Positions 1 to 64,000 of a stretch of 64,000 nt of DNA are shown piece by piece (position 1 is the first letter of the stretch; each line of letters begins with the position of its first letter). The notes under the pieces were generated by a model. The model was not told the origin of the DNA and did no database searches. It saw nothing but the letters and a program-made list of their open reading frames with translations. Source of the stretch: Pacificibacter sp. Its GTDB lineage: Bacteria; Pseudomonadota; Alphaproteobacteria; Rhodobacterales; Rhodobacteraceae. The position numbers were made by a program, and so were the translations under genes. The DNA lies in assembly GCF_039769035.1 (NCBI RefSeq), contig NZ_JBDMZG010000023.1, forward strand, positions 4,429 through 68,428, in the 5' to 3' direction.

Positions 1-241
1 CTTCCAGCTCGTCAAACCCATCCAAAAGCGGCTCGCACATTGCAAGATAGGTGACGCCTGCGTCGGTCATGGACACATTGCGCGTCGTGCGGTTCAACAG
101 TTGAACGTCAAGGGACTCTTCCAGATCGGCAACATATTTACTGACCAGCCGGGCTGATCTGCCCATGCGGTGGGCGGCTACTGTGAATGATGCGTTCTTT
201 GCAACCAAAGCAAAGGCCCGCATGCGATCAATTTTGTCCAT
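1..241 (-). CDS. LysR-family transcriptional regulator (5' part; runs off window start)
   Basis: Manual translation from ATG at 241: MDKIDRMRAFALVAKNASFTVAAHRMGRSARLVSKYVADLEESLDVQLLNRTTRNVSMTDAG, a LysR HTH with the LLNRTTR motif; divergent from the GST gene. Confidence 0.9.
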   Translation of the reverse strand, partial: MDKIDRMRAFALVAKNASFTVAAHRMGRSARLVSKYVADLEESLDVQLLNRTTRNVSMTDAGVTYLAMCEPLLDGFDELE

Positions 242-352
242 GATGATTGCGCCCTCTCTGGGCTTAAAGTTCGCCTAATTCTGTCAATTATAACGAGTGA
301 CTGCAAGTGGTATCCGTATCCCAAGATATTTTACCCAAGCAGGAGCCGTCAC

Positions 353-979
353 ATGTCTAGCGCCGTTCGTATTCATCATTTTCCAAAATCCGGTCATGCG
401 CATCGCGCTTTGGTCTTTGCCAAGCTGGCGGGGATCGCCCATGAGGCGGTATTTGTTGACCTTGCCGCTGGCGCTCATAAGTCTGCCGATTTTCTGGCGA
501 TGAACCCAAACGGACAGGTGCCTGTGTTGGAAGATGGGGACACAGTTGTTTCAGATTCAAACGCCATTTTGGTGTATCTGGCGCGAAAATACGCCCCTGG
601 ATGGATGCCAGACGATGCAGCGAGCATGGCAAACATTCAGCGGTGGTTGACGCTCGCAGCGGGTGAGGTTGCCTTTGGAACCTGCGCTGCGCGGCTGATT
701 ACGGTGTTTGGAGCGCCGCTGGATGCGGATTTTGCAAAAGCCACTGCAAACAAGGCGCTTCAGAAATTGGAACAAGGTTTGGAAGGACGCGACTGGCTTG
801 TCGGTGACAAACCCAGCATCGCGGATGTTGCGACCTACTCCTATACAGCCCATGCGCCCGAGGGGAACGTATCGCTTGCGCTTTATCCGAATGTACAAGC
901 TTGGCTTGCGCGTTTTGAGGCTTTGCCAGGATTTGAGCCAATGCCAGCAACCGCCGTCGGCCTCGTAGCAGAAAGATAG
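353..979 (+). CDS. Glutathione S-transferase family protein
   Basis: SGHAHR N-terminus, NPNGQVPVLED, DSNAILVYLA and SIADVA motifs. Confidence 0.92.
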   Translation: MSSAVRIHHFPKSGHAHRALVFAKLAGIAHEAVFVDLAAGAHKSADFLAMNPNGQVPVLEDGDTVVSDSNAILVYLARKYAPGWMPDDAASMANIQRWLTLAAGEVAFGTCAARLITVFGAPLDADFAKATANKALQKLEQGLEGRDWLVGDKPSIADVATYSYTAHAPEGNVSLALYPNVQAWLARFEALPGFEPMPATAVGLVAER

Positions 980-988
980 GGTATTGAA

Positions 989-1465
989 ATGAAATTTGAA
1001 AATCCACGTCATCCCGTGCCCCCGTTCACACGGGAAACCGCCATTGAAAAAGTTCGCCTTGCCGAAGATGGCTGGAATGGTCGCAATCCAGCCAAGGTTG
1101 CAGGTGCCTATACCCCCGATAGCAAATGGCGCAATCGCGCCGAGTTTCCGCAAGGTCGTGTCCAGATCGAAGAGTTCCTGACCAGAAAATGGGCAAAAGA
1201 ACTCGACTATCGCCTGATCAAGGAACTTTGGGCCTATGACAGCAATCGTATCGCGGTGCGATATGCCTATGAATACCACGATGACAGCGGCAATTGGTTT
1301 CGCGCCTATGGCAACGAAAACTGGGAGTTTGACGAAAACGGGTACATGGAGCGCCGCTTTGCGAGCATCAACGAACACCCGATCCAAGAGACCGACAGAA
1401 AGTTTCGTTGGGCGCTCGGACGCCGGCCTGATGATCACCCAAGTCTGAGCGATCTCGGTCTCTAG
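989..1465 (+). CDS. DUF1348 / NTF2 (SnoaL-like) protein
   Basis: [36 protein letters not shown] and YGNENWEFD are typical of DUF1348. Confidence 0.88.
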
Positions 1466-1534
1466 TTCAATCAGGCGCAATGTCGGAGCAGCTCTTGCGA
1501 GGCAACCTTGTCACAAGAGTAGAAGGATCAAGCA

Positions 1535-3478
1535 ATGTCGCAGTCACATAAATCACACCGAGGTGAGCTGGTATTGCAAGAACGACGCAATACACCAAAA
1601 GAGCTTATTGACGCCATTCCGGGCTATATCCGCCGTGATATGCCAGTGCAGCACGCGGATTTCTTTGCGGATTTACCTTACCTGCCTCTGGCCACGCTTG
1701 ATCGGGACGGGCGCCCTTGGGTCAGCCTTTTGGTGACCGCGTCAAGCACTGACCCAAACGTCGGCATCAACGTACGCGGTGGGAATGTTACAGACATCAT
1801 TGCCGAGACAACGCCAAATGATCCCTTCGCGCGCGCGCTTGGACACAGGCCCGCGTCGGCGGGTGAAAAACGGTTTTTTGCAGGTGTCGGGGTCGATTTC
1901 AACAACCGGCGGCGCAATAAAATAGCCGGTACGATCGAAGCGGCCAACGTTGATGAAAAAGGGAAGGTGGAGCTCCGGCTCCGGTCCGACCAGCACCTTG
2001 GAAATTGCCCGAAATACATAACCGTGCGCGCGCTAGAGTATATGAAACGCGCGGGTGAATTGGTTCACGATAGTTTTGACACTGCCACGTCCATCCTGCC
2101 CGCCGACGCCAAAGCCGTTGTCGGCCGCGCAAGTACGGTGTTTCTGGCGACGAAACACGTGGCTGGAGACACGACTTTGGGCGCGCAGACTGACATGGGG
2201 GTGAACCATCGCGGCGGTGCTCCCGGTTTCACGCGCGTCTACGAAGAAAATGATGGCGATCAAATCACGACCTATCTGGTGTTGCCTGACCATTCCGGAA
2301 ATCGATTTTACCAGTCCCTGGGCAATATTGAGACCGACCCCCAAGTTGGTCTTATGTTCCCAGATTTCACAACGGGCGATGTTCTGTATATCACGGGTGA
2401 GGCCAAGAACTTAACCGGCCAAGACGTCGAGGCGCTCATGCCGCGGGTTGAGCTATTGACGCGTATCAAGGTGACTGGTGCGGTCTTTGTAAAACATGGT
2501 CTCAATCTGAGGCTAACCTCCGAGGAACAGCTCTCGCCGTATAATCCGCCGGTAAAATACCTGCGGCATGAATTGGATCAGATGGGGCAGACCGCGGTTG
2601 ACGTTGGCACAACGGCCACGCTTATCTCAACCAAAACGCTATCTGACAGTATCACGACCTTCAACTTTCAACTCTCGTCGCCGACGGATCTGCCATTGCC
2701 CGGAGGGTTTGGGATTTTCGATTTCTCACGCATTCTGGATCTTGGGTACAACCATATGTACGAGGCCAATCCGCAACTGGTGAACGAAGACTATGTACGC
2801 ACTTGGACGCTTTCGAGTGCGAGTGATTTTGATGCACAGTACAGTCTGTTCCGCGCCTCGGATCAAGTGAGCGTGACGGTCAAACGCAAAAAGAGTGGCT
2901 TGATCTCCAATCTGTTGCATGACAATGCCGATACATTGATCGCGCAAAACCTGCCGGTTACGTTCAAAGGCACGGGGGCGGGGTTCTCATGTTTTTCGCA
3001 CTCTGATGAGTCCGCGAAACCACATCTTCCTGCGCAGATGCTTTGGATCGCTGGCGGTGCTGGTATCACGCCCTTCATGGCGATGTGGGACGGTATCCTT
3101 AAGATGGCAAAGGCGCACCCAAGCAAGGTGAAAACCGATATCGTTCTTATGTTTGCGGGACGTGATGATGACGTAAATGTCTTGGCGGAATTTGCCGCAC
3201 AACAAAGCGAACTTGCCCCGAATGTGACACTTCGTATCCATGCATTTCAAAGCAGGCAGAACGCGTCGTCAGTCCCACAATTGACCCAGAAGAACACACC
3301 AGCCGTGCCCGTCAAGCAGCGTCGTATGGAGTTCGGTGACATCCAATCGGTGTCAGACCTCATGGCCCGCGAGATCTTCTTGTGCGGACCCGATGCTTTG
3401 ATGAACTGGAGTGAAACAAGCCTTACGGACCTTGGGATTGCACAGACGCGAATACACCGCGAATCCTTTGTTTTTTGA
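1535..3478 (+). CDS. Pyridoxamine-5'-phosphate-oxidase-like / FAD-NAD(P)H ferredoxin-reductase-type fusion oxidoreductase
   Basis: N-terminal HRGELVLQER, GNCPKYI, NHRGGAPGF and PDHSGNRFYQSLGNI; C-terminal RTWTLSS, IAGGAGITPF and FLCGP..IHRESF FNR motifs. Confidence 0.8.
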   Translation: MSQSHKSHRGELVLQERRNTPKELIDAIPGYIRRDMPVQHADFFADLPYLPLATLDRDGRPWVSLLVTASSTDPNVGINVRGGNVTDIIAETTPNDPFARALGHRPASAGEKRFFAGVGVDFNNRRRNKIAGTIEAANVDEKGKVELRLRSDQHLGNCPKYITVRALEYMKRAGELVHDSFDTATSILPADAKAVVGRASTVFLATKHVAGDTTLGAQTDMGVNHRGGAPGFTRVYEENDGDQITTYLVLPDHSGNRFYQSLGNIETDPQVGLMFPDFTTGDVLYITGEAKNLTGQDVEALMPRVELLTRIKVTGAVFVKHGLNLRLTSEEQLSPYNPPVKYLRHELDQMGQTAVDVGTTATLISTKTLSDSITTFNFQLSSPTDLPLPGGFGIFDFSRILDLGYNHMYEANPQLVNEDYVRTWTLSSASDFDAQYSLFRASDQVSVTVKRKKSGLISNLLHDNADTLIAQNLPVTFKGTGAGFSCFSHSDESAKPHLPAQMLWIAGGAGITPFMAMWDGILKMAKAHPSKVKTDIVLMFAGRDDDVNVLAEFAAQQSELAPNVTLRIHAFQSRQNASSVPQLTQKNTPAVPVKQRRMEFGDIQSVSDLMAREIFLCGPDALMNWSETSLTDLGIAQTRIHRESFVF

Positions 3479-3619
3479 TTGTGGGCATTCGTTTGCCTTG
3501 CGTCGGTCCGTAAGGAAGCCCCACGTCCCCTAGGTGTATCTTAAGTCCGCAACAGGCGACACGATAACACGGTGTCACCCGTTGCGGTTGGCACCGTATT
3601 TTCCCTATTGACTGCGCAC

Positions 3620-3635
3620 CCTACCTATTGGTAGG
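3620..3635. promoter_or_regulatory. Palindromic operator CCTACC-N4-GGTAGG, probable TetR site
   Basis: Perfect 6-bp inverted repeat just downstream of TTGACT (3608-3613), 50 bp upstream of the cupin gene. Confidence 0.55.
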
Positions 3636-3685
3636 TAAGGCTGAGCGGTTGATCTAGCCGGACAAGATAAAAAGGACTTGAGATA

Positions 3686-4354
3686 ATGGAGCTGAACGCT
3701 GACTTTGCAGTACGAACACTTGTCCAGTCGGAGCAAATCGATTGGGTTTCGTCTCCTGTGCCAGGAGTGGAGCGCCGCATGCTTGACCGTATCGGGGGCG
3801 AGGTTGCGCGCGCGACAACCATCGTGCGCTTTGCCGCCGACAGCAAGTTTTCGGAACATACCCATACCGGTGGCGAAGAATACATAGTGCTGGATGGCGT
3901 CTTCCAAGATCAATATGGTGATTTTCCCGCAGGCACTTATGTGCGCAATCCGCCAACCACATCTCACGCCCCAAGTTCAGACCTTGGATGCACGGTCTTT
4001 GTGAAGCTGTGGCAGTTTGACATGGACGACCGCAGCCAGTTTCGCAAGAACATGGCAGAAGAACTTGGTGCGCCAATAGATGGTGTGGCAACGGCGCAGC
4101 TTCATCGCGACGATCGCGAAGTGGTCACCTATCATCATCTCGATGCTGGGGCATCCATGACCAATGGCGATGCTGGTGGGATCGAGATGTTGGTGATCAG
4201 CGGTTCAGTCACGGAAAACGGTGCCGAACTTGGCAAAGGCGCTTGGTTGCGTTTGCCTGATGGCGAAAACCTGACCGTGGTCGCAGGCCAAGATGGTGCG
4301 AAACTCTGGATTAAAACTGGGCATTTGATCCACGCAAAACCACCGGCCGTGTGA
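3686..4354 (+). CDS. ChrR-like cupin domain protein
   Basis: [36 protein letters not shown] and [12 protein letters not shown] motifs. Confidence 0.88.
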
Positions 4355-4421
4355 TCCCGATGCCAGGAATGAGTGCAAAACCCGCCTCTTCGCGCGCGCG
4401 ATACCCGAAGGGGTATTACCT

Positions 4422-5495
4422 ATGACGACGCTGATTGTCGGTGGTGGCCTGTCCGGCCTTGCCCTCGCGGATGCCCTGCACGCAAAGGGTAGAGATTTCG
4501 TTTTGGTCGAAGCGCGCGCGCGCCTTGGCGGTCGTATAAAAACCGATACCTATGCGGGTGGAGCGTTTGACCTTGGACCGGCTTGGTTTTGGCCCGGGCA
4601 GCCACGTATCGCGTGCCTGATTGAACGCTTGAAACTTGCGAAATTCGACCAATTCGCAGACGGCGATTTGATGTATGAAAATGAACGGGGGCACGTACAG
4701 CGCGGCCGTGGGTTTTCCTCTATGCAAGGCTCTTGGAGGCTTGCAGGCGGTCTGGGTGCGTCGATCGACGCTCTGGCGGATGGCCTACCACAGGATCGTA
4801 TCCGCATGGGCACCGAAGTGACCGAACTAAAAAAGACAGAAGCCGGCATCGTGGCCACCTTTCGCACGGGTGAATTTGCGGTGTTCGACCGTGTGGTTTT
4901 GTGTTTGCCGCCACGTGTGGCGACCAATATTAAATTCTTGCCCGGCTTGCCCAGTGTCGCCACGAGGGCATTGGAAAAAACCCCCACATGGATGGCCGGT
5001 CAAGCGAAGGCGGTTGCCATTTATGATACACCATTTTGGCGCAACGCCGGCTTATCTGGAGATGCACAAAGCCGGTTTGGCCCCATGGTTGAAATACATG
5101 ATGCCTCACCCGAACATGGCGGGCCATACGCATTGTTCGGGTTTATTGGAGTGCCGCCAAAAGTACGCACAGACGTACAGATGTTGCGCCAGAACATTCA
5201 GGTACAACTCGGGCGACTGTTTGGGCCATTCGGGGCAAAGCCGAGACATCTGTTTGTAAAAGACTGGGCCTTTGACCCGTTTACGGCAACCGAGGCGGAT
5301 TTGGCCCCTTTACATGCCCATCCGTCTTATGGAATGCCGCGCTCGCTTGTCGGGCTTTGGGATGACCAGCTGCTGTTTTGTGGCACCGAAATGGCTCCCC
5401 AATTTGGCGGATATATCGAAGGGGCTTTGGAATCGGCCGAAAACGCATTGCGAACGTTGGACATTAAGATGGGTGGTCAAAATTCCGACTGTTGA
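4422..5495 (+). CDS. Flavin monoamine oxidase family protein
   Basis: IVGGGLSGL dinucleotide fold, EARARLGGRI, DLGPAWFW, GTE...GGYIEGAL. Confidence 0.85.
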   Translation: MTTLIVGGGLSGLALADALHAKGRDFVLVEARARLGGRIKTDTYAGGAFDLGPAWFWPGQPRIACLIERLKLAKFDQFADGDLMYENERGHVQRGRGFSSMQGSWRLAGGLGASIDALADGLPQDRIRMGTEVTELKKTEAGIVATFRTGEFAVFDRVVLCLPPRVATNIKFLPGLPSVATRALEKTPTWMAGQAKAVAIYDTPFWRNAGLSGDAQSRFGPMVEIHDASPEHGGPYALFGFIGVPPKVRTDVQMLRQNIQVQLGRLFGPFGAKPRHLFVKDWAFDPFTATEADLAPLHAHPSYGMPRSLVGLWDDQLLFCGTEMAPQFGGYIEGALESAENALRTLDIKMGGQNSDC

Positions 5496-5945
5496 CACAA
5501 AATCGCTTTGACAAATTCCGCCGAGCATGCCGCACGAACAATGGGTTTCGATGATTTTGGCTATGCCGATTTTGCTGCGGATGTCGGCATCCGCAAAGCA
5601 AGTATTCGCCACCGTTTCCCGTCCAATGCCAGGTAACCGGTGGCTTTGATGCCATTTGCGCGTTAATATAGGTCAGAACACTGCGACAGGTAGCCAAAAA
5701 TTGTTGGGACTGATTGGTCGGTATCGAGACAGCAAACAGCTTGCCTTCGTACATCGTTTTCTGCCAGTCATCATAGCCTTCCTGCCGAGGTGCTGACTTA
5801 GCAGCCAATTCCGCGCGATGATCATGACGTGGCTGAACGATATTGGCAATTACGGGACAATCTTAGAGGTTATCGAGCCTCCCTAGAGGCGGTAGCGACA
5901 CTTTCGATGCTAGAAGGGGGGGGCGGATCGCCGCACGCGGCGAAG
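5496..5945 (+). pseudogene. Degraded TetR/AcrR (NemR-like) regulator
   Basis: Frames read AEHAARTMGFDDFGYADFAADVGIRKASIRHRFP*, then LIGRYRD, CLRTSFSASHHSLPAEVLT*, QFRAMIMTWL and ATLSMLEG; several stops and frameshifts, no start. Confidence 0.75.
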
Positions 5946-6015
5946 AAAACCCGTGTTTGTTGGAAGGTGTCGCTAAATCTCTAGGTATACACATTTCGTA
6001 TAGGGGACTGGGGGC

Positions 6016-6852
6016 CTAGGCTGGCTTTGATCGGATTGGAAACCGCTGAAGCGCACTATGGGCCAGTTTTTTCGTGGGTTTTGCGTGGCCTGCTGAGTGC
6101 CACAGTTCCAAACCAACGGGTTTGCCAGACGATGTCCGCGCCCCGATCACATCTTCACCACGTTCAATGTTGCCAAAATAGTGCACACGCCGGCACCGCA
6201 CGGGGGCCCATTCTTTGGAGTTTTCGAGGCAGCGTTCAACTTGATCGAAAAAACGCGTAAAGCTTGGGAAATAGAGCAGCCCCACAGCGTTGAAATCAGT
6301 CCCCACACAGGGGTGTATCAGGACGTTCTTCTCCCATGTTTTGTCTTGGGCGCGGCAGGCACGGGCCGTTTGGCTTGTTTGCGCGGCAAATGCATCCGGC
6401 GCAGGATCAAGCACCGGAACCAAGTAGGGCATTGTGCGACAGATGCTCGAATTAAGGCCATCTTTCTCGTGGCACACAAATGTGGAAATCAACCGAAAGC
6501 GCGCAACAATGACATTGCCGACCATAAGGACATGGTTGGATTGAAGGCGGCTTCTGCCGGCCGCCCACAGTATGGAATTCACTTCTAAGACATCTCCCAA
6601 ACCGATGTGATCAGGATTGAGTTGGGCAAACTCGGTCGCACAAAAGGCCGCATAGACTTGCCGCCCAGAGGCATCTTTGAACACAGTTGTGGTTTGACCG
6701 AGGGAAGCGGCAATCAATTGCCAATGCACATCGCCAAGATGGCGCAGCCACCATTCTTCCGCCAGTCCACGCAACCCTAGCTGCGCCATGCCTAGAGTAT
6801 GGGTTGCACGGTGGCTGATGTGTTTTTGCGCGCTTGTGGGCTGTGCAATCAT
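6016..6852 (-). CDS. Pnap_2097/LnmK-like double hot-dog-fold protein
   Basis: LGMAQLGLRGLAEEWWLRHLGDVHW, VYAAF, DFNAVGLLYFPSF and RRVHYFGNI; ATGA-coupled to nitH. Confidence 0.7.
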   Translation of the reverse strand: MIAQPTSAQKHISHRATHTLGMAQLGLRGLAEEWWLRHLGDVHWQLIAASLGQTTTVFKDASGRQVYAAFCATEFAQLNPDHIGLGDVLEVNSILWAAGRSRLQSNHVLMVGNVIVARFRLISTFVCHEKDGLNSSICRTMPYLVPVLDPAPDAFAAQTSQTARACRAQDKTWEKNVLIHPCVGTDFNAVGLLYFPSFTRFFDQVERCLENSKEWAPVRCRRVHYFGNIERGEDVIGARTSSGKPVGLELWHSAGHAKPTKKLAHSALQRFPIRSKPA

Positions 6853-8105
6853 GATGCTTCGCGCATCTTGCTTTTTTGTCGTGCTGAAATCACGTCAACC
6901 AAGTATCTGGAGTCTTCATTAATCCCCAAAAATCGGCCGGATCCCCATGTGTTCAACCATCCTAGACCGATGAAATAGAACCCGTCTTCTTCACACACGC
7001 CGCGCCTGTAAACAGGACGCCCCAGATCGTCGAAGACATCGACGTCGATCCACCCATAGTTCGGGCGAAACCCGATCGCCCAAAGGATTGAAGTGATGCC
7101 GAGGGCCTCGCAATCAATGTGAGTGATCTCTTGTTCTGGACGCCAAACCTTTTCAAATTCCGGCTCTACAGGGGCATCGATATTGTTCCTCTCAATGTAG
7201 CCGTCAATGGCCGTACAAATGCCAAGATAGCTTTCATCCGCGTCATCCAGGTTCTTTTCCAAGTCTGGCAGAAATTGAATACTTTTGTCGTCCATGCCGC
7301 TGACCGAGCCATACAAAGACACTCCATCGCGGGCAAATTTGCGCAGATCAATTTCGTGTCCGCCGTCACGTCCAGTCATATAGTGATTGGTCTTCGATAC
7401 CGCGTGTTCAGGGTTTGGGTGTTTATCGATTGTGATGTCGTAGTGGCCCAAATCATACATCCAATCGGTCGCGTCTCGTCCTCGGTACATCCGAGGCGAG
7501 CGTGGTGCAGGGCCCACAGCGAGATGAACGTCGCGGCCAGCGAGGTGCAAATCCTCCATCAGCTGAACCCCCGATTGCCCCGTGCCAACCACAAGGGTTG
7601 CGCCCTCGGGCATTTGGCTTGGGCGGCGGTAGTCTACCGAATGCATTTGCATGATCGAGGGATCGAGGTCGGCCGCATAGGGCGGGACAATCGGGTTGTC
7701 ATAACCACCGGTGGCAATCACGACTTGGTCGGTCGAATAGTTACCCATGGACGTGTCAACAAGGTATCCGCCTTCGGGCCGTTTTGTGATCCGTGTCACT
7801 TCGCAATCTTCAACAATTGGCGGATTGAACGTCTGTGCAAAGGCATCCAGATAATTCGCAATCTCGTCCTTTACCATAAACCCACCAGGGTCATTTCCTG
7901 CATAAGGGAAATCAGGTAAACGGCATTGCCAATTGGGCGTGACCAGACAAAAAGTATCCCACCGATTGACCCGCCACGAATGGAATTTCTTCCGACGTTC
8001 CAAGATAACATGGTCGATGTTTTCCTGTGTTAGATAGTAACTTACCGACAGGCCGGCCTGACCACCGCCGACAACGACGATAGATTTATATTCGCGATGG
8101 TTCAT
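6849..8105 (-). CDS. nitH: MSMEG_0569-family flavin-dependent oxidoreductase (Nit1C NitH)
   Basis: VVGGGQAGL, RWDTFCLVTPNWQCRLP, VGTGQSGVQ and WLNTWGSGRF; position in Nit1C gene order; start moved to the ATG behind AAGGA. Confidence 0.85.
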   Translation of the reverse strand: MNHREYKSIVVVGGGQAGLSVSYYLTQENIDHVILERRKKFHSWRVNRWDTFCLVTPNWQCRLPDFPYAGNDPGGFMVKDEIANYLDAFAQTFNPPIVEDCEVTRITKRPEGGYLVDTSMGNYSTDQVVIATGGYDNPIVPPYAADLDPSIMQMHSVDYRRPSQMPEGATLVVGTGQSGVQLMEDLHLAGRDVHLAVGPAPRSPRMYRGRDATDWMYDLGHYDITIDKHPNPEHAVSKTNHYMTGRDGGHEIDLRKFARDGVSLYGSVSGMDDKSIQFLPDLEKNLDDADESYLGICTAIDGYIERNNIDAPVEPEFEKVWRPEQEITHIDCEALGITSILWAIGFRPNYGWIDVDVFDDLGRPVYRRGVCEEDGFYFIGLGWLNTWGSGRFLGINEDSRYLVDVISARQKSKMREAS

Positions 8106-8116
8106 GGATGTATTCC

Positions 8117-8395
8117 TTAGGTGATCGACAGGCATGTAACGTTGTCGGCTGCAGAAAAAGCGCGCGCGGCGTTTTCGATTTTTTCCAATTGTGCGTCCGC
8201 ACTCGTGCAGCGATACCCAAACTTGGCCTCTACGCGTGTGCTGGCTTCTTCTAATGCCAAGCGGCTCTGAGATAGAAAGTCACTCAGTGTATATGTGGTC
8301 CCCGCAGCTAGGAAATCTCGAATAACGGTCGATGGTGAGTAGCAGTCTTCGGTCTGACCATCAGGCCATTGAATGGTAAAACGTGCTTCAGGCAT
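8117..8395 (-). CDS. nitG: MSMEG_0570-family small protein (Nit1C NitG)
   Basis: MPEARFTIQWPDG..CYSPSTV..ASTRVEAKFGYRCTSA. Confidence 0.85.
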   Translation of the reverse strand: MPEARFTIQWPDGQTEDCYSPSTVIRDFLAAGTTYTLSDFLSQSRLALEEASTRVEAKFGYRCTSADAQLEKIENAARAFSAADNVTCLSIT

Positions 8396-9371
8396 GGTGG
8401 GGTCCTCTTGCTGTTAAATTCAAATAAGGGGTGCGTTCATGATCCCAGAATACGGCGGTTTCTTCGCGTCCTGAGAGCTGCACAGCGCTGCCATCGTTGA
8501 TGTCTCCGCAGGCTGCGGCGGAAACCCCTCGGGCGACAAATGCTTGGCAAATAGCCTCGACATTCTCTGGTCTTGCGCTGAGCAAAAAGCCGAAACTTGG
8601 GAAGCTGCGAAGCCAGCGATCTAGTGCAACCTCCGCTGGGCGCGGCACTGCATCGACTTGAATGTCGATGCCAACACCGGAGGCTTCAGCCAGCATCAGT
8701 GCAGTGCCAACGATGCCGCCTTGGCTTATGTCTTTGCCTGAATGTACAAGGTTACTGTTTGCCAGTTTAGGCAAAATATCCATAGTAGTCCGAAGCGTTT
8801 GAGGAGCTGCGGTCAGGGCTGCGTTCCAGTTGTCGAAGGGCTCTCGGTAGCTGCCTCGTAAATCTACCGCGCAGATCAGAACGTCACCGGGCTGGGCGGT
8901 AAAGCTTGAAATGACATTTGTCGCATGCCCAAGAATGGACACCGAAAGCTGTAATTCATCCGTATGGAGATTGGTGTGTCCGCCCACAATTGGCACGCCA
9001 TATGCCAGAGATGCGGCTTTCATTCCCGCAAGGACAGGCTGCGCTTTATCGGCGCTTGGGGCCCAAATCGCGTTGGTGACCGCCTTTGGGTGACCGCCCA
9101 TAGATAGAATATCCGAAATGTTCACCATCACGCCGCACCACCCTGCAAACCACGGATCGGCCTGTACGAAAGCGTTGATGAACCCTTCGCAGGCGAATAA
9201 ATCGTAACCGTCTTGGGTCGGCAAAACGGCGCAATCATCGCCTGGTTGGCCCGCGCTGTCAGAGGTCAAACCAAGTGTTGCGGTGCTTTGGGCGATGTCG
9301 AGCTTGCTGCGGATGGACGGATGGTCACGCAGCGTACGCGCGATCTGGCGAAGGGACTGCTGAGTTCTCAT
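8388..9371 (-). CDS. nitF: sll0787-family AIR-synthase-related protein (Nit1C NitF)
   Basis: GDDCAVLP, PWFAGWCGVMVNISDI, PIVGGHTN, KDISQGG and WLRSFPSFGF. Confidence 0.88.
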   Translation of the reverse strand: MRTQQSLRQIARTLRDHPSIRSKLDIAQSTATLGLTSDSAGQPGDDCAVLPTQDGYDLFACEGFINAFVQADPWFAGWCGVMVNISDILSMGGHPKAVTNAIWAPSADKAQPVLAGMKAASLAYGVPIVGGHTNLHTDELQLSVSILGHATNVISSFTAQPGDVLICAVDLRGSYREPFDNWNAALTAAPQTLRTTMDILPKLANSNLVHSGKDISQGGIVGTALMLAEASGVGIDIQVDAVPRPAEVALDRWLRSFPSFGFLLSARPENVEAICQAFVARGVSAAACGDINDGSAVQLSGREETAVFWDHERTPYLNLTARGPHHA

Positions 9372-9919
9372 GCGCTGCGCTTTCGGTGCGGGGAAAGGGA
9401 TTTCCAGCCGACGAATGGGTCCGTGATCGCAGGGTAGGCGTTAAGGTCGGCCTCCATCTCCATGTGGGGGACGCCGTGGACGTTCACCTCTTGCAAGGGG
9501 GTCCAGTGGAGGCGTTTAAAGAGGCGCACGTTTTGCATCTGAACCTGCGCAAGAAACCTGTCGCAGCCACGCCCATGTGCGGTGCAAACCGCCAACCGAA
9601 TGAGTTCGGCGCCAAGGCGCCCCATGCGTCGATGGCTTTCAGTCACCGCCAAACGCGAACCGCGCCACAACCGCGGTGCCTCTTCGTGAATGCGCACGGT
9701 GCCGACCACTTGATCCGCCTCAGACGCAAGCGTGCTTATGGCCGCGAGCGGCATGGCAATCGCGTCAATCGCGTCGCGGTCATGGTCTTTGAAAATGCCT
9801 TGTTCATCGACAAAGACTTGACGGCGCAGGGCCTCAACGCCGTTAAGTTCCCAAGGTTTGGCCGCCGCGCGGATAATAAAATCGGGTGAGAGAAAAATGC
9901 GGGGGTTCTGAAAACTCAT
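9368..9919 (-). CDS. nitE: MSMEG_0567/sll0786-family GNAT acetyltransferase (Nit1C NitE)
   Basis: LRRQVFVDEQGIF, VVGTVRIHE, WRGSRLAV and FLAQVQMQNV; ATGA overlap with nitD. Confidence 0.88.
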   Translation of the reverse strand: MSFQNPRIFLSPDFIIRAAAKPWELNGVEALRRQVFVDEQGIFKDHDRDAIDAIAMPLAAISTLASEADQVVGTVRIHEEAPRLWRGSRLAVTESHRRMGRLGAELIRLAVCTAHGRGCDRFLAQVQMQNVRLFKRLHWTPLQEVNVHGVPHMEMEADLNAYPAITDPFVGWKSLSPHRKRSA

Positions 9920-11002
9920 GACGCCCTCAATTTTTCGTAGACAGAAAGGGCCGAGCACGCGCCACATTTGGCACAGCCTGCTTTTACGCTTTCCGCGCTC
10001 ATGCCTGCCCGTAAAATCATGCCCGACAAAGGCTTAAGGATACGTGCCATGAAATCTGCATCGGGCGCGGGGTGGCTTTCCATTGGGGTGCCCGAAACAG
10101 GAACGAATGGCACCACAAAGGGGTAAACCCCGATATTGCAAAGCTCTTGCGAGGTCTCAAGGATCGCTTCGGGCGTATCCCCGAGGCCGGCCAAAATATA
10201 GGTCGAGACTTGGCCGCGACCGAACACTTGGACCGCGGATTTGAAGCTGTCAAAGTACTTCTCTAAGCTGACTTGCGCCTTGCCGGGCATCACGCGTGCG
10301 CGCACTTCTGGGGTCACGGCTTCAAGGTGCATGCCAAGCGCATCGATGCCCGCTTCAAACATGCGCTCGTGCCAGATGTTGTCTTCGGGTGGTTCGCATT
10401 GGCCTTGGATTGGCAAATCAACCGCGGCCTTGATCGCAAGGGCGCTGTCGACCATCACCGATGCGCCGCGATCTTTTCCGGCGGGGGTGCCTGTGGTCAT
10501 AACCATGTGTTTCACGCCATCCAATTCCACAGCGGCCTTGGCAACTTCGGCGAGCTGTTGGGGCGTTTTATGGGCAATCGTGCGACCCGCGGCGAGGGAC
10601 TGGCCGATAGAGCAGAACTGGCAGGTTTTCTTGCGGCTTTCATACCGAATGCAGGTTTGCAAAACCGTCGTGGCCAGAACGTCCTTTGAGTGCAGCGTCG
10701 CGATTTTGCTGTATTCCACCCCATCTGCGGTTTTCAGGTCATAGAATTTGGGGCGGTTCGGGAACCGAATTTTGGCCAACGGCTGGCCTTGTTTGCTGAC
10801 TTGCGCGAACCCGTCTTCGTCGGGCGCTTGCACCCAATAGGGGCTGTCAAAGGCCGGAGCGGTGTGGACAGGGACCATGACCGTGGTGTCGCCAATCGTG
10901 ACGGCCTTGTGATCCGTTGGACCCGCCCCGCCACGACGGCTTTCCATGCCCGCGGTCGGGTCAACCAGCCGCATTCCATGGGTCTGCAATTCATTGATCA
11001 AT

Positions 11003-11016
<14 letters not shown>
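9916..11016 (-). CDS. nitD: MSMEG_0568-family radical SAM protein (Nit1C NitD)
   Basis: [30 protein letters not shown] (spread CxxxCxxC) and terminal GCAKCGACS. Confidence 0.9.
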
Positions 11017-11989
<973 letters not shown>

Positions 11990-12058
11990 AGGCCATCCTT
12001 TGTGGGTGATCGGCGGGGAAAACCGCGCCATGATCAGATGAAGTCAAATTTGAAGGTC

Positions 12059-12097
12059 GGAGCCTTGGGGCGACGCCGTTGCCGCCCCAAAGCTTCC
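12059..12097 (-). terminator. Intercistronic stem-loop between nitB and nitC
   Basis: GGAGCCTTGGGGCG-N10-CGCCCCAAAGCTTCC imperfect inverted repeat. Confidence 0.5.
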
Positions 12098-12101
12098 GGT
12101 G

Positions 12102-12584
12102 TTAGACAGTCCAGGTGTCCACGATCACCGCATCGTCGCGGATGTGTAGCAACTTGAGATCAAGCACATCTTGCGGTGCGATTGGCACGATGCCAGGAAG
12201 CAAGGATGGCTCGCCGTGGCCCATAAGCATTTGCAGGGCAAAACGGCAGGCATAGACTTTGCCGCCCTCTTTCATGAACTTTTTCAGGTTGGCCGAATAG
12301 TTCTGCGCGCCCGGAAAGGCTTCGTCGCCCAATGTCGGGAAACCACGTTGAACACCCAAAGACACACCTGGGCCATAAAGCAGCACAGACGTCTCAAAAC
12401 CTTTGCGCTGTAGGCGGATGGCCTGAAGGATATTCACCAATCCAATAGAGCCCTCAAAGGCAACAGAGTGGAAGGTCACAAGTGCTTTCTGGCCTTCTTC
12501 GGCCTGTACGTCTTCGAATACTTTCTCTTCGTAGTCCACAAAGAAATCACCGTCTTTATGGGCTGGTGTTGTTACCTTTGGCAT
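12102..12584 (-). CDS. nitB: MSMEG_0572/sll0783-family DsrE-like protein (Nit1C NitB)
   Basis: [41 protein letters not shown] and VYACRFAL. Confidence 0.9.
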
Positions 12585-12655
12585 TTCGCTCTCCTGTAGT
12601 TTGCGGTTGTCTTGCCTTAGGTGTGTCAGGTCATGCGGTAGGCTTCTATTGGTGC

Positions 12656-12816
12656 GTACAAATATACATACAATGTAATTGTATTGATTGTACGCTTTTG
12701 CTTAACTGCTGTGCGATACCGGATAAAATATGCGAATATTTGGGCTGTATTTGTTTTTTTGGCGCTTTACAGGCTTGCTTCTCGTCCTAATATTGATTGC
12801 ATATTATGCATACAAT
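12656..12816. promoter_or_regulatory. Repeated TACAAT/ATTGTA motifs, candidate MocR operator array in the nitB-mocR divergent region
   Basis: ATACAAT-GTA-ATTGTAT perfect inverted repeat at 12668-12684, ATTGTAC at 12687-12693, ATACAAT at 12810-12816, and TGCATA-T-TATGCA at 12798-12810. Confidence 0.55.
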
Positions 12817-12849
12817 GTTGGCACTAAGCGCAAGGATGAACGAAGAGCA

Positions 12850-14214
12850 ATGGAGAATTGGTCGAAAAGAATCGAACAAGCGAGCAAACCGCGGTATTTG
12901 GCGATTGCCGATTGTATTGCGCAGGACATGAAGGATCGTGTGTTGTTACCCGGTGATCGGTTGCCGCCGCAGCGGCGGCTTGCCGACATGATTGGCGTTG
13001 ATTTCACAACCGTTTCACGTGGCTATACCGAAGCGATCAGTCGCGGACTTGTTGAATCACATGTTGGGCGTGGCACCTTTGTGTTGCCCCAGCACAATAT
13101 CAACGGTGCCAGCGATGAACGCCGCGCGATGGCGAATGATCTCACCATGAATGCGCCGCCCGAACCCACGGATCCTGATCTTATCGAACGCATGCGCTTA
13201 GGGCTTTCTGCCGTGTCCGAAGATCTCTTGCATCTGCTGCGCTATCAAGCACCGATGGGCGGCGATGTCGACAAAGAAGCGGCGTCGATCTGGCTGTCTA
13301 TGCGTGGGTTGGTGCCCAATCTGGATCGCGTGTCGGTCACCCCTGGGGCACATGCCACGATGCTCGCGATCCTCACTGTTTTGGCGCGCCCTGGTGATTG
13401 CATTTTGTGCGAAGATATTACCTATGCGGGCTTCAAAAAGATCGCGGCGCAGCTGGGTCTTGAACTGATTGGTTTGCCGATGGATAAGGATGGCATTTTG
13501 CCAGACGCCCTCGAAGAGGCCATTCACCGCCATGGTCCAAAAGCGCTTTATCTTAATCCGACCTTGCACAATCCGACCACTATGATTGTGCCTCAACATC
13601 GCCGCCTTGAGATTGCCAAGGTGATCAACCGCCACAGTCTTCCGCTGATTGAGGACGATGCCTATGGGTTTGTTCTACCTGATGCGCCGCCTCCGATGGC
13701 AACCAGCGCGCCTGAGTTGACGTGGTACATCGGGGGGCTTGCGAAGTGCATTGGCGCGGGGTTGCGTCTTGCCTATACCGTCACTCCCAATGCGAGGGCC
13801 AATTTCGCCCTTGAAAATGGTATTCGTGCCGTATCAGGCATGTCTTCGCCGGTGTGTATGGCGCTTGCGACCCGCTGGGTTCTAGATGGCACGGCGGATC
13901 AAATTCGACGCTATATTCGCAAAGAAAGCGCCATCCGTCAGGAAATCGCCGCGCAGGAAATCACCGAGGCCGAGTTTTGGTCACACCCGCATGCATTTAA
14001 TATCTGGCTGCGGCTCCCCGAGAACGTGAGCTGTGCGACGTTGATGTCCCATATGTCCAACCACGAGATCGGCATTGCCCCTGAAAACGCGTTTCGCACC
14101 GCGGGGATACATGACCAAAACGTGCGCATTTGTCTTGGCGGGCGTATTCAACGCGAAACTCTGCCAAAGCTTCTGTCCCATCTCAATAATCAAATTTGGC
14201 AGCTCAGCCAGTGA
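12850..14214 (+). CDS. MocR/GabR-family regulator (GntR wHTH + PLP aminotransferase-like domain)
   Basis: GDRLPPQRRLA..GVDFTTVSRGY..VGRGTFV; PTLHNPT, IEDDAYG, GGLAKCIGAGLRL; start set at MENWSKR. Confidence 0.9.
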   Translation: MENWSKRIEQASKPRYLAIADCIAQDMKDRVLLPGDRLPPQRRLADMIGVDFTTVSRGYTEAISRGLVESHVGRGTFVLPQHNINGASDERRAMANDLTMNAPPEPTDPDLIERMRLGLSAVSEDLLHLLRYQAPMGGDVDKEAASIWLSMRGLVPNLDRVSVTPGAHATMLAILTVLARPGDCILCEDITYAGFKKIAAQLGLELIGLPMDKDGILPDALEEAIHRHGPKALYLNPTLHNPTTMIVPQHRRLEIAKVINRHSLPLIEDDAYGFVLPDAPPPMATSAPELTWYIGGLAKCIGAGLRLAYTVTPNARANFALENGIRAVSGMSSPVCMALATRWVLDGTADQIRRYIRKESAIRQEIAAQEITEAEFWSHPHAFNIWLRLPENVSCATLMSHMSNHEIGIAPENAFRTAGIHDQNVRICLGGRIQRETLPKLLSHLNNQIWQLSQ

Positions 14215-14715
14215 TGCGGCTTGGAGGGTGTCTTGGCGTCGGCTCAATCAATTTAGCTCAAAACATCACTATAGCATCTAGAAGGTGTTGTGACTGATTT
14301 TGATCAAATTCGGGCTTGCTTGTCTCCGTGGCTGATGGCAGGAGCGATCCGCTCTAAGAGAGAGTTTGCCGCTTGCGAAAGCCTGAGAAAAGGTTCCTGT
14401 GCACTTGCAAGATGGTGGCGCAGGGGTTCCTTCAGCGGTGAAGATAGTTGCGATGATGAGTGCGGACTGTCCGAGATTGTATGCGTTGAAAATATCTTCA
14501 CCACGGCGTCTTCCTCCGGACAGATGATCGGCTCTCTGATCTTGAGGGGCTGGTGGTCAAGTTTGTATCCGAAATTCCGGCCACCACCTTATTTAGGAAC
14601 TTCCACACAATGATGTGCCTTTCATTTTAGGCGATATGCGGTTGTTTTGGGCAAATTGATAATTCGAAAGCTGATACTCATTTAAAATTGTTGACTCGAT
14701 GAATTGGCCTCGGCA

Positions 14716-14751
14716 TGCTGTATGTCAATACATATGTGCTGACATACAGCA
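14716..14751. promoter_or_regulatory. 12-bp perfect inverted repeat overlapping the promoter of the amino-acid SBP
   Basis: TGCTGTATGTCA-N12-TGACATACAGCA; TTGACT at 14691-14696 and CATGCT 17 bp later. Confidence 0.6.
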
Positions 14752-14772
14752 CAAACAACAAGGAGTGAAATC

Positions 14773-15810
14773 ATGAAAAAGAATACGACACTTGCAATTG
14801 CAGTGGGTCTTGCGGGCGCAGCCTTGGCTCCAACTGCATCATTCGCGCAGAGCGCGACGGTTCAGCAGATTATGGATCGCGGGACTATGTTGTGCTCTGG
14901 CCACAACGGTAGCTACTTCGGTTTTGTCGAAGTGAACGACAAGAACGAATGGAAAGGTCTTGATATCGACCTTTGCCGTGCAATGACCACCGCGATTCTT
15001 GGTGATCCAGACAAGGCGCAAATTGTGCCGCTTAGCTGGGCCCAACGTTTCCCTGCACTTCAGTCCGGCGATGTCGATATCATTATTAAGGCGACAGGTT
15101 GGACAATGGGCCGCGATACAGAGCTTGGTCTTCAGTTCAGCTTGCCTTACTTCTTTGGTGGGACACAGTTCATGGTCCACGGTGATCTGGGTATCTCGGA
15201 CTCGTCCGGCCTCGAAGGCGGTACCGTTTGTGTTGAAGCGGGTACAACGATTGAACGTATTTCCGCAAACTACCTTCAGACCGCTGGCGTTGAGCACACC
15301 ATGGTGTCCTACGAAAGCGCGGCTGAACTTCGTGCGGCATATCTTGCAAATCGCTGTGATGCCTTTGCGGGTTGGGGCCCAAGTCTGGCGGTTCTACGCG
15401 CGACCGAACTCGATAACCCAGACGCACACGTCATTCTGAATGACCAACTCTCGAGCGAGCCAATCGCAGCAGCAATGCGTCAAGGCGATGAAGGTTTCGT
15501 TGATATGGCGAACTGGACAATCGCGGCGCTTTTGATTGCCGAAGAAGAAGGCGTCACCTCTGCGAATGTCGAAGAAATGGCCGCAACACCTCCGAACCCT
15601 AAGGTGGCACGCCTTCTTGGTGTTGAACCGGGAATGGGCGAGCGTCTTGGCATCCGTGATACTTGGGCGCGTGAAATGATCGCAGCAGTTGGTAACTTCG
15701 GTGAAATCTACGATCGAAACCTCGGTTCTGAAAGCCCGTACAATCTTGAGCGTGGCTTGAACAATCTCTGGAGCCACGGCGGCGTTCTTTACGCTCCGAT
15801 CCTTGACTAA
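14773..15810 (+). CDS. Amino-acid ABC transporter substrate-binding protein (AapJ/BztA-like)
   Basis: Signal peptide; GLDIDLCRA, RFPALQSGDVD, SSEPIAAAMRQGD, VGNFGEIYDRNLG and ERGLNNLW..GGVLYAP. Confidence 0.9.
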   Translation: MKKNTTLAIAVGLAGAALAPTASFAQSATVQQIMDRGTMLCSGHNGSYFGFVEVNDKNEWKGLDIDLCRAMTTAILGDPDKAQIVPLSWAQRFPALQSGDVDIIIKATGWTMGRDTELGLQFSLPYFFGGTQFMVHGDLGISDSSGLEGGTVCVEAGTTIERISANYLQTAGVEHTMVSYESAAELRAAYLANRCDAFAGWGPSLAVLRATELDNPDAHVILNDQLSSEPIAAAMRQGDEGFVDMANWTIAALLIAEEEGVTSANVEEMAATPPNPKVARLLGVEPGMGERLGIRDTWAREMIAAVGNFGEIYDRNLGSESPYNLERGLNNLWSHGGVLYAPILD

Positions 15811-15821
15811 ACAGTATATGG

Positions 15822-15845
15822 ACCGCCCAATCGATATTGGGCGGT
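15822..15845 (+). terminator. Stem-loop after the SBP gene
   Basis: ACCGCCCAAT-CGAT-ATTGGGCGGT. Confidence 0.6.
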
Positions 15846-15867
15846 TCACTTATATTTGGGGGCTAAT

Positions 15868-17004
15868 ATGACGACAACAGAAGTGCTTCGAAAGAAGAGT
15901 AGACAGCGAAAAATTACGATACAAGTATTGCTTGTTATCATCTCAATCATAGCGATTTGGGGGGCAGTGAGCAGTGCCCAAGTCAACCTTGCTGCGCTAG
16001 GAATTACGAACGGTTTTGGGTTTTTAGATCGCAGTACAGGCTGGGACTACAGCTTTTCTCTGGTCGAGCGATCCATCAATGATCCCTATTCAAAGACTTT
16101 GGTGATAGGATTTCAAAATACGATTTTCGTCGGTTTTATTTCCATCTTTTTTGCAACGATTTTTGGCTTCATCATCGGAACTGGACGCGATTCATCCCAT
16201 CCTGGCGTGAAGGCCGCCGCAACAGTTTTTGTACAAACGTTCCGTAATATTCCTTTGATTTTGCAAGGCGTTTTCCTTTACTCAGTTCTCATACATTTCC
16301 CAGGACCGCGCCAATCCATGTCATTCGCTGACAGTGTATTTTTGTCAAATCGTGGGCTTATGTTGCCAGGCTTAAATGTATCGCCTAGCGTCGCGGTCGC
16401 TTTGATTTTGGCCATAGCTAGCGTGGCTGTGCTTTTGGTGTGGAGAAAGGTGCCTTTGCTGCGTGGTTTGATAATTTGGATTGCTGCGGCCATCTCGATG
16501 TCTGTGATTGTTGCGTTTGTGATGCGTCCCGAGGGTGAGCCGTTGTTGTCAATCCCATCATTGAAAGGGCTTCGATTTAATGGGGGCATAACCGTTTCTA
16601 TTGAACTCGTAGCGATGATCACAGCGATCACATTGTACGGAAGTGCGTATATCGCAGAAGTTGTGCGCGGTGGCCTCAAACAAGTGCCCCGTGGTTTGAT
16701 TGAAGCGGGGCAGGCTGTGGGACTAACACAAGGTCAAATTTGGCACCGCATCAAGATGCCCATGTCGCTACGCAGCATCATTCCGCCATTGGGCAATCAG
16801 TGGATTTTCATCATGAAAGCCACCACCATCGGTATCGCTATTGGCTTTAGTGATATGTTCTACATTGTATCGAATTCCATTACGCAATCTGGGCAGACGC
16901 TTGAACTTATCTTCTTGTTGATGGCGGCGTTTCTTACCGTGAATTTTTCAATCTCAATTTTTACGAATTGGTTGAACAATCGACTAAAGCTAAAGGCACA
17001 CTAA
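15868..17004 (+). CDS. Amino-acid ABC permease (AapQ/BztB-like)
   Basis: GFGFL, FRNIPLILQ, AYIAEVVRGG..VPRGLIEAG (EAA loop) and IIPPLGNQ. Confidence 0.9.
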   Translation: MTTTEVLRKKSRQRKITIQVLLVIISIIAIWGAVSSAQVNLAALGITNGFGFLDRSTGWDYSFSLVERSINDPYSKTLVIGFQNTIFVGFISIFFATIFGFIIGTGRDSSHPGVKAAATVFVQTFRNIPLILQGVFLYSVLIHFPGPRQSMSFADSVFLSNRGLMLPGLNVSPSVAVALILAIASVAVLLVWRKVPLLRGLIIWIAAAISMSVIVAFVMRPEGEPLLSIPSLKGLRFNGGITVSIELVAMITAITLYGSAYIAEVVRGGLKQVPRGLIEAGQAVGLTQGQIWHRIKMPMSLRSIIPPLGNQWIFIMKATTIGIAIGFSDMFYIVSNSITQSGQTLELIFLLMAAFLTVNFSISIFTNWLNNRLKLKAH

Positions 17005-17005
17005 G

Positions 17006-18088
17006 ATGGCACATACTCAAAAATTATCTCCCAACCGCTTTCACGCCTATATGGCGTCTTTCTCAAAACGCGCTTTCGGGACCCCATCTGCAGCAGTTTT
17101 GTCCATCGTCATTTTTGGCGCTCTCGGGTATTGGACTTGGCTTGCGGTTGATTGGGCCATTTTTCGAGCGGTGTGGTCCGCCGAAAATGTTGCCCACTGT
17201 ACCGAAGAGGCGGGTGCCTGTTGGTCTGTGATTGATGCGCGCCATCGCCTGATCCTCTTCGGTCTTTATCCCTATGAGGAACATTGGCGATCTACATTTG
17301 CTTGCCTGTCCATTATTGCGACAGTGATCATTTCTTGTTTTCCGGCCACCTGGACGGCGAAGCGACTCACAAGCCTTTGGGTGGCAGGATTTGCTGCATA
17401 TTATCTCCTGATGGAAGGGAGCTTGCTGGGCCTTGCGCAGGTTACAACGGATGGGTGGGGCGGGCTTTCCCTCACGTTATTTCTGTTTGCGTCTGTTGTT
17501 CTATTGGGCATGCCTATGGGGCTTGGCTTGGCGTTGATGCGCCGCTCTGAGATGCCTGTTGTGCGTAGCTTTGCGGTGATCGTGATCGATACAATTCGTT
17601 CATTGCCTCTTTTGACTACACTGTTTACCGCGGCTGTCGTCGTTCCAATCCTTTTGCCAAGCTGGCTTGAAGGTGACAAGATTTGGCGCGTTATCATCGC
17701 GTTTTCTTTGTTCTTTGGCTGTTATCAGGCCGAAGTTTTCAGAGGCGGTTTTCAGGCCATTCCGAAAGGGCAATTCGAAGCCGGCAAGGCCCTTGGTATA
17801 GGGTATTGGAAGATCATGGCGCGCATCATTTTGCCGCAAGTGTTCCGCCATGCTTTGCCAAGTACCATCAATATGGTTGTTGTGACGTTTAAAGAGACAG
17901 CCATCGTGATCATCATCGGCTTCTTTGATGTATTGGCATCGGCCAAGGCTGCTTTCGGGACAGGCGAGTGGGCGCCGCATTACATGGAGGTCTATGTCTT
18001 TGTCGGTGCGATATATTGGACATTCATCTTTTCGCTCGGCCAGTATGGCGAGTATTTGAAAGGAAGAATGGCCTTATCGACGCACTAG
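17006..18088 (+). CDS. Amino-acid ABC permease (AapM/BztC-like)
   Basis: GACW, YPYEEHWR, WGGLSLTL, AEVFRGGFQAIPKGQFEA and FKETA. Confidence 0.9.
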   Translation: MAHTQKLSPNRFHAYMASFSKRAFGTPSAAVLSIVIFGALGYWTWLAVDWAIFRAVWSAENVAHCTEEAGACWSVIDARHRLILFGLYPYEEHWRSTFACLSIIATVIISCFPATWTAKRLTSLWVAGFAAYYLLMEGSLLGLAQVTTDGWGGLSLTLFLFASVVLLGMPMGLGLALMRRSEMPVVRSFAVIVIDTIRSLPLLTTLFTAAVVVPILLPSWLEGDKIWRVIIAFSLFFGCYQAEVFRGGFQAIPKGQFEAGKALGIGYWKIMARIILPQVFRHALPSTINMVVVTFKETAIVIIIGFFDVLASAKAAFGTGEWAPHYMEVYVFVGAIYWTFIFSLGQYGEYLKGRMALSTH

Positions 18089-18106
18089 CGACCTAGGAGG
18101 TGCAAA

Positions 18107-18146
18107 GAAAAGGGGCGAAGAGGTAAAACCCGCTTCGCCCCTTTTC
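18107..18146. terminator. Bidirectional rho-independent terminator
   Basis: GAAAAGGGGCGAAG-N12-CTTCGCCCCTTTTC between convergent operons. Confidence 0.8.
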
Positions 18147-18167
18147 TATTGGATCAAGTGTTGGGTA

Positions 18168-18383
18168 TTACGAATTCAAATATCCAGCAATGAGTGCAAC
18201 AAAGGCCCCGATGTGCACGACCATCAGCGCTCGGTCCCTCCACATAAATCCAACGACAAACCACAGCACGATACCGATGACAAAGGCCGCAATATTCCAC
18301 GGCACGATATTCATCCCCGTCAAGGCATATCCAATAAGTTGCACGACCGTCGCAATCCATTTGATCACATCTACGCGTTCCAT
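18168..18383 (-). CDS. Small membrane protein (DUF6552-like)
   Basis: 71 aa, hydrophobic: IKWIATVVQLIGYALT..PWNI..LWFVVGFMWRDRALMVVH. Confidence 0.65.
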   Translation of the reverse strand: MERVDVIKWIATVVQLIGYALTGMNIVPWNIAAFVIGIVLWFVVGFMWRDRALMVVHIGAFVALIAGYLNS

Positions 18384-18413
18384 ATCTTTACTCTTTCGTT
18401 ATTTCGTTAAGGA

Positions 18414-19298
18414 TCACAACGCATCAATTGGCACAGTAAGCGTCATGTTACCGTCTTTATCTTTGGGAACTTCGCCGGCGCGCATATTGACTTGGAGCGA
18501 CGGAATAATCAATTTTGGCATGCCAAGGGTCGCGTCGCGGGCTTCGCGCATGGAGACGAACTCTTCACGAGACGCCCCTTCACCAACATGGATATTCGCT
18601 TTCTTTTGTGCGCCGATGGTCGTCTCCCAACGGATTGCGCGCCCATTGGGGCCGTAGTCGTGACATACAAACAGTCGCATTTCTTCAGGGAGAGCAAGAA
18701 CGCGTTCGATTGAATCGAACAACTCACCGGCATCGCCTCCAGGAAAATCCGCCCGCGCGGACCCGCCATCTGGCATGAATAATGTATCACCCGTAAAGAC
18801 CGCATCCCCTATGACATGCACCATACAGGCCGGCGTATGTCCGGGCGTATGCATGGCAAAACAAGTCATTTTGCCGACATTATAAACCTGATTGTCCGTG
18901 AACAGACAGTCGAACTGTGTGCCGTCCCGTTGGAATTCGGTGCCAGCATTAAAGATCTTTCCAAAGGTTTCTTGCACAGTCAGGATATGTTCACCGATCC
19001 CGATTTTACCGCCCAGTTTTTTCTGTATATAGGGCGCGCCAGATAGGTGATCTGCGTGAACATGTGTTTCAATAATCCATTCAAGTCTAAGCCCGCGTTC
19101 GGTTATGAATGCGATGATCTGATTCGCGGTATCAAAGCTGAGGCGTGCAGCCGCGTAATCAAATTGCATGACAGCATCAATGACCGCGCAAGACGTGCTT
19201 GCGGGGTCTTTGATGACATAGCTTATTGTGTTGGACTGCGCATCGAAGAATGCCGTTACGTCTGGCTTTTGATCCAGAGATGCAATTGGATGTTCCAT
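18414..19298 (-). CDS. MBL-fold persulfide (sulfur) dioxygenase, ETHE1/Blh type
   Basis: ETHVHADHLS, TPGHTPAC, GDTLFMPDGGSARADFPGG, CHDY and PKLIIPSLQVNMRAG. Confidence 0.85.
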   Translation of the reverse strand: MEHPIASLDQKPDVTAFFDAQSNTISYVIKDPASTSCAVIDAVMQFDYAAARLSFDTANQIIAFITERGLRLEWIIETHVHADHLSGAPYIQKKLGGKIGIGEHILTVQETFGKIFNAGTEFQRDGTQFDCLFTDNQVYNVGKMTCFAMHTPGHTPACMVHVIGDAVFTGDTLFMPDGGSARADFPGGDAGELFDSIERVLALPEEMRLFVCHDYGPNGRAIRWETTIGAQKKANIHVGEGASREEFVSMREARDATLGMPKLIIPSLQVNMRAGEVPKDKDGNMTLTVPIDAL

Positions 19299-19313
19299 GC
19301 CCGTCTTCCTTTT

Positions 19314-19952
19314 CTAATCGAGAGTTACAGCGCCTTTTGGTGTACTTAGATCAAAGGACAACGCGGCGGGGCCCTCGCTGACATTGGCCAAGTGATCGAC
19401 CTTGAGTGCTTTCAAAACTTCCAACAGTTCAGACGGGTTTGGGTGGGCCAAATGAACCTTGTCCAAGGTCACGCCCAAATCTTGTTGGCCTGTGCTTGGA
19501 TGGGGCCCTGGCGACCATTCGATGAACGCAGGCAACAAACCTCCCATCGGCAAGCTTCCGTCTTTTGGTACAGTCAAACGCCATGAGCGATCACCGCGCG
19601 TGAACAGTACCACTTCGCCCAGATCCACGGGGCTCGCGGCGATGACCGCATCCAGATCGTCGGTCCCAACGACCCAGCACAATGCACGAGGACGGGTTTT
19701 TAGGCGGGCTTGGGTGGCACGGTCATCCAGCGTGAACCAACGTACCCGCCCTGGATCGGCTGGTGCGTCGGGATCGATCGCGATAAGTTCAAAGAAGCTC
19801 TCGTTGCCTGATTGCATCACACAATTATGCGTGCTCATCGCGTCGTGTTTGCCGCCGCGTGGAACTTCGACGCCAAGGACGTCCTTCAGGCTTTCGATAC
19901 CTTGCTCCAAGCTGTCGGCGCCAATCGCAAAGTGGTCAATTTTGTTGTGCAT
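19314..19952 (-). CDS. VOC/glyoxalase-like domain protein
   Basis: IDHFAIGA..GGKHDAMSTHN..FELIAIDP..PAFIEW. Confidence 0.8.
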   Translation of the reverse strand: MHNKIDHFAIGADSLEQGIESLKDVLGVEVPRGGKHDAMSTHNCVMQSGNESFFELIAIDPDAPADPGRVRWFTLDDRATQARLKTRPRALCWVVGTDDLDAVIAASPVDLGEVVLFTRGDRSWRLTVPKDGSLPMGGLLPAFIEWSPGPHPSTGQQDLGVTLDKVHLAHPNPSELLEVLKALKVDHLANVSEGPAALSFDLSTPKGAVTLD

Positions 19953-19977
19953 TTGGGCACTCCGTTTTGATGGTAAA

Positions 19978-21153
19978 CTATGAATTCAAAAGAGGTAACG
20001 CGGCCTGCAGGTCTGCTTTCAGGCTATCTGTGTCTTCAAGGCCGATGTTAAACCGCACCAAGGCACCGGTCTCAGTCCAAGCTTTCGCGCTGCGCATGGG
20101 GTCAACGGGCAATACAAGGCTCTCGTATCCACCCCAGCTCACGCCGATACCAAAATGATGCAGGGCGTCGACAAAATCGCGGATTTGTGCCGCGCTGCAG
20201 GGGTGAAAAATCACGGAGAACAGACCTGCGGCGCCGGTGAAGTCACGCTTCCAGAAATCGTGGCCGGGGCAACTCTCAAAGGCTGGGTGCAGAACAGTCT
20301 TTACTTGTTTTTGTTGTCCCAGCCATGTCGCGATTTCACGGCCGGCCTTGTCAAAATACTCCATGCGGACCTTAAGCGTTCTAAGCCCGCGCAAGGCGAG
20401 GAAAACTTCGTGTGATCCTGGCTTGTCGCCGATTGCAAAAACGGTCTTACGTATCTGATCATGGTACATGGTATTGCTCGCGATCATGCCCATCATGCAA
20501 TCTGAATGCCCGCTGATGTATTTTGAGCAAGAGGCGACCACGACATCGCAGCCCAGATCAAGGGGTTTGCAAAACAACGGCGTGGCCCAAGTGCTATCGA
20601 TAATCGAGGGGATAGAGGCATCGCGTGCGGCTTTTGCAATGGCCGGAATGTCAGGTATTTCAAAGGTGCCCGACCCTGGGGCTTCGAGCATAATGGCGCA
20701 GGTTGTTTCACGAATTAAATCGTAGATATCTGTGCCGATCATGGGATCGTAGTATTCAATCTCAACGCCCATGCGGCTCAAAACGCCATCACAAAAGGCG
20801 CGCGTGTTGCCGTAGACGTGATCGGCGACCAATAGGTGTTTTCCCGGGGCAACGAATGTCATCAACGCCGTAGAGATGGCCGCCACGCCGGATGATGTTA
20901 AGGTGACACCGCGTGCGTTTTCGAGATTGGCAAGTAGCGCTTCCAGTTGAAATGAGGCGTCATTTCCATACCGCCCATAGTAAAGGGTACCGGATGCGTA
21001 GCGCGCATCGCGTGCGCTCTCAAAACTTGCCATACTGTCAAAGACAATCGTCGAGCCAAGCTCAATAGGCATGTTAACATGACGACCATCGACACGGGGA
21101 GGCCTACCGTTTTGCACGAGAGCATCGGCGTTATTTCTTGTATCTGAAGGCAT
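19978..21153 (-). CDS. PLP-dependent C-S lyase, cystathionine beta-lyase (MetC)-like
   Basis: GSTIVF, YGRYG, DSTWATP, SKYISGHSD (PLP lysine), RGLRTL and GVSWGGYESL. Confidence 0.85.
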   Translation of the reverse strand: MPSDTRNNADALVQNGRPPRVDGRHVNMPIELGSTIVFDSMASFESARDARYASGTLYYGRYGNDASFQLEALLANLENARGVTLTSSGVAAISTALMTFVAPGKHLLVADHVYGNTRAFCDGVLSRMGVEIEYYDPMIGTDIYDLIRETTCAIMLEAPGSGTFEIPDIPAIAKAARDASIPSIIDSTWATPLFCKPLDLGCDVVVASCSKYISGHSDCMMGMIASNTMYHDQIRKTVFAIGDKPGSHEVFLALRGLRTLKVRMEYFDKAGREIATWLGQQKQVKTVLHPAFESCPGHDFWKRDFTGAAGLFSVIFHPCSAAQIRDFVDALHHFGIGVSWGGYESLVLPVDPMRSAKAWTETGALVRFNIGLEDTDSLKADLQAALPLLNS

Positions 21154-21203
21154 GGAATAATCTCGCTTAATATAGACGTTCTGAGGATGACATCCCAGAT
21201 CTA

Positions 21204-21241
21204 CTGTGTCAATATGCAGAAAATATGTTCACTATAGCAGC
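21204..21241 (-). promoter_or_regulatory. Promoter/operator block of the C-S lyase operon (TTGACA -35)
   Basis: Minus strand GCTGCTATAGTGAACATATTTTCTGCATATTGACACAG; 28/38 identical to 24856-24893. Confidence 0.6.
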
Positions 21242-21254
21242 ACGTGAGAGTTGA

Positions 21255-23591
21255 ATGCCTAAGATTGAAACAAAGATTACTGCAAACCACTGGGGCGTTG
21301 GTGTCGCTGTGGTTGAAGATGAAAAAATTCAATCGGTCGCTGGGCATTGCGAGGATCCAAATCCGTCGCGGATCAACGATAATATCGCAAGCAGCTTGCA
21401 TGGCGATGCGCGTATCACGCGTCCAGCCGTGCGCAAATCATGGCTTGAGAACGGTCCCGAAGGGCGCGGTACAAGCGGCGAAACAGCACGCGGTCGCGAT
21501 GGCTTTGTCGAAGTCAGTTGGGATACGGCTCTCGATTTGATTGCCAAAGAACTTAGACGTATTCGTGAGGCGTATGGGAATGGAGCAATTTTTGCCGGTT
21601 CATATGGTTGGTCAAGCGCCGGACGCTTTCATCACGCCCAGAGTCAACTGAAGCGTTTTTTGAACACGCAGGGCGGGTTCGTGCGTTCAGAGGGTAACTA
21701 TAGCTATAATGCGGCCCTTGTCCTGATGCCGCATATCGTTGGGCCGTACCGACAACATGTTGTGGACGCGACCCGCTGGCCGGTCATTGCCAAACACAGC
21801 GATCTTGTTGTGTGTTTTGGTGGCATCGCACAGCGCAATACTCAAGTCAGCGATGGTGGCGTTGCGCGTCATCGGATGAAAGATAACTTGACCCTATGCA
21901 AGGACGCGGGCGTTGAGTTTGTCAACATCAGCCCATTACGCAGCGATATCTTAGAGACACTTGATGCTGTCTGGATGCCACCATTGCCGGGTTCTGACAC
22001 TGCATTGATGTTGGGGCTCGCGCATACCTTGCTAACCGAAGGTCTGCATGATGTTTCGTTTTTGGATAAATACACCGTCGGCTTTGACCGCGTCGCAGCG
22101 TACATTCTGGGCAAAACCGATGGCCAGCCAAAAGACGCCGCTTGGGCTGCGGCACAATCGGGAATCGACGCCGAAGACATTGCGGCCCTCGCTCGAAAAA
22201 TGGCGTCGTCCCGTACGATGATCAGTATTGCCGCGGGGGTACAGAGGGCAGATTATGGCGAACAACCCCTTTGGATGGGAGTGACTTTGGCAGCGATGCT
22301 GGGGCAAATCGGCTTACCTGGTGGCGGATATGTGATTGGGTACGGCGTGAACGCGAACATCGGGAATGTAGAGCGCCCATTTCGGTGGGGCGCCTTTTCA
22401 CAACTCAAGAACCCGCACGATGACTTTATCCCAGTCGCGATGATTTCCGAGATGTTACTAAGTCCCGGGAAAAGCTATGATTACAACGGGCGTAAACGGA
22501 AATTCCCCCATGCGCGTATGGTCTGGTGGGCCGGAGGAAACCCTTTTCATCATCACCAAGACCTGAATAGGTTACACGAGGCGTTCCAGGCCCCCGACAC
22601 CGTGATTGTGAATGAGCTGAATTGGACCGCAACCGCGCGTCATGCGGATATCGTTTTGCCGATTGCGTCTGCGCAAGAACGTACAGACTTTGGCGCAGGG
22701 AAATCAGACAATGCCCTTGTTCCGATGCCTGCATTAATCAAGCCGGTGGGCGAGGCGCGGATGGAATATGACATCTATGCAGACCTCGCAGGGCGTCTTG
22801 GAAATGCCGAGGCGTTTACGGAGGGGCGCAGCAGTGAAGACTGGTTGCGGTGCATTTGGCAACAAACGCAATCTACGGCTTCGAAGGCCGGTATTGATCT
22901 GCCGAACTGGGATGAATTTATCTCTGGGGACGTTGTGCATGTGCCAGATCCAGCGCCTGAGCAAGTATTTCTGGACAAATTTCGTGCCGATCCGGTGGCA
23001 AATCCCTTGTCGACCCCAAGCGGCCGCATCCAGCTATTCTCGCAAACCATTGCGTCGTTTGGTCGCCCTGACTGCCCAGGCCATGCGGCGTGGTTCGCGC
23101 CACGGGATGTGGCAGCCGGAGCGGAACAAAAATACCCACTGTATATGTTGTCGGGGCAACCAAAAACGCGGTTGCACAGCCAGCTTGATAATGGCGACTA
23201 TAGTAAAAGCCATAAGATCAAGGATCGCGAGCCGGTGCTGCTTCATCCAAGAGATGCGGCTGAGCGTGGGATTGAGCATGGAGATATCGTTGAGCTCTAC
23301 AATGATCGCGGGCGTTGTCTTGCTGGTGCAAAAATAACCGATGAAGTCCGCGAGGGCTGTGTCTTTTTGTGGACGGGAGCTTGGTATGATCCCGATTTCA
23401 ATGCGCCGCAAAACCGTGATCGACATGGAAATCCGAATGTTTTAACCCATGATCTTCGCACATCGTCCCTTAGTCAAAGCACGGCGGCACATTCAACCTT
23501 GTTGAATGTACGTAAGTTTGAAGGTGTATTGCCAAAAATCACGGCTCATTCAGCTCCTGACTTCCTGTTTCGGAATGAACCTGATACTTGA
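21255..23591 (+). CDS. Cytoplasmic bis-MGD molybdoenzyme, BisC/DMSO-reductase clade (S-oxide reductase-like)
   Basis: NHWG start with no Tat peptide or FeS cysteines; GSYGWSSAG, NYSYNAA (Ser ligand), WAGGNPFHHHQD, RLHSQL and GNPNVLT. Confidence 0.88.
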   Translation: MPKIETKITANHWGVGVAVVEDEKIQSVAGHCEDPNPSRINDNIASSLHGDARITRPAVRKSWLENGPEGRGTSGETARGRDGFVEVSWDTALDLIAKELRRIREAYGNGAIFAGSYGWSSAGRFHHAQSQLKRFLNTQGGFVRSEGNYSYNAALVLMPHIVGPYRQHVVDATRWPVIAKHSDLVVCFGGIAQRNTQVSDGGVARHRMKDNLTLCKDAGVEFVNISPLRSDILETLDAVWMPPLPGSDTALMLGLAHTLLTEGLHDVSFLDKYTVGFDRVAAYILGKTDGQPKDAAWAAAQSGIDAEDIAALARKMASSRTMISIAAGVQRADYGEQPLWMGVTLAAMLGQIGLPGGGYVIGYGVNANIGNVERPFRWGAFSQLKNPHDDFIPVAMISEMLLSPGKSYDYNGRKRKFPHARMVWWAGGNPFHHHQDLNRLHEAFQAPDTVIVNELNWTATARHADIVLPIASAQERTDFGAGKSDNALVPMPALIKPVGEARMEYDIYADLAGRLGNAEAFTEGRSSEDWLRCIWQQTQSTASKAGIDLPNWDEFISGDVVHVPDPAPEQVFLDKFRADPVANPLSTPSGRIQLFSQTIASFGRPDCPGHAAWFAPRDVAAGAEQKYPLYMLSGQPKTRLHSQLDNGDYSKSHKIKDREPVLLHPRDAAERGIEHGDIVELYNDRGRCLAGAKITDEVREGCVFLWTGAWYDPDFNAPQNRDRHGNPNVLTHDLRTSSLSQSTAAHSTLLNVRKFEGVLPKITAHSAPDFLFRNEPDT

Positions 23592-23612
23592 TACGTATCG
23601 GAGGATGAACCA

Positions 23613-24383
23613 ATGACAGATACGCCGCCTAAGACGCCCAAAGTTGACTCTACCCTCTCCAAGGGATTGAGCATTCTTGAAAACTTGGCACATGCCCCAT
23701 CAGGCAAGGGCGTTACCGAGTTATCGGTGGAGTTGGGTCTTACGAAATCTAACACATTTCGCCTTTTGCAGAGTCTCACAACACTTGGATATGTCAAACA
23801 CTTGGAAAGCAAAGCTTATGCCGCGACGTTGAAGACGTGGCAAATTGGACGAGCTTCGGTTGATAATTTGAACCTGCGCGAACTGGCCGCGCCTGAGATG
23901 TCATTCCTGTCCAAGGAAACCGGCGAGACGATTTATCTGGCCGTTCCTGAACATCTTGGGATCGTCTATATAGATAAGATTGAGAGCCAAAAACCCATCC
24001 GGTCTTGGAGCCCGATTGGCGGCGAAGCGCCGATTCATTGCGTGGGTACCGGGAAGGCCATCTTGGCGGCGAATTATGGTAGCATGCGCGAACGCATTAA
24101 GGGGCAACTGACCCGACATACGGAAAAGACAATATCCTCTATTGCGGCCCTTGATGATGATATAAATGCGACGCTTGCCCGAGGATATGCCGTAGACCAA
24201 GGCGAATTTCGCGAGCGCATTTGGAGTCTTGGGGCAGCGATTACGCTTCCCAGTGGAGAAAGCATAGCGTCGTTGGGGATTTCGTTGCCAGATGTGAGTA
24301 TGCCCGAAAACGGGTTAGATAGATATGGATCTTTGGTTGCCAATTGCGCCGAAAGCGTATCTGCGAAACTGGCGCGCCGCTAA
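23613..24383 (+). CDS. IclR-family regulator
   Basis: TLSKGLSILE..GVTELS..LTKSNTFRLL; PIHCVGTGKAILA; RGYAVDQGE. Confidence 0.92.
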   Translation: MTDTPPKTPKVDSTLSKGLSILENLAHAPSGKGVTELSVELGLTKSNTFRLLQSLTTLGYVKHLESKAYAATLKTWQIGRASVDNLNLRELAAPEMSFLSKETGETIYLAVPEHLGIVYIDKIESQKPIRSWSPIGGEAPIHCVGTGKAILAANYGSMRERIKGQLTRHTEKTISSIAALDDDINATLARGYAVDQGEFRERIWSLGAAITLPSGESIASLGISLPDVSMPENGLDRYGSLVANCAESVSAKLARR

Positions 24384-24441
24384 ATTTCACTTGATCTAAC
24401 TGTTTCGCGCCTTCTTTGTAGAGTGCGCGAAACAGAGTTTT

Positions 24442-24843
24442 TTAGCCCTTCTTTTCAGGAAATTCGACTGAACCGCCTTGTTTTTCCCAAGTGGAGAAAC
24501 CTTCTTTGAGGTGAGCCGCTTCAAACCCCATGTCTTGGAGCGTGGCAACTGTTAGCGACGAGCGCCAACCTGAGGCGCAATGGAAGACAAACTTTTTATC
24601 TTCTCCAAAGATGTCCTTGAAATATGGGCTGTCTGGATCGACCCAGAATTCGATCATGCCACGCGGCGCGTGAAAGCTGCCAGGAATAAAACCTGTGCGC
24701 TGGCGTTCACGTGGGTCGCGAATGTCAACCACGACAACATTTGGATTTTCGAGCATCGCGATGAGGTCGGCGGTTTCGACTTCCTCAATGCGCGCTCTTG
24801 CGGCTTTCACCATGTCAGATGATGACAATTTGAGCTTTTTCAT
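24442..24843 (-). CDS. Single-domain rhodanese (sulfurtransferase)
   Basis: VVDIRDPRE, HAPRGMIEFWVDP and active-site FHCASGWRS. Confidence 0.88.
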   Translation of the reverse strand: MKKLKLSSSDMVKAARARIEEVETADLIAMLENPNVVVVDIRDPRERQRTGFIPGSFHAPRGMIEFWVDPDSPYFKDIFGEDKKFVFHCASGWRSSLTVATLQDMGFEAAHLKEGFSTWEKQGGSVEFPEKKG

Positions 24844-24855
24844 AAAGACCTCTGT

Positions 24856-24893
24856 GCTGATATATAGAACTTATATATCATATATTGACACAG
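24856..24893 (+). promoter_or_regulatory. Promoter/operator block of the FAD-oxidase operon
   Basis: TGATATATA-GAACT-TATATATCA palindrome (24858-24880) abutting TTGACA (24885-24890). Confidence 0.65.
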
Positions 24894-24954
24894 AGGAGAA
24901 GCTGTTGCAACCTTTCCTCAATCGCAGCCATTCCGTTTGAGGTAGGGAATCTAT

Positions 24955-26229
24955 ATGAGTGCACAAAATGCAATTTCGCTTTGGAACGCCACGGCGATTG
25001 AAGAAGATTTTCATGCGCCGCTCGATACGCAAGGTATCTTGGATGTCGTGATTATCGGCGGTGGGTTCACCGGGTTATCATCAGCGCTTCATTGCGCCGA
25101 GCAGGGACTGTCGGCGCATGTGCTTGAGGCGAATCAAATCGGTTTCGGTGGGTCAGGACGCAACTGTGGGCTGGTAAATGCCGCGCTTTGGTTGCCACCC
25201 CAAAAAGTGCGTGAGAAATTGGGACCGGTATATGGTCCGCGTTTCATCGATATGTTCGGTCAAGGCCCAGGGTATGTGTTTTCTCTAATTGAAAAGCACC
25301 AAATCCGCTGTGAAGTGACCAAAACTGGGACAATTCATGGTGCGCATGCCCCTTCAGGTTTTCGCGACCTACAGGACCGCCACAAAGAGTGGCAGCGCCT
25401 GGGTCAGCCAGTGGATCTGCTATCGCGTGAGGAGGTATCCGAGAAATTGGGCACGACTGTGTTCCATGGTGGCCTTTTGGATCACCGCGCCGGCACGATA
25501 AACCCAATGGGCTATGTGCGAGGACTTGCACGTGCGGCGCTCGGAGCCGGTGCGAAAATAAGCACCAAGGTCCGCGCGACCAAATTATCCAAAGAAGGTG
25601 ATCTGTGGATCGTTGAAACGGATAAGGGCACAGTGAAAGCTAAGGCGGTTGTTCTGGGAACCAACGCTTACACGGATGACCTATGGCCAGGCTTGAAGCA
25701 GAACTTTACGTTGATCAATTACTTTCAACTCGCCACCAAGCCGCTGGGGCCAGAGGCCGCGCATATTATGCCCGAAAAACAGGGTTTGTGGGATACCGGT
25801 CAGATCATGTTTAATGTGCGCCGCGATGCATACGATCGCCTGCTGATTGGATCTATGGGTAAGGTCATGGGTGATATTAATGGCGGCGTTTCACAGCGTT
25901 GGGCGCGCAAACAAATCGCGCGTTTGTTCCCAACACTTGGCCCCGTCGAGTTCGAAGAGGCGTGGACAGGGCAAATTGCAATGACACCAGATCATCTGCC
26001 CCGCATTCATGAGCTTGATAAAAATCTATTCACGCCAATTGGTTACAATGGTCGTGGTATCACAACCGGTACGATGTTTGGGCGCACGATGTCGCAATTA
26101 TTGACCGGCATGGATCGTGCAGATCTGCCGCTACCTATGACGGACCCATCGACAGTGAAATCTGCTCCTGTCTTTTCGCGCTTGTACCAAACGGCGTTCA
26201 CAGCAAAACAAATCTTGAAAGCAATTTGA
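24955..26229 (+). CDS. FAD-dependent oxidoreductase, DAO/PuuB-like
   Basis: IIGGGFTGLSSAL, GFGGSGRNCGLV, INPMGYVRGLA and GYNGRGITTG. Confidence 0.88.
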   Translation: MSAQNAISLWNATAIEEDFHAPLDTQGILDVVIIGGGFTGLSSALHCAEQGLSAHVLEANQIGFGGSGRNCGLVNAALWLPPQKVREKLGPVYGPRFIDMFGQGPGYVFSLIEKHQIRCEVTKTGTIHGAHAPSGFRDLQDRHKEWQRLGQPVDLLSREEVSEKLGTTVFHGGLLDHRAGTINPMGYVRGLARAALGAGAKISTKVRATKLSKEGDLWIVETDKGTVKAKAVVLGTNAYTDDLWPGLKQNFTLINYFQLATKPLGPEAAHIMPEKQGLWDTGQIMFNVRRDAYDRLLIGSMGKVMGDINGGVSQRWARKQIARLFPTLGPVEFEEAWTGQIAMTPDHLPRIHELDKNLFTPIGYNGRGITTGTMFGRTMSQLLTGMDRADLPLPMTDPSTVKSAPVFSRLYQTAFTAKQILKAI

Positions 26230-26231
26230 CT

Positions 26232-28319
26232 ATGACACTGGCTTCTACACGCGTCGGCGTGGATATCGGCGGCACCTTTACGGATGTTGCATTGCAACAT
26301 GCGGGCGGGCTTTCGACGTGCAAAGTTCTGACCAACTACACTCAACCTGAACAGGCGATTTTGGATGGAATTGCCTTGGCTTCCAAACAGGCTGGGATCG
26401 AATTGTCTGATATTGATCAAGTGATCCACGGCACCACTTTGGTGACGAACTCTTTGATTGAGCGTCGCGGAGCAAAGCTGGCGTTTATCACGACCGAAGG
26501 TTTTCGCGACGTCATCGAAATGCGTTCTGAAAATCGGTTTGAGCAGTATGACCTGAACCTTAACCTGCCAAAGCCGATGGTGCCTCGTCAGGATCGTTTC
26601 ACATTGAATGAACGGATCGGCGCAAGTGGCGCGGTCCTGTTGCCGCTTGAGCAAGACGACGTGGACGCAATGGTACAAACCATTCTGGCCGGCGACTTTG
26701 AAGCCGTCGCGATTGGGTTGATGCACTCCTATGCCAATGATGCGCACGAACGTCAGATGGCGGATGCATTGCGTGCGGCGGCCCCTGATTTGTCGATTTC
26801 GATCTCATCTGTGATTTCGCCACAAATGCGCGAACTGCCACGGTTTAATACAGTGATCGCAAACGCATATGTACAACCACAGGTCGCGGATTATCTTGGA
26901 CGTTTGGTCGCCCGCCTTCGTGGCGCCGGCGTCGCGGCCCCAGTCTTTATGTTACATTCTGGGGGTGGTTTGATTTCGGTAGAAACAGCCGCAGAACAGC
27001 CTGTCCGTCTGCTTGAATCTGGTCCCGCAGGGGGCGCAATTTTTGCCGCCGATTTTGCGCGGGCGCATGATCTCGACAAAGTCTTGAGCTTTGATATGGG
27101 GGGCACCACTGCCAAGATTTGCTTGATCGAAGATGGTGCGCCCAAGACGGCGAATACCTTCGAAGTCGCGCGTACATATCGTTTCAAAAAAGGCTCGGGC
27201 ATGACCGTGTCCACACCCGTTGTTGAAATGGTCGAGATCGGCGCGGGAGGCGGTTCAATTGCGTCCATCGACAGCATGAACCGAATCCAAGTTGGACCTC
27301 GATCCGCGGCCTCAGAGCCAGGCCCGGCGTGCTATGGCCGAGGCGGAGAAGAGCCAACTGTGACGGATGCGAACCTGCTTTTGGGTCGCCTTGATCCAAA
27401 CAATTTCGCGGGAGGTGCGATCCAACTGCACCCTGACGCATCGGACACTGCCGTGGCTGCGAAACTTGGCGAAACTTTGAGTATTACAAGCAGCGACGCC
27501 GCCTTTGGTGTTACCGAAATGGTTGACGAAAACATGGCCAATGCGGCGCGTGTTCACACGGTTGAAAATGGCCGTGATATTGAACATTTTACCATGATCG
27601 GTTTCGGAGGTGGGGCACCGCTTCATGCCTGTCGTCTCTGTGAAAAACTCGGCATACGTGATTTGATCATTCCGCCAGGTGCGGGTGTTGGTTCTGCGAT
27701 TGGCTTCCTGAAGGCCCCCTTCAGTTATGAAGCTACGCGCGGATTGTTTCAGCAACTCGCTGATTTCAATGGCGCTGCAGTGAACTCAGCTTTGGCTGAG
27801 CTGGAGCAAGAGGCCCGCGCTTTTGTTGAAGCAGGGGCCAAGGACGCGGATACCTCATCTAAACTGACTGCGTTTATGCGATATGCGGGGCAGGGTTGGG
27901 AAATCCCAGTGTCCCTACCGTACAAACCGTTTGCGGACTCGGATAAATCAGAGATCCAAGATGCGTTTGAAGCCGCATATGAAATGTTGTTTGGCCGGAC
28001 CATCGATGGGCTTGCGATTGAAATCACCAACTGGTCGCTTGTGGTTGCATCCGTGCTGCCTGATGTTGCAAAGGCCGCGCATTTCGCATCGGGAGATGCA
28101 GCAACAGAGCGACGGACACGTCAATTCTATGACGCTGCACTGCGAAGCACCGTGGATGCGCGCGAAGTAGAGCGTAGCGAAATGAGCGCTGGGAAATCTG
28201 TCGAAGGCCCCGCCGTGATTATCGAAAATGAGACCACCACAATTGTCACATCCGCCTATACGGCGATTGGCCAAGGCGACGGCAGCTTGCTGCTGCGCCG
28301 CAAGGGAGACGCACTATGA
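26232..28319 (+). CDS. Hydantoinase A / 5-oxoprolinase ATP-binding subunit
   Basis: GVDIGGTFTD, HGTTLVTN, ESGPAGG, DMGGTTAK, IGAGGGSI and GPACYGRGG. Confidence 0.92.
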   Translation: MTLASTRVGVDIGGTFTDVALQHAGGLSTCKVLTNYTQPEQAILDGIALASKQAGIELSDIDQVIHGTTLVTNSLIERRGAKLAFITTEGFRDVIEMRSENRFEQYDLNLNLPKPMVPRQDRFTLNERIGASGAVLLPLEQDDVDAMVQTILAGDFEAVAIGLMHSYANDAHERQMADALRAAAPDLSISISSVISPQMRELPRFNTVIANAYVQPQVADYLGRLVARLRGAGVAAPVFMLHSGGGLISVETAAEQPVRLLESGPAGGAIFAADFARAHDLDKVLSFDMGGTTAKICLIEDGAPKTANTFEVARTYRFKKGSGMTVSTPVVEMVEIGAGGGSIASIDSMNRIQVGPRSAASEPGPACYGRGGEEPTVTDANLLLGRLDPNNFAGGAIQLHPDASDTAVAAKLGETLSITSSDAAFGVTEMVDENMANAARVHTVENGRDIEHFTMIGFGGGAPLHACRLCEKLGIRDLIIPPGAGVGSAIGFLKAPFSYEATRGLFQQLADFNGAAVNSALAELEQEARAFVEAGAKDADTSSKLTAFMRYAGQGWEIPVSLPYKPFADSDKSEIQDAFEAAYEMLFGRTIDGLAIEITNWSLVVASVLPDVAKAAHFASGDAATERRTRQFYDAALRSTVDAREVERSEMSAGKSVEGPAVIIENETTTIVTSAYTAIGQGDGSLLLRRKGDAL

Positions 28320-29962
28320 GCCCGACAGCAATCGATTATCAAATCATGTGGAACCGCTTGATTGCGGTTGTCGAAGAACAAGCCACGACATTGATCCGAA
28401 CCGCTTTTTCAACCTCAGTGCGCGAAGCGGGCGATTTGTCGGCAGGGCTTTTTGATCGCCAAGGCCGAATGATGGCGCAGGCGGTCACCGGCACGCCAGG
28501 TCACGTGAACGCAATGGCCGAGAGCGTGACGCATTTTGTACGTGAGCTGGGACTGGATAACGTATTTGAAAACGACGTTTTCATCACCAACGACCCATGG
28601 CTTGGCACGGGGCACCTTCACGACATTACGGTTGTGTCGCCAACGTTTCGCAACGGCCAACACATCGGTTTCTTTGCCTGTACTGCGCATGTTGTGGATA
28701 TTGGTGGTCGGGGTTTTGGGCCTGACGCGAACGAAGTGTATGAAGAGGGTCTCTTGATCCCGATCATGAAGTTCGCCGAACGGGGAAACGTGTCCAAGGA
28801 TCTTATCCGTATGGTGCGCTCTAACGTGCGTGAACCGGATCAAGTGGTCGGCGATCTTTATTCTCTAGCGGCCTGTAACGAGGCAGGGGATCGCCGCTTA
28901 CAGACCATGATGGGCGAATTTGGCATCTCTGATCTGGAGGGTCTGTCGGATTTCGTGATTGAGACATCGCGCAAAGCCACCCATGAGGCCATCGCCAAAG
29001 TTCCCGATGGCACGTTTCGTCATTCTATGCAGGTGGATGGGTATGATGCACCGGTCAATATGGTTGTGCGTTTGGATGTCGCTGGGGATAAAATCAAAGC
29101 CGATTTTGATGGTACCTCAGGCATGAGCCGCTTTGGCGTAAACGTTCCCGAGGTCTACACACGTGCCTATGCGTGCTATGGCTTGAAATGCGCGATTGCG
29201 GCAGAGGTGCCGAATAACACGGGTTCACTTGAACCCTTTGAAATTACCGCTCCTGAGGGATGCATCTTGGCCGCGCGTCGACCTGCTCCGGTTTCGGTGC
29301 GCCATGTCTTGGGACATTTGGTGCCTGATGTGGTGCTGGGCGCTTTGCACCAAGCGATGCCCGACACAGTTCCCGCCGAGGGGGCAAGCGCACTTTGGAA
29401 TATCCAAATTTCGGCACGCGCCAGTGATCCCGCAAGCGGTTTGCCGAATGCCGAGGTCCTGATGTTCAACTCTGGCGGGACAGGGGCCCGCCCAACATTG
29501 GACGGATTGTCTGCGACGGCCTTCCCATCTGGTGTGTCGACGATGAGCGTCGAAGCGACCGAGCACGTTGGCCCGATCACAGTGTGGCGAAAAGATCTTC
29601 GTGAGGGATCAGGCGGGGCGGGGGCCTTTCGGGGCGGCCTTGGTCAGAACATCGAAATCGAACCCCGCGAAGGCTATGACTTTTACTTTAACGCCATGTT
29701 CGATCGGGTGGAAAATCCCGCGCGCGGTCGCGAAGGTGGCCATGCGGGTGCCAAGGGACAGGTCGAACTTTCAGATGGCACCAAGATGAGAAGCAAGGGG
29801 CGCCAGTTGGTCAAAAATGGCCAACGTCTCAAACTCAGCCTCCCAGGAGGGGGCGGATATGGCGCGCCAAGCGCGCGCGACAAAACGGAAGTGGCCCAAG
29901 ATCTGGCCGCTGGATTCATCACAGAAGAGCAAGCGACCGGCGTTTACGGTCTGAAAAAGTAG
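28316..29962 (+). CDS. Hydantoinase B / 5-oxoprolinase catalytic subunit
   Basis: RTAFSTSVREAGDLS, NDPWLGTGHLHD, HVVDIGG, EEGL, SGGAGAFRGG and PGGGGYG; ATGA-coupled to subunit A. Confidence 0.92.
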   Translation: MSPTAIDYQIMWNRLIAVVEEQATTLIRTAFSTSVREAGDLSAGLFDRQGRMMAQAVTGTPGHVNAMAESVTHFVRELGLDNVFENDVFITNDPWLGTGHLHDITVVSPTFRNGQHIGFFACTAHVVDIGGRGFGPDANEVYEEGLLIPIMKFAERGNVSKDLIRMVRSNVREPDQVVGDLYSLAACNEAGDRRLQTMMGEFGISDLEGLSDFVIETSRKATHEAIAKVPDGTFRHSMQVDGYDAPVNMVVRLDVAGDKIKADFDGTSGMSRFGVNVPEVYTRAYACYGLKCAIAAEVPNNTGSLEPFEITAPEGCILAARRPAPVSVRHVLGHLVPDVVLGALHQAMPDTVPAEGASALWNIQISARASDPASGLPNAEVLMFNSGGTGARPTLDGLSATAFPSGVSTMSVEATEHVGPITVWRKDLREGSGGAGAFRGGLGQNIEIEPREGYDFYFNAMFDRVENPARGREGGHAGAKGQVELSDGTKMRSKGRQLVKNGQRLKLSLPGGGGYGAPSARDKTEVAQDLAAGFITEEQATGVYGLKK

Positions 29963-29970
29963 GACATGAC

Positions 29971-30723
29971 ATGAGCAAACAACCAATCGCATTGGTCACG
30001 GGCGCCGCCCAAGGGATCGGCTATGCCTGTGCAGAAGCCATCGCAGAAGATGGTGCAAAGGTGATTTTGGCAGATATCAACGCCGAAGGTGTCGCGGCAG
30101 CGGCCGATAAACTTGGTGGTGGTGCCGTTGGCATGGCCTGTGACATGGGGGATCCTGCGCAGATCGAAGCCATGTTCGACGCAATCGAAGCAGAGCATGG
30201 CCCTGTTGAAATTCTTGTGAACAACGCGGGCATCGCGATGCCGGGAGATTTTCTTGAAACGTCGCTCGAGAGCTTTCAAAAGGTGATCGACGTTAATCTC
30301 ACTGGGACGTTCCTTGCACTTCAACGTGCTGCAAAAACCATGGCCGCCAATAACATTGAGGGCGCGATTGTGAATATGTCGTCCATCAATGCGGTCGTCG
30401 CAATCCCGTCAATCCCTGCGTATTGTGCCTCAAAGGGCGGTGTGATGCAGTTGACCAAGGCGACGGCGCTGGCATTGGCTCCGCACAATATTCGGGTGAA
30501 TGCTGTTGGACCTGGTTCGATCGATACCGAAATGATGGCCGGCGTGAATGCAAACCCAGAAGCCATGAAAATGGTTATGTCGCGTACGCCTCTGAAACGT
30601 GTCGGCGAGCCACGTGATATTGGCGATGCCGTCGCATTTCTCGCGAGCAAAAAAGCCAAATATATCACTGGCGAAACCATCTATGTGGATGGTGGGCGCA
30701 TTGGTATGAACTACACGTGCTGA
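29971..30723 (+). CDS. Short-chain dehydrogenase/reductase
   Basis: TGAAQGIG, NNAG, SSINA and YCASK. Confidence 0.92.
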   Translation: MSKQPIALVTGAAQGIGYACAEAIAEDGAKVILADINAEGVAAAADKLGGGAVGMACDMGDPAQIEAMFDAIEAEHGPVEILVNNAGIAMPGDFLETSLESFQKVIDVNLTGTFLALQRAAKTMAANNIEGAIVNMSSINAVVAIPSIPAYCASKGGVMQLTKATALALAPHNIRVNAVGPGSIDTEMMAGVNANPEAMKMVMSRTPLKRVGEPRDIGDAVAFLASKKAKYITGETIYVDGGRIGMNYTC

Positions 30724-30728
30724 GGTAA

Positions 30729-32648
30729 ATGATGTCGAAATACCCACAAACCTATGCCGATTGGCAGGCGGATCCCGCGGCCTTTTGGGCCAATGCCGCT
30801 AAAGCAATTGATTGGTTCACCCCGCCGACGTCCACGTTCAATGCCGACAAAGGCGCCTATGGGCGTTGGTTTGATGGGGCGACATGCAATACCTGTTACA
30901 ACTGCGTTGATCGCCATGTCGAAGCCGGCCACGGCGACCGCGCGGCTGTTATTTATGATAGCCCTGTTACGGGAACCGCGAAAACCTATTCCTATGCCCA
31001 AACCAAGGACGAGGTCAGCGCGTTGGCGTCTGTTCTGCGTGGGCTAGGCGTCACCAAAGGTGATCGTGTTATTATATACATGCCAATGGTGCCTGAGGCG
31101 ATCTTTGCGATGCTGGCCTGTGCGCGCCTTGGTGCGATCCATTCGGTTGTATTCGGTGGTTTTGCTGCGCGCGAATTGGCAACCCGAATTGACGATGCTG
31201 CTCCAAAAGCGATCATTTCGGCGTCCTGTGGGATCGAGACAAATCGGGTGATCGCCTATAAGCCGTTATTGGATGAAGCGATTGAAATCGCATCGGCCAA
31301 GCCTGATCACTGTGTGATCTTGCAACGCGATACCCAGTCATGTGAGCTGATCGAAGGGCGCGATGTTGATTACGCGCAATCGGTTCAATCTGCCATTGCG
31401 GCTGGCGAGGGTACAGAATGTGTGCCGGTCGAGGCGACTGATCCGCTTTATATCCTTTATACATCGGGTACGACGGGCCAGCCCAAAGGCGTTGTTCGCG
31501 ACAATGGCGGGCATATGGTCGCGCTGCGTTGGTCGATGGAGTATCACTATGATATCAAACCGGGAGAAACCTTCTGGGCCGCCTCTGATGTGGGTTGGGT
31601 CGTTGGCCATTCCTATATCTGCTACGGACCATTGCTGAATGGCAGTGCAACGGTTGTCTTTGAGGGCAAACCCGTTGGCACACCGGATGCTGGGGCGTTC
31701 TGGCGCGTGATCCAAGACCACAAAGTCGCGGCGATGTTCACCGCACCGACCGCGCTTCGCGCGATCAAAAAGGTTGATCCCTCGGGGCTGCTTATTCAGG
31801 ATTACGATCTAAGCAACTTCAGGACCTTGTTCTTGGCGGGTGAACGATCTGATCCGGCGACGATTGAATGGGCGCAGGAGAAACTCGACCGTCTTGTTAT
31901 CGACCATTGGTGGCAAACCGAAACCGGATGGGCCATGTCTGGCAACCCTGTGGGGCTGGGGGCATTTCCGATCAAGCTTGGTTCACCTGGGAAACCAATG
32001 CCTGGTTACGATATCCGTGTGCTGGATGACGAGGGTAACCCTGTAGAAGCTGGTACGTTGGGGAATATCGTCTGCAAGCTACCGTTGCCCCCTTCGGGAT
32101 TTCCTACATTGTGGAATGCTGAAGAGCGTTTCCGATCCTCCTATATGGAGGAGTTCCCTGGGTATTATGCGACATCTGACGCTGGTATGATCGACGAAGA
32201 CGGATATGTTTTTATCATGGCGCGCACAGATGACATCATCAATGTCGCAGGGCACCGGTTGTCCACCGGCGCGATGGAGGAAGTTATCTCGGGGCATGAA
32301 GACATCGCCGAATGCGCAGTGGTGGGTGCAGCCGATGCGCTTAAGGGACAGATGCCGCTCGGATTTTTTGTTGTGAACGATGGTGTGGATCGCGACCCTG
32401 CTGACTTGGAAAAAGAACTGGTTCAGTTGGTCCGTGCCAAGATTGGCGCAGTTGCGGCGTTTAAATTGGCTGTGCCGGTAAAACGTTTGCCCAAAACGCG
32501 ATCAGGCAAAGTGTTGCGTGGGACGATGCAAAAAATCGCAAACGGCGAGACTTACAAGATACCCGCAGCGATTGATGACACAATGATTTTAACCGAAATC
32601 CACGAGGCGCTTGGCGCACGAAACTTGATTGGAAAACCCAATGATTGA
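30729..32648 (+). CDS. prpE: Propionyl-CoA synthetase-like acyl-CoA ligase
   Basis: [32 protein letters not shown] and LPKTRSGK. Confidence 0.82.
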
Positions 32649-32985
32649 ACGCATTCACACATCTGAACGCATGAGCAAAATCGTCAAACACAACGGTGTC
32701 GCCTACCTTTGTGGTCAAGTCGGCGCGGGTGACAGCGTCGCCGAGCAAACCGCTGACTGTCTGGCGCGTGTAGATGCGCTTCTTGCGGAGGCAGGCTCAG
32801 ACCGCGAACACATTCTTCAGGCTGTAATTTGGGTGTCTGACATGGCTCATTTCGCTGAAATGAACGCGGTTTGGGATGCTTGGGTGCCTGCCGGCCATGC
32901 GCCTGCCCGCGCCTGCGGCGAAGCCAAGCTTGCCCGCGATGTGTTGAAGGTAGAAATCATCGTTACCGCCGCCGTTAAATCGTAA
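32641..32985 (+). CDS. RidA (YjgF/Rid) family imine/enamine deaminase
   Basis: [31 protein letters not shown] and VEIIVTAA. Confidence 0.88.
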
Positions 32986-33000
32986 ACAAAAGGATCGCCT

Positions 33001-33738
33001 ATGACTTATGCAGTAGAAATGAAAGATGTGAACAAGTTTTACGGAACGTTTCATGCCTTGAAGGGCATTAATCTTTCGGTGAAAAAGGGTGAGAAAATCG
33101 TGGTTTGCGGGCCGTCTGGTTCAGGTAAGTCAACGATGATCCGCACGATCAACCAGCTCGAAGAGCATCAATCCGGCGAGATATTGATCAACGGTGACCC
33201 GATCAACGCCGATGCGCCAAATATCGAAGAAATGCGTCGTGAGGTGGGGATGTGTTTCCAGCATTTTAATCTCTTCCCGCATCTGTCCATTTTGGAAAAC
33301 TGCACGCTTGCACCGATGCTTGCGCGTAAAGAAACCCAAGCAGATGCAGAGGCGACCGCGATGGCATTCTTGGAAAAAGTTCAAATCGCCAACCAAGCCG
33401 ACAAATTTCCAGGTCAACTGTCTGGCGGTCAACAACAGCGTGTTGCGATCGCGCGGGCACTTTGCATGAAGCCGGAAATTTTGCTCTTTGATGAACCGAC
33501 TTCGGCGCTTGATCCCGAGATGATTGGTGAGGTTTTGGATGTCATGGAAACATTGGCCCAAGAAGGCATGACGATGGTCTGCGTGACGCATGAAATGGGT
33601 TTTGCGCGCAAGGTTGCTGACCGTGTTATCTTTATGGATGCCGGGGAAATCATCGAAGAAAGCGATCCGGAAACTTTCTTCACCTCGCCAGCCAATGAGC
33701 GGACACGGAACTTCTTAGATCAAGTTCTCACTCACTAA
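33001..33738 (+). CDS. Amino-acid ABC ATP-binding protein (AapP/BztD-like)
   Basis: [45 protein letters not shown] and THEMGFA. Confidence 0.93.
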
Positions 33739-33779
33739 TAAACTAGCGGCGCTTCAGCGACACGCAAACTCGAGGGCTC

Positions 33780-35516
33780 GTGATGATACACAACTACGTT
33801 CCGATATTGTCGTGGGGCCGGCGTTATTCGAAAAAGATAATGCTGGAGGATCTGCTTGCTGCTGTGATCGTCACGGTCATGCTTATCCCGCAATCTTTGG
33901 CCTATGCATTGCTTGCTGGCCTGCCTCCCCAGGCAGGCCTATATGCGTCCATAGCGCCGATCATCCTCTATGCGATCTTTGGGACAAGCAGCGCACTTGC
34001 CGTTGGTCCTGTTGCTGTTGTCTCCCTGATGACCGCCGCAACGCTCAGCCAGATCGCTGAACAAGATACAATGGGATACGCGATTGCAGCGCTTTCTCTG
34101 GCGGGATTGTCCGGGCTTATCTTGCTTGTGATGGGCATGCTTCGCCTTGGATTTGTCGCGAATTTTCTTTCTCATCCGGTGATGTCCGGGTTTGTCTCGG
34201 CATCAGGGATTATTATTGCCGCAAGCCAAATTCAACATATCCTCGGCATCGACGCGTCTGGCCAAAGCCTGTGGCAGTTAATGCAGTCATTGAGTAAAAA
34301 CATTTCGCAAACAAACATCTATACGGCCGTGATTGGCGTTGGTGCTACTGCATTTTTGTTCTGGATGCGGCTTGGGTTGAAGCCACTTTTGAGTAGGCTA
34401 GGGGTAGGGGCACCCTTGGCTGGGGTCGTCGTCAAGATTGGACCTATTTTCGTTGTCGTTCTCACAACCCTCGCTGTATGGCTCGCGGGACTGATGAACA
34501 AAGGTGTCCGAATTGTCGGGGAGGTACCTCAGAGTTTGCCTCCATTGACGTTCCCGTCTTTGTCCACAGAGTTATTAGATGCATTGGTGATGCCAGCGGT
34601 CTTAATCTCGATCATTGGTTTCGTGGAATCTATTGCTGTGGCCCAAACTCTAGCGGCTAAAAAACGCGAGCGAATTGACCCAGACCAGGAGTTGATTGGA
34701 TTGGGCGCTGCGAATATCGGTGCATCTCTCACGGGTGGTTTCCCGGTGACCGGCGGTTTCTCTCGGTCGGTGGTGAATTTTGATGCGGGGGCTGCAACAC
34801 CTGCGGCGGGGGCCTTTACGGCGATCGGGTTGGCCTGTGCCGCGCTTTTCTTGACCCCACTGATCTATTTCCTACCTAAGGCAACACTGGCGGCCACGAT
34901 CATTGTCGCTGTGGCGAATTTGGTTGATTTCAGTATTCTACGCCGGAGCTGGTCGTATTCAAAACCGGATTTTGCGGCCGTGTTCGTGACACTCATTCTG
35001 ACCTTGGGGTTCGGCGTTGAGGCCGGTGTCTCAGTCGGAGTAGGGGTGTCAATTTTGCTCCATTTATACCGGACATCAAAGCCCCATATTGCCGAAGTTG
35101 GTCTTATTGAAGGAACGGAACATTTTCGTAATGTGCTGCGACATGACGTTCAGACGGATCCGAGCGTGGTCAGCCTGCGTGTCGATGAAAGCCTTTATTT
35201 CGCCAATGCGCACTACCTAGAAGAGGCGATCTACAATAGGGTTATGGGGGATGCAGCGGTACGTCATGTGATCTTGCAATGCTCAGCGGTGAACGACATT
35301 GATCTCAGCGCGCTTGAGGCACTGGAGACGATTAACAAGGTACTAAATGAGATGGATGTGAAACTTCATCTTTCAGAAGTGAAAGGTCCAGTTATGGATC
35401 ATCTTGGATCGGAGCAATTCTTAAGCGACCTCACAGGCTTTGTTTTTCTCTCTCAATTTGAAGCCGTAAAAGCGGTAGGTCGACATTCAAAAGATGAAAC
35501 TTTGCCCACTCGTTAA
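33780..35516 (+). CDS. SulP-family anion permease with STAS domain
   Basis: IPQSLAYA, GLY, GPVAVVSL, GGFSRS and RVDESLYFANA. Confidence 0.92.
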   Translation: MMIHNYVPILSWGRRYSKKIMLEDLLAAVIVTVMLIPQSLAYALLAGLPPQAGLYASIAPIILYAIFGTSSALAVGPVAVVSLMTAATLSQIAEQDTMGYAIAALSLAGLSGLILLVMGMLRLGFVANFLSHPVMSGFVSASGIIIAASQIQHILGIDASGQSLWQLMQSLSKNISQTNIYTAVIGVGATAFLFWMRLGLKPLLSRLGVGAPLAGVVVKIGPIFVVVLTTLAVWLAGLMNKGVRIVGEVPQSLPPLTFPSLSTELLDALVMPAVLISIIGFVESIAVAQTLAAKKRERIDPDQELIGLGAANIGASLTGGFPVTGGFSRSVVNFDAGAATPAAGAFTAIGLACAALFLTPLIYFLPKATLAATIIVAVANLVDFSILRRSWSYSKPDFAAVFVTLILTLGFGVEAGVSVGVGVSILLHLYRTSKPHIAEVGLIEGTEHFRNVLRHDVQTDPSVVSLRVDESLYFANAHYLEEAIYNRVMGDAAVRHVILQCSAVNDIDLSALEALETINKVLNEMDVKLHLSEVKGPVMDHLGSEQFLSDLTGFVFLSQFEAVKAVGRHSKDETLPTR

Positions 35517-35569
35517 GTCTCTTAGAGGCGCGGGACGACAACCGCGCTCCATTAAATGTGTTCGCCTTT

Positions 35570-36470
35570 CTAAAGCGTGCATTTCAATCGAGGAAATTTA
35601 CGGCGGTTGCGCCTTCCCGCAAACACTTGAACCGACAACCCGCCCTTAAAACGGCGGGTGTTGTTGTTTTGGGGGTCTGTGAGATCTAAGATTGCAGCCA
35701 ATTCCCCAAAGAGTTCAATCATATGACCATCATCAGCTGCTTCATCCGGATGCAGGCGCACCTTTGGAACAAGGCTACGAAGTAGCTCTGAGGCTTCAGA
35801 TCTGTTCGTCTCGTCATTGAGGCTGTCCGACAAGGCGGTGATCTTCTTGCTGTAGGTCTCTGCGAGGGCAGGGTGTAGCACAATTGGATCTTGTTCGGGC
35901 AGGGCTGCGAGCTTTGCTGTTAACTCGGTTTTGCGCGCCTCTAGGGCATCCATTTTTGTCTTCATAGAGGCGTGGAACATGCCCGCTGTGATGGCGTAAA
36001 CGATCTTCTGGATCTGCACGCCGAGCTGTTTGAGCTCACGTTCAATGGAGCTTCGCGCTGATGTGCTCTCGCTGTGCAGTCGGTTCCATTCCCTTTGATA
36101 TTCCGTGACGAACTCCTTGAGCAGCTCTGGATGCATCAGCTTGGATTTGAGGCCACTCAGAATACGCTCTTCAACACTCTCGCGTTTGATGAGCTTGCGG
36201 TTGTCGCAAGTGCCTTTATTGAGAGCGGAAGCGCAGCCGTATTTGGTCTTGTTCATCAGGGTATAGGAGCCACCGTAGTGGCCACACTTAAGAAGACCTG
36301 AAAACAGGTGTTTGGTACGTTTTGCTCGAGCGAGTGGATTGCTATCGTTGGTCTGCTGGGCTTCGCTCAATGTTGATCTGATCACGCCTTGGCGCCGCTT
36401 GATCCGTTGCCACATATCAGCTTCGATCAGGCGAAGGTCTGGTACTGCGTTTTTCAAGTGGCCGCCTCCC
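35570..36470 (-). pseudogene. Large serine recombinase, C-terminal remnant (Zn-ribbon and coiled coil; catalytic domain lost)
   Basis: VPDLRLIEADMW, HLFSGLLKCGHYG (CxxC degraded), YGC..KGTCDN, LHPALAETY and IELFGELAAIL; the upstream sequence is not recombinase-like. Confidence 0.8.
35601..35625 (+). repeat. att-like 25-bp repeat, copy 1
   Basis: CGGCGGTTGCGCCTTCCCGCAAACA; 23/25 identical to 63136-63160; lies inside the recombinase 3' end. Confidence 0.7.
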
Positions 36471-36699
36471 AGTCCTGTCCAACGTCGCTGCGCAATGTCA
36501 ATTATGTTGTTAGGTTTCGACAATGGGCCAAACATGAAGACTTAAACTTTTGTGGCACAGTTTGTACGCTAAATGGGTCAGCCGCAGCCCGCTCTCAATC
36601 AAAAAATCTATGGACGCGATTTCCAAAGAATCGCCGCATTCTGTGCGGTTTGCTGAACGCACGTCGTCCATTTGCGTCAACAGCTCTTGCTGCTCGTGA

Positions 36700-37379
36700 C
36701 ACATCCCTCGTAATTACCCCGGAAGTCGCCTTAATCGCGTCGTGAGTCGGAAAAACCCCCATGAGCAAGGCCATAAGAAGTTCGACCGAATTAAGGCGGG
36801 AGCCGATTATGCGGAAACGCCCAACCGATCCGTTATACAGCTGCATCAAGACCTGCCCGCTGAGATTGCCGCACGGCAAGCTGAGCTCAACGCAAAGGAA
36901 GCAAAGCGTCTGAAAACATATGAGGCGCCTCGCGAAGAAACAAGAAGAACAGACCAAAATCGAGCCACGTCAAATGGACCTGATGACCCAAATGAAAAGT
37001 GCCGAAACGGAACTCCAAAAGGGGCGCGAGCAGATGGCTCAGAAAAAGGCGGAGGCGCTCAGATAATTCCATGAGGCCAACACCTGTCTTGCTGCAATCG
37101 AAGCCGTTGCAGCTGAGTTTGAAGCGAGCAACATTGGCTGAGATGAGCAGGGCAAGTTAAAGGTGAACGATGCGTCAAACCAAAGGCATTGCCTGTAGGC
37201 TCGCCAATATCGCGAAACGTTTCGTGGACCATCGCGCTCGTCTCGAGCGCAAAGAGCGGCTTTTTGGCTGGCTGACCGTAGCGCTTCGTACGTTTTTGAA
37301 ACGGGATGATTTGACGGAAAGCGCGCGTGTGGAGGCTGAGGCATTGCAGATAGAACTGGATGAGGGGCTGGAAGTTTAG
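36700..37379 (+). pseudogene. Fragmented coiled-coil gene, possibly a mobilisation/relaxase C-terminus
   Basis: Consecutive helical, charged fragments in shifting frames (36742-37074, MDLMTQMKSAETELQKG..., 37170-37379) next to the recombinase remnant; family not firmly recognised. Confidence 0.3.
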
Positions 37380-37384
37380 ATCAA

Positions 37385-37406
37385 GTGGCACAGTATTAGG
37401 AGGCCA
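37385..37406 (+). mobile_element. Isolated IS3-family (IS407-group-like) right inverted repeat
   Basis: GTGGCACAGTATTAGGAGGCCA is 20/22 identical to the reverse complement of the IS end at 62450-62471. Confidence 0.7.
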
Positions 37407-37709
37407 AGACAAAGCAATTGATCTAACGCGCCTAAAGCGAATACTGCATCGCCTAGCGCTTCGGCGCAGCCAGTGCTAAAAACACCTGACCTCAATGAGT
37501 TAAGTTTGCAGATCAAGACAGGGGATGTCGCAATGTTCTTAACTTGGTAAGATACTGTATTGAAGATATACTGTCCTAAAAGCCAGCCCTGCTATGTATT
37601 CATTTAGTGCCCCAAAAGTTTGCATTGACTTTGCGGGTCTTATGGCGGGCGTAAATGTAAACGTCATAGATGCTATGAAGGTGGCTATGTGGCCAAGAAA
37701 CGAGCGACA

Positions 37710-38399
37710 ATGAGAGTCACGTACAAAGAAGTCAAAGCGGATATCTTGGCTAAGATTGTCAGGGGCGATTGGGGGCCGGGCGAATTGGTTCCCAACGAAA
37801 TGGATCTGACGGAAACCTACAATTGCGCCCGCGCCACAGTGAACCGCGCGATGCGCGAGCTTGCGGATGAAGGCATTATTGAGAGACGCCGCAAAGCAGG
37901 CACGCGCGTGCGCGAGACCCGCATTCTTCAGGCCAAATTTGATATTCCAGTGTTGCGCAACGAAATCGAAGCGCTCAACGCGGAATACAGATATTCATTG
38001 GTGTCTAGTAGCGTTGAAAACGCGCCTGATTGGCTGCGAGCGCGCCTGCAATTGCCCAAGGCAGCAGATGTACTGCATCTCATTTGCATGCACTATGCAG
38101 ACGGAAACCCATATCAATACGAAGATCGCTGGATCAATCTTGATGCGTTGCCGCAAGCGAGAGAGATTGATTTTTCCAAACTCGGTCCAAATGATTGGTT
38201 GATGAGTGAAATACCATACTCAGAAGCTGAAATTAGCTTTTCTGCAGCATTGGCAGACAAAGAGATGACTGAGTTTTTGGAATGTGCTGTAGGGGATCCG
38301 ATTTTCATCGTCGAGAGATCTACGTGGCACGCTGAGCAAGCGATGACCTATGTTAGGTTGTCGCACAAGCCTGGGCACCGGATGACAACGCGCTATTGA
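37710..38399 (+). CDS. hutC: Histidine utilization repressor (GntR/UTRA)
   Basis: wHTH PNEMDL..CARATVNRAMREL..RRRKAGTRV plus UTRA YEDRWINL; convergent with hutU. Confidence 0.85.
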   Translation: MRVTYKEVKADILAKIVRGDWGPGELVPNEMDLTETYNCARATVNRAMRELADEGIIERRRKAGTRVRETRILQAKFDIPVLRNEIEALNAEYRYSLVSSSVENAPDWLRARLQLPKAADVLHLICMHYADGNPYQYEDRWINLDALPQAREIDFSKLGPNDWLMSEIPYSEAEISFSAALADKEMTEFLECAVGDPIFIVERSTWHAEQAMTYVRLSHKPGHRMTTRY

Positions 38400-38428
38400 T
38401 ATCGCAAGCCCTAAGGCGCCCATAGAAA

Positions 38429-38452
38429 ATGGCGGACCCGAAGGCCCGCCAT
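38429..38452. terminator. Terminator between hutC and hutU
   Basis: ATGGCGGACC-CGAA-GGCCCGCCAT hairpin (one mismatch). Confidence 0.55.
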
Positions 38453-38473
38453 CTCGACGAAATGTCGCTCTAT

Positions 38474-40144
38474 TTACCCAAGAATACCGGGCAGATTTAG
38501 ATCATGCGCGCGGGCACATGCTTTGGCGTCATCATAGCCCGCATCGGCGTGACGCATGACACCTGTGGCCGGATCGTTCCACAAGACACGTTCAATGCGG
38601 CGATCCGCATCCTCAGAGCCGTCACAGCAAATCACCATGCCGGAGTGTTGCGAAAAGCCTATGCCAACGCCGCCGCCGTGGTGTAATGACACCCAAGTCG
38701 CGCCTGAAGCTGTGTTTAGAAGCGCATTCAAAAGCGGCCAGTCCGATACAGCATCTGAGCCGTCCATCATCGCCTCTGTTTCGCGATTGGGGGAGGCGAC
38801 CGATCCTGAGTCGAGGTGGTCGCGGCCAATCACGATCGGCGCGCTGAGCTCGCCAGTGCGAACCATTTCGTTGAAGGCAAGACCTAGCTTGTGGCGAATG
38901 CCCAAACCAACCCAGCAGATGCGTGCAGGCAAGCCTTGGAATTCGATACGTTCGCGAGCCATATCGAGCCAAGTGTGCAGATGCTTGTCCTCGGAAAGAA
39001 TTTCCTTAACTTTGGCGTCTGTTTTGTAGATGTCCTCTGGATCACCAGACAGCGCCGCCCAGCGGAACGGACCGATGCCGCGGCAAAAGAGCGGACGGAT
39101 ATATGCTGGAACGAAGCCTGGGAAATCAAAGGCGTTTTCAAGACCTTCTTCAAGCGCAACCTGGCGAATGTTGTTGCCGTAATCAAACGTAGGAATGCCC
39201 AGTTTCTGGAAATCGATCATCGCTGCTACATGCGCTTTCATCGAGGCGCGGGCGGCAGCTTCTACAGCCTTCGGATCGCTTTCGCGTTTCTCTTTCCATT
39301 GCGCCATGCTCCAACCTTGGGGCAGGTAACCGTTGATTGGGTCATGCGCAGAGGTTTGATCTGTGACCATATCTGGACGCACGCCGCGCTTTGCGATTTG
39401 CGCAAAGACATCTGCCGCATTGCCCAAAAGGCCAACAGATTTTGCTTCACCAGCGGCGGTCCATTTTTCGATCAACGCCAAAGCTTCGTCCAACGTATCG
39501 GCGCGCTCATCTACATAACGGGTGCGCAGGCGGAAATCGATGCTGTCTGGGTTACATTCAACAGCCAAGCAGCATGCGCCTGCCATAACTGCCGCCAAAG
39601 GTTGCGCGCCGCCCATGCCGCCAAGGCCGCCTGTGAGGACCCATTTGCCCGTCAGATCGCCGCCGTAATGTTGGCGACCAGCCTCGACGAAGGTTTCATA
39701 CGTCCCCTGCACGATGCCTTGGGAGCCGATGTAAATCCAAGAGCCGGCCGTCATCTGGCCGTACATGGCCAAGCCCTTTTTATCGAGCTCATTGAAGTGA
39801 TCCCAATTTGCCCAATGCGGTACGAGGTTGGAGTTAGCGATCAAAACGCGTGGGGCGTCTTTGTGGGTTTGGAACACGCCGACAGGCTTTCCAGACTGCA
39901 CCATCAACGTTTGATCTTCTTCAAGGTTTTTCAGTGCCTCAACGATGAGATCAAAATCTTTCCATGTGCGCGCAGCGCGCCCGATACCGCCGTACACCAC
40001 CAGTTCATGGGGGTTTTCGGCTACATCAGGATGGAGGTTGTTCATCAACATCCGCATCGGCGCTTCGGTCAGCCAGCTTTTGGCAGTGATGTCAGAGCCC
40101 GTCGCGGGGAAAATATCACGGGTGTTCTTGTGGGGATCGCTCAT
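38474..40144 (-). CDS. hutU: Urocanate hydratase
   Basis: [62 protein letters not shown] and [18 protein letters not shown]. Confidence 0.97.
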
Positions 40145-40941
40145 GATGTGCCTTTCGGGAAAGGGGCCAATTCGGCCAGTTTGGTCAAAATTGATTGGAG
40201 GTGAGGACGCAGCTTTGCGGCTTTTTCCTCGTCATAAGTCCAAGGGCTTGTCTCAGATTGCAGATACATGCTTTGCGCCAATTCCATTTGGATCGCGTGA
40301 AAACCTTCTGCAGGGCGGCCATAAGCGCGGGTCGTCCAGCCGCCTTTAAAGCGGCCATTGGTGACTGAGGAATAACCTTCTGCAGCGGCGCAAATGTCTT
40401 GGGTGATTTGCGCGACCTTCGGATCGCATGTGGTGCCTAGATTCGTCCCGATGTTGAAGTCGGGCAGGGTGCCTTCGAACAGAAAAGGGATGTCCGATCG
40501 GATCGAATGGCAGTCATACAGAATGACAAAACCATGTAGGCTCTTAACACGCTCAAGTTCGGCCACAAGGGCGGCGTGATAGGGCGCATGAAAAGCCAGA
40601 CGACGTGTTTCATTAGTCGCAGCATCGGGTGCCTTGTCCCAAATATCATGGCCGTCAAAGTCAGTGAGCGGCACCAGACCTGTCGTGTTTTGGCCAGGGT
40701 AGAGCGACACACCAGAGGGATCACGATTGGCGTCCACAACATAGCGGTGAAACGTTGCGCGCACAGTCGTGACGTCGGGCAAGAGGCCCTCATAGAGCGT
40801 GTGAATGTGCCAATCCGTATCATCCAATCCGCGCCCGCGGTCGTTGAGATCCGCCAAAACATCCTCTGGTACATAAGTTCCTGTGTGTGGCAGGCCCAAA
40901 ACGATCGGGCTATCACCTTGTGTGATTTCTACGGGTGTCAT
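40141..40941 (-). CDS. hutG: N-formylglutamate deformylase
   Basis: [40 protein letters not shown] and HAIQMELAQ. Confidence 0.93.
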
Positions 40942-41033
40942 GGTGTCATCTCCTGCGTGTCGCTGGCTGCTGTGGTAATGTCCTCGGATGCGATCATTGT
41001 TGCCGCCTCAGACTTAAAAGGCTGCGGGCTCAC
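40938..41033 (-). pseudogene. 31-codon ORF at the hutH position, probable in-frame deletion scar of hutH
   Basis: GTG overlaps the hutI stop (GTGA) behind GGAGG; TGA overlaps the hutG start (ATGA); translation [31 protein letters not shown]. Confidence 0.55.
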
Positions 41034-42241
41034 AATTTGCCTCCGAAAATACGCGCGTGAAGTGGGTTGAAGCCAATCCGATAAGAGAGTTCGGCTGGGT
41101 GTTTGATGTCCCAAACGGCCATGTCAGCACGCATGCCAACAGCAAGTGTGCCCGTGTCCGTTAGGCCCAAAGCACGCGCTGCGTTTTGCGTCACGCCGCG
41201 CAGGGTTTCTTCGGGTGTCATACGAAACAGAGTGCACCCCATGTTGAGGGTGAGCAGCAGCGAATTTAGGGGGGACGATCCGGGGTTGATGTCTGTCGCG
41301 AGCGCCATCGGCACCTTGTGTTGGCGCAGCGCATCGATTGGCGGCGCTTGTGTTTCGCGCAAGGTGTAGAACGCACCGGGCAGGATGACAGCAACCGTGC
41401 CCGCATCCTTCATGGCGACGACGCCGTCCTCGTCCAGATATTCGATATGGTCGGCAGACATAGCGCCATAGCGTGCAGCCAGTTTTGCGCCGCCGAGGTT
41501 GGAGAGCTGTTCAGCATGCAGCTTGACCGGTAAGCCCAGCTCCTGAGCCACATCAAACACGCGCGCGATTTGTTCAGGCTGAAAAGCGATGCCTTCGCAA
41601 AACCCGTCCACAGCGTCGACCAAGCCTTCGGCATGGGCTGCGCGTAGGGCAGGGATGCAGACATTATCGATGTACGCATCATCTCGACCGGCATATTCAG
41701 CTGGTGTTGCATGCGCGCCAAGGAAGGTCGTTTTCACACGTAAGGGGCGGTGTTTCGGGATCGCGCGGGCGACACGCAGCATGCGCAGCTCGGTCTCCAG
41801 ATCCAAGCCATAACCAGATTTCACTTCAATACATGTGACGCCTTCTGCAATCAAAACATCCACTCGGCGCAAGGCATCGCGAAGCAGGTCTTCTTCGGTT
41901 GCAGCGCGTGTGGCATTGACCGTCGATACAATCCCGCCGCCTGCGCGTGCGACCTCTTCATAGCTGGCGCCACTCAGTCGCATCTCGAACTCTGCTGCGC
42001 GGTCGCCGCCATGTACAATATGCGTATGGCAATCGATCAGCCCAGGGGTGACGAGGCGACCACCAAGGTTGGTTTCAGGCAGAGCTTTATACTGTTCAGG
42101 GATCTTGGACTGAGGTCCGATCCAATCGATAACCCCGTCCACGACTGGCACTGCTGCATCTTCGATCAGTCCGTATGGCGCGTCTGTTTCACCCATTGTC
42201 ACAAGATTCAGGTGGGAGAAGAGTCTGTTGTCTTTCGGCAT
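41030..42241 (-). CDS. hutI: Imidazolonepropionase
   Basis: [41 protein letters not shown] and [10 protein letters not shown]. Confidence 0.96.
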
Positions 42242-42268
42242 TATCAATCCGGTTTGGCTAAGAATATA

Positions 42269-42312
42269 CATTTAAGGTATGCAAAGATATGCTTTATGTC
42301 TATACATAAAGC
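42269..42312. promoter_or_regulatory. HutC operator box 1 within a duplicated 40-bp promoter block
   Basis: GCTTTATGT-CTAT-ACATAAAGC palindrome with core TATGTCTATACATA upstream of hutI. Confidence 0.8.
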
Positions 42313-42445
42313 GGGCTCCGAGTTGATTTTCTTAGACAGTCGACACTCTCTTGTCAGCCTCGGGAAATCTGCTCAGCCATAACTTTCAACTGCCACTCGA
42401 GTATCGAGCTGCTCTCGTACTTAAAAATATTCAGGTTCAATCAAG

Positions 42446-43420
42446 ATGAATTACCGCCAAGCCGTGCTCTTCATGCCAGGGGTGCTTATTTGTTCAATCG
42501 TCGCGGCCGCCTCGCGATTTTTATCAGATCACTACAGTGCTCCCACGATGTTATTTGCGCTGCTCATTGGGTTGAGTCTGCATTTCTTGGTGGATGACCA
42601 GAAAGTGGCGCCGGGGATAAGGTTCGCGGCGGCGGATTTGTTGAAATTGGGGGTGGCATTGTTGGGGTTGCGAATCACGTTGGCTGATATTGGCGATTTA
42701 GGTGTGCAAACGATTGGTCTCGTTATTGGCGGCGTAATCTTTTCCATCTCTATCGGGATTGCGATCACGTTATTGCTTGGAAAAAATATCAGGTTCGGCG
42801 TTTTGTCTGGCGGAGCTGTTGGTATCTGCGGGGCGTCTGCGGCCTTGGCCATTTCAGCAGTGTTGCCCACGTCTGACACCAGAGAACGCGATACCGCTTT
42901 TATCGTAGTTGCCGTCACAACACTCTCTACAGTAGCAATGGTTCTCTACCCGATTTTGGGAAAACGTTTGGGATTAGACGACCAGCACATTGGGATCCTT
43001 TTAGGGCTAACAATTCACGATGTGGCGCAGGTTGTCGGTGCCGGGTTTTCGGTTTCAGAAGAAACGGGCAACATCGCAACCCTCATTAAGCTGTTTCGTG
43101 TCTCCATGCTTGTCCCAGTCATAATTGTGATCTCATTCGCGTTCCGCAAGCAAAACGCGCAATGCAATCGCAGCGGTGTTCCCTGGTTCGTTCATGGCTT
43201 CGCAATCGCTATTGTGATCAACAGTCTAGGTGTTCTTCCTGAGACGATCAGGGTGTTGCTAGCGGCGGTTTCATCATGGATGTTAGTGATTGGGATTGTT
43301 GGGATCGGGATAAAAACCTCCCTAAAAAGCTTGGGCCATGTCGGGGGTGCAGCGCTGGTTATTGTCTGCCTGGAAACCCTCCTGCTTTTTGCGGTGGCGG
43401 CTGTAATCCTTGTGCTGTGA
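42446..43420 (+). CDS. YeiH / putative sulfate exporter (TauZ/SuyZ-like) membrane protein
   Basis: LKLGVALLGLRI, GAVGICGASAALA, GLTIHDVAQVVGAG, IKLFRVSML and GIGIKTSL. Confidence 0.88.
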   Translation: MNYRQAVLFMPGVLICSIVAAASRFLSDHYSAPTMLFALLIGLSLHFLVDDQKVAPGIRFAAADLLKLGVALLGLRITLADIGDLGVQTIGLVIGGVIFSISIGIAITLLLGKNIRFGVLSGGAVGICGASAALAISAVLPTSDTRERDTAFIVVAVTTLSTVAMVLYPILGKRLGLDDQHIGILLGLTIHDVAQVVGAGFSVSEETGNIATLIKLFRVSMLVPVIIVISFAFRKQNAQCNRSGVPWFVHGFAIAIVINSLGVLPETIRVLLAAVSSWMLVIGIVGIGIKTSLKSLGHVGGAALVIVCLETLLLFAVAAVILVL

Positions 43421-43626
43421 CAGTTCAATGCAACTGTCATCGTATCGCTAAGCGATCTAGAGGCTTCTAAAATTTATCTTACGCAGGCCATGCATACTTG
43501 GAGTTTTAGGACTTAGGTCACCGCATCTTCCGTGATTTCACGGAAGGCCGTGGATGTCATTTTGCGGCGCTCAAAACGGCAAAGAAACAAGAACAGGTTG
43601 ACGGTTCAATATAACGGAGAAAACCG

Positions 43627-44211
43627 ATGCAAATTCTGAAATCAAATGCCTTGATTGATGTGCCATGGAAAAACGGCGGCGGGATCACGCGCAACATCGC
43701 GAAAGGTTTGCGTGAGGGCAAGATTGCTTGGACCATTAGCCGCGCTGATGTCGCCGAGGCTGGCCCTTTTTCTGATTTTGCAGGCATGATACGTGTGCTG
43801 ACTGTAGTGTCTGGCGGGACGATGGTTTTGGACACACCCAAAACGTCCCTCACGGCGGTGCTTTTTTCGCCAGTTCGCTTTGATGGGGCGCTGAAGGTGT
43901 TTTCGCGTTTGGAAGATGGCCCGATTACTGATCTGAATCTTATGTTTGATCCGAGCTTTTGTGACGGGGATGTCGTGGTCCACAAAGGCCCGTGCGATCT
44001 CAAAGCCACGTGTCCGGAGCACGGAGTGTTGGCGTTTCATGGGCTTGCCGGAGGCCCCTGCGTCGACGGAACGGCAATCAGCTCCGCGGATACGGCGTTT
44101 GTCACACAGCCCAACGCGATGCTTCAGTTGAAAGAAGGAGAGGCATTGCTTGAGCTACGCTTAAGCTATCTGGATCAAGACAATGCCATCAAGCTGTGCA
44201 TTGCAGATTGA
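43627..44211 (+). CDS. hutD: HutD-family protein
   Basis: PWKNGGGITRNI, ISRADV..GPFSDFAG..R and TDLNLM. Confidence 0.9.
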   Translation: MQILKSNALIDVPWKNGGGITRNIAKGLREGKIAWTISRADVAEAGPFSDFAGMIRVLTVVSGGTMVLDTPKTSLTAVLFSPVRFDGALKVFSRLEDGPITDLNLMFDPSFCDGDVVVHKGPCDLKATCPEHGVLAFHGLAGGPCVDGTAISSADTAFVTQPNAMLQLKEGEALLELRLSYLDQDNAIKLCIAD

Positions 44212-44353
44212 TCGGCTAAGCGAACCTGACCGCGGTTATCCTTGCAAGCAAATGGCTCGGCAAGGCTGCATCGCCCGCTCTTCTAGGCCTTCTGGCTATC
44301 AAAGAGTGGGGTGCGAAACTTGCAGGCCAAGTTTTGGTTTCTGCCGAAGGCCG

Positions 44354-46456
44354 CTAAGTTGGATCCGCTTCCGCTGCGGTTTTAATGACCGGCTCCATGG
44401 ACGCTAAGGCCTCGGGGCTTAGGTGACATTTGACTTGATGCCCATCCGCAAGGTTCTGCACGTCTGGAACTTGGGTCTCACAGAGATTGCCTGCCACCGA
44501 CGATTTCCAACGGCACCGCGTTTGGAACGGGCAACCAGAAGGTGGGTTCATGGCGGAAGGAATGTCGCCTTCAAGGACGATTTGTTGCTTCTGGATCGTG
44601 GTGTCCGCAATCGGAACCGCCGACAACAATGCTTCGGTGTAGGGGTGGTACGGAGGCGAGAACACCTGATCAGCTGTGCCAAGCTCCACGACGTGACCGA
44701 GATACATCACCAGCACTCGATCACTGAGGTAGCGCACAATGGAAAGATCGTGAGAGATAAACAGCAACGTGGTGCGGTTCTTACGTTGAATCTCCATCAG
44801 AAGATCTGTCACTGCGGCCTGCACAGACACATCAAGGGCAGACACAGGTTCATCCGCGACGACGATCTTGGCGTCGCCGGCAAACGCACGCGCGATCCCT
44901 ACGCGTTGCTTTTGACCGCCTGAGAGCTGCCGCGGGGTGCGTTCGGCGAAAGCGCGAGGCAGTTTGACCAAATCCAGAAGTTCAAGCATACGATTGCGGC
45001 GCTCTGCATCATTGCTGCCAATCTTGAAAATTTCCAACGCGCGGATGATCTGGCGCCCAATGGTCATGGAGGGATTGAGCGTGTCGAAGGGGTTTTGAAA
45101 AACCATTTGAACACTGGAAACGGCCGTTGTGCCACGTTCGGCAATCGGCGTGTCTTGGATCTCGGTGTCGAGCAGTTGGATCTTACCATCGGTGGCTGTT
45201 TCAAGGCCCAACAGCATTTTAGCGAGCGTGGACTTGCCGCAGCCAGACTCTCCAACAATGGCGAGGGTTTCTGCTTCGTGAGCACTGAAGCTGATGTCCT
45301 CGTTGGCCTTCACAACGGCGACATCGCTTTTGTTTTTGAACATCGAGCTTGAGGCGACTTCATAGTATTTTTGAAGGTTTTGCAGATCAAGGATCTTTGC
45401 ACCGCGATCGGTTTTCTCCGTTTGTCGCGCCACTTCTGGCTCGGCCAGCCAATCGATCTCTTCATAGCGGCGGCATCGTGTCTCGTGAAGGCCGTTGCCA
45501 TCGACGGATGCCATTTCAATAGCCCCTTGGTCGCATTGGCCTTTAACAGCGTAAGAACAGCGTGGACCAAAATTACACCCTATCGGGCGTTCGTGCGGCA
45601 AGGGAAAGTTGCCGGGAATTGCCATAAGCGGACGGCTGTTTTTGTCCGCACCGGGCAGGGGGATCGAGCGGAAGAGAGCTTGCGTGTAGGGATGGCGCAT
45701 TTTGTCAAAGACGTCTTTGATTGACCCGCGCTCAATCGCTTCGCCGGAGTACATCACGCAGATGCGGTCGCAGGTTTCCAGAACCAAACCAAGGTTGTGC
45801 GAGATAAACAGGATGGATGTCCCGTATTTCTTACCAAGGTCTTTCACCAATTCAATCACCGCTGCCTCAACCGTTACATCCAGCGCAGTGGTGGGCTCAT
45901 CTAGGATGAGCAACTTGGGCTTTGACATCAATGCCATGGCAATCACGATACGTTGTTGTTGCCCGCCTGAGAGCTGGTGAGGATAGCTGTTCAAAACGCG
46001 TTTTGGGTCTGGAAGTTTGACGTCTGTGACGACCTCCAAGGCACGCGCATAAGCGTCATTCGCGCACATGTTCTCGTGCAGCATGGGCACTTCCATCAAC
46101 TGCTTCCCGATTTTCATCGCAGGGTTTAGCGAGGCCATGGGCTCTTGGTAAATCATGGCGATTTCTTTGCCGCGGATGCGGCGCAGTTCTTCTGCGGGCA
46201 TTGTTGTCAGATCTTTGCCTTTGAACTTGATCGTTCCTCCAACAATTTCACCGTTCTTGCCAAGATCGCGCATGATCCCGAGCGCGACTGTAGATTTCCC
46301 GCAGCCAGATTCACCCACAAGGCCCAGTGCTTCGCCCGGCATGATTTTCGCGGAGAAGTCCATCACGGCGGGAATTTCCATTAAGCGCGTCATGAAGCTG
46401 ATCGACAGTTTGTCGATTTCCAAGATAGGGCCGGCATAGTCTGTTTGATCGGACAT
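44354..46456 (-). CDS. Peptide/opine/nickel ABC transporter, fused double ATPase
   Basis: Two GESGCGKST Walker A motifs, two LSGGQ motifs and two C-terminal GCxFxxRC oligo-HPY domains. Confidence 0.93.
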   Translation of the reverse strand: MSDQTDYAGPILEIDKLSISFMTRLMEIPAVMDFSAKIMPGEALGLVGESGCGKSTVALGIMRDLGKNGEIVGGTIKFKGKDLTTMPAEELRRIRGKEIAMIYQEPMASLNPAMKIGKQLMEVPMLHENMCANDAYARALEVVTDVKLPDPKRVLNSYPHQLSGGQQQRIVIAMALMSKPKLLILDEPTTALDVTVEAAVIELVKDLGKKYGTSILFISHNLGLVLETCDRICVMYSGEAIERGSIKDVFDKMRHPYTQALFRSIPLPGADKNSRPLMAIPGNFPLPHERPIGCNFGPRCSYAVKGQCDQGAIEMASVDGNGLHETRCRRYEEIDWLAEPEVARQTEKTDRGAKILDLQNLQKYYEVASSSMFKNKSDVAVVKANEDISFSAHEAETLAIVGESGCGKSTLAKMLLGLETATDGKIQLLDTEIQDTPIAERGTTAVSSVQMVFQNPFDTLNPSMTIGRQIIRALEIFKIGSNDAERRNRMLELLDLVKLPRAFAERTPRQLSGGQKQRVGIARAFAGDAKIVVADEPVSALDVSVQAAVTDLLMEIQRKNRTTLLFISHDLSIVRYLSDRVLVMYLGHVVELGTADQVFSPPYHPYTEALLSAVPIADTTIQKQQIVLEGDIPSAMNPPSGCPFQTRCRWKSSVAGNLCETQVPDVQNLADGHQVKCHLSPEALASMEPVIKTAAEADPT

Positions 46457-46508
46457 ATTTTCTTCTTTCGTTCGCTGGATCTGGCGGTTTGACACCGCCG
46501 GATGTGAC

Positions 46509-47699
46509 TTAGTCGCGCAGGCTTTCTTCGCGCAGACCGTCGGCAAGAAGGTTGAGGCCAAGCACGAGGCTCAAAAGAGCGATGGCTGGCGGTAGGGCGG
46601 GATGAAGGTAGATTGACAAGAGTTTGCGGCCCTCATTGATCGTTGAGCCCCAATCCGGACTCTCGGGCGGAAGGCCCAAACCGAAGAAGCCAAGTGTCCC
46701 CAGAAGGATGGTCGTGTAGCCAATGCGCAGGCAGAAATCCACGATGAGCGGGCCGCGCACGTTGGGCAAAATTTCCCACAACATGATGTACCAATGCGAT
46801 TCACCGCGTGTTTGCGCCGCGGCAACGTAGTCGCGGGTTTTAACATCGAGGGTAAGCCCCCGCACGATCCGAAAGACGGTTGGCGCATTTACGAAAACCA
46901 CGGCAACAAAAACAACAAGAATGCCGCCAGGAACGTCGAAGCCGTCTAGCAAAGCTGGCACGAGATCTATGGCTCCGCCTTTTTCGGAAATCAAAGACAG
47001 GTAAATCCAGCCCATGCTCCCGAGCACCACGATCAAAAGCGGAGTGCGCACGCTGGGCCGAGTGTGAAAGCGCGAGTTCAGCAAAACGCCCACAAAAATC
47101 AGCGGGAATATGAAGAGGACGGCTGCCATATAATTGGGAATGCCAGATTCTACGATCTCTGGTGTGACCAAGAGGTAGAACAGGAGAATAACAGGAAAGG
47201 CTAAGATCAGGTTGGCTGCAAAAGAGAGGGCTGTGTCCAAATACCCGCCAAAATAGCCCGCAGGCAATCCCAGTGTGATGCCAACCATAAAGGCAAAAAG
47301 AGTTGAGAGAGGTGCGATTTGCACGACAACGAAAGCGCCTTTGACCATTCGGCTGAACACATCACGCGCCAAGTTGTCACCACCAAGAAGATAGTAGCCA
47401 GAATATTTGCTCGAGTCTGGCACCGGTGTTCCCGGAGCTTTGTTTTTGAGGCCCGAAATTTGGGTCAGTGGATCATGCGTGATGATCATATCCATCGCGC
47501 CAAACAGGCCGGTGAAGATCCAAAACATAACGAGGAAAAATCCTACCATGCCAACCTTGCTGTCAAAGAGCTTACCGTAGAGGCCAAGCTTGCGTTTGTA
47601 GGTGATGGACAGCACAAACACAGCGGCCAAAGCAATCCAAACCGGCATAAACTGCAATAAGATGCGCACGATGATTGCGCCCCAGCTCAGAGTTTCCAT
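46509..47699 (-). CDS. Peptide/opine ABC permease (DppC-like)
   Basis: LGGDNLARDVFSR, DYVAAAQTRGE, ILPNVRGP and LGFFGLG..PDWG. Confidence 0.9.
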   Translation of the reverse strand: METLSWGAIIVRILLQFMPVWIALAAVFVLSITYKRKLGLYGKLFDSKVGMVGFFLVMFWIFTGLFGAMDMIITHDPLTQISGLKNKAPGTPVPDSSKYSGYYLLGGDNLARDVFSRMVKGAFVVVQIAPLSTLFAFMVGITLGLPAGYFGGYLDTALSFAANLILAFPVILLFYLLVTPEIVESGIPNYMAAVLFIFPLIFVGVLLNSRFHTRPSVRTPLLIVVLGSMGWIYLSLISEKGGAIDLVPALLDGFDVPGGILVVFVAVVFVNAPTVFRIVRGLTLDVKTRDYVAAAQTRGESHWYIMLWEILPNVRGPLIVDFCLRIGYTTILLGTLGFFGLGLPPESPDWGSTINEGRKLLSIYLHPALPPAIALLSLVLGLNLLADGLREESLRD

Positions 47700-47713
47700 G
47701 AGTCAATTCCCTC

Positions 47714-48760
47714 TTAGGATACGCGAATGCGCGGGTTGAGATAGACATATCCAATGTCGCTGATGAGCTGCGTAAGCAGGACAACCACAACGGATACCAC
47801 GGACACTCCCAGCAGAAGCGAGATGTCATTATTGCCAGCGGCTTGCACCAGTGCCCAGCCAAAACCTTTGTAGTTGAACAGGGTCTCGACGATGACCACG
47901 CCGTTCAACAGCCATGGGATTTGCAGCATAATAACGGTGAAAGGGGCGATCAGAGCGTTTCGCAGCGCATGGCGAATAACAATGTCGCGGAACTTCACGC
48001 CCTTGAGACGCGCCGTGCGGATATATTGCGCGGTCATGACCTCAGCCATCGAAGCGCGCGTCATCCGTGCGATATAGCCCATGCCATACAACGCGATTGT
48101 GACAACTGGTAAAAAGAAATTCCGGAAAGTCGCGTCGTCCATTGCTTTCGTGGCGGTGCCAGTGAACCATTTCAATCCAACGGCCGACGAGGCGAAGACA
48201 GCAATGAGAATGACGCCTGACACGTATTCAGGTGTGGCCGTTGTGGTGATGGCGATCGAGGACAACGTGCGATCGGTTTTTGAGCCCTCTTTCATACCAG
48301 CAATGACACCAAGGATCAGCGCAGATGGGATCATCACCACAAGCACCCAGAACATCAATTTGCCTGTGAGAGCGAGGCGGGTGCCGATGATGGTGCTGAC
48401 GTCATCGCGGAAAACCGTAGACGTCCCCCAATCCCCCTGCAAAACACCGCAGTACTTTGGGGCATTTGCGGGATCGATACTACGTTTGATACAGGTCCCT
48501 GTTACGTCACCAGCTTCATCCGAAATTGTGAAGCCGGGAACGACGCCGAGCCATTCGCCGTATTTCGTGAGCATCGGGCGATCATAACCACGCTTGTGCA
48601 GCCATGATGTCACCTCAGCGTCAGCCATGCGGCTGTTGCCTTGCGTTTTAGCGAGTTTTTCAAGGTTGGGCGGCAGGTTTGTCAGCGCAAAGACTATGAA
48701 GGTGAGGCAAAGTGCTGTCAAAATCATAAACGCAAGGCGTCGCAGTAAAAAGAGTACCAT
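47714..48760 (-). CDS. Peptide/opine ABC permease (DppB-like)
   Basis: GDWGTS, ARMTRASMAEV..YIRTARLKG, HALRNAL and VETLFNYKGFG. Confidence 0.9.
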   Translation of the reverse strand: MVLFLLRRLAFMILTALCLTFIVFALTNLPPNLEKLAKTQGNSRMADAEVTSWLHKRGYDRPMLTKYGEWLGVVPGFTISDEAGDVTGTCIKRSIDPANAPKYCGVLQGDWGTSTVFRDDVSTIIGTRLALTGKLMFWVLVVMIPSALILGVIAGMKEGSKTDRTLSSIAITTTATPEYVSGVILIAVFASSAVGLKWFTGTATKAMDDATFRNFFLPVVTIALYGMGYIARMTRASMAEVMTAQYIRTARLKGVKFRDIVIRHALRNALIAPFTVIMLQIPWLLNGVVIVETLFNYKGFGWALVQAAGNNDISLLLGVSVVSVVVVLLTQLISDIGYVYLNPRIRVS

Positions 48761-48848
48761 TTTTGTCCTCAGTTGGCTGGCCACTACAGGCGGCAAAAGG
48801 CTTGGCGCTGAATGTGGCACGCCTCACGCGGATCGGATGTAGGTGGAA

Positions 48849-48874
48849 AAGCAGCTGACCTAAGTCAGCTGCTT
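48849..48874 (-). terminator. Stem-loop after the SBP gene
   Basis: AAGCAGCTGAC-CTAA-GTCAGCTGCTT perfect 11-bp stem. Confidence 0.65.
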
Positions 48875-48884
48875 GTATTTTGAA

Positions 48885-50531
48885 TTAGGCCTCAAACGAG
48901 ATTTCGCTGGGTCTAATTTCATGTGTTGGGTGCATGTCAGCGTTCACCACATTTTGCGCAGAGTGACGGTAGAGCAAGCGCCAGTACGGCTGAATTGTCA
49001 CGGCTTCATCTTGCATAATCCGTTGCAATTTTTCCATCAATTCACGGCGCGTGTCCGCATCCGCAATGGAGAGAGCTTGGTCCAGCGTTTCGTCAAACTC
49101 TTTGTTTGCGAAGCCCGTTTCGTTCCAAGCAACTCCAGAACGATACGCTAGATTGTACACTTCTACCCCCAAGGGTCGGTGGCCCCATGTTGTGGTTGAG
49201 AATGGGTACTTGGTCCAATCATTCCAGAACGTGGACCCTGGCAAAAGCTTGCGTGAAACGTTGAGGCCTGCATCTCGCAACTGGCCTGCCACTGCATCAG
49301 CGGTGTCTTTGGAGAAGCCGCCGTCTGTTGAAACCAGTTCGAATTCCACATCGGCCAAACCAGATTCTTGTGCGAGCGCCAAGGCCGCGTCCGGGTCGTA
49401 GCTCAGTGGTGGGAGCTCTGCATAATCGGGGTGAATGGGGCTGACATGATGGTTTTCGGCAGCAATACCGCGGTCTGCGTAGCCCAGCTCCAGTGTGACA
49501 GCATTGCTGCTCGCCATCTGCAAAGCCTTGCGCGCGCGCACATCTTCGAAAATCTTTTTGCCATCGACTTCGGCGAGTTGGTTGGGGCGCACAACAATCG
49601 TACTGGCAGTGGTTGCCGATGTCTGCTTCCAACCAAGGCTGTCCATGATGTCGACAAATTCGCCGGTGGTTTCATACACCAGATCGATTTCTTCGCTTTC
49701 AACAGCTGCAAGAAGAGATGCGGGCTCTGTGCCGTAATCGATGTACTCGACACCGTCCAGTGACACTTCACCGCCCCACCACGTGTGGTTTTCCGCTTTC
49801 ACGATGACGGCCTTCACACCAATTTCGATGCTTTCCAAACGGAAGGGGCCCGTGCCTATTGGATTTACTGTCGGATCACCTTCGTGGGATGAATGCGTCA
49901 CCGCAGCTGGGTAGTCAGCAAAGGACGCAATGATCGAAATGTCAGGCTTTGAGAGGGAGAGTTTAACAGTGTGTTCATCAACAATCTCGATCGCATCGGC
50001 ACGTATCACGCCAGATTCCGCATCGGTGAGGGATGACATCCGCGCTGCCATTGAGTTGCCTTCGACCGAACTGTCTGCCCACATAGAGATATTGCGTACG
50101 ACATCCTGCGCTGTAAAAGCATCTCCGTTATGCCATGTGACGCCTTTGCGAACATGCAATGTGTATTCAGTTGCATCCGCGTTGGCTTCCCACGCTTCAA
50201 GCAGCATAGGGCTGAAGCTGCCGTCACGTTCGTAGCTTACAAGGTATTCCAACCAACCGCGTGTCAGGTTGCCCAGCTCTGGCCAGTCAAACGTGCGCGG
50301 GTCTTTTGGTGATTTGATTGGCATGCCGACACGCAGTGTGCCACTAGATGCATCTGACGCAGCTTGAGCTGGTTGAACGAGCCCCATAGCGCCATAGGCA
50401 ACCGAGGCAGTGACACCCAGCGCAGTCGCACGACTTAGAAATTCGCGGCGGCTGAGCTTGCCTGCGGTGTGTTCTTGTAGATACATATGCGCTGCATTGG
50501 GCAGCTCTGGCTTTGCTGTTTTCTGTGTCAC
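48885..50531 (-). CDS. Tat-exported family-5 solute-binding protein
   Basis: GTG start behind GGAGA; SRREFL twin-arginine motif and AQA cleavage site; [24 protein letters not shown] and GTGPF. Confidence 0.9.
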
Positions 50532-50811
50532 GTTACGTTCTCCATGTTGTGGTTCTTCTGCTTCAGGTTTTCCTGTTAAGCGGCGTTTTGCTATGAAACT
50601 TTGGATGTCTGCGCGCCTGGGCGTGATCGCTACAGTCGTTGACTGTGATTGCTCTCGGAACGGCAATTCGGTGTAAGCCGTCACGCAGTCCCTTAGCGGC
50701 GCTCAATGAGGCATCAAGCGCTGTGAAAAAAACGATATAGATCGAGCATTGGCCGAAGAAAAACGGCGCTTTCATCTCACTGGGTTGCGTTGTCATGGCG
50801 CATCATCATTC

Positions 50812-50831
50812 CATTATGTCTGCACATAATG
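50812..50831. promoter_or_regulatory. HutC operator box 2, in the SBP / lyase-1 divergent region
   Basis: CATTATGT-CTGC-ACATAATG; core TATGTCTGCACATA is 12/14 identical to boxes 1 and 3. Confidence 0.7.
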
Positions 50832-51099
50832 AGACTTAAGCAATTAACGACCTGTCAATAAATGGTTGAAAGCACACAGAACGGAAAATCTTGATTTAAT
50901 TCACAACAAGTCAAGTTAACCATTTGAAATATAAGTATTAATAATATTGCGAATGCGGAGGGTATGCTCATTTTTTGAGCTGATTTTGAGAGTTGTCACG
51001 CAAAAACGCAATTTTGCTCGCATTTAGCACATGTTGAACCCCGCATTTCCCACATAAGAATTGCTGAGTTTTATACTTCTCAGGATGACCGGAGCGACG

Positions 51100-52569
51100 A
51101 TGCAATACGATAAGCAAACCCCTACAACTGAATTGACAGGTGATATGTTGACCTGCGAAGTCCTCGTGGCGATCTCGAAGGGACAAATGCATGCGAGCTT
51201 ATCTGAAGCAGCAACACAGCGTATAGCCGAGTCTCGCAAGCATGTGGATAAGATTGTCAATGAAAGGCGTCCTGCATACGGTATTACAACGGGAGTTGGA
51301 TCTCAAAAAGATCATCAAATCGATATGGAGGCTGTCGCCTTGTACAATCGGCGTTTGGTGAAAGGGCATGCGACGCGTGTGCCGGGGCCATCTTACGACC
51401 CTTCGATTGTGCGCGGCGCATTGGTCGTCCTCTTGAATGGGTTCGCCAAAGGTGGATCTGGTGTCACACCGGAGCTGACAAAAATTTTGAAACAGAAAAT
51501 TTCCGCGAGCGAGATGCCAACAATTGATGCAAGCGGATCGGTCAGTGCATCCGACCTTGTGCCTCTGGCTCAAACCGCCGACTGGTTGCTATCAAGCGAA
51601 GACGCCGAGTCAGCAGGACTGCCCAAGGCAAAAGAAACGCTCTCTTTGATCAACTGGAATGCATTTACTCTGTCCGAAGGGGCGCAGCACATAACGGAAC
51701 TGCTGCGTTTGCTGGACGTTTATACTCTTGCGTTGGCGACAACATACGAAGGCTTTCGAAGCAATCTTGATGCCATTGCGGAGCCCGTGAATGCGCTTCA
51801 CCGGCGAGGCGGACAGTCTAAAGTTGCGGCCGATCTGCGGGCTCACCTTAAGGGCAGTGCGCTTTGGCAATCTGGTGCCTCGCGGTTCCTCCAAGATCCT
51901 CTAAGCTTTCGGACGGCCTCACAGATCCATGGGGCTACATTTGAGTGCTTTAAGTCGCTAGAATCCGTTTGGAACAGCGAGTTGAACACCGTCAATGACA
52001 ACCCTATTATTGATCGCGCTGATGGTCGGGCATATTCACATGGCAACATGGACACCACGCGGTTTACGCTGGCGCTGGACACTGCGCGGCAAGCCTTGGC
52101 TAAGGTGGTGGATGTGTCTGGTGAGCGTATTCACAAACAACAATGGCCCGTTTTTTCCGGTCTGCCTATTGGCCTTTCTGAAGAGGATTCCGCGACTGGG
52201 GGCGTTCAGTTTTTGAACCTTGGGCACATCTCTTCTTCCCTGATCACATCGGTGAAAATTTGGGCCACACCACACTTGCTAAACTCAGTTGGACAGGTGG
52301 CTGATGGGGTTGAAGACACTGCAAGCCATGCCATGCACGCCGTACATGATTTGAAAAGGCAATTGGATGCGAGCTGGAAGATTGCCGCTTTAGAAATGCT
52401 GGTGGCTGTTTGGGCCATTCACCGCCGTAAATTGCCTTTGGATGAGTTGGGAAAAGATGTGCGAGAGGTGTATCAAACGCTTCTCCCTTTGCTGCCCATC
52501 GGTCATGAAGGTGATGCAGTTTTCGATCTGGCGGAGGTCATAGCTGCGGTTAAGGCAATCAGGGTTTAG
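51100..52569 (+). CDS. HAL/PAL-superfamily lyase lacking the MIO motif (lyase 1)
   Basis: YGITTGVG, NGFAKGGSGV, QDPLSFR..QIHGA, NTVNDNP, HGN and VED; GSVSASDL at 51535-51558 instead of GSVGASGDL. Confidence 0.85.
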   Translation: MQYDKQTPTTELTGDMLTCEVLVAISKGQMHASLSEAATQRIAESRKHVDKIVNERRPAYGITTGVGSQKDHQIDMEAVALYNRRLVKGHATRVPGPSYDPSIVRGALVVLLNGFAKGGSGVTPELTKILKQKISASEMPTIDASGSVSASDLVPLAQTADWLLSSEDAESAGLPKAKETLSLINWNAFTLSEGAQHITELLRLLDVYTLALATTYEGFRSNLDAIAEPVNALHRRGGQSKVAADLRAHLKGSALWQSGASRFLQDPLSFRTASQIHGATFECFKSLESVWNSELNTVNDNPIIDRADGRAYSHGNMDTTRFTLALDTARQALAKVVDVSGERIHKQQWPVFSGLPIGLSEEDSATGGVQFLNLGHISSSLITSVKIWATPHLLNSVGQVADGVEDTASHAMHAVHDLKRQLDASWKIAALEMLVAVWAIHRRKLPLDELGKDVREVYQTLLPLLPIGHEGDAVFDLAEVIAAVKAIRV

Positions 52570-53473
52570 GGGCCGCTTGTTTTAGCAGCTGTTGAATGTG
52601 ATCCAAATATTGCGACTTGCGCGGCTTAACTTCGCTTAGGCTCCGTGCGTTTTGCGACACATAATATCCGTACGGCAAGCTGAGTTGAGTGCTGGCGAGC
52701 GCAGTGACTTGGCCTGCCGTTATGGCCTTTTGCGCTAAGCTGAGCGGGGCAAGCATGATACCAGCGCCTCGGATCGCCAGTTCCAGCCCTATGTTTGTCC
52801 CAGCAACGCGCAGACCTGCACGCGCATCGGAGATTTTACGGTTTCCAAAATTTCGAAACCAAGTCGCCCAAGTCGGATATGACGTATATGTTTCGCCCCA
52901 ATCTACATGAATGAGCAGCCTGTCGGGGATGTCCAAAAGATCCGGCGGCAGGTGCTGTGCCAAAGGGGGGGCACAGATGGGGGCCACGGTGTCTTGGAAA
53001 AGCAATTGGCTGGTGACGTTTGCGGAGTTGTGGTCTTGAAACGAGACTCTCAAGTCGATCTCGTGTTGGTCAAAGACAAACGGATCTGAGTCTATTTGAA
53101 GCGACACGCCCACCTGAGGGTTGGAGTGCCGAAACTTGGCGACAGCGGGAACAACCAAACCTTCGGCAAGCGATTGAATTGTGCTGATCACAATTCTGGA
53201 GCGCATATCCTGCTCAAGAAATCGCTCCGTGATTTCAGAAAGATCTGACAGGGCACGGGCCACGTGGGGGTATAGCATCTGTCCCGCATCCGTCGTCGTT
53301 AGGAAGTTGTTGCCGCGCAGAAATAATTGCTTTCCAAGGAACTCTTCGGCTTTGCTGACTTGAAGACTGACGGCTGCGGATGAGACGCCGAGTTCCGCAC
53401 CGGCAGCCGTGAATGTTCCGCATCTGACCGTGGCTTCGAAGGCTTTAATCGCGTTGAGAGGGGGTAATTTCAT
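52559..53473 (-). CDS. LysR regulator, GcvA/AmpR type
   Basis: MKLPPLNAIKAFEA..FTAAGAELGVSSAAVSLQV; divergent from the OCD gene. Confidence 0.9.
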   Translation of the reverse strand: MKLPPLNAIKAFEATVRCGTFTAAGAELGVSSAAVSLQVSKAEEFLGKQLFLRGNNFLTTTDAGQMLYPHVARALSDLSEITERFLEQDMRSRIVISTIQSLAEGLVVPAVAKFRHSNPQVGVSLQIDSDPFVFDQHEIDLRVSFQDHNSANVTSQLLFQDTVAPICAPPLAQHLPPDLLDIPDRLLIHVDWGETYTSYPTWATWFRNFGNRKISDARAGLRVAGTNIGLELAIRGAGIMLAPLSLAQKAITAGQVTALASTQLSLPYGYYVSQNARSLSEVKPRKSQYLDHIQQLLKQAAPKP

Positions 53474-53578
53474 AGGGCCAGTATTGGCATAAGAAAAACT
53501 TGTGCAATGCCCAATTTTTCTAGAATCACGTTTTTCTTGAAAGCGCGTAATCTGTTCCAAACTGAATTGGAGGAAACG

Positions 53579-54589
53579 ATGTCGCGTATGGAAATTGAAT
53601 ATTTGGGCAAACCGGAAATCGATGCACTGGCTCTGACGAACGATGAAATTTTAAATGCCATCGAGCAGGGCTTGATTGCAGCTGGGCAGGGCAAAACCGT
53701 TATCGAGCCGCGCATGCACCTGACCCCTGACCCGAGCTTCGATGGGCATTTCAACGTTCTGCGCGGATATGTTGAGCCGCTCAACTATGCTGGCGTTAAA
53801 GTCGTGGGTGATTTTGTCGACAACTACAAACATGGGTTACCCAGTGAGTTGGCCCTGCTGAACCTGTTCTGTCCACGCACTGGTGCGCCCAAAGCCGTGA
53901 TCGATGCCGCAGGCATTACGGATATGCGGACGGGAGCATTGACTGCGCTCGGGGCGAAATGGCTTGGTCCAAAAAATCCAAAAGTATTGGGGCACCTTGG
54001 GGCCCGAGGGACGTCCTATTGGAATGTGCGTCTTCTCGATCACCTTTTTGACTTTGAAGAAATTCGTGTGCATTCGCGCCGCCCAGAAAGCCGCAATGCT
54101 TTTGCAGAGAAGCTGACACAGGACCTCGGCAAGAAAATCACTGTAACGGAAGATTGGGAAAGCTGCCTTAAAAGCGCTGACATTATGATAGAAGCAACGC
54201 GTCTGAATGAACCAACGCCAAAGTTCGACCGGTCATGGGTGAAAAAAGGAAGCTTGGTCATACCGTATGGCACGATGAGCACGCTGCCGTTGGATTTCGT
54301 GGAGGGCATAGACAAATTCGTCATGGATGATTTGGGGCAAATGCGTGCGGGGCACCTCGGAGCACTGCGGCCACATATTGATGCGGGTCTGATCTCAGAA
54401 GAGAACTTTTACGCAGAGATCGGTGAGATAGCAGCCGGATTGAAACCTGGACGTGAACATGAGGATGAGACCATCTTGTTTTGGCACCGGGGTATGTCGA
54501 CCGGCGATATCGCTTTGGGAGCAGCGATTTTGGAAAAAGCACGCGCACGCGGCAATGTGCAAAATCTGCTTTACCGAGAAGACCAATGA
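53579..54589 (+). CDS. Ornithine cyclodeaminase / mu-crystallin family protein
   Basis: GVKVVGDF, TDMRTGA, GARG Rossmann motif, ADIMIEAT, EIGEIAAG..GRE and GDIALG. Confidence 0.88.
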   Translation: MSRMEIEYLGKPEIDALALTNDEILNAIEQGLIAAGQGKTVIEPRMHLTPDPSFDGHFNVLRGYVEPLNYAGVKVVGDFVDNYKHGLPSELALLNLFCPRTGAPKAVIDAAGITDMRTGALTALGAKWLGPKNPKVLGHLGARGTSYWNVRLLDHLFDFEEIRVHSRRPESRNAFAEKLTQDLGKKITVTEDWESCLKSADIMIEATRLNEPTPKFDRSWVKKGSLVIPYGTMSTLPLDFVEGIDKFVMDDLGQMRAGHLGALRPHIDAGLISEENFYAEIGEIAAGLKPGREHEDETILFWHRGMSTGDIALGAAILEKARARGNVQNLLYREDQ

Positions 54590-56115
54590 AAGCGCTGAGA
54601 TTAGACGGTTCAAACTTGACTGTTGGCGTCTTGGCGCGAGCGGCTTGTGGGGAATACCAAGTCGAGCTTTCAGACACGGGCTTAGAACGCATGCGCCGCG
54701 CGCGAGCACTTGTGGACCGCGTGATCGAACAGCGCGTTCCTGTCTACGGTGTGACAACTGGCCTTGGGGCCAGATCATCCGAAGCGCTCGATGCGCACAC
54801 CTTGCAGGAATTCTCAATCCAAACTCTGCGTGGGCGGGCGCAAGCGATGGGGTCAAAGGCGCCCCGCGAAATTGTGCGCGCCGCCATGATCGTCAGGGCG
54901 AACACAATGCTGACGGGATATAGTGGCGCTCGGCCGCAAGTCGCGCTGCATCTAGCGGCCTGTCTGAATGCCAATTTGACCCCTGTCGTTGGTGAGGTCG
55001 GCTCGATTGGCGCCGCAGATCTTGTGCAGAACGCAACGCTTGGTCTTGCTTTGATTGGCGAAGGAGAGATGCAAGATGCGTCAGGTGAAATCGGGCCGAG
55101 CGCTGATAAAATGCGTGCATACGGCATCACCCCACTGACGTTGGGGCCCAAAGACGGCTTGGCTTTGGCCAATCATACAGGCTTTTCAAGTGGAGCTGCT
55201 GCTCTGGCGTGTCATGCCGCTGAGGTTGCATTTGAAGTGGCGCAAACGGCGGCCTCTTTGTCATTAGAAGCCTTTCGCGCCAATTTAACCCCCTTCAAAC
55301 ACAGCGTGCTTGCGGCGAAACCGTTGCCCGGGCAAAGCTTGGTGGCCGCAGGGCTGAGAGCGCGCTTAGAGGGGAGTTTGCTGTGGGATGAAAAACATGC
55401 ACGCCGTCTTCAAGATCCGCTGTCCTATCGCAATATCTGCCAAATTCATGGGGCGACCGCCAGTGCCTTAGAGCAGGCTCGATTGGTCGTTGAGATTGAA
55501 GCGAACGGCTCAAGTGACAATCCGATTGCATTGATCGAAAGCGATGAGATTATCTCGTGCGGCAACTACTATACGGCTGAATTGGGTCAGGGGATTGAGG
55601 GGATAAGCCGCGCAATCGCCTCGCAGGCCATGGCTCAATTGTCGCGGATGTCCAAACTGCTTCATCCTGACTTTAGCGGGCTGCCCGCATTTTTGGCGCA
55701 GGAGAACAGTGGATCAAATGGGTTCGCTCCCGTTATGAAGACCGCCGAGGCGTGGTTGGCCAAACTCGTACATGCTGCGCAACCGGTGCCAATTTGGCCG
55801 AGCATCAATGCCAATGGGGTAGAAGATTGTCTGCCCAATTCACCACAGTCTATTTCTGCGTTGTCTACTGCGGTTGAGTGCATGCGCCATATGAATGCTC
55901 TGGAGCTTTTGATTGCTGCGCAAGCGATCGAGCTGCGTGCGTGTCAGGTTGAGATGGCGCCCTTTGTTCAAGGCACTTTCGCCATGGTGCGCACGCATGC
56001 AAAGGCTTTGACGATAGACCGCTCTTTTGGCTGCGATGTGGATGGGCTGGTGCAGGTCATGCGGGCTGGTGCAAGCTCCGCACTCTTTCCGGTGTGTGCT
56101 ATGTCGCGTAAATGA
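54586..56115 (+). CDS. HAL/PAL-superfamily lyase lacking the MIO motif (lyase 2)
   Basis: VYGVTTGLG, GYSGAR, LGPKDGLALAN, QDPLSYRNICQIHGA, SDNP and VED; GSIGAADL at 55000-55023; ATGA-coupled to the OCD gene. Confidence 0.85.
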   Translation: MKALRLDGSNLTVGVLARAACGEYQVELSDTGLERMRRARALVDRVIEQRVPVYGVTTGLGARSSEALDAHTLQEFSIQTLRGRAQAMGSKAPREIVRAAMIVRANTMLTGYSGARPQVALHLAACLNANLTPVVGEVGSIGAADLVQNATLGLALIGEGEMQDASGEIGPSADKMRAYGITPLTLGPKDGLALANHTGFSSGAAALACHAAEVAFEVAQTAASLSLEAFRANLTPFKHSVLAAKPLPGQSLVAAGLRARLEGSLLWDEKHARRLQDPLSYRNICQIHGATASALEQARLVVEIEANGSSDNPIALIESDEIISCGNYYTAELGQGIEGISRAIASQAMAQLSRMSKLLHPDFSGLPAFLAQENSGSNGFAPVMKTAEAWLAKLVHAAQPVPIWPSINANGVEDCLPNSPQSISALSTAVECMRHMNALELLIAAQAIELRACQVEMAPFVQGTFAMVRTHAKALTIDRSFGCDVDGLVQVMRAGASSALFPVCAMSRK

Positions 56116-56239
56116 GTGAATGCGATAGATAGTCGGTGATGTGTTTGGAAATCCCGCGAATGCGACCAACTCACGACAGGTAAGTACGTCTCATCTATGC
56201 GAAATACTGTTCAGTTAAACTTCGCAGAATGGGACATCT

Positions 56240-57232
56240 ATGAAACTCGAACAGAACACTGCAGCGCTCGCTGAGACGGGACGCATCTATTCGGAGAAAC
56301 ATGACAATTTAGCTGTTGGTATCGAGTGGCCGACGCTGGGTATCGCAGCGGTTTGTATTGTTCTTATGCCATTGATCACCTACTTTTCCGACAGCTTTCC
56401 CTTGGTGCTATCCGTGCTGGCGCTCGGGATTGTCCTCGCCCTTCAATCTTCTTTGCAGCATGAAGTTTTGCATGGTCACCCCTTTTCGAGCGAAGCCTTA
56501 AATGAGCTTTTGGTTTTTCTGCCTGCCGGCCTATTTGTGCCCTATCGCCGTTTTAAGGACACGCATATCCAGCATCACTATGATCCAAATTTAACTGACC
56601 CTTATGATGATCCAGAAAGCAATTTCTTGGACCCAAAAAAATGGGATCAAATGGGCCCGCTGCACCGACTGATCTATCGAATGAACAACACAATGTTTGG
56701 GCGGATGGTGCTAGGGCCTGCACTTGGTATGATCTGTTTCTACACGTCAGATTTACGCGAAATATCACGGGGAAATACACGAGTTTTGACGGCTTATGCG
56801 CTGCATTTCATTGGTTTCATTCCGTTAGCTTTCTGGCTCACTACCCTTAGTACAATGCCGTTTTGGGCCTATTTTTGTGCGGCCTATTTCGGAATGTCGT
56901 TGCTCAAAATACGAACTTTTCTAGAGCACCAAGCCCACGAGAAAGTGCCAGGGCGAACAGTTGTCATTGAAGATCGTGGGCCTTTGTCACTCCTGTTTTT
57001 GAACAATAATTTCCATTCGGTGCATCATGCCCACCCGAAGGTTGTTTGGTACCGGCTGCCGCAACTCTATGCACTGCGCCGAGAAGAGTATTTGCGCATG
57101 AACCAAGGGTATCTTTTTGAGAGCTATGGTGACGTGTTCCGACGTTTCCTCTTTAAAGCTAAAGATCCGGTCCCCCATCCACTGCGTGCCAGCCCTTGTG
57201 ACTTGGATTCAAAACAGGATTTACCAAACTGA
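56240..57232 (+). CDS. Membrane diiron fatty-acid-desaturase-superfamily protein
   Basis: His boxes QHEVLH, HIQHH and NFHSVHH; hydrophobic segments. Confidence 0.85.
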   Translation: MKLEQNTAALAETGRIYSEKHDNLAVGIEWPTLGIAAVCIVLMPLITYFSDSFPLVLSVLALGIVLALQSSLQHEVLHGHPFSSEALNELLVFLPAGLFVPYRRFKDTHIQHHYDPNLTDPYDDPESNFLDPKKWDQMGPLHRLIYRMNNTMFGRMVLGPALGMICFYTSDLREISRGNTRVLTAYALHFIGFIPLAFWLTTLSTMPFWAYFCAAYFGMSLLKIRTFLEHQAHEKVPGRTVVIEDRGPLSLLFLNNNFHSVHHAHPKVVWYRLPQLYALRREEYLRMNQGYLFESYGDVFRRFLFKAKDPVPHPLRASPCDLDSKQDLPN

Positions 57233-58047
57233 TGAGAATGACACCTAAACACGCTAGCTTGCCGATGTATGATTTCGCAGGGGTAGCGGAGGCGACGGAT
57301 CTACTTTGGTCGCACTTGAAGCGCGGACCTCTTTCTGAGTTTTACGATGCCCCTGATCGACTGACGCGAGGTATGGATCTTTGGGACCTGTGGCAGCGTG
57401 AGAACTTGTTTCTGGCGCAGACTTGCGGGTTTCCATTTGTACATAAATTACGAGGGCAGGTCGGGCTTGTGGGAACGCCGGACTACGGCGTCGTGCCAGA
57501 AAAACCCGGTTGGTACTATAGCGTGATCCTATGCCGCCAAGACGATCCACGCAGGACTTTGGCGGATTTTGAGGGGGCAAAATTTGCCCTCAATGAAACC
57601 GGTAGCCAGTCCGGATGCCATGCCTTGATGCACACGCTAAATACGCAATTCGGTACCGAAAAATTGCTGGGAGGCAGCTTGTTGACGGGCGCGCATGTGC
57701 ACTCTGCCCTCGCGGTTTTAGAAGGCGAAGCCGACATTGCGGCCGTGGATATTGTGACATGGTTGCATGTTCAGCGCGATCATCCCGAAGTGTCTGGATT
57801 AAGGGTTCTCTTGCAAACGGAGCCAACACCTGGATTACCTTATATTACGGCCAATGCACAGGATGCAGCGCAACTGGGAGAATGCATTTCTGAAGGCATT
57901 CAATCCTTACCTGCGCAGACTGCGAAAGCTCTCTTTCTGAAGGGGGTCTGGCGCTCTAGCGAGGCGGATTATGATATTATTGAGGCCCGAGCCCATGCCG
58001 CAAAAGCCGTTTTTGAAAGCTATTTTCCAAACGGTCTTGCTCATTAG
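57232..58047 (+). CDS. PhnD-like PBP2-fold protein without an obvious signal peptide
   Basis: ASLPMYD, LAQTCGFP, YYSV, ALNETGSQSG, TGAHVHSALAVLEGEADIAAVD and TPGLPYIT; TGATG-coupled to the desaturase. Confidence 0.75.
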   Translation: MRMTPKHASLPMYDFAGVAEATDLLWSHLKRGPLSEFYDAPDRLTRGMDLWDLWQRENLFLAQTCGFPFVHKLRGQVGLVGTPDYGVVPEKPGWYYSVILCRQDDPRRTLADFEGAKFALNETGSQSGCHALMHTLNTQFGTEKLLGGSLLTGAHVHSALAVLEGEADIAAVDIVTWLHVQRDHPEVSGLRVLLQTEPTPGLPYITANAQDAAQLGECISEGIQSLPAQTAKALFLKGVWRSSEADYDIIEARAHAAKAVFESYFPNGLAH

Positions 58048-58218
58048 CTGACGGTTGATATGCCGTCCTCGTTGATCTCTTTGGTGCGCATTCTGCGCCG
58101 GCTCCCTGTGTGTTGAGCGAGAGGCTTTGGGAGGCATCAATGGCGTCATGAAACTGCCTCGATATCAGGCAGTTTGCGTTTCTGCTGTTGAAAAGGCGGT
58201 ATTCTGAAGCTTATCAGT

Positions 58219-59115
58219 TTGCAGTATTTCGTAACAAATGGTGTAAAAGAAAACAAAAAGGGTGCACGCAAATTGATTGATAAACGCGATACTGTGGCGG
58301 TTTTCCGTTCAAGACTTGGAATGTTGATCACGCGCCGTCGTGAGACAACATCGGCCTTTGCGCGGCGTTGCAAGTTGGACCGGTCCGCGCTCAGTCAATT
58401 TCTTGACCCTGGATCCGTTAGGTTGCCGCGGGCGGAAACCCTGACGTCAATTGCTGTGAATGAAGGCGTGAGCATTGATTGGTTACTGGGCATCAGTCAG
58501 GACGAAGAGTCTGTTGGCGAGGTCGCCTCGCTGTTGAATGTTGAACGCGGGCAGCTCGGCACGCGCGATTCACCTTTGGCCAAATGGCACAGCGATGCGA
58601 TTGGCTACAAAATCAGATATTCGCCGTTATCAATTCCGGACCTGCTAAGGACCGAAGCCGTGACCGAATATGAGTTCGATACAAACACACGTATACAGGC
58701 TGATGTGAAACAGGGCCAATCCCGTCATCAATTGGATTACTCCCGAAAACCAGAAACCGACATGGAGACGGTTGTGCCAATGCGTCACCTGCAGGATTTG
58801 GCTTCTGGGACAGGGGCATGGGCGGGATTGAGTAGATCGCACCGCAAAGAGCAGTTCGATCATATGATTCAATTGATCGATGAGCTCTATCCCACGTTCC
58901 GCCTCTTCTTGTACGATGGCCGTGCGCATTATTGTGCGCCTTTCACCTTGTTTGGGCCAAAGCGAGCAGCTGTCTTTTTGGGAGATATGTATTTGGTCAT
59001 CAACTCCGTAGAGCACATTCGGGAATTGACCAATTTCTTTGACAATATCATCAGGCATGCCGTGGTGGGGCCTGACCGCAGCTCTGCGTGGCTCAAAGCA
59101 TTGAAGGTTCAGTAG
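58219..59115 (+). CDS. XRE-type HTH transcriptional regulator with ligand-binding C-terminal domain (start uncertain, possibly TTG at 58273)
   Basis: SAFARRCKLDRSALSQFL..RLPRAETL..SIDWLLG; YPTFRLFLYD. Confidence 0.75.
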   Translation: MQYFVTNGVKENKKGARKLIDKRDTVAVFRSRLGMLITRRRETTSAFARRCKLDRSALSQFLDPGSVRLPRAETLTSIAVNEGVSIDWLLGISQDEESVGEVASLLNVERGQLGTRDSPLAKWHSDAIGYKIRYSPLSIPDLLRTEAVTEYEFDTNTRIQADVKQGQSRHQLDYSRKPETDMETVVPMRHLQDLASGTGAWAGLSRSHRKEQFDHMIQLIDELYPTFRLFLYDGRAHYCAPFTLFGPKRAAVFLGDMYLVINSVEHIRELTNFFDNIIRHAVVGPDRSSAWLKALKVQ

Positions 59116-59121
59116 CGCCTT

Positions 59122-60498
59122 CTATGAGGCAGCTTTAGCCGCGGTGGGTGTTTTTAACATGCCCCATGCTGCATAAGCGCTAATCAAGCATAGGATACAG
59201 CCAACCCAAAGCGCCAAAATGAAGCCACTATGAGCGCCCTCCAGTGGTTGGCCGACATCGGTGAACGTCACCCCCAACAGCGATCCGGCCAATAGCGCAC
59301 CAACACGTGCGACTGCTGTGTTGACGCCAGAAGCGATGCCAGACATCCGTGTTTCGACACTGTTTAAGGCGGATGTTGTTAAGGGGGCGACGACAATGCC
59401 CATGCCGATTGCCAGCAGGCATTCTCCGGGTAAAATCGCAGCCCAAGGATGTATTGGATGGAGTGGCAGCTGTGCGAGCGAAGCAAACCCAGTACCGACA
59501 ATGAGCGCACCTGAGGTGAGAACTGCGCGTTCTCCATATCTCATGGCTAAGCGCGTTCCGCCTTTGGAAATTACCCCAATGATCACGGAAAAGGGCATCA
59601 AAATTGCGCCTGCACCAGTCCCACTAAAGCCGTAAATCGTAATCAGCACATAGGGGAAAGAAATCAGGAAGCCACCTATCGCCATGTATAGGAAAAAAGT
59701 GATGACGGTAATTCCTAGAAAATCGCCCTCACGAAACAGTCTTATGGGCAGCATCGCGTAATCGGCTTTTTGGTGCTCAACTTTGATCAGCAGGCCACCC
59801 AAGACGAGTGCTCCGATGAACTGCGCCAGTGATTTTAGCAGGTGGGGCGAAGCGCTTGTTGCATCTGTGAGCCACCAAATGAGCGTGGCGAGAAAAAGTG
59901 AGGCAAGCAGTGTGCCTTGCCAGTCGAGCGATGATGCCTGCTTTTCATCGTCTTGTTTTGAGGCGATGTAAACGTGTCCCAAAATGAGGGTGATCAACCC
60001 TAATGGGACAAAGAGGCCCAAACACACACGCCACCCAAATGCATCAATGATCCAGCCGGCAAGAAGCGGGGCGGCGGCCCCCAAAATCGCTGTGGCTGCA
60101 GACCATGTGCCGATGGCACGGGCGCGGGCATCGCCTGTGTGGGTAATGGCAAGGATAGCCAGACTGGAGGGCACAATAAGAGCAGATCCAACGCCTTGTA
60201 CAAACCGCGCTATGAGCAGGGTTGTAAAATGAGGGGCAACAGCTGATGTGAGGCTGCCGGCTGTGAAGAGCCACAGCCCCAAGCTGAAGACTCGTTTGTG
60301 CCCAAAGTGATCCCCCAAGGCACCGCCTGTTAAAATGAGAGCGCCAAGCGGCAACATAAAGCTCGTGACAATCCACTGTAGTTGCGTTGGAGAGAGACCA
60401 AATTCTTGCTGTATGCTCGGTAGGGCGAGATTGGCAACGACGACGATTATGAGCGTCAGTGCTGATGCAAAAATTGAGGTGATCAAGATGGGGTTCAT
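59122..60498 (-). CDS. MFS efflux transporter, DHA2-like
   Basis: ALPSIQQEF, LQWIVTSF, GALGDHFGHKRVF, ARFVQGVGSAL and ASGVNTAVARVG. Confidence 0.88.
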   Translation of the reverse strand: MNPILITSIFASALTLIIVVVANLALPSIQQEFGLSPTQLQWIVTSFMLPLGALILTGGALGDHFGHKRVFSLGLWLFTAGSLTSAVAPHFTTLLIARFVQGVGSALIVPSSLAILAITHTGDARARAIGTWSAATAILGAAAPLLAGWIIDAFGWRVCLGLFVPLGLITLILGHVYIASKQDDEKQASSLDWQGTLLASLFLATLIWWLTDATSASPHLLKSLAQFIGALVLGGLLIKVEHQKADYAMLPIRLFREGDFLGITVITFFLYMAIGGFLISFPYVLITIYGFSGTGAGAILMPFSVIIGVISKGGTRLAMRYGERAVLTSGALIVGTGFASLAQLPLHPIHPWAAILPGECLLAIGMGIVVAPLTTSALNSVETRMSGIASGVNTAVARVGALLAGSLLGVTFTDVGQPLEGAHSGFILALWVGCILCLISAYAAWGMLKTPTAAKAAS

Positions 60499-60713
60499 GC
60501 GCCGTGTGAAAGTCAATGAGTGCTCCCTAATTGCTACGCAGCAATTCGTTGAGTTGAAATATAGGTCTAGAAAAGAGCTGCGCTATTAAACGACGTGCCG
60601 CACAGTTTCAAAACAGGTGAATGTCCGACTTCATGTTGTGACTTCACATGGTTGAGTGCGCAGTAGCACAGATTTTCGCGCTGATTTAAAACTTCACTAT
60701 GGCAAAAAAATTC

Positions 60714-60753
60714 CATTTAAGGTATGTGCTGATATGAGTTATGTCTATACATA
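60714..60753. promoter_or_regulatory. HutC operator box 3 / second copy of the 40-bp block
   Basis: CATTTAAGGTATGtgctGATATGagTTATGTCTATACATA; 34/40 identical to 42269-42308; upstream of hutF. Confidence 0.8.
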
Positions 60754-60768
60754 TAAACAGAGGTTGAA

Positions 60769-62127
60769 ATGATTTTTGCAAAGCAAGCACTGCTTTCAAG
60801 TGGATGGGCGTCAGGTGTTCGCCTCGATGTGACGCAGGGGACGATCACAAAAATTGAAACGCAGCAGCAGGCTCACGCAGGTGATGTGACAGTCGACACC
60901 CTCTTGCCTGCCTTGGCAAATCTACACAGTCACAGCTTTCAGCGGGCTATGGCAGGAATGACCGAATACCGCATGGCTGGTAAGGACAGTTTCTGGACGT
61001 GGCGCGATTTGATGTACAAGTTCACCTCAACGATATCAGCTGAACAAGTCGAGGCAATTGCAGCCTTTGTGTTCTTGGAAATGCAAGAGGCGGGCTATGC
61101 CAGCGTTGGTGAGTTTCACTACCTTCACCACCAACCGGGCGGCATGCCTTATGATGATCTTGGCGAACTGTCGTCCCGCATCGCATCCGCGGCAGATGTG
61201 ACCGGCATTGGCCTAACACATCTCCCAGTTCTCTATACATATGGCGGGGCTGGGCAGGTGCCGCTCAAAGCAGGACAGGCGCGTTTCGGAAACTCTGCCG
61301 ATCAGTTTAATGCATTGGTCGATAAAGCAAAAAACGCGGTGTCTTCCCTCGCAGATGATTGCCGCGTCGGCATCGCACCGCACTCATTGCGCGCGATATC
61401 GCCCGATGACCTCAAAGCCGTCTTGGCCGCTCGCTCCAACGGGCCAATCCATATTCATATTGCCGAACAACCCAAAGAAGTCGCTGATATTCAAGCTTGG
61501 CTCGGCGCACGTCCCGTTGAGTGGTTGCTGGCAAACACGGACGCCAATGAAGATTGGTGCCTGATCCATGCCACCCATATGACAGAAGTCGAAACAAAGA
61601 ACATGGCCCAGTCTGGCGTGGTTGCTGGCCTGTGCCCTGTCACCGAGGCCAATCTGGGAGATGGCCCGTTCAATGGACAGGCATATGTGAACCATGGTGG
61701 AGCCTTTGGTGTCGGATCTGACTCCAATGTTCTGATCTCATTGACGGAAGAGCTGCGTACTTTGGAATATTCGCAACGTCTGCGTGATGTTGCGCGAAAC
61801 ATCATGGTCAAAGGTGAGGGCTCCGTTGGGGCGAAACTCTATTGTGGTGCAGCAAAGGGCGGCGCGCAGGCGCTGAGCCGTCAAGCGGGCGACATTTCCG
61901 TTGGAAACCTCGCAGATCTTGTAGCCATCGACAGCACGGCGCCGGCACTCTGCGCGCTACGCCAAGATCAAATCCTCGATGGTCTTGTGTTCGCAGCGAA
62001 GGATACAGTCGTGACAGATGTTTGGTCCGCTGGCAGACACGCGGTGCAAACTGGCCGCCATGTGAAACGGGATGAGATCACTGCAGCCTACACCTCAGCA
62101 ATGCACGCTTTGGTGGCCTCGCTCTGA
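60769..62127 (+). CDS. hutF: Formimidoylglutamate deiminase
   Basis: NLHSHSFQRAMAGMTE, SFWTWR, GEFHYLHH, HIHIAEQPKEV, CPVTEANLGDG and GSDSNV. Confidence 0.96.
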   Translation: MIFAKQALLSSGWASGVRLDVTQGTITKIETQQQAHAGDVTVDTLLPALANLHSHSFQRAMAGMTEYRMAGKDSFWTWRDLMYKFTSTISAEQVEAIAAFVFLEMQEAGYASVGEFHYLHHQPGGMPYDDLGELSSRIASAADVTGIGLTHLPVLYTYGGAGQVPLKAGQARFGNSADQFNALVDKAKNAVSSLADDCRVGIAPHSLRAISPDDLKAVLAARSNGPIHIHIAEQPKEVADIQAWLGARPVEWLLANTDANEDWCLIHATHMTEVETKNMAQSGVVAGLCPVTEANLGDGPFNGQAYVNHGGAFGVGSDSNVLISLTEELRTLEYSQRLRDVARNIMVKGEGSVGAKLYCGAAKGGAQALSRQAGDISVGNLADLVAIDSTAPALCALRQDQILDGLVFAAKDTVVTDVWSAGRHAVQTGRHVKRDEITAAYTSAMHALVASL

Positions 62128-62449
62128 TCCTGACAGCTTAGCTATAGCTCAAGCTGCCTTTTCCAAACGAAACCTCCTCCTTTGAGATCCCCTTACTCTG
62201 GCCGGGTCAGGGGCAGGGTATCCTTCCAATCAAAGCGCCCGCGAGCCTTCTCTTTGCACCGAAATATTGAGAGCGGCAGCTAGAAGGCTCAAGCGTGCTA
62301 AAGGAAGACGCAAAGATCTTGGTCCGGCATCAAGATTATGACCGTTCCGCGAGCTGCATTTGAAGCTGTCTAGGGAATTCTAGCTGAAGATCTTCTACTT
62401 CTCGACTCTGCCTTTCGTTTAGACCACTGCCAAGAAGAACCGGGAGGCT

Positions 62450-62800
62450 TGGCCCCCTAAAACTGTGCCACTATTTGTTGATAGCAGGAGTTTAGAGGCA
62501 TGGCATTTAAACTGTATTCTGATGAATATGCGCTAAGGCTGTCGCGCGAGATTGATGTTCATTTGCACGATGGTATGGATGTTGCTGGAGCTGTCCGCAA
62601 GGCTGGGATTTCGGATAAGAACTATGACTACTGGCGCAAGAAGTGTGGAGGGATGGCGAGACCACAACTTTCTGAGATGAAGGTTCCCAAAACAGAGAAT
62701 GAAATTTTAAAGAGGATCGTCGTGGATCTACAATTTGATAAGGTGATTTTGAAGGAAAGTTTCGATTATCTAAAGCTTCTAGGCGTTGACGTCAGAGACA
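62450..62800 (+). mobile_element. Truncated IS3-family (IS407-group-like) element: left IR plus degenerate orfA
   Basis: TGGCCCCCTAAAACTGTGCCAC, then GGAG and orfA YSDE..AGISDKNYDYWRKKCGGM..EN..LK.IV.DL..DK.ILKE; no orfB. Confidence 0.8.
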
Positions 62801-63135
62801 CTCCCCAAGATACTGATCTGTTTTGGATTCACCAATTCAACTAGCTCCTTTCAAACACACGCTTGCAATCAAATCAATTGGCGACCCTTTACCGTCTAGT
62901 GGACCTTCTTCGGGTAGATTTCTCAGGGTGTTCGTTACTTTCACCTTGCCCAAAGTAGGGCCTTCCCACTGCCTGCGGTAACCACACACAGGCCCTCCCG
63001 CTGCGCTTCCGCGGGCCTAAGCTATGTCGAGAGGGGAATTATTTTACGCCGTGGTCGTTGGCGGCGTTCGCAGTGAGAGAGGTCTTGTCGTCGGTCACAT
63101 TAGGTTAAACAACACATTTTAACTTTGGTCGGCTT

Positions 63136-63160
63136 CGGCGGTTGCGCCCTCCCGCAACCA
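63136..63160 (+). repeat. att-like 25-bp repeat, copy 2, ending in CCCGCAACCA (tRNA-fMet-like 3' end)
   Basis: The antisense frame reads LVAGGRNRRSRPKLKCVV*, homologous to the recombinase tail VFAGRRNRRKFPRLKCTL*, but an in-frame stop lies a few codons upstream. Confidence 0.7.
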
Positions 63161-63265
63161 ATTCTCTACTTACTCTGACGTACTACTGAAACTTGATAAC
63201 GCAAGGCCCTCTGCATGTAAAATGGCGTCGACCATTTGCTGAGATCGCGTGTGGCTTGGGCAAGC

Positions 63266-64000
63266 TCAGCCGTCGGCGCGTCTTTGTCCGTGTGGTGGCT
63301 TTGCAAGGAATGCAGGGCTCGCTTTTTTCGCTCTGTCGGCGAATTCAGAAATGAGATTGTTCCAAGATTCCTGAAAAACCGCCAATTGATTGATCCCGCC
63401 GTTTGGAATGCTGATACCATTGCTCTGTTTCGCAAGTCTCGACATGGCTGCGGCCAAATGGGTTTTGGTGTAGGTGTTGAAATAGTCCGTGCCCAGTGAC
63501 GCGTGATCCATCAGCCCGTCAACACGCGAGCACAGCAGCCGTCGGCCGGCTGCCCGCGCTTCTATCGCGACCAGGCCAAAAGCTTCCCACCGCGATGGCA
63601 TGACGACGGCGTCAACATCTTTGAACGGTAGGGATGGGTCAGTGCAGAACCCCATGAATTCAATTCTTCCGTCCCCTGCAGCTGTCTCGCGTAGTGCTTG
63701 TTCTTCAGGGCCCGTTCCAAAGATCTTTAGCCTAAGCGATGGATCTGGCAGGGCTTTGAACGCGTTGATTAGCATATCAAACCCTTTTTGCTGATCTAGT
63801 CGGCCTATCGCGCCAAATGTTTTTATCGGACCAGCCGCTGGGTTGATTGCATGAAACGGGGTTAGATCGACGCAAGATTGGATCGTGGTGAGGCGCTGCG
63901 CGGAAACGAGCTTTCGCGATGTCATCCAGTTTGCTTGCGCATGGCTGACCGCAACGACCCGATCAAACAAGGAAAAGGCCGCCTTAAGTAGGCTCGAGAA
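63266..64000 (-). CDS. Glycosyltransferase family 4 (3' part; starts beyond window end)
   Basis: RVVAVS, GAIGRLDQQKGFD, GTGP and VMPSRWEAFGLVAIEARAAG. Confidence 0.88.
   Translation of the reverse strand, partial: FSSLLKAAFSLFDRVVAVSHAQANWMTSRKLVSAQRLTTIQSCVDLTPFHAINPAAGPIKTFGAIGRLDQQKGFDMLINAFKALPDPSLRLKIFGTGPEEQALRETAAGDGRIEFMGFCTDPSLPFKDVDAVVMPSRWEAFGLVAIEARAAGRRLLCSRVDGLMDHASLGTDYFNTYTKTHLAAAMSRLAKQSNGISIPNGGINQLAVFQESWNNLISEFADRAKKASPAFLAKPPHGQRRADG

Follow-up and report, generated by a model that had tools for sequence, protein, structure and literature searches.

The window (the 64,000-nt stretch of DNA that was analyzed) contains a divergent gene pair separated by a palindromic site, box 3 (Table 1). 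Leftward runs an operon encoding a complete PepT-family set, namely an SBP_bac_5 substrate-binding protein (SBP), a pair of BPD_transp_1 permeases and two oligo_HPY-tailed ABC ATPase domains; rightward lies lyase 1, a histidase homologue. Measured from its center, box 3 is separated from the SBP start (GTG 50531) by ~290 nt and from the lyase-1 start (ATG 51100) by ~278 nt, which places it about midway between the divergent starts, as originally described. Box 3 and the gene pair are located within an 18-kb accessory island, which appears to be an insertion into the hutI/hutF promoter region. The island also encodes its own LysR and XRE-like regulators.

Table 1. Features of the window discussed in the text (positions are those of the window)
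Feature	Position	Strand	Remarks
Two overlapping boxes (14721/14733)	14721..14746	.	27 nt before polar amino-acid ABC binding-protein gene (14773)
hutC	37689..38399	+	TIGR02018, 275 bits vs 220 cut-off; GntR (PF00392) and UTRA (PF07702) domains
hutI-hutG-hutU operon	38474..42271	-	hutH absent between hutI and hutG
Box 1	42295..42308	.	TATGTCTATACATA; 24 nt before hutI, 138 nt before yeiH-like gene
Fused double ATPase	44354..46495	-	Single polypeptide with 2x ABC_tran and 2x oligo_HPY
Permease 2 (BPD_transp_1)	46509..47699	-	Domain match
Permease 1 (BPD_transp_1)	47714..48760	-	Likely start ATG 48760
Family-5 SBP, 548 aa	48885..50531	-	PF00496, 1.6e-55; twin-arginine signal (SRREFL...AQAA)
Probable 5′-end relic of GlxA-type AraC regulator gene	50750..50796	-	MTTQPSEMKAPFFFGQ...; start codon 16 nt from box 3
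Box 3, predicted HutC operator	50812-50831	.	CATTATGTCTGCACATAATG on the + strand; inverted repeat with perfect 8+8 arms and 4-nt center, CATTATGT-CTGC-ACATAATG
Candidate -35 for leftward transcription (putative)	50853..50858	-	TTGACA
Strongly conserved block, lyase-1 side of box 3	50860..50912	.	Window vs L154 and four-sequence comparison
Lyase 1, MIO-less histidase homologue	51100..52569	+	GSVSAS-DLVPL, QDPLSFR; His376 at ergothionase Lys384 position
Box 2	60740..60753	.	TATGTCTATACATA; 16 nt before hutF; degenerate copy at 60723
hutF	60769..62127	+	Profile matches

A search of the window for second copies of box 3 at up to three mismatches returned none. The shorter pattern TATGT-N4-ACATA occurs exactly five times in the whole 3.43-Mb assembly, and all five sites lie in the window (14721, 14733, 42295, 50815 and 60740) and adjoin hut-related genes; five order-1 Markov genomes yielded 0–1 sites each, so that about 0.6 would be expected by chance against the five observed. 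The original prediction had described a third HutC-type box with a 12/14 core match. The core match was confirmed, as TATGTCTGCACATA differs from the TATGTCTATACATA of boxes 1 and 2, which share a 37-nt block, at two of 14 positions, both central. The site itself is real, but it is one of five rather than one of three, the tandem pair at 14721/14733 having been overlooked. For Pseudomonas HutC, experiments have defined the site as TGTA-N2-TACA (PMC12977541), and box 3 (TGTC-TG-CACA) agrees with this Pseudomonas consensus at six of eight positions, its central TA being replaced by TG; the local site at 14733 likewise agrees at six of eight. The center varies among the other sites as well, and the outer arms of box 3 match the local hut boxes perfectly.

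Comparison with related loci (designated L) extended this pattern. In the sister contig L154 (92–95% protein identity), the 17-nt core ATTATGTCTGCACATAA is conserved at 17 of 17 positions and the lyase-side spacer is also conserved, whereas the SBP-side spacer is only ~50–60% identical, with indels. The motif ATTATG-N6-CATAAT, with 0–2 mismatches, was found in the hutF/hutI spacers of other alphaproteobacterial, HutC-bearing loci (L093, L147, L137, L131 and L132) and before hutI in L097 and L154. In another lineage, represented by L155 and L156, the orthologous transporter is bracketed by two copies with perfect arms, which lie before the SBP gene (one 31 nt from the start) and before the permease genes, and no copy with at most one mismatch was found in 80 unlinked orthologous transporter loci (~1 Mb total). 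The claim of a HutC-type operator is therefore borne out by the hut boxes of this genome, the hutF/hutI spacers of other loci, the L154 core and the transporter flanks in L155/L156, and the palindrome very probably represents a HutC operator. We consider it highly unlikely that box 3 is instead bound by another regulator or is an inactive relic imported with the island. Its CTGC center does depart from the GT-N-TA-N-AC and TGTA-N2-TACA cores, L138 and L139 retain the left half-site alone, and the LysR and XRE-like proteins of the island offer other candidates. The arms, however, are identical to those of the hut operators, the center at 14733 is equally atypical, the L154 core is conserved beside a diverged flank, and a single HutC-subfamily protein, encoded in one copy, was seen in the genome.

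The hut operon of this genome lacks hutH. Same-genus relatives have the order hutI-hutH-hutG, and no canonical HutH was detected anywhere in the genome. Its PF00221 genes number only two, both MIO-less, and its sole canonical hutU does not reach the cut-offs for thiourocanate hydratase. Canonical hutH appears to have been lost, with lyase 1 as the only evident route to urocanate.

Lyase 1 itself was considered as a histidase (HutH) and rejected because the MIO triad is missing and the HutH model TIGR01225 gave 212 bits, below its cut-off of 539; the GSVSAS-DL segment is one residue short of GSVGASGDL and has no Ala-Ser-Gly. Conversely, the catalytic Tyr60, the carboxylate ligands Gln265, Arg271 and Asn301, and the imidazole ligands His90 and Glu405 are all kept and are invariant in five orthologues. 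A PF00221 fold without Ala-Ser-Gly but with these residues retained characterizes the trimethylammonia-lyase class as defined in bioRxiv 10.1101/2025.08.13.670108 and 10.64898/2026.04.22.720169, according to which MIO-less lyases need a quaternary ammonium leaving group, and by these features lyase 1 falls within the class. The best solved-structure match of lyase 1 is ergothionase (Treponema denticola 6s7j, 9e-37; histidase, 2e-29), which, like SO_3057, also lacks MIO and shares QDPLSFR. Ergothionase depends on Lys384 for thiolate binding, whereas lyase 1 carries His376 at that position, neither this Lys nor the Asn of the characterized hercynine lyase. The latter, the histidine betaine trimethylammonia-lyase Swoo_3913 of Shewanella woodyi (bioRxiv 10.1101/2025.08.13.670108), resembles lyase 1, going by its published description, in the PF00221 fold, the missing Ala-Ser-Gly, the Tyr base, the kept carboxylate and imidazole ligands, the lack of Lys at the Lys384 position and the expected product, urocanate. 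It differs in being periplasmic, in being paired with a urocanate reductase for respiration and in having the neutral residue Asn439, whereas lyase 1 has His and would act in the cytoplasm in a catabolic hut pathway.

The genomic context of the lyase-1 family pointed in the same direction. Of 28 genome loci, 16 have hutU directly before the gene for the lyase-1 homologue, hut genes are within a few kb in two more, and the hutU–lyase-1 arrangement also occurs in L137, L140 and L147. Since the family is tied to hutU, the product is likely to be plain urocanate and the substrate hercynine-like. We therefore favor, with reasonable but not high confidence, the view that lyase 1 would make urocanate from a histidine betaine. 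The case of SO_3299, for which hercynine was expected but N-pi-methyl-hercynine proved to be the actual substrate, counts against this call, as residue-based substrate assignments are fallible in this enzyme class. No signal peptide was predicted in lyase 1, implying that its substrate must be imported.

We then considered what the adjacent importer might carry. The two ATPases are indeed fused, as originally noted and as in GsiA and YejF, and the likely GTG start at 46495 gives a chain of 713 aa, as in L154. The long region preceding the twin arginines was likewise verified: 27 residues precede SRREFL, and the start and an HPAA-x-MYA-x-E-like stretch are common to orthologues, including L150. 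After the S/T-R-R-x-F-L motif come a hydrophobic segment and then an A-x-A site, predicting Tat-dependent export. The domain set is that of the PepT-family systems (Dpp/Opp/Nik/Cnt/Gsi), from which this system differs in its Tat signal, its conserved long N-region and its betaine-type lyase neighborhood. The SBP fell far short of all the NCBIfam equivalog cut-offs (DppA, OppA, NikA, CntA and GsiB), scoring best against Opp4A (98 bits vs 650) and 90 vs 393 against NikA, and its PDB matches were weak (at most 5e-18). More than 580 transporter orthologues with 55–62% identity show neither hut nor lyase linkage; their neighbors are housekeeping genes and another AraC gene. Family-5 binding proteins typically have peptide-sized ligands, and none is known to bind a betaine. 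EgtUV, the known bacterial ergothioneine ABC transporter (bioRxiv 10.1101/2022.05.02.490363), resembles the importer proposed here in being an ABC importer for a histidine betaine. Unlike the window importer, it is presumably not a cluster-C/family-5 system.

Close relatives of the importer (65–95% identity) adjoin MIO-less lyases or their operon partner, and the lyase-linked SBPs form a clade with a support of 0.965. Four gene arrangements were seen: SBP and lyase 1 as a divergent pair in the window and L154; lyase 1, a GlxA regulator and an SBP of 84% identity in L150, with lyase 1 and the regulator divergent; a lyase followed by the SBP in L157; and, in L155/L156, the SBP beside a LysR gene and a HalD-like oxygenase gene, whose product is 56% identical to that of the first gene of HalD-M24-lyase1 operons. 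One clade member, P0360, has no lyase nearby, and other lyase-1 loci have other transport-related genes (TRAP in L097, LysE in L116) or none. The four lyase-linked arrangements suggest that importer and lyase 1 are functionally coupled, which we regard as probable; the original proposal that the two act together thus gained ground. Given this coupling, the ligand would be a histidine betaine used by lyase 1 rather than a peptide or opine, an assignment that we hold to be evenly balanced between right and wrong. As the lyase in L157 is of the Lys-bearing, ergothionase-like type, the ligand could also be a thio-betaine.

The original wording, a peptide/opine importer for a larger histidine conjugate, did not stand in that form: MIO-less lyases need a quaternary ammonium group, which rules out plain peptides and opines as direct substrates, and the lyase family is tied to hutU. 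A conjugate might still be trimmed by other enzymes before reaching lyase 1, candidates being carnosine/anserine-type peptides, histopine, a staphylopine-like metallophore or a hercynyl-cysteine-type compound. The nearest solved relatives of the SBP, with peptides, agropinic acid, nickel-histidine or glutathione as their ligands, are consistent with this idea. In addition, an M24 peptidase-like gene and a 2OG oxygenase gene precede the lyase-1 gene in L118 and L130, and a desaturase-like gene and a PhnD-like pair precede it in L141 and L133, hinting at processing steps upstream of the lyase. However, a domain-based search of the island found no peptidase, and without hutH any histidine released from a peptide has no conversion to urocanate. 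We consider such a conjugate rather unlikely.

The position of box 3 appears to reflect the history of the locus. It lies 270–290 nt from both start codons, as against 16–27 nt for the other four boxes, and the start of the probable regulator relic, recognized from alignments with L138/L139 and a peptide comparison, lies at the same distance from it as the regulator start does in those two loci. In L138, L139 and L150, lyase 1 is separated from the SBP gene by a GlxA-type regulator gene, intact in L150, a counterpart of the GlxA/GbdR-type AraC activators of betaine catabolism; its homologues are named in the sources as GlxA family or as glycine betaine-responsive activators. Here, in contrast, only ~15 codons of the gene are left, L154 has lost even the start of the relic, and no homologue was detected elsewhere in this genome. 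Box 3 was probably set relative to this now-deleted gene, whose loss leaves HutC as the visible regulator.

The flanks of the box were also compared. On the lyase-1 side, the conserved block is a probable protein-binding or promoter region and gave no RNA structure signal. The candidate -35 retains TTGAC in L138/L139 and reads TTGAGA in L154; its best -10, TCTCAT at an 18-nt spacing, is weak. The sole sigma-70-like promoter overlapping the box in our scan, TTGTCA-16-CATTAT, has lost its -35 in L154. On the SBP side, ~60 nt directly upstream of the start are 95% conserved between the window and L154, and we saw no clear promoter there in our reading of this alignment. Given this distance and a freely evolving spacer on the SBP side, the importer operon is only a putative target of box 3. 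Alternatively, the box might govern the lyase-1 side only, or originally the deleted GlxA gene only, with the importer having its own promoter and an unrelated ligand and lying beside the box as a by-product of the deletion. The 16-nt spacing to the relic, the conservation of the lyase-side spacer relative to the SBP-side one and the lack of hut linkage in most transporter orthologues would fit this explanation, and the conserved ~60 nt could hold a separate promoter, although no clear one is apparent. The linkage of the SBP subclade to lyases in four arrangements and the operator motif directly before SBP and permease genes in L155/L156 argue otherwise, making this explanation unlikely. The original prediction had overlooked that lyase 1 is not a histidase, that hutH is absent, that box 3 is placed relative to a deleted GlxA-type gene and that the transporter orthologues are mostly unlinked to hut genes.

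We propose that the Tat-exported SBP and its ABC importer would take up a histidine-derived betaine, most likely hercynine (N-alpha-trimethylhistidine), with an ergothioneine-type relative as a possibility, and that cytoplasmic lyase 1 would remove trimethylamine to yield urocanate. Urocanate would enter the HutU-HutI-HutF-HutG route and also free HutC from the boxes, resulting in co-induction of importer, lyase and hut genes; in ordinary hut systems, hutH and the histidine permease are induced together. HutC binding, the promoter or promoters that the box controls, the substrate of lyase 1 and the ligand carried by the importer are sequence-based predictions here, and the whole chain of operator, coupling, lyase and ligand seems to us about equally apt to hold or to fail. 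HutC regulons often include urocanate uptake, and the importer might accordingly carry urocanate or another imidazole acid, that is, the inducer and not the lyase substrate. The inability of this genome to make urocanate from histidine, and L155, where boxes and transporter occur with no lyase in view, would agree with this. However, none of the family-5 proteins is known to bind acids of this size, the repeated adjacency to lyases suggests a substrate rather than a product, and the neighbor in L156 corresponds to the gene that opens known lyase-1 operons; urocanate import is thus most improbable.

A close regulatory parallel to our proposal is HutC at Phut of P. fluorescens SBW25 and P. aeruginosa PAO1 (PMC12977541), where, as here, a GntR/UTRA repressor is matched with a palindromic hut-promoter operator, each genome has several sites, which serve genes of catabolism and of uptake, and urocanate is the expected inducer. 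Here the arms are longer (ATTATGT...ACATAAT), the center is CTGC, the site is remote from both genes, HutC binding is predicted, and the presumed targets are genes for a family-5 importer and for a lyase without MIO instead of hutH or a histidine permease. More tentatively, and with some doubt prevailing, the Tat-exported SBP subclade with its fused-ATPase ABC system may represent an unrecognized class of histidine-betaine importers captured into the regulon by a HutC operator. If so, hercynine and/or ergothioneine would be the ligands of this class, and after loss of hutH and the GlxA-type activator the operator would tie importer and betaine lyase to urocanate induction, re-purposing the histidine pathway for trimethylhistidine. 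The second lyase of the island (54586-56115) has the ergothionase-type Lys.

The palindrome between the SBP operon and lyase 1 (box 3) lies in the middle of the 568-bp spacer separating these genes. The 20-mer CATTATGTCTGCACATAATG at 50812-50831 is a perfect 8+8 inverted repeat with the centre CTGC, and comparison of its 14-nt core with the sequence TATGTCTATACATA found at boxes 1 and 2 revealed mismatches at the two central positions only, confirming the 12/14 core match of the original prediction. That prediction had counted three boxes in the window; five are present, as overlapping perfect copies at 14721 and 14733, 27 nt ahead of a polar amino-acid ABC binding-protein gene, had been overlooked. 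The pattern TATGT-N4-ACATA occurred exactly five times in the whole 3.43-Mb assembly, each time inside the window, and 0, 0, 1, 1 and 1 times in five order-1 Markov genomes. Box 3 has the arms of the local hut boxes and departs from them in the centre alone; the centres of the other local sites also vary (CTAT, CAAT, and GCTG). The HutC site of Pseudomonas has been defined experimentally as TGTA-N2-TACA (PMC12977541), to which boxes 1 and 2 match at 7/8 positions and box 3 and the 14733 site at 6/8.

Genes and HutC-type boxes of the region (window coordinates)
Feature	Position	Strand	Remark
hutC	37689-38399	+	TIGR02018, 275 bits vs 220
hutU-hutG-hutI	38474-42271	-	
Box 1	42295	.	
YeiH-family gene and hutD	42446-44211	+	
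Fused ATPase, two permeases, family-5 SBP	44354-50531	-	
Box 3	50812	.	
Lyase 1	51100-52569	+	
LysR	52559-53560	-	
OCD-family gene and second lyase	53507-56115	+	
Desaturase-like gene and PhnD-like gene	56240-58047	+	
Weakly XRE-like gene	58219	+	DUF5753 under cut-off
MFS	59122-60516	-	
Box 2	60740	.	
hutF	60769-62127	+	

Since lyase 1 is absent from all 24 same-genus genomes, only one of which has an SBP relative (37%), footprinting within the genus was impossible. Five other HutC-bearing loci, retrieved for other purposes (L093, L147, L137, L131, and L132), carry the motif ATTATG-N6-CATAAT with 0-2 mismatches in the spacer between hutF and hutI, and it also occurs ahead of hutI in L097 and L154. 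L154, a sister contig (Logan SRR28780247), carries the same island at a protein identity of 84-96%, and an alignment of the spacers showed that the core ATTATGTCTGCACATAA was identical at 17/17 positions. Identity between the two spacers was 85-95% from the box to lyase 1 and about 50-60%, with several indels, from the box to the SBP gene (window 50592-50809). In a further lineage (contigs L155 and L156; SBP 65% identical), the transporter is flanked by two perfect-arm copies, ATTATGACTATACATAAT located 31 nt ahead of the SBP start and ATTATGCTTGGACATAAT ahead of the permease genes. No box with one mismatch or fewer was found in 80 unlinked orthologous transporter loci (~1 Mb). Together, these comparisons support the earlier proposal that a HutC-type site places the importer and lyase 1 within the hut regulon; box 3 is very likely a HutC operator.

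Two loci indicated what may have preceded this arrangement. Both L138, whose lyase is 78% identical, and L139 have a gene for a GlxA-family AraC regulator divergent from lyase 1; homologues of this regulator are named in the sources as members of the GlxA family or as a glycine betaine-responsive activator. The spacers of both loci could be aligned with that of the window and have the left arm of the box in common (CCATTATGT in L138 and CCATTAAGT in L139); they contain a half-site only, with three mismatches in the other arm, whereas the window contains the full palindrome. A distance of 16 nt separates the regulator ATG from the box, a geometry shared with boxes 1 and 2. The window retains this ATG and approximately 15 recognisable codons (MTTQPSEMKAPFFFGQ vs MTSRSDKMNIPFSLEQ), after which the similarity ends, and in L154 the start ATG has been deleted too. 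Remnants of the GlxA gene body were not found between 50532 and 50750, a GlxA homologue was not found elsewhere in the genome, and a search of the species genomes for the regulator gave no relatives. The spacer alignment and the residual codons suggest an ancestral module in which lyase 1 was divergent from an activator gene followed by the importer. The present lineage no longer has the activator gene, and its site is a full HutC-type palindrome, which may be either ancestral or new.

The minus strand carries a perfect TTGACA (50858-50853) 18 nt from a weak -10 element, TCTCAT, and this candidate promoter would place the transcript start inside box 3. TTGAC is retained in L138 and L139, and L154 has TTGAGA. 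The lack of constraint on the SBP-side spacer would suit a long leader transcribed from such a box-proximal promoter; it would suit just as well a separate promoter within the conserved 60 nt ahead of the SBP start. A plus-strand promoter overlapping the box (TTGTCA-16-CATTAT), obtained in a promoter scan, was not relied on because its -35 element is deleted in L154. A leader RNA or riboswitch between the box and lyase 1 was also rejected: an Rfam search of this spacer (E up to 1) gave no match, the consensus fold shared by four homologous spacers reached -2.5 kcal/mol, and the single-sequence z-score was -1.0.

The importer itself belongs to a large family, with orthologues on more than 580 stretches in genome contigs. 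In the best 80 of these, mostly from Rhodobacterales, identity was 53-61% for the SBP and 64-80% for the permeases and the ATPase, and the operon lies downstream of a gene for a 276-aa AraC protein and of miaA, pyrH, frr, uppS, and cdsA, with no hut gene or lyase within 6 kb. The SBP starts at GTG 50531, which has GGAG ahead of it, and its orthologues have their start at the corresponding position. Both protein features described in the original prediction are real: the two ATPases are truly fused, and the long N-region of the SBP places 27 residues, common to the orthologues, ahead of SRREFL, which makes it a trait of the whole family. Residues 1-32 (50436-50531, minus strand) follow the pattern M-x8-10-HPAA-x-MYA-x-E-x3-GKLSRREFL across hundreds of orthologues (including those of loci L001-L080), a degree of conservation unusual for a signal-peptide n-region. 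In roseobacter orthologues (loci L004, L009, L016, L028, L032, and others), tandem GATGTCG(C/T)TTT repeats about 22 nt apart stand approximately 170-215 nt ahead of the SBP start; the product of the adjacent 276-aa AraC gene probably binds there. Upstream of the SBP in the window we detected only a weak resemblance to them, at -206/-184, which overlaps a similarity to the GlxA gene that is just as weak. A link between the roseobacter AraC protein and the GlxA-type regulator of L138 and the contig L150 was considered and discarded, as the two have only the HTH in common.

The closest relatives of the transporter, in contrast, are found near MIO-less lyases or an operon partner of lyase 1. L154 has the divergent SBP/lyase-1 pair of the window. 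In the organism represented by the overlapping contigs L139 and L150, lyase 1 (76% identical over its full length, on L139) is divergent from a GlxA-type AraC gene (379 aa), which is followed by the SBP gene (84%; order on L150). In the locus L157, a MIO-less, Lys-bearing homologue of the island's second lyase (54%) lies directly ahead, 80 bp upstream, of an SBP gene at 68%. In L155/L156, the transporter is followed by a LysR gene and then by a HalD-like oxygenase gene, whose product is 56% identical to that of the first gene of the HalD-M24-lyase-1 operons. In a tree of 133 SBPs, the lyase-linked SBPs formed one clade of eight with a support of 0.965. The retention of importer and lyase together in four different gene orders is good evidence of a shared function, and the two are probably functionally coupled. 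Relative to the general roseobacter orthologues, the clade differs at 37 otherwise conserved positions (e.g., D448T, N354R, F216H, and Q451H), which would fit a change of ligand. A further clade member, the SBP P0360 (locus L161), was checked blind and had no lyase, hut gene, or box nearby; its gene follows a LysR gene, beyond which lies a sulfatase gene divergent from the LysR gene. This layout recalls choline-sulfate loci and may reflect another quaternary-amine substrate.

What lyase 1 acts on was examined from its residues and gene neighborhoods. A histidase was ruled out, since the Ala-Ser-Gly (MIO) motif is replaced by the one-residue-shorter GSVSAS-DL, and the protein scored 212 bits against the HutH model (cut-off 539). 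Its best solved-structure match was ergothionase (6s7j, 9e-37), ahead of all histidases; the catalytic Tyr, the carboxylate ligands, and the imidazole ligands are all kept, and QDPLSFR is common to both enzymes. Ergothionase has Lys384, needed for thiolate binding, whereas lyase 1 has His376 at the corresponding position. The residue criteria for the trimethylammonia-lyase class were taken from the Shewanella preprints (bioRxiv 10.1101/2025.08.13.670108; 10.64898/2026.04.22.720169). No signal peptide was found in lyase 1.

We recovered 28 genome loci of the lyase-1 family (47-78% identity). The homologue directly follows hutU in 16 of them, from hosts including Nisaea, Taklimakanibacter, Acidimicrobiales, and Rhodobacteraceae, and a canonical MIO-bearing HutH is encoded elsewhere in the cluster where the locus extends far enough; in another two, hut genes lie no more than a few kb away, and the hutU-lyase-1 arrangement is also present on three further contigs. 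Because the hut-linked loci have one urocanase gene each, and the urocanase of this genome is canonical, the simplest product of lyase 1 is urocanate and the simplest substrate hercynine. Lyase 1 is accordingly given as a hercynine-to-urocanate enzyme in a prediction of moderate confidence, held at that level because SO_3299 shows that residue-based calls can miss in this class. In a second context, the lyase-1 homologue shares one operon with a PhnD-like gene (L096, L114, L130, L133, L141-L143, and L145), often together with a desaturase-like or TPR gene and a LysR or XRE-like regulator gene. The desaturase-like gene is of the membrane di-iron type, and both it and the PhnD-like gene have counterparts in the window; in L133, the desaturase-like gene seems to be the first of a family-5 ABC operon whose ATPase is fused. 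In a third context, the homologue lies behind a HalD-like 2OG oxygenase gene and an M24 peptidase-like gene (L118 and L130). In Nisaea-type hut operons (L093, L094, L095, L140, and L147), it is followed by a ferric-reductase-like transmembrane gene (PF01794).

The genome contains only two PF00221 genes, lyase 1 and the second lyase (54586-56115, plus strand), neither with the MIO triad, and a MIO-bearing histidase was not found in the whole assembly. Same-genus relatives that have hut genes show the order hutI-hutH-hutG; here, only 88 nt (40942-41029) separate hutI from hutG, and hutH is missing between them. The second lyase has GSIGAA-DL in place of the MIO triad and a Lys at the position of ergothionase Lys384 (FAPVMKT). 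Ahead of it lies an OCD/mu-crystallin-family gene (53507-54589, plus strand), divergently oriented to a GcvA-like LysR gene. The gene behind the boxes at 14721-14746 encodes an AapJ-like binding protein and has two permease genes downstream of it. The system is probably the regulon's resident histidine/amino-acid importer, left in a genome that no longer has a histidase.

The comparative evidence also supports the proposal that the imported ligand is a histidine derivative and not histidine. The "peptide/opine" label of the original prediction, and the larger histidine conjugate that it favored, were not supported; the MIO-less lyase chemistry and the attachment to hutU point instead to a histidine betaine. 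Judged by homology, a HutC operator, a PepT-type importer, and a trimethylammonia-lyase are all parts of known kinds; what would be new is the way they are combined, together with hutH having been lost and HutC having taken over from a dedicated activator. Both hercynine and ergothioneine occur widely, and their bacterial uptake and breakdown are only now being worked out: a hercynine lyase was described in a 2025 preprint (bioRxiv 10.1101/2025.08.13.670108), and EgtUV is the sole ergothioneine ABC importer found in the literature searched (bioRxiv 10.1101/2022.05.02.490363). A betaine-dedicated family-5 importer would, if confirmed, extend the set of ligands carried by a very large family of transporters and explain genes annotated "peptide/nickel transporter" and "histidine ammonia-lyase". 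The region would also offer a clean natural case of a regulator swap: the activator gene is deleted, a repressor operator stands where it was, and the genome has lost the enzyme that usually catalyses the first step of the pathway. The main claims should be directly testable at the bench through HutC binding, lyase activity, and SBP ligand binding.

Two further observations concern the island as a whole. At its two ends (42272-42308 and 60717-60753), the 18.4-kb island has copies of a 37-nt block (TTAAGGTATG...TTATGTCTATACATA; 31/37 positions identical) containing the HutC box, and it appears to have split one hutI/hutF spacer of the Nisaea kind. The YeiH-family gene (42446-43420, plus strand), encoding a putative sulfate/sulfite exporter, is located with hutD directly behind box 1, a position that fits an island also handling a sulfur-bearing histidine derivative.

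Follow-up and report, generated by a model that had tools for sequence, protein, structure and literature searches.

Two subfamilies of MIO-less lyases and a conserved OCD-family partner in a hut locus devoid of hutH

The hut locus of a Pacificibacter sp. genome is devoid of hutH and contains an island with two PF00221 lyases, an OCD-family gene between them and an ABC importer. Judged by their sequences, the lyases represent two subfamilies of a known kind of enzyme, the MIO-less trimethylammonia-lyases; neither subfamily has been characterized before, the kind itself having already been described in the form of ergothionase, histidine-betaine lyase and N-pi-methyl-histidine-betaine lyase. 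We posit, with a probability that we would put at roughly 60%, that both are cytoplasmic ergothionase-type lyases converting histidine betaines to urocanate for the Hut pathway, lyase 2 by way of the OCD-family enzyme. The bacterium would then probably feed histidine betaines, and not histidine, into its histidine-breakdown pathway. All positions refer to the window, the whole analyzed stretch of 64,000 nucleotides, in which the genes central to the argument are as follows.

51100..52569, + strand: lyase 1 (family 1), PF00221 protein with the MIO-less loop GSVSAS-DL
52559..53560, - strand: LysR-type (GcvA-like) regulator, transcribed away from the OCD-lyase 2 pair
53579..54589, + strand: OCD/mu-crystallin-family NAD(P)-dependent enzyme, full-length PF02423 match, coupled to lyase 2 by ATGA
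54586..56115, + strand: lyase 2 (family 2), PF00221 protein with the MIO-less loop GSIGAA-DL

A preliminary description of this DNA had reported two intact HAL-like reading frames, and both are indeed full-length PF00221 matches in profile searches (lyase 1, 294 bits; lyase 2, 387 bits). The lyase 1 frame (+) has possible starts at 51061 and 51100 and ends at 52569, the ATG at 51100, with GGAG 6 nt upstream, being the likely start; that of lyase 2 (+) could begin at 54481 or 54586 and ends at 56115, and the ATG at 54586, forming an ATGA overlap with the OCD stop codon, is its likely start. No signal peptide was found in the sequence of either lyase. The motifs quoted earlier are all present (GSVSASDL/GSIGAADL, YGITTG/YGVTTG, QDPLSFR/QDPLSYR, DNP, VED, LVKGHA/TLRGRA and GFAPVMKT), and when the proteins are aligned with P. 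putida HAL and T. denticola ergothionase, both MIO loops do show the claimed one-residue deletion: each lacks Gly144, has precisely one residue fewer than canonical GSVGASGDL, and aligns ungapped, at equal length, with SSIGEGDI of ergothionase. Lyase 1 has Tyr53, His83, Asn195, Gln277, Leu280, Arg283, Met329 and Glu414; lyase 2 has Tyr53, Arg83, Asn195, Gln277, Leu280, Arg283, Tyr329, Lys384 and Glu414, so that the HAL His83 position is occupied by His and Arg, respectively, as had been claimed. The Lys of GFAPVMKT in lyase 2 aligns with the thiolate-binding Lys of ergothionase (Lys384 in the literature numbering, position 383 of the PDB chain), where lyase 1 has His.

The loss of MIO is ancestral and conserved across both families. 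Among the 120 nearest homologs of each lyase gene, on which all residue counts are based, Gly144 is absent from 120/120 for lyase 1 and 120/120 for lyase 2, which excludes chance as the source of the short loop. Leu replaces Tyr280 in all 120 closest relatives of each lyase, as in ergothionase, and Tyr53, Gln277, Arg283 and Glu414 are kept in both families, with Glu414, the imidazole N-pi ligand, invariant. The families differ in that family 1 has His83 (120/120), and family 2 has Arg83 (120/120) and Lys384 (120/120). Both genes are functional and under purifying selection, as the earlier view that they are not pseudogenes implied: measured against the syntenic island of a related organism, dN/dS is 0.074 for lyase 1, 0.131 for lyase 2 and 0.037 for OCD.

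Phylogeny and structure comparison, both suggested in the preliminary description, place the lyases with ergothionase. In a maximum-likelihood tree, family 1 (support 100) and family 2 (100) group with ergothionase in a single clade (SH-aLRT 99), with canonical HutH apart. Among solved structures, lyase 1 is closest to ergothionase 6s7j (E 9e-37 vs 2e-29 for HAL), and 6s7j is also the first-ranked Foldseek match for the AF2 model of lyase 2 (pLDDT 91). With ergothionase (T. denticola, PDB 6s7j/6s7q; Burkholderia sp. HME13 ErtA), to which they are about 26-30% identical, both lyases share the fold, the short loop without Ala-Ser-Gly, Tyr as the base, a carboxylate site made up of Gln277 and Arg283, Leu280 and Glu414, and lyase 2 has in addition its thiolate-binding Lys384. 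In contrast, ergothionase has His83, Ser195 and Phe329, where lyase 2 has Arg83, Asn195 and Tyr329, and lyase 1 differs by Met329 and its His at 384. Canonical HutH (P. putida HAL 1b8f; TIGR01225) has in common with the lyases the Pfam family, the overall fold (TM 0.92-0.93) and Tyr53, Asn195, Gln277, Arg283 and Glu414, but the lyases lack Ala-Ser-Gly, carry Leu for Tyr280 and score only 212 and 317 bits against TIGR01225, far under its cut-off of 539.

The surrounding hut locus is arranged as follows.

37689..38399, + strand: hutC repressor
38474..40144, - strand: hutU, true urocanate hydratase (950 bits vs a cut-off of 375; under the thiourocanate-hydratase cut-off)
40141..40941, - strand: hutG (N-formylglutamate deformylase)
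40938..41033, - strand: hutH remnant of 31 codons, retaining the HutH C-terminus
41030..42271, - strand: hutI (imidazolonepropionase)
42255..42308, + strand: left 54-nt direct repeat, the hutI/hutF promoter block with HutC-like box
60700..60753, + strand: right 54-nt direct repeat, 80% identical, 5' of hutF
60769..62127, + strand: hutF (formimidoylglutamate deiminase)

The host hutH has been cleanly deleted (1.47 kb is gone relative to a same-genus genome), hutU, hutI, hutG and hutF are retained, and the 54-nt repeats bracket an 18.4-kb island between hutI and hutF. In the genome inventory the only PF00221 genes are lyases 1 and 2 and the sole urocanase is the true hutU; with hutH deleted, the two lyases are thus the only predicted sources of urocanate in the genome. 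The classical ergothioneine pathway is absent from it: no thiohydantoin desulfurase or EgtD was found, and thiourocanate hydratase, ErtD and ErtE are lacking. The same-genus genome G013, in contrast, encodes thiourocanate hydratase, thiohydantoin desulfurase, ErtD and ErtE alongside a lyase of true ergothionase signature. A search of the genome for a trimethylamine monooxygenase gave no clear candidate, the sole FMO-like match being partial.

The leaving group, both substrates and the OCD reaction proposed here are what we infer from homology and gene context. In both lyases Tyr53 would act as the base that abstracts the beta-proton, and the quaternary trimethylammonium group would be expelled, releasing trimethylamine and an acrylate-type acid; trimethylammonium would be a good enough leaving group for the MIO electrophile not to be needed. 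Every MIO-less enzyme of this family that has been characterized depends on a trimethylammonium substrate, according to Bertsova et al. (bioRxiv 10.1101/2025.08.13.670108; 10.64898/2026.04.22.720169). Lyase 1 would convert hercynine, or a close ring-neutral analog, directly to urocanate. Lyase 2 would act on a 2-sulfur-substituted histidine betaine whose ring substituent is anionic, be it ergothioneine or its sulfinate or sulfonate, and the OCD protein, as an NAD(P)H imine-reductase-type enzyme, would strip the sulfur substituent reductively to give urocanate, which would then pass through HutU-HutI-HutF-HutG. Of the two options raised earlier, the evidence favors the first, that of separate C-N lyases which do without MIO and differ in substrate: both fall in the ergothionase clade, each has a complete catalytic set, and they differ at the conserved specificity residues 83, 329 and 384, the substrates themselves being predicted.

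For lyase 1, in which the two ligands of the imidazole ring (His83, Glu414) are retained and residue 384 is not Lys, the sequence argues that it is probably a hercynine-type (histidine betaine) lyase, or one for a close ring-neutral analog, with urocanate as product. Its family is linked to hutU: the family 1 gene directly follows hutU in loci of four other genomes (L099, L104, L106, L112), each of which also carries a canonical GSVGASGDL hutH, so that family 1 is not a HutH duplicate; in about a third of contexts (L097, L098, L107) no hut genes are nearby. The best functional analogy is Swoo_3913, the Shewanella woodyi histidine betaine trimethylammonia-lyase, which is MIO-less, produces urocanate, needs Mg2+ and is a periplasmic enzyme coupled to urocanate reductase in anaerobic respiration (bioRxiv 10.1101/2025.08.13.670108). 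Compared by description, it resembles lyase 1 in its His and Glu imidazole ligands and the lack of Lys at 384, but it has Asn at that site and is periplasmic, whereas lyase 1 has His, is predicted to be cytoplasmic and belongs to a hutU-linked family. SO_3299 of Shewanella oneidensis, an N-pi-methyl-histidine-betaine lyase that is periplasmic, coupled to a flavocytochrome and has Gln at 384 (bioRxiv 10.64898/2026.04.22.720169), illustrates a MIO-less subfamily with an altered 384 residue that accepts a ring-modified histidine betaine. The His at 384 of family 1, unlike the Asn/Gln of these two characterized sulfur-free betaine lyases, counts against the hercynine reading, and the strongly conserved Ala-Ser of family 1 (GSVGAS-DL) sits poorly with the absence of any cofactor.

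Lyase 2 has its conserved partner in the OCD-family gene situated between the two lyases. Of 80 family-2 loci, 54 have OCD within 10 kb of the lyase and 31 have it as the next gene upstream in the same orientation; OCD is the more conserved protein in every case (median identity 78% vs 50% for the lyase). A LysR homolog is found in 17/80, mostly just 5' of OCD and divergent. Where OCD is not a neighbor, 22 of 23 tested family-2 genomes have exactly one ortholog elsewhere, and it is present in 5/5 family-2 genomes of a 400-genome class sample. OCD is also linked to hutU, lying directly beside it in about ten gammaproteobacterial and sponge-symbiont loci, and more distant OCD-linked lyases, including that of R. 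johnstonii pRL12, have Arg83/Lys384 in 4/5 loci. In the same 400 genomes OCD orthologs occur in 25, against 5 with family 2 at the threshold used, and for about half of these orthologs the flanking 8 kb contain no lyase, so that OCD may also have a lyase-independent role. The solved structures closest to it are those of archaeal alanine dehydrogenase (1omo/1vll) and delta1-pyrroline-2-carboxylate reductase (6t3e), and with ketimine reductase these place it nearer NAD(P)H-dependent C=N reductases than true cyclodeaminases; unlike known imine reductases, it forms its own tightly conserved ortholog group tied to MIO-less lyases and hut genes. Its scores reach none of the NCBIfam equivalog cut-offs (best 162 bits vs 409), and reductive C-S cleavage is, to our knowledge, not among the known activities of the OCD family. 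The idea that an Arg/Lys lyase might serve an anionic substituent gains plausibility from Lys384 being the thiolate ligand of ergothionase (Bertsova et al., bioRxiv 10.64898/2026.04.22.720169), the identity of the substrate staying a prediction.

The remaining island features are the following.

42446..43420, + strand: YeiH-family (PF03601) putative sulfate/sulfite exporter, just 3' of a HutC-like box
43627..44211, + strand: HutD
44354..50684, - strand: ABC importer, divergent from lyase 1
44354-46561, - strand: fused double ATPase of the importer
46509-47699 and 47714-48820, - strand: importer permeases
48885-50684, - strand: family-5 SBP with Tat-type signal
50815..50828, + strand: HutC-box-like site TATGTCTGCACATA, between the SBP gene and lyase 1, two mismatches to the hutI/hutF box
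56240..57232, + strand: membrane FA_desaturase-family di-iron enzyme, a recurring neighbor of both lyase families
57232..58047, + strand: protein with a PhnD-like binding fold (Phosphonate-bd), its gene coupled to that of the desaturase-like protein
58219..59115, + strand: ORF of 298 aa with a weak DUF5753 match only

The two lyases might instead act on N-substituted amino acids or betaines that have nothing to do with histidine (for example the betaines of tyrosine, tryptophan or phenylalanine, or an acidic betaine for the Arg/Lys enzyme), the hut neighborhood being a mere landing site for the island. Arg83 of lyase 2 does replace the imidazole N-tau ligand, hut genes are missing near many family-2 loci as well as the third of family-1 contexts noted above, and the lyase substrates are predictions. 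The importer, moreover, is a family-5 (peptide/opine-type) SBP system and not an OpuAC or BCCT betaine system, which counts against the histidine-betaine reading; an OppA-like SBP is also carried by the classical ergothioneine operon of a same-genus genome. We nevertheless consider this reading unlikely, given that family 1 follows hutU in one operon in four unrelated genomes, that OCD adjoins hutU or hutC in many loci of different classes, that Glu414 (both families) and His83 (family 1) are invariant, and that a HutC-like box stands 5' of lyase 1.

Lyase 2 and its partner could also belong to an already published route, in which case the lyase 2 half of our proposal would be known biochemistry. 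Yan, Huang and Zhang reportedly described an ergothioneine-sulfonate catabolic pathway in Agrobacterium radiobacter (ACS Catal 2022, 12:4825). Their title is cited in PMC13405746; in Rhizobiaceae, a lyase with Arg83 and Lys384 occurs together with OCD, SBPs of the betaine type and a putative sulfate exporter, and Arg plus Lys would fit a sulfonate. Against this, none of the ergothioneine-utilization models of NCBIfam release 20 (curated for ErtD, a second ErtD type, ErtE, thiourocanate hydratase, thiohydantoin desulfurase and S-methyl variants) matches OCD or the lyases, the Rhizobium proteins bear generic public names, and the present genome has neither a second urocanase-type hydratase nor a thiohydantoin desulfurase, which makes this identity quite improbable.

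That one or both are still histidine ammonia-lyases, with an unusual Ala-Ser-Asp electrophile or none, and replace the deleted HutH, would fit the intact hutU, hutI, hutG and hutF and the Ala-Ser conserved ahead of the deletion in family 1. We hold it to be very improbable, since the ring-closing MIO Gly is missing in 240/240 homologs, the HAL-essential Tyr280 is Leu as in ergothionase, family 1 elsewhere shares an operon with canonical hutH, which argues against redundancy, and the characterized MIO-less members all need a trimethylammonium substrate (Bertsova et al.). An obligate hetero-oligomer with mixed active sites, the other alternative raised earlier, is suggested by the multi-subunit active sites of the HAL family and by the 2-kb spacing of the genes in one island, here and in L141, yet its likelihood is close to negligible: each protein has a complete catalytic set, the genes are separate transcription units with a divergent LysR gene between them, family 1 is within 10 kb in 0/80 family-2 loci and family 2 in 0/10 family-1 contexts from other genomes, and in G305, the one other sampled genome with both, they lie about 2.8 Mb apart.

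With respect to the preferred histidine-betaine reading, a putative YeiH-family exporter gene is also found in the R. johnstonii pRL12 cluster, and PhnD/SsuA-fold proteins occur both there and in the present island, which hints at sulfur or oxyanion; the YeiH gene is not conserved across the 80 family-2 loci. Downstream, a homolog of the 298-aa ORF accompanies the desaturase/PhnD-like pair in L105 and L113.

Both HAL-like genes of the window, here called lyase 1 and lyase 2, match PF00221 over its full length (lyase 1, 294 bits, profile positions 1-463 of 466; lyase 2, 387 bits, positions 1-465 of 466; cut-off 27.3 bits), and no other PF00221 gene occurs in the genome assembly, which is 98.7% complete. 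A gene of the OCD/mu-crystallin family (hereafter OCD) lies between them.

51100-52569, lyase 1, intact PF00221 reading frame with GGAG 6 nt 5' of its ATG
53579-54589, plus strand, OCD
54586-56115, lyase 2, intact PF00221 reading frame, its ATG sharing ATGA with the OCD stop codon

Every motif quoted in the preliminary description is present in the two proteins, and alignment to P. putida HAL and T. denticola ergothionase (TdETL), whose sequences came from the PDB search, bears out its reading of the loops. GSVSAS-DL (lyase 1) and GSIGAA-DL (lyase 2) are each one residue shorter than canonical GSVGASGDL; the residue lost is Gly144 (numbering follows P. putida HAL, 1b8f, except for Lys384, the thiolate-binding lysine of ergothionase), and the Ala-Ser-Gly triad that is the source of MIO is absent from both. 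The ergothionase loop SSIGEGDI aligns gap-free with both window loops and is hence the same shortened loop. Tyr280, which in HAL lies beside the MIO/amine site, is replaced as in ergothionase by Leu, in QDPLSFR (lyase 1) and QDPLSYR (lyase 2), and the base Tyr53 and the carboxylate-binding Gln277, Arg283 and Asn195 are kept in both lyases. The differences seen earlier at the imidazole-ligand site also hold: at position 83, lyase 1 has His and lyase 2 has Arg, and the Lys of GFAPVMKT in lyase 2 occupies the Lys384 position, where lyase 1 has His.

Each lyase has hundreds of relatives at 45-60% identity, mainly in marine Alphaproteobacteria and publicly annotated as "aromatic amino acid lyase" or "histidine ammonia-lyase". 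We refer to these homologue sets as family 1 and family 2.

Residues at key positions in the best 120 relatives of each lyase (240 in total)
Gly144 absent: family 1, 120/120; family 2, 120/120
Tyr53: family 1, 119/120; family 2, 120/120
Gln277: family 1, 120/120; family 2, 120/120
Arg283: family 1, 119/120; family 2, 120/120
Glu414: family 1, 119/120; family 2, 120/120
Position 83: family 1, His 120/120; family 2, Arg 120/120
Position 384: family 1, His 118/120; family 2, Lys 120/120
Position 329: family 1, Met 120/120; family 2, Tyr 111/120
Leu for Tyr280, likewise in ergothionase: family 1, 120/120; family 2, 103/120

Overall, Tyr53, Gln277, Arg283 and Asn195 are kept in 103-120 of 120 homologues; Ala-Ser is conserved in the family-1 loop, which stands as a caveat to the cofactor-less reading. 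Against L141, a Logan contig from a related organism that carries the same island with gene order identical to the window, dN/dS comes to 0.074 (lyase 1), 0.131 (lyase 2) and 0.037 (OCD), and both lyases are under purifying selection. The earlier view that these are intact genes is confirmed by the full-length PF00221 matches and the low dN/dS; a pseudogene or chance deletion is ruled out by the 240 homologues that share the loss and by ratios of 0.07-0.13.

Neither lyase reaches the cut-off of the HutH equivalog TIGR01225 (539 bits), lyase 1 scoring 212 bits and lyase 2 317 bits, and the closest solved relative of lyase 1 by sequence is ergothionase (6s7j). Structure prediction, proposed earlier as a check, gave a divided answer for lyase 2: 6s7j is the first Foldseek match in the PDB for its AF2 model (pLDDT 91), with HALs just behind, but a TM-score of 0.90 to ergothionase versus 0.92-0.93 to HALs such as 1b8f means that fold alone cannot separate the two. 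Phylogeny, the other check, placed both families with TdETL and apart from HutH. The ML tree unites ergothionase with the two families (support 100 for each family) in a single clade (SH-aLRT 99) that excludes canonical HutH with GSVGASGDL; the tree has TdETL, on a long branch, as its sole characterised MIO-less sequence and leaves out Swoo_3913, SO_3057, SO_3299 and Burkholderia ErtA. NCBIfam is unable to classify the window lyases, since it holds no ergothionase model and a lyase with the ergothionase signature from G013, a genome of the same genus, matches HAL models only, below cut-off. Judged by sequence, lyase 1 and lyase 2 are conserved MIO-less lyases of the ergothionase clade. The preliminary description was largely right in seeing MIO-less lyases with distinct signatures, but is better recast: the two represent new subfamilies within an already known kind of enzyme, set in a re-plumbed Hut locus. 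Its alternative of a single hetero-oligomer is rejected because each lyase has a complete catalytic set and the families are normally found alone.

Another lyase type adjoins hutC at 17158-18336 of a Leisingera sp. ANG-Vp contig (L027). Its loop, GSVGY---L, has a three-residue deletion, it has QDPLSLR and a Tyr at the 384 site, and it forms a sister branch of the MIO-less clade in the tree.

To our knowledge, MIO-less trimethylammonia-lyases have been recognised only recently, with substrates established for four or so. MIO-less members of the fold include ergothionase, the S. woodyi histidine-betaine lyase (Swoo_3913), SO_3057 and SO_3299, all of which, according to the authors, require a trimethylammonium leaving group (bioRxiv 10.1101/2025.08.13.670108, 10.64898/2026.04.22.720169). 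In S. oneidensis the substrate of SO_3057 is ergothioneine and that of SO_3299 is N-pi-methyl histidine betaine; Lys384 is the thiolate ligand, and its replacement is the mark of sulfur-free substrates (bioRxiv 10.64898/2026.04.22.720169). We infer that lyase 1 and lyase 2 both eliminate trimethylamine. From the ergothionase signature, His83 plus Lys384 (with Ser195/Phe329 as in TdETL), lyase 1 differs by His384 and lyase 2 by Arg83. Lyase 1, with His83, Glu414 and His at 384, has the ligand set of the Swoo_3913 type (His and Glu kept, no Lys384), from which lyase 2 departs twice, by Arg83 and by Lys384. The Swoo_3913 type is, however, periplasmic and coupled to a urocanate reductase, whereas the partners of lyase 1 are hutU and other Hut genes; the Shewanella enzymes carry a signal peptide, whereas inspection of the N-terminal sequences found none in lyase 1 or lyase 2.

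The Hut locus in which the two lyases are found is arranged as follows.

37689-38399, hutC
38474-42271, minus strand, hutU, hutG and hutI
40938-41033, minus strand, hutH remnant, a 31-codon reading frame whose C-terminus (AATMIASEDITTAAS...) is that of HutH and which overlaps both neighbouring genes
42255-42308 and 60700-60753, 54-nt direct repeat, 80% identical, with a HutC-like box (TATGTCTATACATA), flanking an 18.4-kb island
43627-44211, hutD, within the island
60769-62127, hutF

In G008, of the same genus, the order is hutC / hutU-hutG-hutH-hutI / hutF, and alignment to it reveals that 1.47 kb, equal to hutH, are gone between hutI and hutG of the window: hutH has been cleanly deleted. The island separates hutI from hutF, which in relatives are direct divergent neighbours, and its gene order is a YeiH-family putative sulfate exporter, hutD, an ABC importer with a family-5 substrate-binding protein (SBP), lyase 1, a LysR regulator, OCD, lyase 2, a FA_desaturase-like gene, a PhnD-like gene, a 298-aa ORF and an MFS transporter. 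The HutC-like box recurs in weaker form between the SBP gene and lyase 1, and six HutC-box-like matches occur in the window at <=2 mismatches, versus 0.11 expected. The island is accessory: within the genus, most other genomes are without a PF00221 gene, and a normal hutH is present in a few. The N-terminal region of the SBP (48885-50684, minus strand) is long and bears a twin-arginine signal (TIGR01409, 17.3 bits versus a cut-off of 16.7), and the two ATPase domains of the importer are fused into one 735-aa protein. For trimethylamine monooxygenase there was a partial FMO-like match only. A fourth HutC-box-like site, at 14721-14734 (TATGTCAATACATA, 1 mismatch) is distant from the hut genes.

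A complete classical ergothioneine operon is present in the same genus (L111; G013, contig C106, 4058-12937), consisting of a lyase (His83/Ser195/Lys384), ErtD, ErtE, thiohydantoin desulfurase and thiourocanate hydratase; next in line is an OppA-like family-5 SBP. The last four enzymes served as a positive control, 4/4 scoring above their NCBIfam cut-offs, and the profile search found none of them in the window's genome (thiohydantoin desulfurase, NF058529, had no match), whose sole urocanase scores 950 bits as hutU and 677 versus a cut-off of 930 for thiourocanate hydratase. Lyase 2 hence stands outside the known five-step ergothioneine route. EgtD was likewise not found in this genome, which rules out a self-made substrate, and the lyase substrate must come from import. 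By analogy with the OppA-like SBP of the G013 operon, family-5 SBP importers may carry ergothioneine-type betaines in this genus.

Family 1 is linked to hutU. Among ten contexts from other genomes, the family-1 gene directly follows hutU in the same operon in four (L099, L104, L106 and L112), each of which also has a canonical hutH, so that family 1 would be an additional entry point to urocanate and no replacement for HutH. It occurs in 3 of the 400 genomes of an even sample of the class. Because family 1 keeps both imidazole ligands and has no Lys384, hercynine would be the simplest candidate substrate.

Lyase 2 is coupled to OCD. Of 80 family-2 genome loci, 54 have OCD within 10 kb (31 with OCD directly upstream and co-directional, 10 with OCD adjacent in another arrangement, 13 with OCD at a greater distance), and in 54/54 it is more conserved than the lyase (median identity 78% versus 50%). 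Family-2 genomes in which OCD is not a neighbour hold exactly one orthologue elsewhere in 22 of 23 cases (60-74% identity), and in the 400-genome sample all 5 genomes with family 2 are among the 25 with an OCD orthologue, although at the threshold used the orthologues outnumber family 2 (25 versus 5). OCD is also linked to hutU: at about ten gammaproteobacterial and sponge-symbiont loci, OCD and an SDR gene come after hutU in the hut operon, with genes for lyase 2, a desaturase-like protein and an EamA transporter in convergent orientation to OCD. Where an orthologue does not adjoin family 2, its neighbours are often hutC-hutU or more distant MIO-less lyases, and 4/5 of the latter loci again include an Arg83/Lys384 lyase. 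Among these is pRL12 of R. johnstonii 3841 (L140, record 810253-822096), a model strain open to genetic work; there the "hutH" is MIO-less (GSIGAADL, Arg83, Lys384) and the order is YeiH-like exporter ... hutC - "hutH" - OpuAC-type SBP - OCD (66% identity) - PhnD/SsuA-type SBP - ABC transporter genes; the public names of the Rhizobium orthologues are generic. A YeiH exporter as conserved partner was considered and dropped, being absent from the 80 family-2 loci and seen in the window and pRL12 only. A plasmid search with lyase 2 returned two family-2 plasmids, the rest being hutH or distant relatives.

What is newest in this finding is the OCD partner. It scores 162 bits with PF02423 (cut-off 24) and reaches no NCBIfam equivalog cut-off, and its nearest relatives by sequence are archaeal alanine dehydrogenase and delta1-pyrroline-2-carboxylate reductase, which we take to be NAD(P)H C=N reductases and not true cyclodeaminases. 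We tentatively posit, with a probability of roughly 0.3, an undescribed two-step route in which lyase 2 is followed by reductive, NAD(P)H-dependent C2-S cleavage by OCD to urocanate, so that, together with a family-1 hercynine lyase, a hutH-deleted bacterium would run Hut on histidine betaines, the module having spread horizontally in marine Alpha- and Gammaproteobacteria, sponge symbionts and rhizobia. Lyase 1 would convert hercynine or a close analogue to urocanate. Arg83 and Lys384 of lyase 2 would bind an anionic group at C2 (thiolate, sulfinate or sulfonate), and trimethylamine would be eliminated from a sulfur-substituted histidine betaine (ergothioneine, its sulfinate or its sulfonate). 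The product would be a cyclic amidine with a C2 oxyanion group similar to the 2-carboxylate of pyrroline-2-carboxylate; OCD would deliver hydride to C2 and expel sulfide or sulfite, and the resulting plain urocanate would pass to HutU. The YeiH-type exporter and PhnD/SsuA-fold proteins would fit with a sulfur oxyanion, and one may speculate that the desaturase-like di-iron enzyme oxidises the thione. We know of no reductive ring C2-S cleavage with NAD(P)H in the OCD/mu-crystallin family. Ergothioneine sulfonate catabolism was reportedly treated by Yan et al. (ACS Catal 2022, 12:4825), and the lyase 2 type might already be described there; literature searches on ergothioneine desulfonation, an OCD link, sulfite and hercynine lyase returned nothing past two Shewanella preprints.

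The window contains one member of each of two large subfamilies, of hundreds of sequences apiece, with clear specificity signatures and pathway context. If the proposed route is true, a widespread misannotation as "histidine/aromatic amino acid ammonia-lyase" would be corrected, a new reaction would be assigned to the OCD/mu-crystallin family, and marine and symbiotic bacteria would have cytoplasmic routes for using hercynine/ergothioneine-type antioxidants with release of trimethylamine, a gas relevant to climate and health; the hutH-deleted Hut pathway would be a natural experiment on histidine versus betaine feeding.

Both families have as travelling companions a trio (56240-59115 in the window) made up of the 298-aa ORF and the desaturase-like and PhnD-like genes; it accompanies family-1 lyases in two of the ten contexts (L105, 8278-13401; L113, 7321-11400) and family-2 lyases in the window, L141, L041 and L050. 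It seems that the lyases have a recurrent third partner in a membrane di-iron oxygenase.

Three OCD orthologues (G258:C2, G385:C136 and G408:C226) are reported with a single in-frame stop apiece (TAG, TAA, TGA), which may reflect gene decay or faulty assembly. The gene after the lyase in L105 encodes a FA_hydroxylase-VTT-rhodanese fusion protein, and the one after lyase 2 on the Rhodobacteraceae bacterium M382 plasmid belongs to the sterol-desaturase family.
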